From Azolla caroliniana (lineage: Eukaryota; Plantae; Polypodiophyta): a stretch of DNA of 64,000 bases. A program made the translations under genes and the position numbers. Positions 1 through 64,000 of this stretch are shown here, piece after piece. Every line of letters begins with the position of its first letter. The stretch's first letter is position 1. The notes below the pieces were generated by a model. That model ran no database searches. It had not been told where the DNA came from and saw only the letters and a program-made list of their open reading frames with translations. The stretch spans positions 22,878,001-22,942,000 of the forward strand of contig JBHGNT010000004.1 of assembly GCA_043228905.1 (NCBI GenBank), read 5' to 3'.

Positions 1-432
1 GGGGCAAATGTCTCTTCGTAGTTGACTCCATGCGTTTGTGCGTATCCTTTTGCTATGAGTCGAGCTTTGTAGCAATTTACGGAGCTGTCGGCGTTATACT
101 TCACCTTGTACATCCATCTGCAGTCGATCTCCTTCTTGTGCGGTGACTGGGGGACAAGATCCCATGTCTTGTTTTTGGAGAGTGCTTGCATCTCCTCATT
201 GATTGCTTCAACCCATCTAGGGTCCTTCGTAGCTTTGGAAAAGGTTTCCGGCTCCCGTACTGTTGCTACCTTCATCATAAAGGTGTAATGGTACACCATA
301 TACTCATCGTAGCTGAATCGGCTTAGGGGGTTCTTTTCATGGGTGGATTGGAGGAGCTTCTCGTTTGCGGATACTAAGGCTTTCTTCGCTCTATTTGTTC
401 GGATTTCAAGGCCTTCGAACTCACTATCTAGG

Positions 433-1114
433 TGACGGGAACTCCTAGCTCCTTATGCGCAACGCTCGGCCACAACTGAGATTCTTTTCATACACAGAAA
501 AATAGGTAATGAAACGCGACACAAAGAGGAGAAATGGTACACAGGAGGTTTACGTGGAAAACCCCAAACTAGGGGAAAAACCACGGCAGCCCACAGGTTG
601 CAAACTGTCACTATGTAGAAATATACAACAGTGAGTTCATTGAGGCAACGACCTCGTGCTCTCTCTTCTTCGCCACAGGCGGCGGTTACAACAGAGGCCA
701 CGACCTCGTCTCTCTCACTCTCTCTATACAGTTACGCGCTCTCACTTCTTCTTGTACCAACAAGGAAGAATAACAACTACATAATATTAGTTTGCCCTAA
801 GTCATATTTATACTAATATGACTTTTCGGCTATTTACAAATATAGCCACAATGGGCTCTCAGAAAACATATTTATGAATATGTCTCTTCCTCCGGTTCAT
901 ACCAGGCCTGCACCATCCGGCTCTCCGTAGCCGGGTACTCCTCATCCGGTTCATACCGGGTCTGTATCATCCGGCTCTCCGTAGCCGGGTACTCCTCATC
1001 CGGTTCATACCGGGTCTGTATCATCCGGCTCTCCGTAGCCGGGTACTCCTCATACCGTTTGTTCGTCGGCACTGTTCTTCTCCCTTCCCATCCGGAGGGA
1101 CCTGTCTCCCTACA
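433..1114 (-). repeat. 3' LTR of B
   Basis: Direct repeat of 5168-5848; contains three 54 bp tandem units at ~890-1055. Confidence 0.95.
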
Positions 1115-1124
1115 AACTCCCCCT

Positions 1125-3155
1125 TCACTCCGGCATGGGGTGTTTTACCAGTCCGATCCGCTTTCGGCATGCGTCGAGCTTGTCGGGTGTCAGCACTTTG
1201 GTCAGCATATCTGACCCGTTCTCGGCCGTGTGAATCTTCGTCAGTGCGAACTCCTGGTCATCTACTCTTTCCCGGATCCAGTGATACCTCCGCTGGATAT
1301 GCTTCGTCCGGGAATGGTAGGCCGCATTCTTAGCAAGGTGGATGGCACTTTGACTGTCGCAATAGAGTCGGTATTCCTCTTGCCGTATACCGAGCTCATC
1401 GATGAAGTCCTTCATCCATAAGATTTCCTTGCCGGCGTCCACAGTTGCCATGTACTCCGCCTCCGTGGTTGACAATGCAACCGTCTTCTGCAGCCTCGAC
1501 TGCCATGAAACAGCTCCCCCTGCATATGTCATTACATACCCGGATGTAGACCGACTGGTTTCCACATCAGCCGACATGTCCGAATCGGTGAAACCGTCCA
1601 GTTGAGGTTTTCCGGAGCCGAATCGGAGACACATATTTGAAGTGCCCTTCAAGTACCGGAGTATCCATTTGACTGCGTTCCAGTGCTCCTTGCCGGGATT
1701 ACTCATGAACCGGCTCACCACTCCGACTGCGTATCCTATATCCAGTCGGGTACACACCATAGCGTACATCAAGCTCCCGACGGCAGAGGCATATGGAATC
1801 TTCATCATATTCGCCTTCTCTGCTTTCGTCTTCGGGCTTTGCTTGCCGGATAGCCTGCAGTTTGCCGGAAGTGTCGATCCGACTGGTTTTGCATCTGACA
1901 TGTTGAACCGGTGAAGCACCTTTGTCACGTACTTCTCCTGTGACAACCATAATTGCTTTGCTTTCCGGTTACGGATGATGTGCATCCCCAACATTTGTCT
2001 TGCCGGACCCAAGTCTTTCATTGAGAAGGTCCGGTTGAGAGCCTTCTTGAGCATCCGTATTTTTACTTGGTCTCGTCCGACGATCAACATGTCATCCACG
2101 TACAGGAGGAGTATCAGGAAATCCCCTCCTTCGAACTTCTTCACAAACACGCAGTGATCGGCCTGCGTCTTGTGGTATCCTTGATCGGTCATGAAGGAGT
2201 CGAACTTCCGGTACCATTGCCGGGGAGCCTGCTTCAGTCCGTACAGGCTCTTCTTCAACCGGCATACCAGGTGCTCCTTCCCTTTCTCCACAAATCCTTC
2301 CGGTTGCTCCATGTAGATCTCCTCTTCAAGGTCGCCGTGAAGGAATGCCGTCTTCACATCCAACTGCTCTACCTCGAGGTCCATGCTTGCTGCTATACTC
2401 AGCACCGTCCGGATGGAGGTCATCTTTACTACTGGGGCAAATATCTCATCGAAGTCCACGCCCTTCTTCTGCTGGAACCCCTTGACCACGATCCTGGCTT
2501 TGTATCTCGGGGGGTTGCCGGCATCTCCCGGTTTCAACTTGTACACCCACTTGTTTCGGAGTGCCCGCTTTCCTTTCGACAACTCCACCAATTCATACGT
2601 ATGGTTCTCATGCAGGGAATTCATCTCATCCTGCATGGCACTTAACCATTTTCTGCTGTGGGTGTCTTCCTTTGCTTCTTCGAAGCTTTCCGGCTCCCCC
2701 TCATCGGTTAGCAGAACATGCTCTGCATCCGGAAATCTCCGGGGCGCCCTTCCCTCTCTGAGAGGATATCTACGTGTTCGGGCTTCGGTAACCGGCTCCT
2801 CCATTTGCTCTTCATCCGAATCCGATTCGGGGTCTTGGCCGGTTCCGGTCTCAGCTTCCTCTACTTCTTCTTCTGCCGGTTCGGTATGCTCACCGTAACC
2901 GGCTGGTTCCTCGAGTGCAAACCGGTCTCTTGCCGGTTGGGTCTGCTCATTGTAGAGTCTATCCTTACCGGTCGACTCAGAGTTCATTATCTTCTTCTCC
3001 AACTCCCAGTCGGCGAGCGTCTTGTCCTCCATGAAGATAATATCTCGACTCCGGAATACCTTCTTGTCGACCGGGTCCCACACTCGGTAGCCGAACTCAT
3101 CGTCACCGTAACCGAGGAATATCGGTCCTTTGCTACATGCACGTACGCGAGACAC
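1125..3155 (-). pseudogene. B pol: integrase C-terminus, RT and RNase H (disconnected from upstream frame)
   Basis: Motifs [37 protein letters not shown]. Separated from the upstream ORF by a 34 bp deletion at ~3122. Confidence 0.93.
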
Positions 3156-5137
3156 CCGAACACCCTCAGATGCCAGTAGGACACTTCCTTACCGGTCCAT
3201 ACTCTCTGTGGCGTGTCTCCGTCCAAGGGTACTGAGGGTGATCTATTTATCACGTATGTCGCCGTCGACAGTGCCTCAACCCAAAACTTCTTGGGTAGTT
3301 TTGCATGTGCTAGCATACTCCGGACCCTCTCCATTATGCTCCGGTTCATCCTCTCGGCCAGTCCGTTTAGTTCCGGCGTCTTCGGCACGGTAAGTTCGAG
3401 CCGGATTCCCTTCGAGCGGCAGTACTCCTCGAACTGCCCCCGGTACTCTCCTCCGTTATCTACTCGAACCGCCTTCAGCTTCCGGCCGGTTTCTCTTTCC
3501 ACTCTCGCGTGGAGCTCTTTGAAGACGGATAACACCTGATCCTTCGTCTTCAGCGGTGTGGCCCATAGCTTCCGGCTGTGGTAATCTATGAACGTCACGA
3601 AGTACTGCGCTCCGGCATGTGACTTCGTGTCTACTTGACACACATCCGTATGCACCAACTCCAGTGGTGCATTACGTCTCATCGGTGGCCTTGGTCGGAA
3701 AGAGGTCCGGTTCTGCTTACCGGCCAGACAATCAGTGCACTTCTCTAAGTGCACGTTCTTCACTGGAATGAGGTTGTCGTATGCAAGCCTCTTCATCCCC
3801 TTCTCGCTCATATGACACAGCCTCTTGTGCCACAGCTCGCCGGTAGTGTCGGATGCCACGTTCACTTCTTCCGGACATAACCGGGCATTCATCAGGTACA
3901 ATGTGTTTACCTTCCGGGCCCGAGCCACAATCAGGCTCCCTTTGCTGAACTTCATGGTACCGTTCTGGATGCTACCCGTGTAGCCTTCATCATCTAGCCG
4001 ACCGGCTGATATCAGGTTCTGACGAACCTCCGGAACGTGTCGGACATCCTTCAGCAGCAACTTGCATCCGGTTGGTGTTGTAAGCCACACGTCTCCTATG
4101 CCGACAATTCGGCATGTTCCTTCATTCCCCATCCGGACACAGCCGTGATCACAGGCTGAGTAGGATGAGAAGCATTTCCGGTCCGGGGTAAGGTGGAACG
4201 CCGCTCCGGAGTCTACCACCCAGGTCATCTCGTCGCCGGCAAGGTTTATCTCACTCTCCTCGGTGATGAGCATCAACTCTTCTTCACTTGCCGCGATTGC
4301 CGTCGTTCCCTTCCGGTCCGGCCCCCTCCGGTCTTTACCATTCCGGTCCGGGGTTGGCTTTGAATCGGTACCGTTGGTTTCCTTGTCTTTACGGAAATGC
4401 CGACAGTTCTTTTGGAAGTGTCCCGGCTTGCCGCAATAGAAGCAAGTAGGCCTCCCCCTTGACTTTGACCGTGTCCCCGACTTCTCCCGGTTCTGGGGAC
4501 TACGGTTTCTCTGTCTTTCGCGTTCCGATTCGGTAAGAAGCGCTTTGGAGTCGGAGCTCGTATCTTTGTCTTTCCGACGCGCCTCCTCATCTAACAAGCT
4601 CGACTTTACTCTTGCTAGGGATAACCGTTTTCCTTCCGTCCCGGCGTTGCCCAAAGTGACAACCAACGTCTCCCAGCTATCCGGGAGGGAACCGAGCAGG
4701 AGTAGCGCTAGTACCTCGTCGGCAAGAGGTACTTCCAATGACGTTGCCTGGTGTATCAGCCCCTGGAAGGCATTCATGTGCTCCGCCATGCTGGAGCCAT
4801 CTTGGTACCGGAGTCTTACTAGCTTCCGGAATACCGACACCTGATTGACAACATTTTTGTTCTGGAACATTATGCCGATCTTCTCCCAGAGCTCATGAGC
4901 CTTGCTCTCTTCATTGAAGTTGTTGTATAGGCTCATGTCGATGAAGCACCGTATGTACGCCGTTGTCTTCATGTGCATCACCTCCCATATCGCGGCGTCG
5001 ATTTTGTCCGGTCTCTTGTCCCCGAACTGAACCAGCAGCCAGAGGTCTTTAACCACGAGCATGTCCCTCATCTTCGACTTCCACACTGAATAGTTGGAGC
5101 CGGTGAGCTTGAACATGCCGCCAAACGATTCGTCCAT
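2987..5137 (-). pseudogene. B gag-protease-integrase
   Basis: CFYCGKPGHFQKNC zinc knuckle, WVVDSGA protease, HKRLCH...CTDC zinc finger, VHTDV/DNGGE/NGLAER integrase core. Confidence 0.93.
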
Positions 5138-5153
5138 TTTCTGTGTCGATTTC

Positions 5154-5165
5154 GCTCTGATACCA
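5154..5165 (-). other. PBS (initiator tRNA-Met) of B
   Basis: TGGTATCAGAGC on the minus strand, 2 nt from the LTR. Confidence 0.92.
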
Positions 5166-5167
5166 CT

Positions 5168-5848
5168 TGACGGGAACTCCTAGCTCCTTATGCGCAACGC
5201 TCGGCCACAACCGAGATTCTTTTCATACACAGAAAAACAGGTAATGAAACGCGACACAAAGAGGAGAAATGGTACACAGGAGGTTTACGTGGAAAACCCC
5301 AAACTAGGGGAAAAACCACGGCAGCCCACAGACTGCAATTTGTCACTATGTAGAAATATACAACAGTGAGTTCATTGAGGCAACGACCTCGTGCTCTCTC
5401 TTCTTCGTCACAGGCGGCGGTTACAACAGAGGCCACGACCTCGTCTCTCTCACTCTCTCTATACAGTTACGCGCTCTCACTTCTTCTTGTACCAACAAGG
5501 AAGAATAACAACTACATAATATTAGTTTGCCCTAAGTCATATTTATACTAATATGACTTTTCAGCTATTTACAAATATAGCCACAATGGGCTCTCAGAAA
5601 CATATTTATGAATATGTCTCTTCCTCCGGTTCATACCGGGCCTGCACCATCCGGCTCTCCGTAGCCGGGTACTCCTCATCCGGTTCATACCGGGCCTGCA
5701 CCATCCGGCCCTCCGTAGCCGGGTACTCCTCATCCGGTTCATACCGGGTTTGTATCATTCGGCTCTCCGTAGCCGGGTACTCCTCATACCGTTTGTTCGT
5801 CGGCATTGTTCTTCTCCCTTCCCATCCGGAGGGACCTGTCTCCCAACA
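5168..5848 (-). repeat. 5' LTR of B
   Basis: Direct repeat of 433-1114, adjacent to the PBS. Confidence 0.95.
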
Positions 5849-6357
5849 CTAGGTAGTGAGTCGATTCGTTGTCGTCGAAGTGAACGTCTTCATACTCCGG
5901 CATCTTCGCCTTCCCTTTGTCCAACTTCGGACTTGGCTGAGATGTGCTTTGATCGCAAAGAGGCTCTTGTGGCCCACTAACCCTTGTCGTAATTAGGCTT
6001 TCTTCAAGCATGCGCATTGTCGCAATAATCCACGCGTATGTGTCGGATCTAGGCGGGACCACCGGGGTCTTGGACTAGGGAGAGATGGGTTTCTGGAAGG
6101 TCGAGTTCTCTAGAGCCGGATATGCTGTTGGGACTTCGGTCGGAACGGTTCTGGATGCGACCCGGAGACAACCGATCCGGGTGCGTCCCGAAATACGACC
6201 GGAACACGTAGAGGAAGAGCACGCGCATACACGGTACACACACCCGCTGGCCCGTCGCGAGTCATATGTATAGAAGGCCCGATGGATGTTTGCATATATA
6301 TATTTATACGAATAATAACAAATACGCGGACTACGGTCCAGTTCACCGCGCTCGCAT

Positions 6358-6358
<1 letters not shown>

Positions 6359-6434
<76 letters not shown>
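6359..6434. repeat. (CA)38 microsatellite inside LTR D
   Basis: Perfect dinucleotide run. Confidence 0.97.
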
Positions 6435-6439
<5 letters not shown>

Positions 6440-7545
6440 TGGGAAGAGCAAAACCCCCACACACCGAACTGAACGTAGACAAAGAGGGCCTGGGATAGCG
6501 CTCCGAGACCTGACACTCAAAAACACCCGCTGCACGCACCCGTGGAGATGAACAGAACAACAATGCTTTGCATAGGAAACACACACAGAAGTTTATATAT
6601 ATATATTCGTACAAGACAACGAAATACAACTTCGACCTCCAGTCGGACTAAGGTCTAAATAGACACGAAGACTCAACTCACACGACGACGACAAAGAAGA
6701 AGAAGACCTTGACAAAAACCTAAGACCGAAATAGGGAGAAGAAGAACTCTCGAACAACCAAAACCCTAGACCTAAGTGGTATACCCTTCTAACACAAAAT
6801 GGGCAACCCCTCAAAAACAGACCCTCCCTTCCTTTTATAACCTAAGGAGGGAGGGACGTTACAATGTGGGATAAATCCCTTATTACATGGGGTTCTCTAT
6901 CCTAACTTAACTCCTATTTGACGTGTAAAGAATCAAGAGGTGGATTCTGTGCAGCAGAATAGATATGAACTGTGTGTGTGTATGAGAGAGAGAGAGAGGG
7001 AGTGAGAGAGACAAGGAGTAAAACATAGAGAATACGCAAGTTAAAGTATATTAACAAAGGAGAAAGACTCAACATTATACAAGGTGGGAGGAGGGTGCTT
7101 TATATAGTCACCCTCTCTCTTCATTAACTACAAGTTTCCTTGAGCATGGGGAATGTGAAAGCTCATAAGTTATGTGTCATAGAATATGAGTCTATGACTC
7201 ATACTTAATGCTAGAATACAAAGTGGTGACATAATGGTGACTCTTGACCGTTGGAGTGTCTATTCACTCTCAAGGTGAGTTCATACACTAGACCAAGTTG
7301 AGCTTGATTCTCAACACGCCCCTTCAACCTCAAGTCAGGTCGGTTTCAGACGGTATCCAAAATCCGCTTCGACTCGCATTTTGTAGTCCGCGTCGACTCA
7401 TATTTATGTTGAGTTGCGGAATCCGTGCTCCAGCTTGCGTTGTGCGTAGTTGCGAAGTCTGTGCTTCAACTTGCATCTTTCTTCGCGGCTTTGCGTGGTA
7501 GATCGGCTATTCGCGGCTTCGTTACGCGGTTGCGGAATCCACGCG

Positions 7546-10500
7546 TTATTGTGTAGTGTCTTCAGTACTCCCCCTCAAGCTTGGCAGGTCAGGGATCGTC
7601 AATCCGACATCGGTCATGAATATCCATAGCCTGTTGGCTCCTAAGGCTTTAGTGAATATGTCGGTCGTTTGAAGATTGGTGCTAATGTGTTGTAGGTCGA
7701 CATCGCCAGCTAGAACGCGCTCTTGGATGAAGTGATAGTGCACTTCGATGTGCTTTGTCCGCGCGTGGAACACCGGGTTCCGAGCCAGATAGATACTGCT
7801 CATGTTGTCGTAGTAAAGGGGAGTTGGATCCTTGATGGGTACGCCCAGATCCTTGAGTATCCTTTTGAGCCATACGACTTCACATGCGGCCACTGCCGCA
7901 CACTTGTATTCCGCCTCTGTGTTCGAAAGAACGACGATTCGTTGCTTTTTGCTACTCTAGGATATTGCTCCGCTGCCGAGGGAAAAAACAAATGCGGAGG
8001 TTGATCCTCTATCGGCTTTGTAGCCGGCCCAATCTGCGTCTGTGTACCCCTCGAGTCGTATTGGCATTGCGGTCTTGTAGAGGATGCCGCAATCCATTGT
8101 GCCACTCACGTATCGTAGAACTCGCTTAGTGCAATCCAAGTGAGTATCACGCGGTGTTTGCATGAATTGACTAAGGAGACCGAATGGATAACTGAGATCG
8201 GGTCGAGTGATCGTGAGGTAGATGAGACTCTCGATGAGTTGCCGATATTGAGTCGGCTCACACGCTTTGGTGCCGGAGTTCGCATCTAGTTTGAGATTGC
8301 GATCGAGCGGGGTTGCCGCGGATTTGCACTCAGCCATACCGAACTTGTATAACAAGTTGAGGATGTAGTGCCGTTTAGAGATCATGATTCCGGCCGGGGT
8401 CCGAATTACCTCGATGCCGAGGAAGTAGTGGAGCTCCTTCATGTCCGTCATCTCGAACTTGTCGGAAAGGAGGGATTTGACCTTATTGATTTTAACGAGA
8501 TTCTCACCTCCAATGACTAGGTCATCCACATATAAGATGAGGACGATCAGACTTGTGGAATCGCTTCGTATGTAGAGGGAGTTGTCCGATTTTGACATAC
8601 GGAAGCCGATTTGATGAAGATATTGCGTTATCTTCGAATGCCAAGCACCCGGTCCTTGCTTGAGGCCGTAGAGTGGCTTCTTGAGTTGGCATACAACTTT
8701 CGGATGGGTGCTTGAGTTGAAGCCGGGTGGTTGTATCATGTACACCTCCTCTTCTAATTCTCCTTGTAGGAAGGCGTTCTTGACGTCCATTTGATGGAGG
8801 TGCCACCCTTTCGCTGCGGCAAACGCAATTACGGTCCGTACCGTCGTCATCTTTGCTACCGGGGCAAAGGTCTCCTCGCAGTGAACTCCGTGCGTTTGTG
8901 GGTAGCCTTTTGCTACGAGTTGCACTTTGTAGCGGTTGATGGAGCTGTCGACGTTGTACTTCACTTTGTAAATCCATCTGCATCCGATCGGCTTTTTGTG
9001 TGGTGAGGTGGGAACGAGATCCCACGTCTCGTTCTTGCATAGTGCCTGCATCTCCTCGTTCATGGCTTCGATCCATCGCGGATCCTTGGCTGCTTCGGAA
9101 AATGTTTCTGGCTCGCGTACTGTCGCCACCTTCATCATAAAGGCATAGTTATATGCCATGTAGTTGTTGTAGCCGAATCGGCTGACCGGATTCTTTTCAC
9201 GGGTGGAGCGACGAAGCTTTTTCATTTGTAGAGATGAGGGATTTCTTTGCTCCGATTGGTACATCGAAGCTGCCGAACTCACTGTCGAGTGAGTGAGTCG
9301 ACTCATTGTCGTCGAAGCGATTGTCTGCGTATTCTGACATTTTCGCCTTGCCTTTGTCCATCTTCGGGCTAGGTTGTGATGTGCTTTGATTGCTCAAAGG
9401 CTCTTGTGGTTCGCTCAGTCGAGTCGTGATCGGACTCTCTTCGAATATTTCTTCGAATATGCGCGTAAGGCGATCTTCATCCTCTATCTCTTGTTCGGCG
9501 GATTCCGGGTCGAACGGAGTCGGAGTCGAAGTTGTCTCTGGTGCGTACCAGGATGCAGACTCGTCAAAAATGACATCTCGATTTACTTGAGATTTTTGAG
9601 TTGAGGGGTTGTAGCACTTGTACCCCTTTTGCTCCAGTGAGTATCCTACGAGGATACATTTCTCTGACTTCGGGTCAAGCTTTTGACGCTTCTCGTCGGG
9701 GATGTGCACGTATGCTATTGCGTCGAATATCCAGGTGTGCGATAAGTGCGACTTCTTTCCGAAGTATTTTTCGTGCGGAGTGACCTCGTACACTCCGGAT
9801 GTTGTGCATCGGTTCATTAGGTAGGTGGCCGTAGTTGCAGCTTCGGCCCAATATGACCTTGACATATGCTTTTCGTTCATCATGGCTTGTGCTACTTCGA
9901 GGATGTGCCGATTTTTGCGCTCGGCTACTCCATTTTGTTGCGGAGTGTGTCGGCAAGTGAATTCTCGCCGAATTCCTTCCTTTTGGAGATACGCCGTGAA
10001 GTCGTCTGAGAAGTACTCCTTGCCACCATATGATCGAAGGCATCGTACATGAAGACCAATGGCTCTTTCGACTTCGTTTTTAGACCTTTGGAAGTGTCCG
10101 AACACTTCGCTCTTTTGCCGCATCGGATAGAGCCACGTGTGCCTAGAGAAGTCGTCGATGAAGAGCACGTAATATCAGCATCTGCCGAATGTAGCCGTCT
10201 TCACCGGTCCCCATACGTCGGAATGGACTACGTTGAGTAGACCTTTGCTCACGTTCCGCTCTTTTGGGAATGGGTGTTGGTGTTGTTTGCCGAATTGGCA
10301 TGCTTCGCATACACCTTCAATCTCCTTCTCTTTGAATGTCGGGAGTCCGATGACGACTCCTTTCGATTTCATTGCTTTGAGTTTGTTGAGATTGATGTGG
10401 CCGATTTGCTTGTGCCATAGCTCTATGTTGGAGTTGGCTTTCGTGCTTTTTGGGAACATGGTGGCTTTCATCTTGTGTGAATCTAGAATGAACATCCGGC

Positions 10501-11666
10501 CCTCTCTTCTTCCACGCACGATGATTCAACCCTCTTTTTTGATGAAGCACCCTTCTTGGTCGAATCGTACTTGCATCCCTTGCTCAACCATTTGGCGGAA
10601 CAAGACCAAATTCTTCGTGATGGTGGGAACATGCAAGAAATTTTTAATGTATGTTTGCTTACCTCTTTCGCTGAATGGAACATTGCCAATATGCCGAATC
10701 CGGTGCGTAGTGTCATCTCCGGTTTCGACATAACCGGGTCGCTCCGGCTCTCGAAGTTTGAGAAATCATTCTTTATGAGATGTCATATGGTTTGAGGCTT
10801 CGGAGTCAACAAACCATACGTCCTCCGGATTGAGGGCACTAGTTGAGGTAGAGGCCGACATAGTGTTTGCTCTATGTTTCATCATGAACATTCCGCTACG
10901 GTCGGAGTTGTGTGCATACATTCCGCCATGATCTTTGTAGTCGGAGTTGTGCCCGTACATTCCGCTATACTCTTTGTAGTCGGAATTGTGCGCGTAATTT
11001 GTCAGTTGTCGGCTTGTGGAAGCCGATTCGCGCATCTTGTTTCGGCACTCTTCTTTGTGGTGACCGAGCTTTCCGCAATATCCGCATTCGGTTGCATTTT
11101 GACGGCTTGGGCCGGAGTGGAAGATCCCCCTTCTTGCGAAGGTTCCTCGTTGGCTTCCGTTTTGCGGCCGAAATTGGGAGTTGTTGTTGTAGGTCGGACC
11201 TCGTCTGCCTTGTCCTTGGCCGAATCGGCCTCTCGCTCATCCACGTCCTCTTCCTCCGTTCGAGTGCGTGTAGAGCATGTGGCCTTCTGACTCATTGCTC
11301 CTTGTACGCACGTGGTTTTCTTCGACCAATAGCATTGATTGGAAATCGAAGAAGGAGGGAGATTTCTCCCTTGCTAAACCGTGGTGCAAGGCTGTTGAGG
11401 CATATTTGTACAATCTCATCATCATTGATATTTACGTTTATCGAGCAGAGTGAGTCGCAAAGCTCCTTGATATTCAAGGTATATGTCGTGATGGACATGT
11501 CCCTTTGTTGAATGTTGTTCAACTCTTGGCGGTGTTGAAGCCTTCTTGCGGTTGTGTTCGCCGTGAAAATCTTTCGTAGATTTTCCCATGCCTCCTTCGG
11601 CATCTTGGCTTCACGAATGTAGCCGAGCATGTGATCGTGAACACATGTCGCCAAGAAATACATCAC
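7546..11666 (-). pseudogene. C gag-pol pseudogene
   Basis: Fragments [36 protein letters not shown] in several frames. Confidence 0.9.
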
Positions 11667-11708
11667 GCGGCTTGCGGCTTGCTCCCATGTCGTGTATTTG
11701 GGAGCCGT

Positions 11709-13686
11709 TGTCGCGAAGTTTTGCGCACATGTGTTACTTGGGCGGGACCACGGGGGTCTTGGACTAGGGAGTACTCAAGGGATAGAGAAGACCCGAGGTT
11801 TGCTTTACGACAATACTACTTCCTGACCCCTTCCCGAGCAAGGTCTCGTTGCCCTTTTTTATGTGAGGCCGGTAGCTCTCGTTGATCACGACTCGTCGAC
11901 CTTCCGAGATCACCGCACGAGCCAAGTGACCAAACGGGTACAAGCAAGATGAATAGAGGCCGGGAGTGGATTCGAAGTGCAAGGCACTTTCCCACGGGCG
12001 TGCCATGTGTTGGCCGGTCAGAAGAGCAAGGACAAGTGGGAAGGCGGAATCGGATCGGATAATAGGAAGAAAATAATAGTAGAATTATTATTCGGAGGGA
12101 TGGATCCGGTACAGTTGTACCGATCCGGATCCGGACCGATTCGGATGTCGGTTGCCTAAGCGCACCGATTGTAACCTTGCCGGATGCCTATAAAAGGATC
12201 CGATGATTTGTAAAGGGTTGGGACGGAAGTAATACAATAGTAATTATTGCGTGTTTATCTGTATCTCGTATTGTTTACCGTCTGTGCTTAATTGTAATCA
12301 TCTTACACGTGTAACCTAGCATCCAATCCTTACCACCCCTTTGGAGAAGTGTCGGATAGACACCTGTGTTGAGGCTAGTCCGGCCAGACAGACAACAACA
12401 AACACGAATGTCCGTACGTCTTTATGAGGAGGAGAGGTGCATGGGCACGCCCGAACGCTCCCTCGTCACAAGACGTCGAACGTACGAGGAAGACACAAAA
12501 CACATGCACAAATGCTTGTACGCCTTTATGAGGAGGAGAGGTGCATGGGCAAGCCCGAACGCTCCCTCGTCATGAGACGGACGAACATACAAGGAAGACA
12601 CAAACACACGCACAAAATGCTCGTACGCCTTTATGAGGAGGAGAGGTGCATGGGCAAGCCCGAAACGGTCCCTCGTCACGAGACGGTCGAACGTATAAGG
12701 AAGACACAAACACATGCACAAAATGCTCGTACGTCTTTATGAGGAGGAGAGGTGCATGGGCACGCCCGAAACGCTCCCTCGTCACAAGACGGCCGAACGT
12801 ACAAGGAAGACACAAACACACACACAAATGCTCGTATGCCTTTATGAGGAGGAGAGGTGCATTGGCAAGCCTGAACGGTCCCCTCGTCACAAGACGGCCG
12901 AACGTACAAGGAAGACACAAACACACACAAATGCTCATACGCCTTTATGAGGAGGAGAGGTGCACGGTAAAGCCCGAATGGTCCCCTCGTCACAAGATGG
13001 CCGAACGTACAAGAAAGACACAAACACACGCACAAAATGCTCGTATGCCTTTATGAGGAGGAGAGGTGCATGGGCAAGCCCGAACGGTTCCCTCATCACA
13101 AGACGACCGAACATACAAGGAAGACACGAATAAAGAAAGAAGGAGAAAAAGAAACACGAATGATATCGACCAAAGAGATAAATACGTGTTCGATTCCAAC
13201 GCAAGAGGACCCTTTATAAAATAGGGTTTTGTTTACAATGGCAACTTATAGTTAACCACAAGCTCAATCAAAACATAAATATTAAATGCCCTTAGAGACA
13301 AAAGAAAATCCGAACACGGCAAAGATGAACACACAAGCACCACCAAAATGCCAATCCCAACGAACCACGACCATCCGAACGGCGAGCACACGGGCTCGCA
13401 ACGACAAATGGGGCGGAGCAACGTCGAACCAACGAAGCTTGGGCTCACGAGCACTTCGAGTGCCGACGCAAAGAAGACGAGCACGTGGCGATGGGGGGGT
13501 GAAGGGGTATGAGATGAAGAGAAGTGGTGAATAAGGAGATGAAGAGCTTCAAAGGAAAATTGGTGATAGTCTCCTCCTCCCAAAACGTCCTCCCGAATGA
13601 GCCCCCCTCGACCTCCTTTTATAGGAAAAAAGAAGAAGGGGGGGTCGCCAAATTTGTCTTCAATGAAAAAGGAATAAAATTCCTTA
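11709..13686 (-). mobile_element. Truncated gypsy-type LTR E inserted in C gag; may itself contain a plus-strand LTR-like piece at ~11862-12330
   Basis: Starts TGTCGCG, has the same U5 motif at 11740-11765 and CCTTTTATAGG at ~13615. Fused by deletion to the remnant of the C LTR. Confidence 0.55.
12400..13130. repeat. Tandem array, 7 copies of a ~105 bp unit
   Basis: TTTATGAGGAGGAGAGGTGCA recurs at 12421, 12525, 12630, 12736, 12841, 12944 and 13050. Confidence 0.95.
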
Positions 13687-14765
13687 AAGGTGAGTTCACA
13701 CACTAGACCAAGTTGAGCTTGATTCTCAACACGGTGCCATAAAGGCACCCCATTATCTTACACGCGTATACAAGGGTGCGTGATTACACTGCACCCCGCC
13801 GATATTCCCATTAGCCCTGGTTTTCTCACTATGGTCGCGAATCTTCGGCTTCTATCTCTGTTTCGGCGGATTCCGGGTCGAGTGGAATCGGAATTGAAGT
13901 TTCTCTAGTACGTACTAGGATGCGGACTTGTCGAAAACGACATCTCGACTTACTTGAGCTTTTCGAGTTGAGGGGTTATAACACTTGTACCCTTTTTGCT
14001 CCAAGGAGTATCCTACGAGGATACATTTCTCCAACTTCGGGTCGAGCTTTTGTCACGTCTTGTCGGGGATGTGCACATATGCAATGGAGCTGAATATCGG
14101 AACATGTGTTAGGTTTGGCTTCTTTCTGAAAAACATCTTGTGTGGAGTAAGTTCGTGCACACCCGATGTCGTACACCGATTCATGAGGTATAGGGCCGTG
14201 TTAGCCGCTTCTGCCCAGTACGACTTTGGCAAGTGTTCTCGTTCATCATGGCCTATGTTACTTTTTGGTTGTGCTGATTCTTTCATTCGGCCACTCCGTT
14301 TTGTTGTGGCGTATGTCGACATGAAAACTCTCGCCGAATTCCTTCTTTCCGTAGAAAAGCTGAAAATTCGTCGGAGAAGTACTCCTTGCCTCCATCCGAC
14401 TGAAGACATCGTACATGTTGGCCCGTGGCTTTCTCGACTTCATTCTTAAATTTTTGGAAGTGTCCGAACACTTCGCTCTTTAGCCGCATGGGGTAGATCC
14501 AGGTGTGCTTGGAGAAGTCGTCGATGAAGGCCACGTAGTATTGGGCATCCGCAGAATGTAGTCGTGTGAGCCGGCCCCCATACATCAAAATGAATTACGT
14601 TGGGTATACCTTTGCTCACGTTCCGCCCATTCGGAAATGGCTACTGATGTTGCTTGTCGAATTGGCAAGCGGCACACAAGCCTTCAATCTCTTTCTCCTT
14701 CAATGTCGGGAGCCCAATGACGACTCCTTTCGATTGCATTGCCTTGAGCTTTTGGAGGTTGATAT

Positions 14766-15375
14766 CATAGTATGAACCATAAGTACCATTCGTGCATTCG
14801 TGTTCGAGAATGATTCAATCATTTAAGAATGATAAACACCCTCGAAGAATGATAAATACCATACTTTTACAAATTAAAGCAATTACAAGCTTTTTAGAAT
14901 AATTATAGAAATTATAGAACAAATAAAAGAAAAATTACACAAATCACGAAGAAATGATATAGAAATTTCAAAATTTATAAAGAAATTACAGAAATGATAG
15001 AAATTACAAAGAAATTACAGAAATTACGAAAATTACAAAGAGATTACAAAAATTACAAAGAGATTTCAGAAATTTCAGAAATTACAAAATATTTACAGAA
15101 ATTATTGAAAAAGTACAGAAATTTCTATACTACATAAGACATACTACATAGTACATACTATGACCTAAAGTTTAAACAACTTTAAACCCTATTATTAACC
15201 CTAAATATACCTGAATCTCGTTGGTATGCAGATCGTTGAAGCAACAGATCGTTCGAGGCTAGGTGGGAGAGGAGAGGAGAGTGTAACATTACGTTTATGT
15301 GCAGAGGAAAAGGGGGAAAAAGACGGAAAAAACAAAAAGAAAGAAAAAAGAAAAAAATGGTTGGTCACCTTCTTT
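14766..15375. other. Foreign AT-rich segment replacing part of A, with a GAAATTACA-type minisatellite (~14905-15125)
   Basis: Abrupt loss of copia homology and a composition shift; imperfect 9-10 bp repeats. Confidence 0.65.
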
Positions 15376-17781
15376 GCCTAATGGGACATTGCCGATGTGT
15401 CGAATCAGATGGGTACTGTCGTCTCCGGTTTCGACATAGCAGGATCGGTCTGGCTCTCGAAGTTCTCAGACCCATTCTTGATGAGACGTCATATGGTTCG
15501 AGACACCGGAGTCGACGAACCATATGTCTTCCAGTCTAGATGCGCTATTGGTAGTAGACCCCGACATTGAATTTGCTCTATGTCTCATCATGAACATTCT
15601 GCCATGATCATCATAGTCGAAGTTGGTAGCGTAATTGGTGAGTTGTCGGCTAGTGGAAGCCAACTCCCACATCTTCTTACGACACTCTTCTTCATGGTGA
15701 CTGATTTTTCCGCAATATCCACATTTAACCGAATTTTGTTGGCTCGGACCGGAATGGAAGCTCCCCCTGTTGGAAATACCGCCATCAAATGTGAAACAAG
15801 ATCAACACTCTTCTTCTATAAGCTCCTATAAGATCGTCAGTAGATACAAGATCATAACATCTATAGCAGCAAAGATAAAGAATACAACTAGTACACCAAA
15901 GAGATAGAGATAGTTTGGCACAACGTAAAGAGTATATTACAACTTATTGCAACAACCACTAACTTGGTTACAAAGTCAGTTTATATACTGACTGACTTAG
16001 GGCAACTGCCCTTCTCACTATTCACATAAATAGCCTAAGCCTAGTGTGTACAAAAGGAGATGGTGTGAATATGTCCATTAGGAGCGTGTATTCAACACTG
16101 CCCCGTAATGGGCACATACATCGGAAATCTGTAGACCGAAATGAATGTACAATACAGATTGATACAAGGTTTACGAATAATCGAGAATTCGTTCAAGTCG
16201 GTGAACTCCGAAGAGCAGAAGGCCGGATTGACCGAGTTCGGTGAGACTGAAGCCGAAGTTCGAACTGTCAAGGTCTATTGTTCGAGAAACGTCCTGAGTG
16301 TTCAATTTAATCAGACTGGTTCTTCATTACACCCATTCGATGCCGAAGGGGTCAAAATTGATCCGCCGAAAGACACCTTGTTAATGCGTCCGCGACATTA
16401 TCGGTTATCGATATTTTCTCTAGACCGATTTTCCCTGTAATGACGCAGTCCCAAACGAAATGATATCGAACATTGATATGCTTGGAGGCATTGTGATGAA
16501 CTGGATTGTTCCACAGAGCAACAACACGCTGACTGTCACTTTAAACAATTGGAGCTGAGCCGATTTCGGCTTGTCGAAACGTACATGCTAGCCGACCGAG
16601 CCATAAGGCCTCTTTCGCCGCATCGAATGCGGCTACGTATTCGGCCTCGGCCGTTGATGTGGTGGTGCCCTCTTGAAGTTTCAATTTCCATGAGATCGCT
16701 CCATTGCCGAGTTTAAAACAATATCCGGTTGTCGATCTACAGTTGTCTATGCAACCTGCAAAGTCCGCGTCGGTGTATCCGACTACGCTTGAGATGTCGT
16801 TCGTGATGAACAGAATACCAAGGTCTTTTGTGCCCACTAGATATCTAAACACATGCTTGACTGTGTTCCAATGCGATCGGCCGGGATTATGCATAAATCT
16901 GTTGACGACTCCAACGATGTCAACAATGTCAGGCCCTGTCGCGACGATTGCGTACATTAGGGAGACAACTACCGGTGCATACAATACCGACTTCATAATT
17001 TCCCCCTCCGAACCGGATGTTGGGAAGTTTCGCTGAGATAGCCGGGGTAGAGGTAGATTTCGCCGATTGCATATTGAAGCGTTCGAGGACACGTTGTCAT
17101 GAAGAAAACCGTCCCCAGGCGCAAACCGTGTATAGTGTGTGTGAACCGGCCCTTTCACGTGGGCATGTCCCTTGTTGTACGGTGGATGGGTAGGCACAAA
17201 AGTTAAATCCTAGGTAGCAATATTCTGTAAGGGAAATCGAGGAGTATCTCTGTTCGAAAGACAGAGAGTTAATGTGATGTAAACAGGTGAGACGGCCTCC
17301 CTCCTTGAGCTATAAAAGAGAGGGAGACGGGGAGAGAAGGGTATCGCGCGCTAGAGGGAACGAAGTGCTGTCGGACTGGGACCGAGCTCTTCTTCTCTGT
17401 CGTTCTCCATAGCCTTCTTTGCGCAGGCTCTCGGGAGGCTGATTCTGTCCCGTGGAACGCCCGTGTGCTTCTGGCAGAATCTCCATCTCGCTCTTCTGTT
17501 TGCGTGAGTGAACAGGCTTCGGTGTTCGCCTTGCTGTCCTGTTAGTTGTAACCGTCTCGATATTTATACTTATATTAATATACATACATGTTCATATACT
17601 TGGACTTCTGGTCGTCTCGTTTTGTTGTGTTGTTGGACTGTGATTCCTATGTGCTCCCGTGTGAGTGCGTGTGTAAGAGGGTCCGTTGCCTTTCCGCTCT
17701 CCTCCTTCTCCTCTACTTCTTAGTCCAAGACCCCCGTGGTCCCGCCCTTCTCCACGCACGCGCGTAGCAACGCGACATATT

Positions 17782-17799
17782 TGGTGAACCCGACGTGAA
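17782..17799 (+). other. PBS of F, complementary to the tRNA-Trp 3' end
   Basis: TGGTGAACCCGACGTGAA is the reverse complement of ...TTCACGTCGGGTTCACCA, my recollection of plant cytosolic tRNA-Trp. Confidence 0.85.
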
Positions 17800-17820
17800 C
17801 AGGCGGCAGAGGAGTAGAAG

Positions 17821-19784
17821 ATGAGGGGGTTGGACCTTGCAGAAGCCATGGCTTCGGCTGTAGACTATATAGTGAGTGCGCGCGAAGGCACTGGCGCCCT
17901 TGATAGGGCTATCGAGGCGGTTGTCGGTACGATCGGCCGGTTTAGTGGAAAGGATGCCACGAGCTACTTGGCGTCCTGCCGGATTGAGATGGTAATGAGG
18001 GACATTCCGGAAGAGAGGCGTCTAGCCGGATTCCCTCGAGTGGGGATGCCGGGTATCCATACGGAGGTGCTCGAGGTACGGGCCGAGAGCCGGACCTAGG
18101 AGGAGTTCGAAGGTCGGCTCCTCAAAAGATACGGGTTTGAAGATGCGCTTCGACTTTCGAAGCGGGACTTCATGGAGTGGGTGGAGACCCCCGACAAAGG
18201 AAGGAACGCGTCAGTGCTCCTTCGGGAGTTTGAGGAACGCTTCATGCGCCTCTCAGTGCTTGACCGGACCGTTCTGGACACAAGCCGTGTCCTATTGTTT
18301 GTTAAGTCGGTTGACGAGCGGGATCGGGAGCAGGTAGGCGTCCTATTGGAGACTGATGACGGGCTGACAGCCGACTGGGCTGTAGTGAAAAGGGTCTGTG
18401 GCCGTTTCGACAAACGGCGGGAATGGGCTGACAAAGGATCGATAGGGCAGGCTCTGTCGCAGCAAGGAAGCTCGAGCCAACATCACCAACGCGAAGGGAA
18501 GAGACCCGAGATTGCCTCGAGACCGGGTCGGCTTCAATCAACATGGTCAAGGGCTCGTCCGGGGGAGCAACTTTGGAGGAGCTGACGCGGATGGTAAAGG
18601 ATCTCCAGATCGCCCAGGCACGAAGGGATGGTGGCGAACAGGCCCGTGACCGACGACCTCTGGCTGAAAACAGGTGCATGTGGTGTGACGCGGTTGGGCA
18701 CATCCGGAAGGACTGCGGGGACTTCGTCGAGGCGATGAGAAGCAACGTGGTGTACCTGTGGAACGGTCGGGTGCACGCCAGTGAGACCCGAAGGGCCCAG
18801 AACTTGAACGTTGGGCGAGGGGGTATGAAAAGGCTGATGGAGGAGGCGGCGGCTCGTCACGCGGAGACCGTCCACTACTCGGCGTCAGCTGGTATTCGGG
18901 TCGGAGGTGGCGAGGCCCCGAAGACGAACAAAGCCGGGTTCTGGCCGACGATGCTGGAAGGCCTCGACGGCGCGCGGCTGAGGAAAGAAGAGGTGGACCG
19001 CGCGGAAAAACGGGTCTGGGAGGTAACTGGGTGGAGTGACCCGGTGGAAGAAAAGACGGGCTTCGTCGAAGCCGCTTGTCAAAACTACGAGGCTTTGGTA
19101 GAGGACAAGCGGGTAGGGAAAACCGGAGGGGCCGGGCCCTCGCAGCGATATGAAACTCGATTCGGGCAAAGGCGGAATGAGGCCGGTGTACTCGGCGCCC
19201 AGGATAATCCCAAGAAGGGCGGGTACCGGTTGGGCACAGAAATCGAAAGATCCACGGACCTGCGAAAGGTCCTGGAAGAACGAATCCTCGACAACAAGGT
19301 GGAACTGTCGCTGAGGGAAGTGCTTGGGATCGCCAAGAAGGAGTTCCACGACTCCATCGTAGACTTGGTGAAGAGGAAGAGGCTGTCGACGGAGACATAA
19401 CCGGAGAGGCCGGTGGAGGTGCGGACGAAGCACATAGAGGACATGGCGCTGGAAGACAAGTTGGCGGAGAGCCACTATTCGAGGCCGCACTAGGCCAGAG
19501 CGACCACAGAGACCCCCGTGATGATCGGAGATGTTCATGAACCAGTGGTGGCGTTGGTGGACCACGGTTCAGAAATCAATTTGATGTCCATGGACTTCTA
19601 TAAGAAGGGAAAATGGCCGTACATCATGGCAACACGAATGGAGACCAAGGTGCTGGACAATGGCTCGGCCTATGCGAGGGTCAAGAGCCAGGATGGGCGC
19701 CACTCGGTTCAGTTCCTGACGGGGAGGCCGAACCATGAGCGGAACCGTGAGACCCTCGGGGGCGAAAGCCGAGAGGATTTTTAG
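17821..19784 (+). pseudogene. F gag-protease
   Basis: CMWCDAVGHIRKDC knuckle and ALVDHGSEINLM protease motif; in-frame stops, a frameshift and an internal protease deletion; ends ...EDF*. Confidence 0.88.
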
Positions 19785-19840
19785 AGAGGGCTATCAAGGC
19801 GTGGGGCCGCGATAGTCCGGACACTCTGGGAAAACCCCAC
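19775..19840 (+). promoter_or_regulatory. Predicted -1 ribosomal frameshift signal (F)
   Basis: GGATTTT heptamer, 6 nt spacer, stem GGGCTATC/GATAGTCC, second stem GTGGGG/CCCCAC; the -1 frame is open into RT. Confidence 0.8.
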
Positions 19841-22800
19841 AAATGTACGATAGCGGAGAAAGCTTGTACTATAAGTAGGAAATTTTGGTTCTCCGACAAC
19901 GGAGGGTGTACGATAGTTGATGTTGTTGGACGGAAGAAAAAAAGGGCGGAGGAACGACTTCGGGCATGTGGCGTACTCGGCCTTGGAGAGGAAATCAACG
20001 GAGCCGTGGAGGCGGTCTCTTTCGACGATACCTTGGGGGAGCTGCGAGAGGTAGTCGGAGGAGTCCTTAAAGAGGACCAAACGATTCCGGTATGTTCGGA
20101 AAAGATGTACGAAGTCATCGCGGACTTCAGTAGAGGGCTCAAGTTGGATCGGACGGCCCGGGTGGACACGAGGTACAAGACTGTGGACCGGAAGGTGAGG
20201 CCAGTCGCGGCTCCCTTGCCGGAGGGCAGCGAGTTGCGAATAAAGGGGGTTGTGTGTGACCCGAGTTTACGAAATCCGGCCCGAATAGGACACACGTTCA
20301 CCGACATAACGCTACGGGAGCTCAAGGTCGGTGGGGGCGGCTTCCTACTGCCGGCGGAGGAGGACCGGTTTCGGAGAATGCTGGGAAGGCACGGGAAGGC
20401 TTTCACATTCTCACCAGGGGAGATCGGGTGCATAGACCCGATAGTCGTGGAACCGATGGTGATATTCACAGTACCGCATGTGCCGTGGAGTCTCAAACCG
20501 ATTCTAGTACCCAGAGCTCACATCCCGAAGCTGATGGAGCTGTTAAAGCAGAAGGTCGAAATGGGAATCCTCGAACCGTCGAGTGGCCCATACTCGAATC
20601 GGTGGTTTACCGTGCCGAAGAAGGACGGCACGCTGCGCTTTATCTAAGACATGCAGCCGGTCAACAAGGTGACCATTCGAAACGCAGGAATCGGACCGAC
20701 AATAGACGAGTTTGCGGAGGCCTTCGCCGGAAGGTTGATTTACTCGGTCGGTGATCTCTACTCGGGATACGATCAGTTTCAGCTTGCCGTAGAGAGCAGA
20801 GACATCACAACAATGCGAACTCCTCTCGGCCTAGTATGGATGTGTACCCTGCCGCAAGGAGGGACGAACTCGGTGGCTCACATGGTGAACGCAATGAACA
20901 AAGTGCTGAGGGATTGTATCCCGGACATCACCATGCCGTTTTTGGACAACGTCCCGATCAAGGGATGCCCGGTAGAGGAAAGGGACGAGACGATCGGACT
21001 GGACGGATGCCGGAAATTCGTGGCGACGCACATCGATGACTGCGATAAGGTGCTGCAGAGGTTGGAGGGAGCGAGGCTCACCTTCTCCGGGGGAAAGTCG
21101 GCCTTCGGGCAATCAGAGATCATGGTCGTCAGACACCTATGCGGGCCGTACGGCCGGAAACCGTCTCTGGCTAAGGTAGAAGCCATCTCCGCGATGAAGA
21201 ACGACTGTAGCTCGGTCACGGAGGTTCGGAGGTTCTTGGGAGCGTGCGGGTTCTACCATATATGGATCCCGCATTACGCTCACGTCGCGGAGCATACGAG
21301 TTGCTGAAAAAGGGGCGAAAATTCGAGTGGAGAGACGAGCATATGGAGTCTGTCCGGAAGATGAAGGGAGCACTTGCCGTGGCTCCGACGCTCCGAAAGG
21401 CTGTCTACAGACAGAGCACTCCAATTTACGTAACGGTAGACACGAGTCCGACCGGGATCGGATGGGTCGTCAACCAAGAGGACGAGGACGACATGCGTTT
21501 CCCGATCCGGTTCGGCGCGAAGGTCCTCAGCGCGAAGGTTAAACGTGAGCTCTGGGGTATCGTTTCAGCGGTAAAGGCCGATAAAGACAACCTGATCGGG
21601 GCAGAGGTAATTATCGAGACGGATTGCCTGCCAATTCTTGGCATGGTTTCCAGATGCGCGACGCCGGACCTGGCAATGCTCAGGTGGATAGCGTACATCA
21701 AGTCCTTGAATCCGGAAATACGACACATTTCCGGGAAAGACAATGCCATGGCTGACATGCTTTCAAGGGCGAGGTTCGAAAACGAGGGCGGCATGGTTTC
21801 GGAGGATGAGGAAGTCGGCGTGGACTTCTTCAAGGCGGCTCACGTAACAACCAGCAGGGAATGCACTCCAACGCTTAACGATTTCGACGAGAGCAAGTAC
21901 GACGGGGAGTGGCTGTAGATCGGCGGGTTCCTGAAGACAATGACACCAGACGCGGCATGGACAACGGACGAGGCCAACCGGATTCGGAAGAAAGCCTATC
22001 GATTCTTTCTCCGGGACAGATACATATGGAAGCACCCAAAGAAGAGGAACGACATCCCGCTCCGAGTGGTGGCGAAGAAGGATGATCAAGAGGATTTGCT
22101 GGCGGCGTACCACGATAGCCCGTGGGCCGGACACCGTGGAACGTGGGCCACGTTCGAAAAGCTAAAGGGGAAGTACTGGTGGCCGGGACTATACCGGGAC
22201 GTGCATTGGTTCGTGACGACTTGTGAAAGCTGTCAGGTGCACTCCATGATCCGACATCGGGACGAGCTTCACCCGACCTACCCTCCGACCGTCCACTTCA
22301 AGTGGATGGTGGATTTGGTGACGATGCCAATGGGGGTAGGACAGATGCGGTATCTGGTGCTGGTTCGGGAAGATCTAACGAACCAGGTTGAAGGCCGAGC
22401 CCTACAGAACAAGACGACGGCAGCCGTGTGCCGGTTTTTGATTGAGGATGTAGTATGCCGATACGGGTGCATAGGGAAGATCGTGGCTGACCGTGGTGAG
22501 TTGGACGCAGAAGAGGCCGAAGAGCTGTTCGACCGGCTAGGAGTCAAACTTTCGCTCACCACAGCGTACAATCCGGAGGCGAACGGGAAGGTGGAGCGCG
22601 GACATGGGCCAATTGTCAAAGCGTTAGTACGGGCGTGCGGAGGCCGAGTCGGGGACAGGCCACGGCTGCTACCTTATGCCTTGTGGGTGGACCAGACTAC
22701 GCACAGTTCGGTAACCGGGTTCATGCCGGCCGAGCTGATGTTCGGATAGAAGCCGATCATGCCAACAGAGCGAACGATCTCCTGGTGGGCCATGGTGGAC

Positions 22801-23247
22801 TGGAGGGATGAGATGAGCCGGGAGGAACTGTTGGCGGCGTGGATTCGACAGCTCGAGCGGAGGCCGGAGGACGTAGAGCGGGCCATGGAGAAACTTCGGG
22901 TAGCGAGGATAAGGAACAAAGCCCGGTTCGACCGAACACACCGGCTCCGGCCAGGGAAGATCGAGGAAGGCGACTGGGTGCTAGTCTACGACAGCAACCT
23001 CGACAATCAGCACAAGGCCACACGGAAGTTTGCGAGGAGGTGGTTCGGGCCTTACGTAGTAACAGGCGCCAACAACAATGGGACGTACCATCTCGTGGAG
23101 CTCGACGGTACGAGAATGGCGATACGGGTAGCGGGGAAGAGGATGAAAATGTTCAAGAAGCGACACGATGGTGAGCCGGAGCAAGGGGGCATGGACAACG
23201 ACGACGAGCAGCCCGAGGCAGAGGATGAACCGGTAGACGGGGAATAA
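19781..23247 (+). pseudogene. F pol (RT-RNase H-integrase)
   Basis: DLYSGYDQF, LPQGGTNS, FLDN (catalytic D mutated), VDTS, ADMLSR, H...GH...CESC, NGKVER, FGPY; several stops. Confidence 0.92.
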
Positions 23248-24765
23248 AATCAAGGATCGGTTTTCTCCCGTAGGAACCCAATTTTGGCGCATACCGGTGG
23301 ATGCGCGGTTAGGTGGGGGCGGATGTCGTGAAGAAAACCGTCCCCAGGCGCAAACCGTGTATAGTGTGTGTGAACTGGCCCTTTCACGTGGGCACGTCCC
23401 TTGTTGTACGGTGGATGGGTAGGCACAAAAGTTAAATCCTAGGTAGCAATATTCTGTAAGGGAAATCAAGGAGTATCTCTGTTCGAAAGGAGAGAGAGTT
23501 AATGTGATGTAAACGGGTGAGACGGCCTCCCTCCTTGAGCTATAAAAGAGAGGGAGACGGGGAGAGAAGGGTATCGTGCGCTAGAGGGAATGAAGTGCTG
23601 TCGGACTGGGACCGAGCTCTTCTTCTCTGTCGTTCTCCATAGCCTTCTTTGCGCAAGCTCTCGGGAGGCTGATTCTGTCCCGTGGAACGCCCGTGTGCTT
23701 CCGACAGAATCTCCATCTCGCTCTTCTGTTTGCGTGAGTGAACAGGCTTCGGTGTTCGCCTTGCTGTCTTGTTAGTAGTAACCATCTCGATATTTATACT
23801 TATATTAATATACATACGTGTTCATATACTCGGACTTCTGCTCGTCTCGTTTTGTTGTGTTGTTGGACTGTGATTCCTATGTGCTCCCGTGTGAGTGCGT
23901 GTGTAAGAGGGTTCGTTGCCTTTCCGCTCTCCTCCTTCTCCTCTACTTCTTAGTCCAAGACCCCCGTGGTCCCGCCCTTCTCCACGCACGCGCATAGCAA
24001 CGCGACAATGTTCAATGTAGTTGGATTGAGATAGAGACAATTGATGTTGATTATGATTCTGACTTATCTTCATACCAAGGATGTGTCGTGTAGGACTGAG
24101 ATCCTTCATGGCAAACTTCAACCGTAGTTGCTGAACAAGTTCAGCTAGTTCGCCAGCATGGTGTCCAGAGATTAGCGTGTCGTCTACGTAGATGATGAGG
24201 AAGATGGGTGATCCATCTCGAGCTGTTTTCGTGAAGAGACAGTGGTCCTCATCGCTCTTTGAAAATCCGATCGATTGGATGAAGTCGCCGAACTTCTTGT
24301 ACCACTGTCGCGGTGCCTGTTTCAGGCCGTAAAGACTCTTCCTGAGTCGGCAGACTAGATGTTCTTGGCTAGATGCCACAAAGCCTTTCGGCTGCTCCAT
24401 ATAAATTTCCTCCTCAAGACCACCATGGAGGCAAGACGTTTTGACATCGGGCTGAATCAACTCCAAATTCTTGGCTGCCACTACGTCGAGCATAAAGCGA
24501 AGGGTGGTCATTTTCACCACTAGCGTAAAAAATTCGTCGAAATCGATGCTATGTTCTTGTCGAAAGCCCTTTGCTATTGATTTGGCTTTGACTTTTGAGT
24601 TGGCCGAATCAGACGTCTCCTTAATTCGATAGACCCACTTGCACGGAAGAGCACGTCGATTTTTCGGTAATTTGACCAAGTTCTAAGTCTTGTTTGGATG
24701 AATGAAGTTCATTTTGGACTCCATTGCCAGATGCCAGGTGGCCGAATCGGCTGATGCCGATGATT

Positions 24766-27700
24766 CTCCGTAGCCGGGTACTCCTCATCTAGTTCTCACT
24801 GGCTTTGCACCATCCGGCTCTTCGTAGCCAGGTACTCCTCATCCGGTTCTCACCGGGTCTGCACCATCCGGCTCTTCGTAGCCGGGTACTCCTCATCCGG
24901 TTTCACACCCTAAACCCTAAACCCTATCGGCCTCGGCCGAGTTTGTTCATTAGCACTGTTCTTCTCCCTTCCCATCCGGAGGGACCTGTCTCCCAACAAA
25001 CTCCCCCTTCACTCCGGCATGGGGTGTCTTACTAGTTCGATCCTCTTTCGGCATGCATCCAGCTTGTCGGGTATCAACACTTTGGTCAGCATATCTGACC
25101 TGTTCTCGGCCGTGTGGATCTTCGTCAGTGCGAACTCCTGGTCATCTACTCTTTCCCGGATCCAGTGATATCTTCGCTGGATATGCTTCATCCGGGAATG
25201 GTAGGCCGCATTCTTAGCAAGATGGATGGCACTTTAACTGTCGCAATAGAGTCGGTATTCATCTTGCCAGATACTGAGCTGTCCGATGAAGTCCTTCATC
25301 CATAATATTTCCTTGTCGGCTTCCACAGCCGCCATGTACTCCGCCTCCGTGGTTGACAATGCAACCGTCTTCTGCAGCCTCGACTGCCATGAGACAGCTC
25401 CCCCTGCATATGTCATTACATACCCGGATGTAGACCGGCTGGTATCCACATCGGCCGACATGTCCGAATCGGTGAAACCGTCAAGTTGAGGTTTTTTGGA
25501 GCTGAATCGGAGACACATATTTGAAGTGCCCTTCAAATACCGGAGTATCCATTTGACCGCGTTCCAGTGCTCCTTGCCGGGATTGCTCATAAACCGGCTC
25601 ACCACTCTGACTGCGTATCCTATATCCAGTCGGGTACACACCATTGCGTACATCAAGCTCCCGACGGCAGAGGCATATGGAATCTTCATCATATCCGCCT
25701 TCTCTGCTTTCGTCTTCGGGCTTTGCTTACCGGATAGCCTGCAGTTTGCCGGAAGTGTCGATCCGACCGGTTTTGCATCTGACATGTTGAACCGGTGAAG
25801 CACCTTTGTCACGTACTTCTCCTGTGACAACCATAATTGCTTCACTAACCGGTTCCGGATAATATGCATGCCCAACATCTGTCTTGCCGGACCCAAGTCT
25901 TTCATTGAGAAGGTCCGGTTGAGGGCCTTCTTCAGCATCTGTATTTTGACTTGGTCCCGTCCGACGATCAACATGTCATCCACGTACAAAAGGAGTATCA
26001 CGAAGTCGCCTCCTTCGAACTTCTTCACAAACACGCAGTGATCGGCCTGCGTCTTGTGGTACCCTTGATCGGTCATGAAGGAATCGAACTTCCGGTACCA
26101 TTGTTGGGGAGCCTACTTTAGTCCGTACAGGCTCTTCTTCAGCCAGCATACCAGGTGCTCCTTCCCTTTCTCCACAAATCCCTCCGGTTGCTGCATGTAG
26201 ATCTCCTCTTCGAGGTCGCCCTAAAGGAATGTCGTCTTCACGTCCAGCTGTTCTACCTCGAGATCCATGCTTGCCGCTATACTCAGCACCGTCCGGATGG
26301 AGGTCATCTTTACTACCGGGGCAAATATCTCGTCAAGGTCTACACCCTTTTTCTGCTGGAACCCCTTCACCATGATCTTGGCTTTGTATCTCGGGGGGTT
26401 GCCGGCATCTCCCGGTTTCAACTTGTACACCCACTTGTTTCGGAGTGCCCGCTTTCGTTTCGGCAACTCCACCAATTCGTACGTATGGTTCTCATGCAGG
26501 GAATCCATCTCCTCCTGCATGGCACTTAACCATTTGCGGCTGTGGGGGTCATCCTTCGCTTCTTCGAAGCTTTCCGGCTCCCCCTCATTGGTCAGCAGAA
26601 CATGCTCTACATCCGGAAATCTCCGGGGCGCCCTTCTCTCTCTGAGAGGATATCTCTGTCTTCGGGCTTCGGTAACCGGCTCCTCCATTTTCTCTTCATC
26701 CGAATTCGATTCGGGGTCTTGGCCGGTTCCGGTTTTAGCTTCCTCTACTTCTTCTTCAGCCTATTCGGTATCCTTACCGTAACCGGCTGGTCCCTCGAGT
26801 GCTAACCGGTCTCTTACCGGTTGGGTCTGCTCATCGTAGAGTCGATCCTTACCGGTCGACTCAGAGTTCATTATCTTCTTCTCTGACTCCCAGTCGGCGA
26901 GCGTCTTGTCCTCCATGAAGATAATATCTCGACTCCGGAATACCTTCTTGTCCACCAGGTCCCACACTCGGTAGCCGAACTCATTGTCACTGTAACCGAG
27001 GAATATGCATGGCTGGGTCTTTGGATCTAACTTTCCTCTCCGGTCCTTTGCTACATGCCCGTACGCGAGATACCCGAACACCTTCAGATGTCGGTAGGAT
27101 ACTTCCTTACCGGTCTATACTCTGTGTGGCGTGTCTCCGTCCAAGGGTACTGAGGGTGATCTATTTATCACATATGTCGCCATCGACAATGCCTCAACCC
27201 AAAACTTCTTGGGTAGTTTTGCATGCGCTAGCATACTCCAGACCCTCTCCATTATGGTCCGGTTCATCCTCTCGGCCAGTCCGTTTAGTTCCGGCGTCTT
27301 CGGCACGGTAAATTCGAGCCGGATTCCCTTCGAGCGGCAGTACTCCTCGAAATGACCCCGGTATTCTCCTCCGTTATCTGCTTGAACCGCCTTCAGCTTC
27401 CGGTTGTGGTCATCTATGAATGTCACGAAGTATGGCGCTCTGGCATGTGACTTCGTGTCTACTTGACACACATCCGTAGGCACCAACTCCAGTGGTGCAT
27501 TACGTCTCATCGGTGGCCTTGGTCGGAAGGAGGTCCGGTTTTGCTTACCGGCCAAAGAATCAGTGCACTTCTCCAAGTGCACGTTCTTCACTTGAATGAG
27601 GTTGTCGTCTGCAAGCCTCTTCATCCCATTCTCGCTCATATGACACAACCTCTTGTGCCACAACTCACCGGCACTTTCGGATTCCACGTTCACTTCTTCC

Positions 27701-29350
27701 GGACATAACCGGGCATTCATCAGGTACAGTGTGTTGACCTTCCGGGCCCGAGCCACAATCAGGCTCCCTTTGTTGAACTTCATGACACCGTTCCGGATGC
27801 TACCCGTGTAGCCTTCATCATCTAGCGGACCGGCTGATATCATGTTCAGACGAACCTCCGGAACGTGTCGGACATCCTTCAACAGCAACTTGCATCCAGT
27901 TGGTGTTGTCAGCCACACATCTCCTATGCCGACAATTCGGCATGTACCTTCATTCCCCATCCGGACACAATCGTGATCACAGGCTGAGTAGAATGAGAAG
28001 CATTTCCGGTCCGGGGTAAGGTGGAACGACGCTTCGGAGTCTACCACCCAGGTCATCTCGTCGCCGGCAAGGTTTATCTCACTCTCCTCGGTGATGAGCA
28101 TCAACTCTTCTTCACTTGCCGCGATTGCCGTCGTTCCCTTCCGGTCCGGCCCCCTCCGGTCTTTACCGTTCCGCTCCGGGGTCCGCTTCAAATTGGTACT
28201 GTCGGTTTCCTTGTCTTTTCGGAAATGCCGACAGTTCTTTTGGAAGTGTCCCGGCTTGCCGCAATAGAAGCAAGTTGGCCTCCCCCTTGACTTTGACCGT
28301 GTCCCCGACTTCTCCCGGTTCTGGGGACTACGGTTTCTATGTCTTCCGCGTTCCGATTCGGTAAGGAGCGCTTTGGAGTCGGAGCTCGTATCTTTATCTT
28401 TCCGACGCGCCTCCTCGTCTAGCAAGCTCGACTTTACTCTTGCTAGGGATAACCGCTTTCCTTCCGGCCCGGCGTTGCCCAAAGTGACAACCAACGTCTC
28501 CCAGCTATCCGGGAGGGAAACAAGCAGGAGTAGCACTAGTACCTCATCGGCGAGAGGTACTTCCAATGAAGTTGCCTGGTGAATCAGCCCGTGGAAGGCA
28601 TTCATGTGCTCCGCCATGCTGGAGCCATCTTGGTACCAGAGTCTTACTAGCTTCCGGAATACCGAAACCTGATTAACAACATTTTTGTTCTAAAACATAA
28701 TGCCGATCTTCTCCCAGAGCTCATGAGCCTTGCTCTCTTCATTGAAGTTGTTGTATAGGCTCATGTCGATGAAGCACCGTATGTATGCTGTTGTCTTCAT
28801 GTGCATCACCTCCCATACTATGGCATCGATTTTATCTGGTCTCTTGTCCCCAAACTGAACCGGCAAACTAGGGAAAAAACCACGGCAACCCACAGCCTGC
28901 AAACTATCACTATGTTAGAATGTACAACAGTGAGTTCACGGAGGCAATGACCTCGTGCTCACGATCTTCGCCACAGGCGGCGGTTTCAACAGAGGCAATG
29001 ACCTCGTTCTCTCTCTCTCTCTCTCTGTACACGGTTACACGCTCTCTCTTTTCTTGCACCAACAAGAATGACAACAACTACTAAAAGTTTGCCCGAAGTC
29101 ATATTTATACTAATATGACTTTTCGGCTATTTACAAATATAGCCATGATGGACTCTCAGAAACATATTTATGAATATGTCTCTTCATCCGGTGAGCACTC
29201 CTCACCGGGTCTGCACCATCCGGCTCTCCGTAGCCGGGTACTCCTCATCCGGTTTCACACCCTAAACCCTAAACCCTATCGGCCTCGGCCGAGTTTGTTC
29301 ATCAGCACTGTTCTTCTCCCTTCCCATCCGGAGGGACCTGTCTCCCAACA
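24766..29350 (-). mobile_element. Degenerate copia N (B family) with both LTRs truncated
   Basis: Highly similar to B throughout. Partial LTRs at 24766-24998 and 28865-29350. A deletion at ~28864 removes the gag start and PBS. Confidence 0.92.
24908..24926. repeat. Plant telomeric repeat (CCCTAAA)2.7 in the N LTR; second copy at 29260-29278
   Basis: CCCTAAACCCTAAACCCTA is present in both LTRs. Confidence 0.9.
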
Positions 29351-32300
29351 GTTGGCACATCGGAAAAAATTACCCTTCAGACTTTGATCGTTTTTTCAAC
29401 CGATTGATGCATGCCCGACTCATTGAACTTCAGACGATCTGTCTGTGTTCGGGGTCCTAGAGTCGATATCCCATTTCGCCATCTGTTCCATAACCGAGAA
29501 AAATACATTTCCTGGACCTTGGTGCAAGTTTGCGGCGATCATCTTTCGGGATGAGGGCGTATGCCTTGCATCCGAAAATCCTCAGCTTGTCATAATTCGG
29601 CTTACTGCTGGTACATAGTTCCTGACGGATCCGAAGTCCTAGAGGCCTCCCCGACGACATATTGATTATGTGTACTGTCGTAAGTAGGGCGTCTGCCCAG
29701 AAGCTATCCGACAGTCCAGAGTGTTGGAGCATGGAAACTATCCTTTCTTGAATTGTCCGACTCATTCCCTTGACAATTCCATTCGGCTCCAGACTGTGAG
29801 GTGTCGTAAATTCACGTCTAATGCCGCGTTGTTGGCAAAATTTGACGAATTCCTCTGATTTGAACTCTCCCCCATTATCGGACCGAATGCTTTTTAGTTT
29901 TTAGCTGGACACGATCTTTGGTTTTGATCAGATAAGCCGACACCTTCCGAGTCGAGTCATCAATGAAGCTGACGAAATACAGAGTGCCGCCGAGGGACTG
30001 ATGTGGCATAGGACCCACATACGTCTGAGTGGAGCAAATCGAGTGGACTCGAATCTCTCGGGGCAGATGAAGGGTGTCTTATGGCTATTTGCTTGCTGTA
30101 TTTGCAATGCTCGCAGAACTGATGATCTGAGAAGGAGAGTTTGGGGACGTATCCAACTCTAGATAAGTGTGTGATGCCGGCTTTGCTGAGGTGTCCGAGT
30201 CGTCCGTGCCAGAGTGATGACACGGTGTCGTGTTGTTCCGCTTTCATGTAGGAAATAAGGCGGAACCGCGGGGGTCCTGAACCGAGGAGCAAGAGAGAGA
30301 AGAAGGCGGAGCGGGAGAAGAGCGCAAGCGTAGGCTGGTTAGGCCCGTTGCCACTGACAACATCTGCCGGCCGAAAGAACCACTAACACGTAACTGAACA
30401 AGATACACACTCGCGTAAAAGAGAGGCTCACAGAAACACAGAGAGAGGGAAAACAAAAGACTCGATTCCTATAACAGTAAAGGTTACATTGTTTGCAAGA
30501 TTATAGCCGGATAGCCGGTGACAGGCCCAACCCAAACAATCACACACCCACGTAGTAGAGCCTTTGCTGGAAGCACATGACTTTCCTCGAAGTAGAGGCA
30601 ACTAACTCAGAAAGCCTGTAGAAAACCATGAAAGAGGGGGAGAAAGCTCCGTTCCCAGTCCGACAACACCTCGTTCTTCCCAAAAACGCGATACTTGGTT
30701 TGGTTTCCTCTCCTACGTTTTATAGGCCGTCGGAGAGAAGTTGTTACATCCTGGTCACATCACCCTTATTCCTTGTCCCTTCGGACAAGGATACACATCA
30801 ATTTCCTAGCTAATGAATGTGTACTACCTAGTATATGCACATCAGCCAAACTATTCCTAGTTATGTACAAAGTGTTGGTTTGTGCGCACACGCGTAAGGG
30901 CCGGTTCCTGCCCCCCCTTTCCCCAATTCCGCCTAAGGCTGGTTTTCTTCACGACATCCGCCCGCACCAAACCGCACATCAACCAGTATGCGCCAGATAG
31001 GGATAAATGCCGGAGAAAACCGGCCCGTATTCAACCGTCGCTCCCCGAATCCTCGTCCGCTCCAGACCGGTCATCGCCGTCGTCCACTCTTCTCGAGTCC
31101 GGCTCGTGCTCGTGTTGCTTCTTAAATGACTTGATCCTCTTCCCGGCTACAGGCACCGTTAACTGTGTTCCGTCGAGCTCTGCAAGATGGTAGGTGCCGT
31201 TGTTGTTTGTGCTTGTTACTGTGTAGGGTCCGGACCACTTCCTCGCGAATTTACGCACCGCCTTGTGCTGGTTTTCGAGGTTGTTGTTGTACACCAGCAC
31301 CCAGTCGCCTTCCTCAATCTTCTTCGGTCGTAGCTGGTGCGTTCGGTTGAACCGGCCTTTGTTCCTTTCCCTTGCCGCATGCAGCTTCACTTTTGCCCGT
31401 TCTACTTCTCCCGGTCTTCGCTCGAGCTGACGAATCCGCGCCGCCAACAACTCTTCTCGGCTCATCTCGTTTCTCCAATCTATCGCCGCCCACAAGAAAA
31501 TCGTTTGCTCCATGGGCATGATCGGCTTCTGCCCATACATCAACTCTGTCGGCATGAACTCGATTACCGAGCTATGCGTAGTTCGGTCCACCCACAATGC
31601 GTAAGGTAGAAGCCGCGACCAATTCCCAACTTTCCCTTCACATGCTCGTACCAATGCCTTCACAATTGGGTCATGGGCGCGCTCTACTTTACCGTTCGCC
31701 TCCGGATTGTACGTTGTAGTGAGAGAGAGCTTGACCCCTAACCGGTCGAAGAGCTCTTCGGCTTCCTGCGCATCCAGTTCTCCCTGGTCAACCACAATCT
31801 TCCCTATGCACCTGTACCGGCATACCACCTCTTCGATAAGGAACCGGCACACGGCCGCGGTCATCTTGTTCTGTAGCGTGCAGCCCTCCACCTAATTCGT
31901 CAAGTCCTCTCGCACAAGCACTAGGTACCGCATCTGGCCTACCCCCATCGGCATCGTCACTAAGTCCACCATCCATTTGAAGTGGATGGTGGGCGGGTAG
32001 GTCGGGTGTAGCTCGTCCCGATGTCAGACTGCGGAGTGCAGCTGGCAACTTTCACACGTCGTCACGAAATGGTGCACGTCCTGGTATAGCTCTGTCCACC
32101 AGTACTTCTCCTTGAGCTTCTCGAACGTGGTCCACGTCCCACGATGTCTAGCCCAAGGGCTCTCATGATACGCTGTTAGTAACGCTTCTTGCTCTCCTTC
32201 CCTGCTACAACATGGAGTGGGACGCCGCCTCGCTTCTTCAGGTGTTTCCATATGCTTCCGTCATGTAGGAAGAATCGGTACGCCTTCTTCTACATTCGTT

Positions 32301-33811
32301 TAGCCTCTTCTGCATCCGACGTCATTGTTTTCAAGAACCTGCCGATATGGAGCCACTCCCCGTCGTACTCGCCCTCATTGAACTTGTTAAGCGCTGGAGT
32401 GCTCCATGCCCTCGTCGCCATGTAACCCGACTTGAAGAAGTCCACGCCGACTTCTTCGTCCTCCGAAACCATGCCATCCTCGCCGTCGAACCTTTCCCGG
32501 AGATGTGCCATATCTCCAAACTCAGGGACTTGATGTACGTGATCCACCTGAGCATCGCTAGGTCCGGCGTCACGCATCCGGAAACCATACCAAGGATCGG
32601 TAGGTAGTTCATCTCAATTATCACCTCCGTCCTGATCATGTAGTCTTTGTCGGCCTTGACCGCCGAAACGATACCCCGAAGTTCATGTTTAACTTGGGCG
32701 TATCCTCGCTGCCGCTCGCTCAACACCTTCGCTCTGAACCGGATCGGGAGCCTCGTGCCACTCTCGTCCTCCTAATTGATCACCCATCCAATCCCGGTCG
32801 GGCTCGTGTCTATGGTCACATAAATCAAGACCCCCTTTCCGTAAACTGCTTTCCGGAGTGCTGGCGCCGCGGTTAACGCCTCTTTCAGTGTTCAGACCGA
32901 CTCCATATGGTACCCGCTCCACTCGAACTTGTGCCCTTTCTTCAACAACCCGTAGAGTGGCTCCGCGACGTGTGCGTAGTGTGGAATCCAGATGTGGTAG
33001 AATGCGCACGTGCCCAAGAACCTTCGGACTTCTGTAACCGACTTGCAGTCTTCCTTTATTGCGGAAATGGTCTCTACCTTTGCCGAAGACGGTTTCCGGT
33101 CGTAGGGCCTGCACAAGTGTCCGACCACTAGGATCTTCGACTGCCCGAAATCCGATTTCTCTCCGGAGAAGGTGAGTCGTGCGTTCTTGAGTCTCTGAAG
33201 CACCTTCTCGCATTCGCCAATGTGGTCCACTACGAATCTTCGGCATCCGTCCAACCCAACTGATTCATCCTTCTCTTCCACCGGGCACCCTTTTATCGGG
33301 ATGTCGTCCAAGAATGGCATGGTGATGTCCGGGATGCAATCCCTCACACCTTATTCATTGCATTCACCATGTGTGCCACCGAGTTGGTCCCTCCTTGCGG
33401 GAGGGTACACATCCGCACTAAGCCGAGAGGAGTTTGCATTGTCGTAATGTCCCTGGTCTCCACGACTAGTTGGAACTGATCGTACCCTAAGTATAGATCC
33501 TCGACCGAATAGATCGACCTTCCAGCGAAGGCCTCCGCAAACTCGTCAATGGTCGGTCTGATACCTGTGTTCCGGATGGTCACCTTGTTGAACGACTGCA
33601 GGTCTTGAATGAAGAGTAGCGTGCCATTCTTCTTCGACACGGTAAACCACTGATTCGAATAAGGGGCACTCGATGGCTCGAGGATGCCCATCTCCACCTT
33701 CTGCTTTAGCAGCTCCATCAACTTCCGGATGTGAGCTCTGGGTACCAGAATTGGCTTGAGGTTCCACAACACATGCGATACCGTGAAGATCACCATTAGT
33801 TCCACGATCAT

Positions 33812-36800
33812 TGTTGAGAAGCAAGCTCAACATGGTATGTGATACTTATTGGGAAATAAGCTATAGTAGCTATTTAGCTAGTTGTGAACATAAAGGAGAA
33901 ACAACTAATTAGCTACTGACAGCTAATTAGCTACTGATAGCTATTTAGCGACTGACAACTAATTAGCTATAGGCAGCTAATTAGCTGCATATGTAAGTAA
34001 CTTATTACTTAGGTAAAAAGTAAGAGAGTAGGTAAGTAAGAAATATACAGGAAGTAGAACTCTAAGAAAAGAGAGTGAGGATAGAGAGGAATAACTCAGA
34101 GAGTGAGAGTAGAAGAGAGAAACATACGAGAGCAAGTAGAGCTCTGCGTGTAATGAAATAGAAGAAGTTTTGGCTCCTACAGAGGTAAGTCTCCTTCCCC
34201 CTTCCTTTCTATGGTTAAGCACCAAACCATCCAGCACACCACGATTCGCCGTGCACATAAGAAGAGCCCGAGTGCCTTCTTCACGTTTTCTTAACATGGT
34301 ATCAGAGCGAGTTGCTCATAAAGAAGAGTACAGAAGTGCATAGATCGGAGAAAGGTATTTCTCTGTTTGCTGATTTGAATCAGAAAGTTACTTGTTGAAG
34401 TAATCGTAGCAGAAACCCGAATTTGGAAGAGAAAATGGCTGCAAAGAATGCGAGCCAAATAGTTACAGAAAAACTAGATAAAAACAATTTCCCGGAGTGG
34501 AAATTTAGAATGACAAATTTCCTGATGGGGAAAGGGTACTGGGATTACATTGAAGGAGACCTAGAAGAGGCTCCGGAGATCCCAGAAGAAAATGCCACAA
34601 CAACACAGATTAAAGCATTCAAATATTGGAATCAAGGGGCAAGGAAGGTAATGCATTGGTTCTCACTTAGCATCTCAGATTCGATGTTTGCAGTAAACAC
34701 AAAAGCTAGAAAGCTAAAGTTGAAGACTGAGCTAAATACCTTAGAAAAAGGTAAGATGTCAATAAATGAGTATGCTTTGAAAATAAAGAGCATATGTGAA
34801 TCACTTGCTTCTATCAATGTAAAGATAGAAGATGATGATAAGGTAGAAATATGCCTGAGAGGCTTAGGACCTCAATACAAAAGCTTTAAAACCTCTATGC
34901 TTACAAGGGATAATATCCCAAGTTTTCCAGATCTGGTTTCAATGCGTGTAGTAGAAGAAAGGAATCAGATGGATGATGTAAATAAAGGAAAACTTGAGAA
35001 TGAGGGGCAAGCCCTATATAATAGTGTTGGAAGAGGCCGAGGAAGAGTCCATGAAAGATTTGGCTCAGCAATAACCAACAATAATGGTTATCAAGGAAGA
35101 GGACAACAAACCATTAGAGGAAGAAACAACAACAGAGGCAGGGGGAGCAACTGAGGTAGAGGTAAGCAAACATATGTAAATGATGATGGCTGTTGGTATT
35201 GTGGAAAACCAGGTCACACATAGGTTGAATGTTACAAGAAGCAAAATGATGAACAAAGAGGAAAGAGACAATAGAATAACTATGCCCAAACAAGTGAAGA
35301 TTGTGAAAAAGATGGTGCATTTGTGGTACAACATGAGATAGCAGCAGTGGCTGAAAGCTCACAGAAATGTAATGAAGAGTTTACATGGTATGTAGACTCG
35401 GGGGCATCTAACTATATGACTGGACATGCAAACTGGTTTGAAAGGTTAAGAGAACCAGAGATTCCTGGCTATGTACAGACGGGTGATAATAGTACTCACC
35501 AAATAGAACATGTTGGAGATATCCCATTGTGGGAAGAAAAAGGAAAGACTAAGTATATGTTGAATGTAATGCATGTTCCAAATCTTGCTAAGAATCTGAT
35601 TTTTGTTGGACAGATAGTAGAGCAAGGTATGCAAGTAAAGTTTAAGCAAAGTGGATGCTATATAGAAAAGAATGGGAAGCTCATTGCAAAAGGAAAACGA
35701 CAAGGAAGAATGTTTATTTTGGATGTTGACATGCCTTGATAGATTTCAGCTATGTTTGCAAATGGAATGAGTGTAAAAGGATTGGCCACATAAGTATGCA
35801 AACCCTAAAGAATATGTTGAGAAAAGATGTAGTGGTTGGACTGCCAAAACTGAAAAATTGTGAAATGGGAAAGATATGTGAAGCATGTCAATATGGAAAG
35901 CAAAATAGGTTGCCATTTCCTCATGAAAGACATGTAAGTAAAAATTTGTTGGATTTGGTACATACGGATGTATGGGGATCTATCGGTGGCTGCAGATTCT
36001 ATCAAGGAAAACATGGGTGTACTTCATGAAAGGGAAAGGTGAAGTGTTTGAATGTTTTCGTAGGTTTAAATGCATGGTAGAAAAGCAGGCAGGTACAAGA
36101 ATAAAATGTTTAAGATCTGATGGAGGAGGAGAGTATTTCTCCAATGAATTTTCTGATTTTCTATGCAATCAGGGAATAAGAAGACAGTTCACATGTAGAT
36201 ATACTCCACAGCAAAATGGAGTTGCTGAGAGGAAAAACAGAACATTGGTGAACATTGCAAGGGCTTTGATGATAGAGAAGAATATGCCATTGTACTATTG
36301 GGTAGAAGCTGTAAATACAACAAATTATATTCTAAATAGATGTATAACATCAGGAGTACATGAAGCAACTCCTAAACAGTGTTTATATGGAAGGAAACCT
36401 AGTTTAGAACACTTAAAAGTGTTTGGATGCCTTGCATATGTACATGTGCCTGCAGAAGTAAGAAGTAAGCTGGATCCAAAAGCAGAAAAATGAATTTTTG
36501 TTAGCTATTCAGAAGAACAAAAAGGGTGTAGATGCTATAACCCTGTAACAAAGAAGATTGTGACAAGTAGGGATGTAATCTTTGATGAGTTAGCCAGCTG
36601 GTACAATCCAAAACAGAATCCAGAGACTGATGAAGACAATGAGATTGAAGACAGAGACAAATCTGAAAATGTAGAAGACTGCCACAGAGATGGAAGCAAG
36701 GTTGGACAGGAAAGTCCAACATCAACAGAATGTTCTGGACCATCAAAAAGCTCAGATGGTAAATCTGATTCGAATTCTTGGAGTGGAAAAAGTGGAGGAC

Positions 36801-39125
36801 ACAAAATGTGATGATATAAAAAAGGAAAACAGAAAATGCCAAAGTATGAAATGTTGGATGACTTGTCTAAAAACATGGAAGATGAGGATTCAGATATGTC
36901 ATTGGATGATTTTCTTGGTATAAGAGGATTGAAAATCCCTGGTATGGAAAAAGCATTGAAGGATGCAAATCAGAAACTGAGAAGATCAGATAGAGAGAAA
37001 AATTGATACATATATGGCTATGCATTATGCATATATGTCTAAGGTGGTACAGATCCCTGATCCAAGTAGTTTTGATGAGGCTAAAACTGAGAAGAAATGG
37101 GTGGATGCAATGCAAGAAGAGATTGATGCATTGGCTGAAAACAGAACATGGAATTTGGTGAAGTTACCAAAAGGAAAAAATGTGGTAGATTGCAAATGGG
37201 TCTACAAGACAAAGCATGATTCCAGTGGGAATGTAAGTAGACATAAAGCAAGATTGGTTGCAAAGGGATATGCCCAAATGCAAGGAATTGATTCTGATAA
37301 GATATTTGCACCGGCTGCAAAGATGGCAACATTGAGGACATTACTGGCTGTAGGTGCAGCCAGAAATTGGTTTCTTCATCATATGGATGTAAAAAAATGC
37401 TTTTTTACATGGTAACTTGGAAGAAGAAGTGTATATGTGTCAACCACCAGGTTTTGAAGATAGGACGCATCCAGATTATGTATGTAAGCTGAAAAAGGCT
37501 CTCTATGGACTGAAGTAGGCACCAAGAGCATGGCATAGAGAACTTTCAGATTATCTGAAAAAACTTGGCTTCAAAATGTCAAAGGCTGATTCATCATTGT
37601 ATGTTAAAAGGAAAGATGATTGTATTGTTGTGATTCTGATTTATGTTGATGATCTCATCATTGGAGGTGATTCCATGGATGAAATAAGTAAGTTGAAAAG
37701 AAATTTGGAAATGCAATTTCATATGAAAGATTTGGGAGATCTGAGATATCTTTTGGGTATTGAAATCATCAGATCTGAAAGTGGTATATATGTGTTGCAA
37801 AGACAATATGCAACAACTATGTTGAAAAAGTATGGTATGCTTGGATGCAAACCTATTGGAGTACCACTAGATAAAAACTGCAAATTGAGGGCTGATTTGG
37901 GAGCCAAAATAGAAGATGTAAACATGTACAGATCTATGGTGGGCAACCTTATTTATTTGACCATAACAAGACCTGATTTGAGTTATGCAGTTGGATTAGT
38001 CAGCCAATTTATGCAACAGCCAACAAAGCCGCATTTGGACTGCATTAGAAGAATTCTGAGGTATGTAAAACCTACTCAGAACTATGGATTGTTTACAGGG
38101 CTGATTTGGACATAAATCTGGAAGGATATACAGATGCTGATTGGGCTGAAAGCCAAACAGATAGAAGATCCACAAGTGGATATATGTTTACATTGGGAAG
38201 TGCAGGTATTTCATGGAGTAGCAAGAAACAAGCTACTGTTGCATTGTCTAGTACTGAAGCTGAGTACAGAGGAGCCACCATAGCCACTTGTGAAGAGGTA
38301 TGGATCAGAAGATTGTTTGTTGATTTGGGAAAGTATATAGATGGTACTGTCACAATCTGGTGTGAAAATATGAGCAGCATTCAACTTGCAAAAAACCCAA
38401 TGTTCCATTCAAGAACAAAGCAGATTGAAGTGCATTATCACTTTGTTAGAGAGAAAGTGATTGAAGGAGAAGTTGATCTGGTGTATGTGAATACAAATCA
38501 GCAGGTTGCTGATATTCTCACAAAGGGATTGAGTGTGGAAAAGCATACACAGTTTCAAAACATGATGGGAGTTGTAGACACTGATATGATGGCTGAAAAG
38601 CATCATGGAAAAGAAGTTGTAGATAACCCCAAGAAAGGATAAGTTGAGCTTGAGGGGGAGTGTTGAGAAGCAAGCTCAACATGGTATGTGATGCTTATTG
38701 GGAAATAAGCTATAGTAGCTATTTAGCTACTTGTGAACATAAAGGAGAAACAGCTAATTAGCTACTGACAGCTATTTAGCGACTGACAACTAATTAGCTA
38801 TAGGCAGCTAATTAGTTGCATATGTAAGTAACTTATTACTTAGGTAAAAAGTAAGAGAGTAGGTAAGTAAGAAATATACAGGAAGTAGAACTCTGAGAAA
38901 GAGAGTGGGATAGAGAGGAAGAACTCAAAGAGTGAGAGTAGAAGAGAAAAATATACAAGAGCAAGTAGAGCTCTGCGTGTAATGAAATAGAAGAAGTTTT
39001 GGCTCCTACAGAGGTAAGTCTCCTTCCCCCTTCCCTTCTGTTGTTGAGCACCAAACGATCCAGCACACCACGATCTGCCGCGCACATCAGAAGAGCCCGA
39101 GTGCCTTCTTCACGTTTTCTTAACA
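33812..39125 (+). mobile_element. Full-length AT-rich Ty1/copia element P inserted in G RT
   Basis: LTRs at 33812-34296 and 38661-39125, TSD ATCAT, PBS at 34297-34308, PPT GAGGGGGAG. LTR lengths differ by 20 bp within an AGCTAATTAGCTACTGAC-type repeat. Confidence 0.96.
34423..38642 (+). pseudogene. P gag-pol pseudogene
   Basis: WYVDSGAS, HTDVWG, SDGGGEY, LIYVDDL, TDADWA; multiple stops and frameshifts. Confidence 0.92.
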
Positions 39126-39704
39126 ATCATCGGGTCTACACACCCGATCTCCCCCGGTGCGAATGTGAAGGCCCTCCCATGCCTTCCGAGCATTCTTCGA
39201 AACCGGTCCTCCTCCACCGGCAGTAGGAAGCCACCCCCATCGACCTTGAGCTCCCGTAGCATTATGTCAGTGAACTTGTGTCCTATGCTGGACGGATTCT
39301 GTAAACTTGGGTCCGACGCGACCCCCTTTCTCCGCTCCCCATTGTCCTCTGGCAAAGGAGCCGCGACTGGCCTCCCCTTCCGGTCCACAACCTTGTATTT
39401 TGTGTCTACGCAGGCCATCCGATCCGACTTGACCCTTTCCCCGAAGTTGGCAATGACTTCGTACATCTCCACTGAGTTGACCGGAATCATTAGTCTTCAC
39501 TAAGGCCTTCATCGATCACCTTTCCCATTTCCCCCAAGGTGTCGTCAAAAGAGACCGCCTCCACGGCACTGCTGATTTCTTCGTCGGGGTAGAGGACTCC
39601 GCATTCTCTGAAATGTTCCTCTGCCCTCTTCTTCTCTCGGCTATCGACGTCGGCTATTATACAACCTCCATTGTCAGAGACCCAAAACTTCCTACCTATA
39701 GTAC

Positions 39705-39774
39705 ACTTGTGGTGTTCTGTTGGAGTGTCCGGTCTATCACGGCCCCACGACTTGATAGCCCTCTCTAAAAATCC
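39705..39774 (-). promoter_or_regulatory. Predicted -1 frameshift signal (G)
   Basis: Minus strand reads GGATTTT TAGAGA GGGCTATCA..GTGGGG..TGATAGACC..CACCAC; slightly decayed. Confidence 0.7.
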
Positions 39775-42721
39775 CCTCGGCTGTCGCCGCGGAGGGTCTC
39801 TCGGTTACGCCTATGGTTCGGTTGCACTGTCAGAAATTGGATGGAGTGTCGTTCATCTTGGCTTTTCACGCGTGCGTATGTCGAACCGTTATCCAGCACC
39901 TTTGTCTCCATGTGTGCCACCGTAATGTACGGTTCGTCGAGTATCACCGGGTGTGAGGATGTCTCCTACACGAAGAAGTGTTGATCAATCTCGACATTGC
40001 CGATTTTCACGCGTACATTCGGGCAGGCCTCATGCAGCTCCTCCGTGGCGCAGGTTGCTGCGCGTATCTTCCACCAGTGGTTGGTGTTGATCGGCCACTT
40101 CCCTTTTTTATAAAAGTCCATAGACATCAGGTTGATCTTCAACCCGTGGTTGATCAGCGCCACTACCAGCGTGGCTCTCCGCCAACTCGTCTTCCAAGGC
40201 CACATCCTCCAGGCGCGTCGTTCGCACCTCCACCGGCTTCTCCGGCTCCGGCTCTGTCGAGAGTTGTTTCTGCTTCACAAAGTCTACGATGGAATTGTAG
40301 AACTCCTTTTTGGTGATACCGAGCACCTCCCTTAGTGACAACTCCACCTTGTTCTCGAGAATCCGCTCCTCGAGGACCTTCCGCAGCTCCGTCGTCCTTT
40401 TGATTTCGATGCCCAATCGGTAACCAGTTGGCCTTACTTTATTTGCCATGTCGGAATTGCCGGCTTCATTCCTCTTTGGCCCGAACTAGGTCTCGTACCA
40501 ATTTGGGGCAGTGGTCCCACTGGCCTTCCCTGGCTTCTTATCATCCACCAGAACTTCATAGTTCTGGCACGCGGCTTCCATGAAGTCGGTCTTCTCCTCT
40601 ACCGGGTCGTCCCACCCGGTGACCTCCCGAACCCGCTGCTCCGTGCGGTCCGCTTCTTCCCTCTTCAGTCGTGCGCCGGAGAGGCCTTCTATCACCAAGG
40701 GCCAAAAGCCAAAGTCTTTCGTTTTCCGGTCCTCATTACCTCCTACCCGGATTCCGGCCGATGCTGAATAATGGACGGCCTCTGCATGGCGCGCTTCCGC
40801 TTCTTCCATTAGCCGCTTCATCCCGCCACGCCCGAAATTTGTCTCCACGGCTCTCTGGGTATCACCAGCGTGCACCTATCCATTCCACAGGTACACCACA
40901 TTACCCCTGAGGACCGCAGCAAACTCCACGCAGTCTCGCCGGTTGCGTCTGACCGCATCGCACCACATACATCCTTGGCCAACCGGTGGCCTCCGATCGC
41001 GTGGCTGCCCTCCACTATCTCTTCGGGCCTACGTGATCTGTAGGTCGCATGCCATTAGTGTCAACTCCTCAAAAGCCGCTCCTCCGGATGGACCCTTAAC
41101 CACACCAGTGGAGGTCGAGCCCGTCTCGAGCCAATCCCGGGTTTCCTTCTTTCGTGTTGGCGAAGGCTCATTGAACTTCCTTGCCGGGACAAGTCTCACC
41201 GCCGCCGATCCCTCGTCGCCCCACTCACGCCGTTTGGCAAAATGGCCATAGACTCTCTTCACCGCGGCCTAGTCGGCTGTCAGCTCGTCATCCGTCTCCA
41301 GCAGGAGACCCACCTGATCTCTATCCCACGCGTCCACGGCTTTGACAAACAACAAGACACGCCTTTGTCCAGTGCCAAGAGCCGCACAAAGCGTTCTTCA
41401 AACTCTCGAAGAAGCCCCGACGCATTCCTCCCCTTTCCAGGGGTCTCCACCCAATCCATGAAATCTCGCTTCGATAGCTGAAGCACGTCATTGAGCCCGT
41501 ACCTTTCGAGGAGCTGCCCCTTGAACTCTTCCTAGGTCCGGCATCCGGCCTGCACCTCAAATACCTCCGCGTGAATGCCCAGTGAATCCGGCCAGCCGCC
41601 TGTCTTTCGGAATGTACCTCATCACCATCTCGGCTCGGTAGGACACTAAATAGCTCGTGGCGTTCTTCCCACCGAGCCGGCCTATTCTGCCAACAATTGC
41701 TTCAATGGCCCTGTCGAGGGTGCCAGTGCCCTCACGAGCACTTACTATCCGATCGACTGTTGCCGCCATGGCTTCTGTGAGCTCCGATCCCCTCATCTTC
41801 GACTCCTCTGCCGCCTTGTTTCACGTCGGGTTCACCAAATATGTCGTTTTGTTTCACTTTCGCGTTGGAAATAAGGCGGGACCGCGAGGGCCCTGAACCG
41901 AGGAGCAGGAGAGAGAAGAAGGCGGAACGGGAGAAGAGCGCAAGCGTAGGCCAGTTAGGCCCGTTGCCATAGACAACGTCTGCCGGCCGAAAGAACCACT
42001 AACACGTAACTGAACAAGATGCACACTCGCGTAAGAGATAGACTCACAGAAACACAGAGAGAGGGAAAACAAAAGATTTGATTCCTATAACAATAAAGGT
42101 TACACTATTTGCAAGATTACAGCCGGATAGCCGATGATAGGCCCAACCCAGACAATCACACACCCAAATAGTAGAGCCTTTGCCAGAAGCACACGGCTTT
42201 CCTCGAAGCAGAGGCAACCAATTCAGAAAGCCTCCAGAAAACCACGATAGAGGGGGAGAGAGCTCAGTTCCCAGTCCGACAACACCTCGTTCTTCCCAAA
42301 AATGCAATACCTGGTTTGGTGTCCTCTCCTACCTTTTATAGGCCGTCGGAGAGAAGCCGTTACATCCTGGTCACATCACCCTTATTCCTTGCCCCTTCGG
42401 ACAGGGATACACATCAATTTCCTGGCTAATGAATGTGTACTACCTAGTATATTCACATCAGCCAAACTATTCCTAGTTATGTACAAAGTGTTGGTTTGTG
42501 CACACACGCATAAGGGCCGGTTCCTGCCCCCCCTTTCCCCAATTCCGCCTAAGGCTGGTTTTCTTCACAACTACGGGAATATCAACCTAAAACAAGTGAC
42601 CCTCGTTGAGTGTGACGTGCAAAGGATACAATGAGTGTATCTTCGGTCCTTGAGCAAGCAAGAGGTTCCCTTTGTGGAGCGTCCGCCCTCCTGATGAGAA
42701 GCCACCACAGATGCCGTCTTC

Positions 42722-42803
42722 ATCCAATTGTCAGACTAAGATCAGTGGTCGTGAGATCCAATTGTCAGACTAAGATCAGTGGTCGTGAGATCCAATTGTC
42801 AGA
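42722..42803. repeat. 34 bp tandem duplication (2.4 copies) in J coding sequence
   Basis: ATCCAATTGTCAGACTAAGATCAGTGGTCGTGAG repeated. Confidence 0.85.
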
Positions 42804-42974
42804 TTGATATTGCGGAGTACTAATGTAGAGCCACCCACAAGGTTGAGCTCTACTGTGCTGATTCCAATTATGTCGCAATGTTGCGAATCTCCTACCCGAA
42901 CTGAGTCGGAATATTGGGCCTGTATTACCGAAATTGGGATCGATGAGGAGTCACATGAAAGGACGCATCCGAAT

Positions 42975-45900
42975 TGTTGGGATTACGGTCCCTTCTCATG
43001 GAATGGTCGGATACCGGAGATGGATGCCGACAAGCCCGGTTTCGGTTTCGGATCCGGATGACGAAGACCCCGGTTTCGGTACCGGATGACGAATGTACCC
43101 GGAGAGCGATCCGGATGCAGGGACATATCCGTGAATATGTTCGCTATGGGCCTCTGAGGCTACAGTTGTAAATAGCCAAAAGTCATATAAGTATAAATAT
43201 GACTTAGGGCAAACGTTTTTGTTGTTGCTTCTCATTTTTCTGTTTTTCCACTTTAGAGGAGTGAAGAGAGAGCAGCCGTGAGAGCGCGAGAGAGAAAGAG
43301 GTAGACGCCTCTGTGTATTTCCGCCGCCTGTGGCGAGGACAGCGAGCTCAAGGTCGTCGCCTTGGAGCTCGTCATTGTATACTTCTCTGTATAGTGTTGT
43401 TTGGAGTCTTGTACTCCCGTGGTTTTTCCCCGTTTAGGGTTTTCCACGTTAATCCTTGTGTACTCGCGTTTCTTCGTTTTGTTTCTACGTGTGTTTCCTA
43501 TTTTCTGCTCCATTGATCCGCGATTAATCGGTTGTGGCCGAGATAAGAAGGTGAATCCAATCGTCGATTCCTTACAAACTGGTATCAGAGCGACTGTTGC
43601 AGAAAATGGAAGGCGGCGGCAGCGGGCAGCCGATGATGATGGTGCTGAATGCACAGAATTACGCCGACTGGAAGATCAAGATGGAGGATCTTCTGATCGT
43701 TCGGGACCTGTACGAACCGATTGACAGGTCGGAAATACCGAAGGGGGTACTTGAGTCGGAGTGGAAGCTCCTGAACCGGAAAGCCGTAGCGACGATCCGA
43801 CAATATGTCGATGTAAGCGTCCTACAACATGTGGCGAACGACACCAACGCATACGAGATGTGGAAGAAGCTGTCTGGCCTCTATGAGAGGAAGAATGCGT
43901 TGAACCGGACCTCCCTGATGAGGAAGATTGTGAATCTCAAGTATCGGGACGGCGAGAGTATGGTGGAACACGTAAGCACGTTCATGGGATTCGTGAACCA
44001 GCTTGCGGCGATCAAGTTCCCGTTGGAGGATGCAATGCAAGCCATCATCCTGATGTGTACATTGCCGGAAAGCTGGGAGAACTTGGTGGTGACTCTCAGC
44101 ACCTCGTGCACCGAAGACAACTTGTCCTTACAAACTGTAAAGACAAGTATTCTGAATGAAGAAGCGCGTCGGAGAGATAAGGAACCGGTCTCCGACCCGA
44201 AGATGCTGTTTACCGAATCGGATCGGGGAAGACAATGGAACCGGAGTCCGCAAAGACGGGAGAAGTCGGGGACCCGGTCGCAGTCAAGAGGAAGGCCCAC
44301 ATGCTTCCACTGTGGGAAGCCGGGGCACTTCCGAAAGAATTGTCGGCATTACCGAAAAGACAACGGAGCCGACGACACCGATTTGAAGAAGTCACCAGAG
44401 AGAAACGGTGCATACCGGGGAGCCACGGACCGGAGAGGTTCGGATCGGCGAGGGCAAGACCGGAAAGGAACAACGGCACTCGCGGCAAGTGAGGAAGAAA
44501 TCATGCTCATCACCGAAGAAGGTGAGCTAAACGTTGCCGGCGATGAGACGACCTGGGTGGTCGATTCCGGAGCATCGTTCCACCTGACCCCGGAGAGAAG
44601 ATACTTCTCATCCTACACAGCCGGCGAGCATGGCTGTGTTCGGATGGGAAATGAAGGTACGTGCCGGATTGCCGGCATAGGAGACGTGTGGTTGACAACC
44701 CCGACCGGATGCAAAATGCTGCTGAAAGATGTCCGACACGTTCCGGAGGTTCGATTGAACCTGATTTCGGCCGGGAGGCTAGATGATGAAGGCTACACGG
44801 GTAGCATCCGGAACGGTGTCATGAAGTTCAGCAAGGGGAGCTTGATAGTGGTTCGGGCCCGGAAGGTCAACACACTGTACCTGATGAATGCCCGGTTATG
44901 TCCGGAAGAGCTGAATGTGGCAGCCGACACTGCCGGTGAGCTGTGGCACAAAAGACTGTGCCACATGAGTGAGAAGGGGATGAAGAGGCTTGCAGAAGAC
45001 AACCTTATTCCAGTGAAGCACGTGCACCTGGAGAAGTGCACCGATTGCCTGGCCGGTAAGCAGAACCGAACCTCCTTCCACTCAAGGCCACCGACGAGAC
45101 GTAGCGCACCATTGGAGTTGGTGCACACGGATGTGTGTCAGGTAGAAACGAAGTCACATGGCGGAGCCCAGTACTTCGTGACTTTCATTGATGATCACAG
45201 CCGGAAGCTGTGGACGGCGCCGTTGAAGACAAAGGACCAAGTGTTGTCCGTCTTCAAAGAACTCCACGCGAGAGTGGAAAGGGAATCCGGCAAGAAGCTG
45301 AAAGCGATACGATCGGATAACGGAGGGGAATACCGGGGGCAGTTCCAGGAGTACTGTCGCTCGAAGGGAATCCGGCTCGAGTTTACTGTGCCGAAGACGC
45401 CGGAACTGAACGGGCTGGCCGAGAGGATGAACCGGACCATAATGGAGAGGGTCCGGAGTATGCTGGCACATGCGAAACTACCCAAGGGATTTTGGGCTGA
45501 GGCAATGTCGACGGCGACGTATGTGATAAATAGATCACCCTCAGTACCTTTGGACGGAGACACGCCGCAGAAAGTATGGACCGGTAAGGAAGTGTCCTAC
45601 CGGCATCTGAAGGTGTTCGGGTGTCTCGCATACGTGCATGTGGCAAAGGACCGGAGAGGAAAGCTAGATCCGAAGACCCGGCCATGCATATTCCTCGGTT
45701 ACGGCGACGACGAGTTCGGCTACCGAGTATGGGACCCGGTCGACAAGAAGATATTCAGGAGTCGAGATATCATCTTCATGGAGGACAAGACACTCGCCGA
45801 CTGGGAGTCGGAGAAGAAGATGAAGAGCTCTAAGTCGACCGGTGAGGATCAACTCTACGAGGAGCAGTCCCGACCGGCAAGGGACCGGTTAGCACTCGAG

Positions 45901-48291
45901 GATCCGGCCGAAGACGGTGAAGACACAGAACCGGCCGAAGAAGATGAAAATGATGCCGGAACCGGCCCCGATCCCGAAATGGTCTCGGATGAAGAAGAAT
46001 CGGAAGAACCGGTTACCGAAGCTCCGGAACGGAGATATCCTCTAAGAGAGAGAAGGGCCCCCCGGAGATTTCCGGAACCAGAGCACGTGCTGCTAACCGA
46101 CGAGGGGGAGCCGGAGAGCTTTGAAGAAGCAAAGCACGACACCCAGAGCCGCAGGTGGTTGAGTGCCATGCAGGACGAGATGGATTCCCTGCATGAGAAC
46201 CACACATATGAACTTGTGGAGTTGCCGAAAGGAAAGCGGGCACTTCGAAACAAGTGGGTGTTCAAGCTGAAACCGGGAGATGCCGGAAATCCCCCGAGAT
46301 ACAAAGCCAGGATCGTGGTAAAGGGGTTTCAGCAGAAGAAGGGCGTCGACTTCGACGAGATATTCGCCCCGGTAGTGAAGATGACCTCCATCCGGACGGT
46401 GCTGAGCATAGCGGCAAGCATGGACCTCGAGGTAGAACAGATGGACGTGAAGACGGCATTCCTTCACGGCGACCTCGATGAAGAGATCTACATGCAGCAA
46501 CCAGAAGGATTCGAGAAGAAAGGGAAGGAGCACCTGGTATGCCGGTTGAAGAAGAGCCTTTACGGACTGAAGCAGGCTCCCCGGCAATGGTACCGGAAGT
46601 TCGACTCCTTCATGACCGACGAAGGGTACCTCAAAACGCAGTCCGACCACTGCGTGTTTGTGAAGAAGTTCGAAGGAGGAGACTCTCTAATACTCCTCCT
46701 GTACGTGGACGACATGTTGATCGTCGGACAGGACCAGGTCAAGATACGGATGCTGAAGAAGGCTCTTCACCGAACCTTCTCAATGAAGAACCTGGGTCCG
46801 GCGAGGCAGATACTAGGGATGCACATCATCCGGGACCGGAAGAAGAAGCAGTTGTGGCTGTCACAGGAGAAGTACGTGACGAAGGTGCTTCACCGGTTCA
46901 ACATGTCGGAATCAAGACCGGTCGGATCGACCCTCCCGGCAAACTGCAAGCTGTCCAGCGAGCAAAGTCCCAAGACAAAGGCTGAAAAGGAGGATATGAT
47001 GAAAGTGCCGTATGCCTCAGCCGTCGGGAGCTTGATGTACGCCATGGTGTGTACGAGACCGGACATAGGATATGCAGTCGGAGTGGTAAGCCGGTACATG
47101 AGCAATCCCGGCAGAGAGCATTGGAACGCGGCCAAGTGGATACTCCGATACCTGAAGGGCACGGCAAACGTGTGCCTCCGATTCGGCTCCGGTAAGCCCG
47201 AACTCGACGGCTTCACCGATTCGGATATGTCGGCTGATGCAGATACCAGCCGGTCCACATCAGGGTATGTGATGACGTATGCAGGGGGAGCTGTTTCATG
47301 GCAGTCGAGGCTGCAGAAGACGGTTGCGTTGTCAACCACGGAGGCGGAGTACATGGCGGCTGTTGAAGCCGGCAAGGAAATAATATGGATGAAGGACTTC
47401 ATTAGAGAGCTCGGTATCCGACAGGAGGAGCACCGACTCTACTGCGACAGTCAGAGTGCAATCCACCTTGCAAAGAACGCGGCCTATCACTCCCGGACAA
47501 AGCACATCCAGCGAAGATATCACTGGATCCGGGAAAGGATAGAAGACAAGGAGTTCGTGCTGACGAAGATCCACACGGACGAGAACGGGTCGGATATGCT
47601 GACCAAGGTACTTACACCCGACAAGCTGGAAGCATGCCGGAAGAGGATCGGATTGGAGCGACATCCCATGCAGAAGTGAAGGGGGAGTTTGTTGGGATTA
47701 CGGTCCCTTCTCATGGAATGGTCGGATACCGGAGATGGATGCCGACAAGCCCGGTTTCGGTTTCGGATCCGGATGACGAAGACCCCGGTTTCGGTACCGG
47801 ATGACGAATGTACCCGGAGAGCGATCCGGATGCAGGGACATATCCGTGAATATGTTCGCTATGGGCCTCTGAGGCTACAGTTGTAAATAGCCCAAAGTCA
47901 TATAAGTATAAATATGACTTAGGGCAAACGTTTTTGTTGTTGCTTCTCATTTTTCTGTTTTTCCACTTTAGAGGAGTGAAGAGAGAGCAGCCGTGAGAGC
48001 GCGAGAGAGAAAGAGGTAGACGCCTCTGTGTATTTCCGCCGCCTGTGGCGAGGACAGCGAGCTCAAGGTCGTCGCCTTGGAGCTCGTCATTGTATACTTC
48101 TCTGTATAGTGTTGTTTGGAGTCTTGTACTCCCGTGGTTTTTCCCCGTTTAGGGTTTTCCACGTTAATCCTTGTGTACTCGCGTTTCTTCGTTTTGTTTC
48201 TACGTGTGTTTCCTATTTTCTGCTCCATTGATCCGCGATTAATCGGTTGTGGCCGAGATAAGAAGGTGAATCCAATCGTCGATTCCTTACA
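42975..48291 (+). mobile_element. Intact, very young Ty1/copia (Tnt1/Tork-like) element Q
   Basis: 602 bp LTRs (42975-43576, 47690-48291) in which I see only one substitution; TSD CGAAT; PBS at 43580-43592; PPT AAGGGGGAG. Confidence 0.98.
43597..47679 (+). CDS. Copia Gag-Pol polyprotein, uninterrupted (first ATG 43606)
   Basis: 1360-codon ORF with CCHC knuckle, DSGA, HHCC, DDE, GKLDPK, YVDD and RNase H motifs all intact. Confidence 0.97.
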   Translation: MQKMEGGGSGQPMMMVLNAQNYADWKIKMEDLLIVRDLYEPIDRSEIPKGVLESEWKLLNRKAVATIRQYVDVSVLQHVANDTNAYEMWKKLSGLYERKNALNRTSLMRKIVNLKYRDGESMVEHVSTFMGFVNQLAAIKFPLEDAMQAIILMCTLPESWENLVVTLSTSCTEDNLSLQTVKTSILNEEARRRDKEPVSDPKMLFTESDRGRQWNRSPQRREKSGTRSQSRGRPTCFHCGKPGHFRKNCRHYRKDNGADDTDLKKSPERNGAYRGATDRRGSDRRGQDRKGTTALAASEEEIMLITEEGELNVAGDETTWVVDSGASFHLTPERRYFSSYTAGEHGCVRMGNEGTCRIAGIGDVWLTTPTGCKMLLKDVRHVPEVRLNLISAGRLDDEGYTGSIRNGVMKFSKGSLIVVRARKVNTLYLMNARLCPEELNVAADTAGELWHKRLCHMSEKGMKRLAEDNLIPVKHVHLEKCTDCLAGKQNRTSFHSRPPTRRSAPLELVHTDVCQVETKSHGGAQYFVTFIDDHSRKLWTAPLKTKDQVLSVFKELHARVERESGKKLKAIRSDNGGEYRGQFQEYCRSKGIRLEFTVPKTPELNGLAERMNRTIMERVRSMLAHAKLPKGFWAEAMSTATYVINRSPSVPLDGDTPQKVWTGKEVSYRHLKVFGCLAYVHVAKDRRGKLDPKTRPCIFLGYGDDEFGYRVWDPVDKKIFRSRDIIFMEDKTLADWESEKKMKSSKSTGEDQLYEEQSRPARDRLALEDPAEDGEDTEPAEEDENDAGTGPDPEMVSDEEESEEPVTEAPERRYPLRERRAPRRFPEPEHVLLTDEGEPESFEEAKHDTQSRRWLSAMQDEMDSLHENHTYELVELPKGKRALRNKWVFKLKPGDAGNPPRYKARIVVKGFQQKKGVDFDEIFAPVVKMTSIRTVLSIAASMDLEVEQMDVKTAFLHGDLDEEIYMQQPEGFEKKGKEHLVCRLKKSLYGLKQAPRQWYRKFDSFMTDEGYLKTQSDHCVFVKKFEGGDSLILLLYVDDMLIVGQDQVKIRMLKKALHRTFSMKNLGPARQILGMHIIRDRKKKQLWLSQEKYVTKVLHRFNMSESRPVGSTLPANCKLSSEQSPKTKAEKEDMMKVPYASAVGSLMYAMVCTRPDIGYAVGVVSRYMSNPGREHWNAAKWILRYLKGTANVCLRFGSGKPELDGFTDSDMSADADTSRSTSGYVMTYAGGAVSWQSRLQKTVALSTTEAEYMAAVEAGKEIIWMKDFIRELGIRQEEHRLYCDSQSAIHLAKNAAYHSRTKHIQRRYHWIRERIEDKEFVLTKIHTDENGSDMLTKVLTPDKLEACRKRIGLERHPMQK

Positions 48292-50553
48292 CGAATCTAA
48301 GAGCCACGTGCTCGATTCTTCACTTGTAAGCAAAACTTCTGATTTGACTGAGTTCTCAATTGATAGTATATTCGGGTCGTTTGTCAGTACTTTGGCCAAA
48401 GAACCGATGTAGTTGACCTCCTCGTGTCAGCTACTCTTCTGCTTGGTCGGCTAAGCCTTATCGTTTTTGGCCTTGATTGCACGACAATCGGCTTTGATGT
48501 GTCTGGGTTTCTTGCAGTAGTTGCAGACTCGATTATCTCGGGACTTGCTCCCACTTCGCTGATTATTCATCTGCTGTGAAGAACTTCTTCCATGGCTGTT
48601 CGATTGGTCGGTGGAACCTTGTACTACGTAAGCATTGTTGGCGTTGTTCTGAGCTGCTTCAGTTAGAATTGCACTCATGACTGAGGAGTACTTAACGACA
48701 GTTGTCGACGCATTGCGCACAGTTGTGACGAAAGTTTCCCACAAGGGAGGGAGACTACTCATGAGCAACATTGCTTTTAGTTCATCCTCGATAATTGTTC
48801 TCTGGGCCGAAATTTGGGAGCTTAGGCTTTCGTATTAGTTCAGGTCTGCCTAGACCGAATTGGACTCTTTCATCCAAAGGTTATAAAGGTGTTGAATCAA
48901 GTATATCTTGGTGGTGGCGACCTTCTTTTCGTAAGTGTCCGAAAGTGTCTTCCATAGTTGTAAGGCAGTCAGTCGAACACGATTGCACCATGAAGTACAC
49001 AAATTCCAATAGGTGCATCCGAATGGTGGCTTGGACAATTCTGTCGAGCTTTTCCCATTCAAGTGATTTGTATCCTTCTGGACGGTCTTCATTCTCAATG
49101 GGGTCAATTTGCCCCTTGACTATTAAATAGTCCTACATCTACTTCTTCCAGAAGTTGAAGTTCGATCCTTGGAACTTCCTTAGACTCATTTCTGACGAGT
49201 TGGTTGTTGAAGCCATCTGTGTTGGTATAATAGACTTTGTCCGAAGTTAGCTACGAATTGTGATGGAGTGCAGCAGCTTGGCTCACGGATGTTGTTCTAG
49301 CCGACGTTGGACACAAGTTGTGTTGATTTCAAATATCAATGAATCATGTTCGGAGTGACTACTGTCAACTGACTTAGTCGAGTTGAACCCAGATTTGATG
49401 ATTCGATTTTTCCCAAGTTTCTCAACATGGATTATATGCAATACTTTGGGCCGATCCTATTTCAGTTAACTACAACGATGAGAGGGACAGATTCGACTAG
49501 TCCTCCCGAATCTCGTTCAGTCGAATGAAACACAAATTAGGGTTGCCCCTGGAGTTGTGTTTGCTTTCGGTGACTACGGCGAGTAGGAGAAAAGCGTTAG
49601 ATGACCTATTCGATTTCCGCCTACCCGAGTGAAGCAAAGATTTGGCCTAGTCAAGATAGAAGTCTCCATCCAAGTGGCTACGATCACATAACCAAGAGTG
49701 ACCTAGAATAGTAGAGTGCAGATTTCATCATATATCTCTTTATGTATACAATCTTGTTGTAGGTTGCCGTTCGAGATCAGCTAAGATCTTCGGGATACAC
49801 AAACAAGAGTTGTCGATGGAGACTAGATAGAAGGTGGTAGCGGAATCAGACAGACGACCAAGCTCTGATACCAGATGTTGGAAACACCGCTATCTAATGC
49901 GGAACAAGATCGACACTCTTCTTCTATAAGCTCCTATAAGATCGTTAATAGATACAAAATCATAACATCTATAGTAGCAAAGGTAAAGAATACAACTAGT
50001 ACACCAAAGAGATAGAGACAGTTTGGGCACAATGTAAAGAGTATATTACAACTTATTGCAACAACCACTAACTTGGTTACAAAGTCAGTTTATATACTGA
50101 TTGACTTAGGGCAACTGCCCTTCTCACTATTTACATAAATAGCCTAAGCCTAGTGTGTACAAAAGGGGACGGTGTGAATACGTCCATTAGAAGCCCGTAT
50201 TGAACACCCCCTTCTTCTGAAGGTTCCTCGATGGTTTCCGTCTTGATGCGGAAATTGCGAGATGTTTTCGTAAGTCGGGCCTTGACTACCTCGTCCTTGG
50301 ACGAATCGGCCTCTTCTTGCACAACCACGTCCTCTTCCGCCGTTTGAGTGTGAGTAAAGCATGTGGCCTTCCGAGGCGTTGCTCCTTGTTTGAACATGGT
50401 TTTCTTCGACCAACAACATGGTTTTCTTCTCTCTCGAATACAAGCTATGTAGTCACACTACGATAACAATGGACTAGTTCTTCTCGAACGTCGACGTAGA
50501 ACACAACACACGCGGATGGGTTAGATCGAGCTACCAACCTCGCTCTGATACCA

Positions 50554-51009
50554 TGTAAAGAATCGGATATGAGTCTTGTGTAGCGGAAGAGATGTGTGTT
50601 ATGTGTATGTGTGACAGGAAAGAAAGGAGAGAGGATAAAACACAAGATAGATAGAATGGAAAAAGGAATACTCAAGAAGAAAGTGTATATTCACAAGTAG
50701 AATAGCAAATACAAAATGTAGCATTGCAAGGAGTCACAACCAACTTGATATGAAGTAGGAGAAGGGTGCTTTATATATAGTCACCCTCTCACTTCATTAA
50801 CTAACTACAACAACTACTCTCTATTGGGGAATGTGAAGACTCATAGTCATGGGGAATATGTAACTCATTAGTTATGTGTCATAGAATATGATTCTATGAC
50901 ACATAGTTAATGTGTAGAGAGTAGTGGTGTGACTCTTGACCTTTGAGTAATCATAGATTCTCAAAAGGTGTGTTCACACATTGCACTATGTTGAGCTTGA
51001 TTCTCAACA
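50554..51009 (-). repeat. 5' LTR of A
   Basis: TGTAAAGAATC...GATTCTCAACA, homologous to 6924-7316 and directly next to the PBS. Confidence 0.88.
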
Positions 51010-51445
51010 ACCTTCTTGTGCGGTGAGTGAGGGACGAGATCCCATGTCTCATTCTTGCTGAGAGCTTGCATCTCCGTGTTCATCGCTTCGACCCATCGTG
51101 GATCTTTAGCGGTTTCGGCAAAGCTCTCTGGTTCTCGAACTGTTGCCACCTTCATCATAAAGGCATAGTGGTATTCCATATAGTCATTGTAGCCGAATCG
51201 ACTAACCAGATTCTTCTCTCGGGTGGAGCAACGAAGTTTCTCATTTGCCGATGTGAGTGCTTTCTTAACTCCGGGTGACCTCATAAGAGGCACATGAAAC
51301 TCATTGAACTCACTATCGAGTGAGTGAGTTGATTCGTTGCCGTCGAAGTGATCCTCTTCATATTCCGGCATTTTTTCCTTCCCTTTGCCCATCTTTCGAC
51401 TTGGTCAAGATATGCTTTGGTTGCTTGGAGGCTCTTTTGGTCCGC
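51010..51445 (-). pseudogene. Copia K fragment (INT-RT linker and RT start), host of A and H
   Basis: EPESFAETAKDPRWVEAM...KNETWDLVP, same family as A and C. Confidence 0.85.
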
Positions 51446-52254
51446 TGTCACGAAGATTTTCGGCAACGGTGTGAAAATTGCATGGAACGTACAAAATCGA
51501 GTGTGGCTCTTCACACACAATATGAAACAATAATAATGTAAATAAGTTTAATATCTTGGTACAAAAAGATGGAGATCTTGAAGAGTTTTTGAATGCACTT
51601 TGCTACATAACAAACGGACATCTGAGTGTCAAGTTATGTGGGTATGAAGTTTGCAAAGAAAAAGAGAAAAAAAATAAAAAAATTTGTGAGATATCCCACA
51701 TAGACAGGACAAATAAGGATCTCACCATACATTGATGTAGCCAAGTTCATTGGTTTTGGTCGGCGACGGCATCTGGCATCCAATGACAAACAGTGATGGC
51801 ATCCTGCGACCTTGGGATGTGGACCGAACCGGGCCAAACTGAATAGATGCAAATCGGACAAATCGGTCGGGTCGATTGATCGTGGTGCATGGTGTTTTAA
51901 AGTAGTATTTTGTGCTTGAAAAGGGATGTAAGCAAGACTTGAACCTTGCACCTCCAAGATAGAAGGCAATAGACTTACCATTAGGCTGAAATGTTTTTCC
52001 TATCATTATATTTTTACATGTAAATTCTCATATTAGAGCTTGATTGAGTGACATGTGATGCATGAGCGCCAAATGGCAAACATGCATCACATGCATTCCA
52101 TGCATTGTATGCATGTCTTGTACCCTCGCATGCATCATATGCATGGGAGCATCTATAAAAGGGTGGATGAAAAAAATCAAAGGGAGTGATGTATTAATCA
52201 AGAAATTAAAAGTAAGAAATTCGTTATCCAATTGATGTATCAATCTTGTTCTTC

Positions 52255-52400
52255 AAATCTAAAGTCAAGAGTTCAATCTTAATCTCTCTCAATCTAAACT
52301 CAAGAGTTCAATCTTAATCTCTCTCAATCTAAAGTCAAGAGTTCAATCTTAATCTCTCTAAATCTAAAGTCAAGTGTTCTATCTTATCTCAATCTCTCTC
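52255..52400. repeat. 35 bp tandem repeat (~4 copies) in the H LTR
   Basis: AATCTAAAGTCAAGAGTTCAATCTTAATCTCTCTC units. Confidence 0.88.
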
Positions 52401-54736
52401 TCTTTCAATCTATCTTAATTCCTTTCTCGCTAAAGCTAGTGCAAACTTCGAGTCCTTTTGGTCCAGAACCTCGACAGTTCCGCCTCACGATCCGCGCGTA
52501 GTGACGGATCTTCACGACATAATTAAGTGATGAACCCGACGTGAAAGAGGCGGTAGGAAGGATCAAATCGAGGATCAACCGATACTTGGAGATGGCATCC
52601 TCAAGCAACCAAGCGGGAGAGTACGAAAGGATGATGCTGATCATCGAACAAATGATGAGATCTCGAGACAACGATGCGAGCGTGGAGAAGGTTGTCGACC
52701 GTGTCGTTGAGCTTGAGGGTCAATTCGACGGAAGGAACATTACAAAGTTCCTTGATGCATATAGAAGGGAGATGAATCAGAGGGACGTGTCTGAAGCACG
52801 TCAAATCGCAAGTTTCAAGAGAGTGGTCGCCAACAACGTCCAAAGGCGCGTCGTCGAGCTTCAGGAAGGGAAGACAACATGGTCCGTGTTCGAGAAAGTG
52901 ATACTAGCAGAGCTCACAACGGAAGATTTGTCGAGGATGACTCGACATGCCTTGATGAAGTGGATAGAAAAGAAGAATAAGAGGATGAGCGCTTCGAGGG
53001 TGTATGAAGAGTTCGACCAAATGTTTCGTCGTCTCCCCACCATAGACCAAGTGCTACTTGAGGAGGACAAAACTTTGTACTTCCTAAAGGCTATGGATAT
53101 AAAGGATAGATGAGAACTGGGTACTCTCCTCGAAGATGATACCCAAGCGAAAGGGCTTGTGGCGGACTGGGTCATGGTGAAGCGAGCATGCAATAGGCTC
53201 GACAAGCGTCGTTAGTGGGTTGATGACACCGACTTGGCCGGATCGACTGTCGCGGAGAAAACAAGACAACCGAAAGTAGCTGAGCCGCCCAAACAAAGCA
53301 GCCCGGAAGAAAAGAAGATTGATGACGACATCATTGAAGAGCTAGCGAAGAAGTTCGAGATGGTCACGCTAGCCAACATGAATCGTCGGGGCCCCAAAGG
53401 AAAAGAACCCTTTAGATGCGTGTGGTGCTATAGGATGGACCACATGACAAGGGATTGCGCGAGCCTTCGAGAGGCGATCTGACAAAATATCGTATACATG
53501 GATGACAACATGATCTGCTCGATTGGAACTCAAAGACCCTTGCGGGTGAATTTTGGAAGAGGGGGAATGAAGAAATCTATGGAAGATGCTGAGTGAGGCG
53601 ACTCATGTGGATGCAATGCACTATGCTGCAACGGCTAGAATTAGAGTCGGAAAAGATAAAAATGAAGCTGCTAGAACAGGAACAACGTTTTGGTCTACCA
53701 TTTTCGAGTATGAGAAGAAGGGAAAAGTCACTTTCAACGAGGTCGAGCTTGCAGATCGAAGTGTACAAAGTATAACCGGATGGTCGGATTCGGTAGATGA
53801 CAACACCATACTCGCGGAAGTGATGTGTGACAACCACGAGGTGTTCGTGGATGAAAAGAGAAAAAGAATGGAAGGGCAAGATAGCCCATCAAAAAGACAT
53901 GAAACAAGGAGCACGAAGAAGAAAGAAGATGTAGACGCAACTTGAGCTTTACAAACAGAGGATGGAGACTCAACCCAGAAAGAAGAGTCAAGCAAACGAG
54001 TCAAAGAAACGGTTCGACCCGTGAAGGTTGGTGTTGAAGACATAGAGCAGACGACAGACCTGAAGAAGATTCTCGAGGAAAGCATTCTTGATAGCCACGT
54101 CACTTTGTCATTGAGGGAATTACTCAGCATTACGAAGGAGTTCCATGACACGATCGTGGACCTTCTAAAGAGAAAACGGCAACAATCAGACGAGGAAGAA
54201 GAGAAGCCACAGAAAGCAAAAAGAAATGCCATAATGATGGCAAGGGACAAAGTCGATGAAGATATGGTGGACAACCACTATACTCGACCTCATTGGGGAC
54301 AAGCGACAATAGAGGCGCCGATGAAGATCGGGAAGAAGAAATAGATTGTGGTAGCCTTGATCGACTATGGCTCCGAAATCAAGCTTATGTTGACTAAAGT
54401 CTATAGGAAGGGACGATGGCCTATAAATACGAATCATGGGTGGAAGATCCGTGCTGCTACGAAAGCTACCGAAGACTTGTATGGGGCATGTCCTAACATC
54501 CCCATTACGATTGGCGATGTCGAGATAGATCAACATTTTTTTGTTCAAAACTCAGTGTCCCATCCCATCATTCTTGGGCAACCATACATAACATCATCAC
54601 AGATGGAAACCAAAGTGTTCGACAATGGTGCAGCATTTGCTCGAGTAAGGAGTCTTGATGGGAAGAAGGCCGTACAATTCTTCATTGTACGTGCCAACCA
54701 TGAAAGGAATCGAGATTGTATCGGAGAAGATGCTTC

Positions 54737-54800
54737 GGATTTTTAGAGCGGACTATTGAAGCATGGGGCACAAATAGTTCGAGCAATCACAAGTCCCCAC
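54737..54800 (+). promoter_or_regulatory. Predicted -1 frameshift signal (H)
   Basis: GGATTTT, 5 nt spacer, stem CGGACTATT/AATAGTTCG, second stem TGGGG/CCCCA; the -1 frame reads GFLERTIEAWG. Confidence 0.8.
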
Positions 54801-54961
54801 AAGAAAATAGAGCGTGTGGATTGCGAGGAGAAGCAACATGTGTCACACCTAGTGGCGCATGTAAATTAATACTACCCGACAAGAAGGACAAGACTCGGAT
54901 ACAAGACTTCGAGAAGATGTTGAAAGAAGAAAACATAATAGGGTTGAAGCACGCTACGGTG

Positions 54962-56345
54962 TACCAAAAAAGGTATTGTTTTTGGCCAAAGAAAACACTA
55001 GTACTATTAGTACTATTAGTATTGAGTGATTTTTAAAAAATCGAAAATAATTAAAATCTTTTTAGGGAGTGGTGTGCGTTGCATTAAAGTCAGGGAATGG
55101 GTGGGGGGACAATTGTTGCATATTCAGGACATTTTTGGGTCTATTTCCCCCTCACGTTTAATTTCGGACGCCACATTAAATCCTTTTGGCGCTTCTCCTC
55201 TTCCGCTTTCCAACTGAGACAACGCAGGTCTTCACATCGCACTCTGGTCTTCCGCCTTCCAACTCAGGTCTTCACAGCGCTGTCTGGTCTTCCTCCTTCC
55301 AACTCAGGTCTTCACAGTGCACTCAAAACCCAATTTGTTGTTCTCTGTGTCACTCGTCTTCCCCATCTTCTCCTTCCATCGGTATGTCTTCTCCATCTTC
55401 TCTTTCACTCAGTATGTCTACGCCTATTTCTATAAATTGGTTATTTCTATACAGTACTGTTAATTGAATGTATACTCTAGCAATCTTAAATTGGCACGTA
55501 TGAAGATTAATGTTGAATAGGAATCTTAAAATAATGTAAACATGACATGATAACATGAATCTGAAATATTTACACCAGCCAAGTGGTTAGAACTTGCATA
55601 TTTGGAGTTTGTAATGTTCTGACCAATGGTTTCAACCAAGTGCTTCTGGTCATTTTACTGATGATTGTGGATGTTTTAATGATATAATGGATTAGCAACA
55701 TCCAAGCTGGGCTTGTAAAATGACCAACCAAGAGCAGCAAAATATACAGTTTGCGTTGACATAAGTTATTCATCATGGAAAACGCTAAACATAAATTGTT
55801 TTTGTATGTTTTGGCAATCTTCAGGGGAGTCTTAAATTGATCCATGTTAAGGTTTTATATGGGTTGAAACATTTAACATGAATACCAATCTGTTAATAAG
55901 GCTTGATAAACGGTTTGAAGAATCAGCGGATTTGAATTTCATTGATGGGGGCATTTTTGATGGAAAAAGCAACTGAATAGTGTTTGTGTTATGAACTCAT
56001 GCATAACATGAGTTATGTTATACTTATCTTAGTCTTAAACTCTAGTTAAGGAGACTTCATGATGTAAATAGTATGCATGCATCTCATCATCTTGTGATTC
56101 ATAAAACTTATGTATTTCAAACAACAAGTTAATTGATGCAATTATTTCTTAAAAGTTAATTGTTTTGGAAAAGGAATATATGACTGTGGCAAACTCTCAA
56201 ATGTTTATCCGATTTCCGGTTGATGTTTATGCTATGGGGAATTAACTATGTTTATTTTATGATGTATTAAGCACTTATTCTGATTAATTAGGTGTTGAAA
56301 TAACAAGAAATTAGGTGCTGGAATATATGAGAGTGACAATGGTCG
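54962..56345. other. Unclassified AT-rich segment, possibly a DNA-transposon or Helitron fragment, with ~3 imperfect CCAACTCAGGTCTTCAC repeats at 55200-55325
   Basis: No retroelement homology visible; abrupt boundaries. Confidence 0.4.
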
Positions 56346-56349
56346 TCGA

Positions 56350-58040
56350 TGAGGAGAGCGAGGTGTAAGTATATAAGGCTTCTGACTATCTGTCGGAACC
56401 TCGTCGGGTCGCATACCTTTCCGGAAACGGGGCGAAGCTTGACGGTTTTATCCAGAGGAGTCGAGACGGACTTACATTCAGTCATCCCGAATTTGAAGAG
56501 CATATTCAGTGCATAATGACGTTGGCTGATCAATATGCCTTCAGAGGTGCAAATCACTTCGATCCCGAGGAAGTAAGGAAGGTCCCCCAGATCCTTCATT
56601 TCGAATGATGCCACAAGCTAGAGCTTCAAGCGGTCAATCTCACCTAGGTCGGCGCCGGTGATGACCAACTCATCAACATAAAGTAAATGCTAACCAGCCC
56701 GAGTCGACCTTTCTGGATGAACAATGAGGAGTCTGATTTCGACGTCACAAAACCCATCCGACGCAGTTGTTGCGTGATCTTCGCGTTCCAGGCACGTGGG
56801 GCTTGCTTTAGTCCATAAAGGGACTTCTTCCATCGGCACACCGCCGAAGTGTTCGTTCTGGAGAGTGAAATCCGTGGGGTTGTACCATGTACACTTGTTC
56901 GTCAAGGTCACCTTGCAAGAACGCATTCTTTACATCCATCTGATGTAAGTGCCACGCCTTTGTCGAAGCTACCGCAAGCAAAACACGGACAGTCATCATC
57001 TTCGCGACAGGTGCAAACGTCTCATCGTAGTCGATGCCGTGTTGCTGCGCGTAACCTTTTGCTACTAACCGAGCCTTGTATCAGTTGACCGAGCCATAAG
57101 TGTTGTACTTGACCTTGTACACCCACCTACATCCGATCGGCTTCACACCTTTCAGTGTGTCAACCAGGTCCCAAGTCTCATTTTCTGCCAATGCGCGCAT
57201 CTCTTCCTCCATTGCGGCATGCCAATTTGCGTCCTTCGCCGCTTCTACGTAGCTCTCCGACTCACGCACTTCCCCTACATGCGTCATGTTCGCATAGTGA
57301 TGCGCCATGTACTCGTTGTATCCGAACTGCACAACAGGGTTCTTCTGGCGGGTAGATCGGCGTAACTGCTCATTAGCCGATGTTGAGGCTTTCTTGGTCG
57401 ACGTTGGACTTCGCTCTCAAAGGCCCGTCATCGCTCTTCTCGGAGTCGGATTCGCGTCGATCCGACTCGCCCTTATCGGTGCCATACCCCGGCATCTTCT
57501 TCTTCCCATTTTCCTTACGCGTAAACCGTCTCCTCGGCTTCCTGCGCGAGGAATGAACGGCCGAGTCTCCGCTACTCGTCGGCTCTTCTTCAGACTGGTA
57601 AAACCGACTCAGTCATCCAGTCGGTCCACTTAACCAAAACGAGATTGGACTCTCTTCAAGGGTCCTGATTTCACCCTCATTCAGAGGCACTTCAGCCTCG
57701 CTGACCTCATCGTCAAAACTCGGATTGGAGGTGAGGTCCGGAGTCGGAGGCAAGTACCAAGACGCGGACTTATCAAACACAACATCACGGCTCACGCGCA
57801 CTTGTTTGGTGCGAGGGTTATAACACTTATAACCCTTCTGCTCATCTGAATAGCCGACCAAGATACACTTCTTGGCTTTAGCGTCCAGCTTCCTCCGCGT
57901 CTCCTTTAGTACATGCACATACGCAATGCTACTAAAAAATCTCAAGTGTCGTAGATTCGGTTTCCTTCCGAAATACAGCTCATGCTCCAACACTTTGTCT
58001 CCGATTCGATTCTGGATGTACACCGCGGTTCGTACTGCGT
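56350..58040 (-). pseudogene. Copia L fragment (integrase end and RT)
   Basis: [42 protein letters not shown]. Confidence 0.88.
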
Positions 58041-60975
58041 CGGGGTCCAAAAGTCGGTATCCGATCTCGCCGTTGGGTCCATATCCAAGAAAAACCTATT
58101 TCCTTGATCTTGGTTCGAGTTTCTGACGGTCGTCTTTCGGTATGAGGGCATACGCTTCGCAGCCGAAGATCCTCAACTTCTCATAATTCAGCTTACTGTT
58201 GGTCCATGTTTCCTGAGGTATTTTAAGTCCTAGAGGTCTACTTGGCAACATATTTATTATGTGTATTGCCATAAGTAGGGCCCCCGCCCAGAAGCCATCC
58301 GACAGTCCGGAGTGTTGGAGCATGGATACTATGCATTCTTGAATCGTCTGATTCATGCATTCAGCAATTTTGTTCTGCTCTGGACTATAGGGTGTCGTAT
58401 ATTCACATCGAATGTCGCGTTCCCGGCAAAATTTGACAAATTCGTCAGACTTGAATTCTCCTCCATTATCGGTTCGGAGACATTTTAATTTCCGACGGAT
58501 CTGGTTTTCGACCATTGCAAGCCATTCGGAGAAGATCGAGAACACCCGATCTTTGGTCTTAATGGGATAAGCCCACACCTTCCGAGTCGAGTCGTCAATA
58601 AAACTGACGAGGTAGGAAGCACCGCCGAGAGACTAATGTGGCATCGGGCCACAGACGTCTAAGTGGACCAAATCGAGGGGACTCGATTCTCTTAGTGCTG
58701 ATGTCGGGTGTGATGCGGCTACCTGTTTGCTGTACTAGCAATGCTTGCAGAATTGGTGGTCCCAGAAGGAGAGCTTGGGGATGTAACCGGCTCTAGACAG
58801 GTGTGTTATGCCGGCCTTGCTGAGGTGTCCAAGTCGTCCATGCCATAACGATGACACGGGGATATCAACCAAAAATAAGTCACCCTCTTTGAGTGTGACA
58901 TATAAAGGGTACAAAGAGTGTACCTTTGGTCCTCGAGCAAGCAGGAGGTTCCCTTTGTGGAGTGTCCACCCCCCTGATGAGAACCCGGGACGGATGCCGG
59001 CTTCGTCAAGTTGTCCGACTGAGATCAAGGGTCTTGAAAGCTCAGGAACGTGTCAGACGTTGTGTAGTACGAGTGTAGAGCCACCCGGAAGGTTGAGCTC
59101 TACAGTGCCGATTCTGATTATGGCACAATGTTGTGAGTTCCCGACTCGAACTGAGTCGGAGTGCCGGTCCGAGTATTGCTGAAACTGAGATCGGTAAGGT
59201 GTCACATGATATGATGCGCCCGAGTCCAAGAGCCATGTGCTCGATTCCTCAGTCGTAAGCAGAACTTCTGATTCGACTGGGTTCTCTATGGACAGTATGT
59301 TCGGGTCGGTCGTCAAAATTTCGGTTGAAGAGACGACGTAGTTGACCTCCTCATGTCGGCTACTATTCTAATCCGTTCTCTGAGCTTTGTCGGTTTTTGC
59401 TTTGAGTGCCCGACAGTCAGCTTTGATGTGTCCCAGTTTCTTGCAGTAGTTGCAGATTCGGTTGTCTCGGGACTTGCTTCAGCTTTGCTGATTGTTCGGC
59501 GGTCGGGAAGAACTTCTTCTGCGGTTGTTCGATCAGTTGGTCGAGCCTTGTACTACGTAAGCTTCATCTGCCGAGTCTTTAGCGAAAGACTTTCTCCGAG
59601 TTGCTTCAGTTAGGATTGCGCTCGTGATTTCGGAGTACTTAATGGCAGTTGTTGAAGCATTGCACATGGTTGTGACGAAAGTTTCCCAAGAAGAGGGGAG
59701 ACTACTCATGAGTATCATTGCTCTAAGTTCATCCTCTATTGTCATCCCCTAAGACGATATTTGGGAGCTTAGGCTTTCATACTCGTTGAGGTGTGCCTGA
59801 ATCGAATCAAATTCTTTCATCCGCAAGTTGTAGAAGCGCCGGATTAGATACATCTTCATTGCGGCGACCTTCTTTTCATAAGTTTCCGACAGTGTTTTCC
59901 AAAGTTCAAAAGTTGTCGAGCATGATTGCACTGTGAAGTACACTGACTCCGACAAGGCATCCGAATCGTGGCACGGACGATTCTGTCCAGCTTTAGCCAC
60001 TCATTTGCCTTGTATGCTTTTGGAGGATTTTCATTATCAATAGGGTCTATCTGACCCTTGAATATGAGATAGTCCTACATTTGTTCCTTCCAGAAGTTGA
60101 AGTTCGAACCGTCGAACCTCCTTAGACTGATCTCCGATGAGTTGGATGTTGATGCCATCTGATTTGGTTTCGGTTGGTGAGACTCTGTTCGGAGTTGACT
60201 AGGAACCTTAGTGGGGTGCAGTCGGTCGGCTCACTCGATATCGTTCTAGTCAGTCTTGGACCCGAGTCGGTTTGGTTTCGGATACTTGTTTGTTGAACCT
60301 TCTTGGAGTGACTCCGGTTAGCTTCCGATTGTATGCCGAATACTGATCACAAGAAACCGATTGTTGAGGCCGATTCTGCTTCAGATGACAGCAACGATGA
60401 GAGGGACGGATCCAACTGATCCTCCCGAATGTCGATCAGCCGAATGAAGCATGAATTTGGTTGTTGCCTGAAGACCAATCTCAAGTGGTTATAATCACAG
60501 GAACAGAGTACAGCCGGCTAGCTTACTCCAATTAGTGATTTAACAAAGTGAGATGCAGACTTCTTGTTTGTCTTCTCTCTTCTCTGTTCTTCAAGAGAAA
60601 CAGAAACAGAATGTTGTGTGGTGTACTATGACGGCAGCAGCAGGTTGAAGAACCTCCAACACTCTGATACCAAATGTTGGGGACAAGGTCGTCAGTGCGG
60701 AAGAACAAACAACATCTGTGATGTTGAAGGACTTGTGTATGAGAATGAGCAAGATACAGAGAGAGACAGAGAGAGGTACAAAGAAACGTTTTATTTCTTA
60801 ATAGCAACAGTTACAAAAATGACAACCAACCCACCTTTTTACTAAGGTTATAAAGTCACTTTATATAGTGACTATCCTAGGGCAACTACCCTTTATGCTA
60901 TTTACAGAAATAGCCCAAACTTGGGTTGTCCAAAGGGACAATGTGAATACGGCCATTATACACTCGTATTCGACA
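58041..60975 (-). mobile_element. 5' half of copia M (J family): LTR, PBS, gag, PR, INT
   Basis: LTR at 60675-60975, PBS at 60662-60672, WLLDSGAS, LWHGRLGH, TDNGGEF; homologous to J segments. Confidence 0.88.
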
Positions 60976-62081
60976 GTACATACATGTATATGCATATATG
61001 TAATGTATGTATGTATGTATATGTATATGTATATAATGTACATATGTAATGTATGTATGAATGAATATATATATTGTGGTGTGCATGTGCACAATATGTA
61101 TACATACATACGTGTATATGCAATATGTAGTGTATGTATGTATATGTATATAATGTACATATGTAATGTATGTATCAATGAATATATGTATTGTGGTGTG
61201 CATGTGCACAATATGTATGCATACATATGTGTATATATCTAATATGTAATATGTAATGTATGTATGAATGTGTATGTACATGTGTAATGTATATGTACAT
61301 GTGTAATGTATGAATGTAGAATGCTATATATGTAATATGTAATGTATGTATGTGGATGTTTGTTTGTAATATGTGCGTAATATGTATGTATATATGTACA
61401 TATTCTAGTTTGTATGACCCCATGTGACCTACAATTATGTTGATATGTGGAATATGTATGTATGTGTATGAGTGTATGTTTGTAAAATTTATACACATAT
61501 CATTGTAACCATAAATACGTATATATGTGTAGCAATGTATAAATGAATATATGCATGTCCATGTATGAATGTACATATGTGTATGAATATGTAATGTATG
61601 TATATTTGTATGTGAATGCATATGTGCATATGTGTGTGTGTGTGTGGATGTTTGTTTGTAATAGGTACGTATGTGTATGTGTAATATATATATACACACA
61701 TATGTGTGTGTATATCTAATATATGTATGTATGTGTATGTATGTATATGTATGTATAAAAGACTATATGTATATCCATGTACGAATGTACATATGTGTAT
61801 GTGTATATGCATATGTCATGTATGTATGTATGTGTATGCATATATGGATAGTATGTATGTATGTATGTATGTATGTATGTATGTATGTATGTATGTATGT
61901 ATGTATGTATGTATGTATGTATGTATGTATGTATGTATGTATGTATGTATGTATGTATGTATGTATGTATGTATGTATGTATCTATGTATGTATGTATGT
62001 ATCTATGTATCTATGTATCTATGTATCTATGTATCTATGTATCTATGTATGTATCTATGTATGTATCTATGTATGCATGTA

Positions 62082-62112
<31 letters not shown>

Positions 62113-62468
62113 GTGTGTGTGTGTATGTGTATATGTGTGTATGTGTGTATGTGTGTATGTGTATGGATGCATGTATGTATGTGTATGCATATATCCATAT
62201 GACAATGTACATGATTCAATGTGTATGGATGTGTGATTGTAATATGTGCATAATATTTATGTACATATATATATCTAATGTATGTATATGTAGTAATGTA
62301 TAAATGAATATAGGTATGTCCATGTATGAATGTACATATGTGTATGCATATGTAATGTATGTATGTATATGCATATATGCATATGTCAATGTACATGATT
62401 CAATGTATATGAATGTGTGATTGTAATATATGCATATGCAATGTATGTATGTTCATGCATGAATGTAC

Positions 62469-62529
<61 letters not shown>

Positions 62530-63131
62530 ATATGTAATATATGTATGTGTAACAGTGGTTGCATATATGCATACATGAGTGTGTGGATGTTTATTCGTAA
62601 TATTTATGTATGTGTATGTGTATGTGTATGTATATATGTATTTATTGTAGTTGGTGATGATATATATGTACATATGTAATGTATGTATGCATGTGTATGT
62701 AATGTATTTATGTGGATGGATGTCTATTTGTAAAACCTATAACACTACAGGCATATGTACGTATATATATGGTGATATGTGGAACATGTACATGTACATA
62801 TGTAATGTATGTATGTGTATGCATATATGTATATGTCAATATACATCATTCAATGAGTATGAATGTGTTTGTAATATGTGCATATTATGTACATGTATAT
62901 ATCCAATGTATGTATGTGTATGTATATGTGTGTGTGTGTGTATGTGGTCATATGTATGTAATGTATGAATGTATGAATGTATGTATGTGTATATATGTAA
63001 TGTATTTATGTATGTATATTTTTGGGATATTTTCATATTTAGTATGTATATGGCTCGTATATGGATGTATGTTTGTAATATGTACGTAATATGCATGTAT
63101 ATATCCAATGTATGTGTAAGTGTACATATAT

Positions 63132-63174
<43 letters not shown>

Positions 63175-63450
63175 GTATTGTGGTCCAATATAATCTATAT
63201 ATATGGTGATATGTGGAATATGTATGTACATATGTAATATATCTATGTATGTATCTATATATGTATGTATATATGTAATTTATGTATGTGTAAATTTGTA
63301 TATTGTGTAATAGGTATGGATTATATGCTATGTAATATCTAATTTATTTATGTGTGTGTGCACATGTATATACATAATATACATGTATGTAATATATGTA
63401 ACTTGTTTGTACATTGTAAATATGAAGATTTGTATACATATAATATGTAA
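60976..63450. repeat. 2.5 kb compound TA/TG/TATG simple-repeat tract
   Basis: Perfect (TATG)n at ~61852-61982, (TG)n at ~62472-62520 and ~63136-63172, degenerate elsewhere. Confidence 0.95.
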
Positions 63451-63457
63451 TCTTAGG

Positions 63458-64000
63458 TTTTTTTTTTTCCAAAATGAAGCTACTTTACCATTAGTTAGGA
63501 AGGATTATTACATAGAGAGTCTACAAGGAGACTTATACACACATCGGGGAGTCTTCCTCCGATCAAGTAAAAGAAGATGAGCCTACTTACGAAGCCTTGC
63601 GGCCTAACTTAATGTAAGAAGCTACCTATATCTAAGGCGATGCCCTTCAATGTTGCCTAGTACGAGTCGGCTCTTGGGGCCTACAACGAAGAGAGGGTGG
63701 TAGGTGAGTAGGAAACAACCAACGTGGGGACTGGTAGTTCCACCTCGGGCCACTCCCGCCTTGCATCACCATAGGTGTGTTCCGCCATTTCTGCCAAAAG
63801 CGCAAACGGGCAGAGACCACGTCGTTGGAGTGGCTGCAAACCTCTTCCAGTTGCCCTCGTAGGTAGTTGATAAGCGTGAACCATATGTCCATGATCACTT
63901 CCTCCGGGGGCCGTACCGTACCTTGGAAAACCTTGAGGCAACGCGCTTTCCATATATACCACAAGGTGAAACCTGCGATCAACATCCAGATTTCTGGAAA
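63458..64000 (-). mobile_element. 3' end of a LINE (non-LTR retrotransposon ORF2 C-terminus, 3' UTR, poly-A)
   Basis: LWYIWKARCLKVFQ matches the W-x-IW-x-x-R-x4-F motif of L1-type ORF2 C-termini; T11 at 63458-63468 is the poly-A on the minus strand. Confidence 0.78.

Follow-up and report, generated by a model that had tools for sequence, protein, structure and literature searches.

A predicted pseudoknot-associated −1 frameshift signal after the protease in Phygy-like Ty3/gypsy elements of Azolla caroliniana

Introduction

How does a retrotransposon whose gag and protease close at a stop codon express a reverse transcriptase that is encoded in another frame? The question is raised by a 64-kb window of the Azolla caroliniana genome (the whole stretch of DNA analysed here) that carries three Ty3/gypsy copies, designated F, G, and H. 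For plant LTR retrotransposons, the means of balancing Gag and Pol has been documented mostly for splicing (PMC12786077), and a 2003 survey, as summarised in the 2016 review PMC5009743, reported only +1 gag-pol layouts in plant elements. The lineage table of a 2019 survey (PMC6317226) contains no lineage in which GAG-PROT overlaps RT in a different frame. A preliminary description of the window proposed that F, G, and H shift ribosomes into the −1 frame after the protease, and here we examine that proposal using the three copies, a set of related loci, and database proteins.

Results

Three defective copies share a heptamer at the end of the protease frame

A search of both strands of the 64-kb window for GGATTTTTAG gave three matches in total, at 19775 (+), 39774 (−), and 54737 (+), where F, G, and H had been described as ending gag-pro. 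At each of them the protease frame does read G GAT TTT TAG, with the protein terminating in …EDF, …GDF, and …SDF, respectively. From the heptamer onwards, the −1 frame reads GFLERAIKAWG in F and GFLERTIEAWG in H, both as claimed, and GFLERAIKSWG in G. The F −1 frame had been called stop-free into RT; it stays open between 19751 and 20647 and is cut short there by a premature stop within RT.

Copy F is 6,913 bp long and carries a deletion. Its 5′ LTR (17095–17777, +; TG...CA) is preceded by the target-site sequence ACGT, has 97% identity to the 3′ LTR, and is followed by a primer-binding site (17782–17798, +) whose sequence is identical in G and in many related loci. The gag-pro region (17821–19784, +) codes for DUF4100 and then an aspartyl protease with a DHG motif at 19560, and is damaged by stops, a frame break, and a deletion inside the protease. 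The slippery heptamer G_GAU_UUU (19775–19781, +) is followed by the 0-frame stop TAG and the remainder of a 6-nt spacer (19782–19787, +), and then by predicted stem 1 (19788–19818, +), in which 19788–19795 pairs with 19811–19818. The 15-nt loop of stem 1 contains a G-run (19801–19806) that is the partner of CCCCAC, the 3′ strand of predicted stem 2, at 19835–19840 (+). A −1-frame stretch of about 128 codons with conserved coding (19781–20164, +) leads into the RT–RNase H–integrase region (20165–23247, +), which is broken by stops and one frame break; the 3′ LTR (23324–24007, +) is followed by ATGT, a target-site copy with one change.

Copy G (30226–42572, −) has LTRs that are 92% identical, the first LTR base deviating, with target-site CCGT on both flanks and a copia element inside. 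Its heptamer (39774–39768), stop, and decayed stem 1 occupy 39731–39774 (−); stem 1 has a G-A mismatch, the stem-2 partner has also decayed, and the G junction folds no better than shuffled sequences (z 0.23). Copy H (52528–54940, +) retains a primer site, a broken gag-pro, and the first 66 pol codons before it is truncated, with pol similarity stopping near 54940. Its heptamer (54737–54743), stop, and stems 1 and 2 lie at 54737–54799 (+), with stem 1 pairing 54749–54757 and 54773–54781, and stem 2 pairing 54764–54768 and 54795–54799; stem 1 is absent from the nested minimum-energy fold of H. A nucleotide search with F finds no match to H, which is a distinct family, in keeping with its portrayal as much the more divergent copy. 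Both the stem 1 pairing and the pairing of the loop G-run with CCCCA(C) are present in F and H as described, those of G having decayed. All three copies are defective, with stops and frame breaks.

Other repeats in the window include the copia element inside G (33812–39125), whose LTRs measure 485 bp (92%) and whose 5-bp target duplication is ATCAT, and a second copia element at 43555–47679, which has an unbroken 1374-codon polyprotein frame and LTR stretches that are 100% identical over 300 nt, and is a very recent insertion. Copies related to the latter lie at about 433–5850 and 23822–28700 on the minus strand. There are also tandem arrays of ~105-bp units, of 9–11-bp AT-rich units, and a long TATG-type microsatellite, at 12398–13141, 14930–15140, and 60960–64000.

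The elements are Phygy-like

Domains run in the order DUF4100, protease, RT, RNase H, integrase. In a Pfam search of four full pol frames, the only families recovered were those of RT, RNase H, and integrase, and neither a chromodomain nor an additional RNase H was among them. We identify the protease from Pfam matches in 13 of 18 members and from its DHG and ILG motifs; a search of PDB sequences with the protease profile gave no match, and the protease structure model (pLDDT 44.5) was too poor for use. The target duplications, ACGT/ATGT in F and CCGT/CCGT in G, fit a 4-bp NCGN pattern. In F, G, H, and about 40 loci, the 5′ LTR is followed by a conserved primer site of 17 nt, which may be a tRNA-Trp primer-binding site. 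The homologs that carry names belong to Physcomitrium, Riccia, and Adiantum (a moss, a liverwort, and a fern), the Physcomitrium protease homologs having 55–68% identity.

The 2019 survey lists Phygy with a 4-bp NCGN target duplication, tRNA-Trp, a length of 7.7–10.0 kb, and a polyprotein organisation of ‘ND’, and gives it as Physcomitrella-specific (PMC6317226). The present elements are like Phygy, as characterised there, in the 4-bp NCGN duplication, in having neither chromodomain nor extra RNase H, in being compact, and in their close Physcomitrium protease homologs, but they differ in that F, at 6.9 kb, is shorter than the listed range and that homologs reach Riccia and Adiantum (PMC6317226). 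Element size is a criterion of little weight according to the survey's authors (PMC6317226). Because the length of F falls outside 7.7–10.0 kb, we file the elements as Phygy-like and not as proven Phygy members, an assignment made from the survey's feature list.

The heptamer and the −1 layout recur in related loci

We assembled a set of 81 related loci, made up of the best 80 of 190 metagenome relatives (79 distinct loci) and two from a genome scan. Most come from one series of related assemblies, so that the counts lack independence and the p-values from shuffles overstate significance; the number of distinct junctions is 55, and that of distinct stem-1 arm pairs is 39. Among these 81 loci, drawn mostly from the best 80 of 190 relatives, 80 have a stop after the protease, 72 have the in-frame heptamer GG[AT]TTT[TC], and none reads from protease into RT in a single open frame, the layout that, in young intact copies, the preliminary description had named as fatal to its reading. 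The eight stop-bearing loci without the heptamer comprise two single-base variants and six that are apparently truncated or rearranged. Read in the 0 frame, with G_GA and G_GU allowed, the heptamer conforms to X_XXY_YYZ in all three window copies and in the same 72 of 81 loci. According to PMC5009743, G_GA is a known exception to the XXX rule and G_GAU_UUU a known plant-virus shift site, in agreement with the earlier appeal to GGAUUUU as a functional site in dianthoviruses.

RT was found downstream in 66 loci of the set (best 80 of 190 plus two), in the −1 frame in 61, in +1/−2 in four, and in the 0 frame in one; the −1 frame is open for at least 1000 codons in 28 loci of the same set. The sole 0-frame case, L046, has its RT behind a stop and contains further breaks, and we rejected it as an alternative layout, along with the +1 cases L065 and L073, since all three keep the 6-nt geometry and have further breaks. 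The −1 frame opens just 3–40 codons ahead of the site, the low value being that of L019 and L064, and therefore the interval for crossing over is narrow and includes the heptamer. In 48 tails the codon after the heptamer is TAG in 24, TAA in 11, TGA in 8, and a sense codon in 5, and the codon ending in the first G of the heptamer encodes 12 different residues. Three −1 families lack a stop adjoining the heptamer: in L052 (G_GAU_UUC, 6426–6450), L060 (G_GAU_UUU, 935–959), and L067 (G_GUU_UUC, 1258–1270) the stop lies farther on, in two of them inside stem 1.

Some members of the set are unusual as contigs. L080 (CADCWO010000092.1) is an element with the full signal on a contig of a cyanobacterial genome assembly, and is probably plant DNA binned into that assembly. 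L031 (at 7496) and L038 (at 6644) have a second primer-binding site at the far end of the contig, which comes from tandem or collapsed copies. A scan of viral contigs for relatives found none.

Protease homologs end where the heptamer would place the stop

At the protein level, an exact DF-stop end is found in 69 of 100 protease homologs with 55–89% identity. In 52 distinct tails, the position ahead of DF is occupied by S, Q, L, V, E, P, G, T, M, or A; the seven residues without a G-ending codon never occur there, compared with 25% across the nine preceding positions (naive p 2e-7, which is overstated as the tails are related). This bias is predicted by an invariant G in G_GAU_UUU. A pool of 160 proteins contains 84 with DF at the end, 31 with DF plus 1–6 residues, and five with VF plus 1–6 residues, besides 18 that run on, five that end otherwise, and 17 without the anchor. 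Where 1–6 residues follow DF or VF, they number exactly five in 32 of 37 proteins, which fits a stop within stem 1 at a fixed distance. Of 74 distant representatives that cover the profile to its end, 50 terminate within 45 residues (14 of them in DF) and 24 run on, seven of these reaching RT. Proteins that run on from protease to pol are known from Physcomitrium, Riccia, and Adiantum; they were read as proteins, several of them sharing one apparent join, the named ones are gene models, and they count against the frameshift reading. Separately, in three Riccia proteins (P0063, P0064, and P0079) Gag-Pro terminates in VF and five further residues, which points to a G_GUU_UUY site of this geometry.

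A pseudoknot is predicted downstream of the heptamer

The junction has a fixed geometry of heptamer, 6-nt spacer, 8-bp stem 1, and 15-nt loop, with a constant axis in 71 of the 74 junctions scored; the exceptions are 5-nt spacers in L049 and L053 and one degenerate outlier. Aligned across related loci, stem 1 covaries, as the earlier reading supposed: 94.9% of 312 cells are paired in 39 sequences, compared with 23–44% in slid controls, and two-sided changes occur at six of eight pairs (28 cells). In the distant families L078 and L080 the encoded residues are wholly changed and stem-1 pairing is kept; because residues change while pairing persists, the constraint on stem 1 acts on the RNA. Summed helix energies of the pseudoknot, calculated with no loop terms, have a median of −28.2 kcal/mol versus −10.9 kcal/mol at 300 control positions, and 53 of 55 distinct junctions lie past the control 5th percentile.

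For stem 2, the loop prefers its own downstream strand over all of the next eight windows in 26 of 31 families, and when own partners were compared with swapped ones, none of 10,000 permutations was as good; the families used here, and for coding constraint and splice donors below, were selected largely for open pol frames. Stem 2 is mostly a G-run paired with a C-run, and is weak in L021, L052, and L067. Among the 40 best-supported rows of F variants from sequencing runs (119 more exist), none falls at 19775–19792; the variants 19793 A>G and 19813 T>C would, if linked, compensate for each other. An Rfam search of the signal gave no match. From covariation and these controls, we predict an H-type pseudoknot at the junction.

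The junction is coding, and other routes to Pol are unlikely

Between the shift site and RT lies a conserved stretch of about 105–130 residues. In codons 25–105 after the site pN is below pS in 12 of 12 pairs, indicating purifying selection, and the pol frame has no stops in the 105 codons past the site in 26 of 26 chosen families, whereas the other two frames have 3–17 each. The first Met is variable in position, from codon 1 to codon 109. A structure model of the stretch (pLDDT 64.8) predicts a beta hairpin and helices, and Pfam and Foldseek searches gave no match.

These observations bear on the possibility that Ogre-like splicing drops the stop and joins protease to RT in some transcripts, the stems being incidental or regulators of splicing. 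There is precedent for such an arrangement, as the Ogre intron lies between GAG-PROT and RT (PMC6317226), and several database gene models link the protease end to pol, with some joins recurring. However, those joins use many different acceptors, and no position provides a shared GT donor in more than 10 of the 26 chosen families; an intron would also leave the invariant GGAUUU without a reason. We saw no RNA joint in 69 reads from a related species (45 + 24, both strands), a weak result given the thin cover. Pol could instead be made separately from its own AUG by termination-reinitiation, internal initiation, or a subgenomic RNA, and indeed a Met is common about 100–110 codons past the site, and L049 and L053 have a pol-frame AUG 17 and 26 nt, respectively, upstream of the ORF1 stop. 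Yet several families (L019, L059, and L060) lack this common Met, the codons before it are under purifying selection, and reinitiation leaves the heptamer and its fixed 6-nt spacer unexplained. The stop-free pol frame, the lack of a shared GT, pN below pS, and the scattered first Met together argue against both an intron and a separate start, and we regard the intron as very unlikely and the separate start as less likely again.

A stop followed by a pseudoknot is also the layout of a readthrough signal, as in murine leukaemia virus, and Retand has the organisation GAG-PROT:stop:RT (PMC6317226). Pseudoknot-stimulated readthrough of this kind is excluded by frame, since the 0 frame closes 3–64 codons past the stop and RT lies in −1; moreover, the identity of the stop varies freely, and the three −1 families noted above have none beside the heptamer. 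Polymerase slippage would have to occur on a U-run merely 4–5 long, and readthrough or slippage is the least probable of the routes considered. For frameshifting after the protease, every prediction that could be computed has held.

One clade may have converted to a −2 shift

Two families in the set, L049 and L053, are arranged differently. Their junctions read CAG GTT TTT TAC TAG and CAG GTT TTT GAC TAG, giving AG_GUU_UUU with a 5-nt spacer that places stem 1 one base nearer, and strong stems 1 and 2 are retained. The −1 frame closes after four codons in L049 and none in L053; in the −2/+1 frame, all pol domains lie within open stretches of 1099 and 1152 codons, respectively, and DNA cannot separate −2 from +1. 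In a midpoint-rooted tree the two form one clade (100/100), with −1 elements on adjoining branches. Their RT sequences have diverged under purifying selection (pS 0.55, pN 0.076), and the clusters that their ORF1 proteins represent contain 4 and 35 sequences. Over the L049 junction, four contig pieces drawn from two independent runs align gaplessly with 5, 4, 5, and 10 mismatches; the mismatches predicted at these pieces are 5, 4, 6, and 7 for L053 and 19, 13, 16, and 20 for the best family with a 6-nt spacer. We consider the layout real because these pieces span the junction without gaps, and reject an assembly error on the contig pieces, the divergence, and the protein clusters.

A −2 shift would let tRNA-Phe re-pair on UUU in both families and would keep the junction length of the −1 relatives; a +1 shift in L053 would place tRNA-Phe on UUG. 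Against −2, P-site re-pairing from GUU to AGG is poor, and there are two families only, each with the nearby upstream pol-frame AUG given above. The PRRSV nsp2TF −2/−1 site is GG_GUU_UUU, with a −1 stop directly behind it (PMC4937337), which AG_GUU_UUU resembles, the −1 frame of L053 likewise meeting a UGA at once. With pseudoknots in vitro, −2 shifting is reported to have optimal spacers 1–2 nt shorter than −1 (PMC3458567), and the L049/L053 spacer, 1 nt under that of the −1 relatives, differs in this same direction. Unlike PRRSV, for which PMC4937337 describes a protein complex on a C-rich motif acting without RNA structure, L049 and L053 keep the ancestral pseudoknot; their signal would act in the manner of the arterivirus one without being the same. 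If the lineage does frameshift, we lean towards a −2 shift in these two families. For the composite picture, in which a pseudoknot drives a −1 shift after the protease and one clade was naturally converted to −2 by AG_GUU_UUU and a change of spacer from 6 to 5 nt with the pseudoknot kept, our preference is slight.

Discussion

The frames, the heptamer, its fixed spacing, the covariation, and the coding constraint in the −1 frame from the junction onwards can be read directly. On this basis we propose that programmed −1 ribosomal frameshifting very probably yields Gag-Pro and Gag-Pro-Pol. Gag and protease would be translated in one frame ending at G_GAU_UUU and a stop, with RT–RNase H–integrase reached in the overlapping −1 frame and the predicted H-type pseudoknot 6 nt downstream stimulating the shift. 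By analogy with established −1 frameshifting (PMC5009743), tRNA-Asp and tRNA-Phe would slip in tandem, from GAU UUU to GGA UUU, on a ribosome stalled at the pseudoknot. Most ribosomes would stop, giving Gag-Pro with protease equimolar to Gag, and a minority would produce Gag-Pro-Pol with a D-F-L junction.

The preliminary description held that a break after the protease sets these elements apart from most plant gypsies. This holds insofar as an overlapping-frame break at that place is unlisted in PMC6317226, but Ogre and Retand also break after the protease and, like the present elements, set Gag-Pro apart from RT–RH–INT (PMC6317226). Unlike these, Ogre has an intron at the break, Retand is interrupted by one in-frame stop, and an extra RNase H is present in both (PMC6317226). 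Here the junction is coding, stop-free in −1, and without a shared donor, in place of a non-coding spliced spacer of the Ogre type; and RT lies in −1 in 61 of 66 loci (best 80 of 190 plus two), in place of one frame split by a single stop as in Retand. Tcn1 and Selgy, as described in PMC6317226, are similar in having two overlapping ORFs in gypsy elements of non-seed plants, but their break falls between Gag and protease.

Rous sarcoma virus (RSV) places its protease within gag and primes with tRNA-Trp. RSV and HTLV-1 are retroviruses with other heptamers than the present elements, and the likeness between them is probably convergent. What they share is a pseudoknot-stimulated −1 shift into pol, at gag-pol in RSV and pro-pol in HTLV-1 (PMC5009743, PMC7075266). 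Dianthoviruses and umbraviruses have the same G_GAU_UUU with a nearby stop, used by plant ribosomes, and rely on long-range (ALIL) pairing (PMC5009743), whereas the pseudoknot predicted here is local, about 53 nt. The class of mechanism is well known; what the survey table does not list is the break after the protease into an overlapping frame, and the possible −2 switch is the newest part. No published description of this signal was found in the literature searched, the coverage of which excluded most subscription journals and Repbase entries.

With a frameshift signal that is both conserved and covarying, the ORF layout of Phygy, given as ‘ND’ in PMC6317226, would be settled for an abundant lineage, and the introns that gene predictors have invented there would be explained. 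Such a signal would also supply a compact recoding cassette active in plants, with dozens of natural variants. If true, the −2 reading would mean that a eukaryotic mobile element naturally uses a −2 shift stimulated by RNA structure, and that evolution has put the mRNA-tension model to a test. The slippery site and a single spacer base separate the sister −1 and −2 clades, making the spacer-tension model testable with natural sequences.

We also note that L067 combines G_GUU with a 6-nt spacer and a −1 frame, and is a possible intermediate toward the −2 clade.
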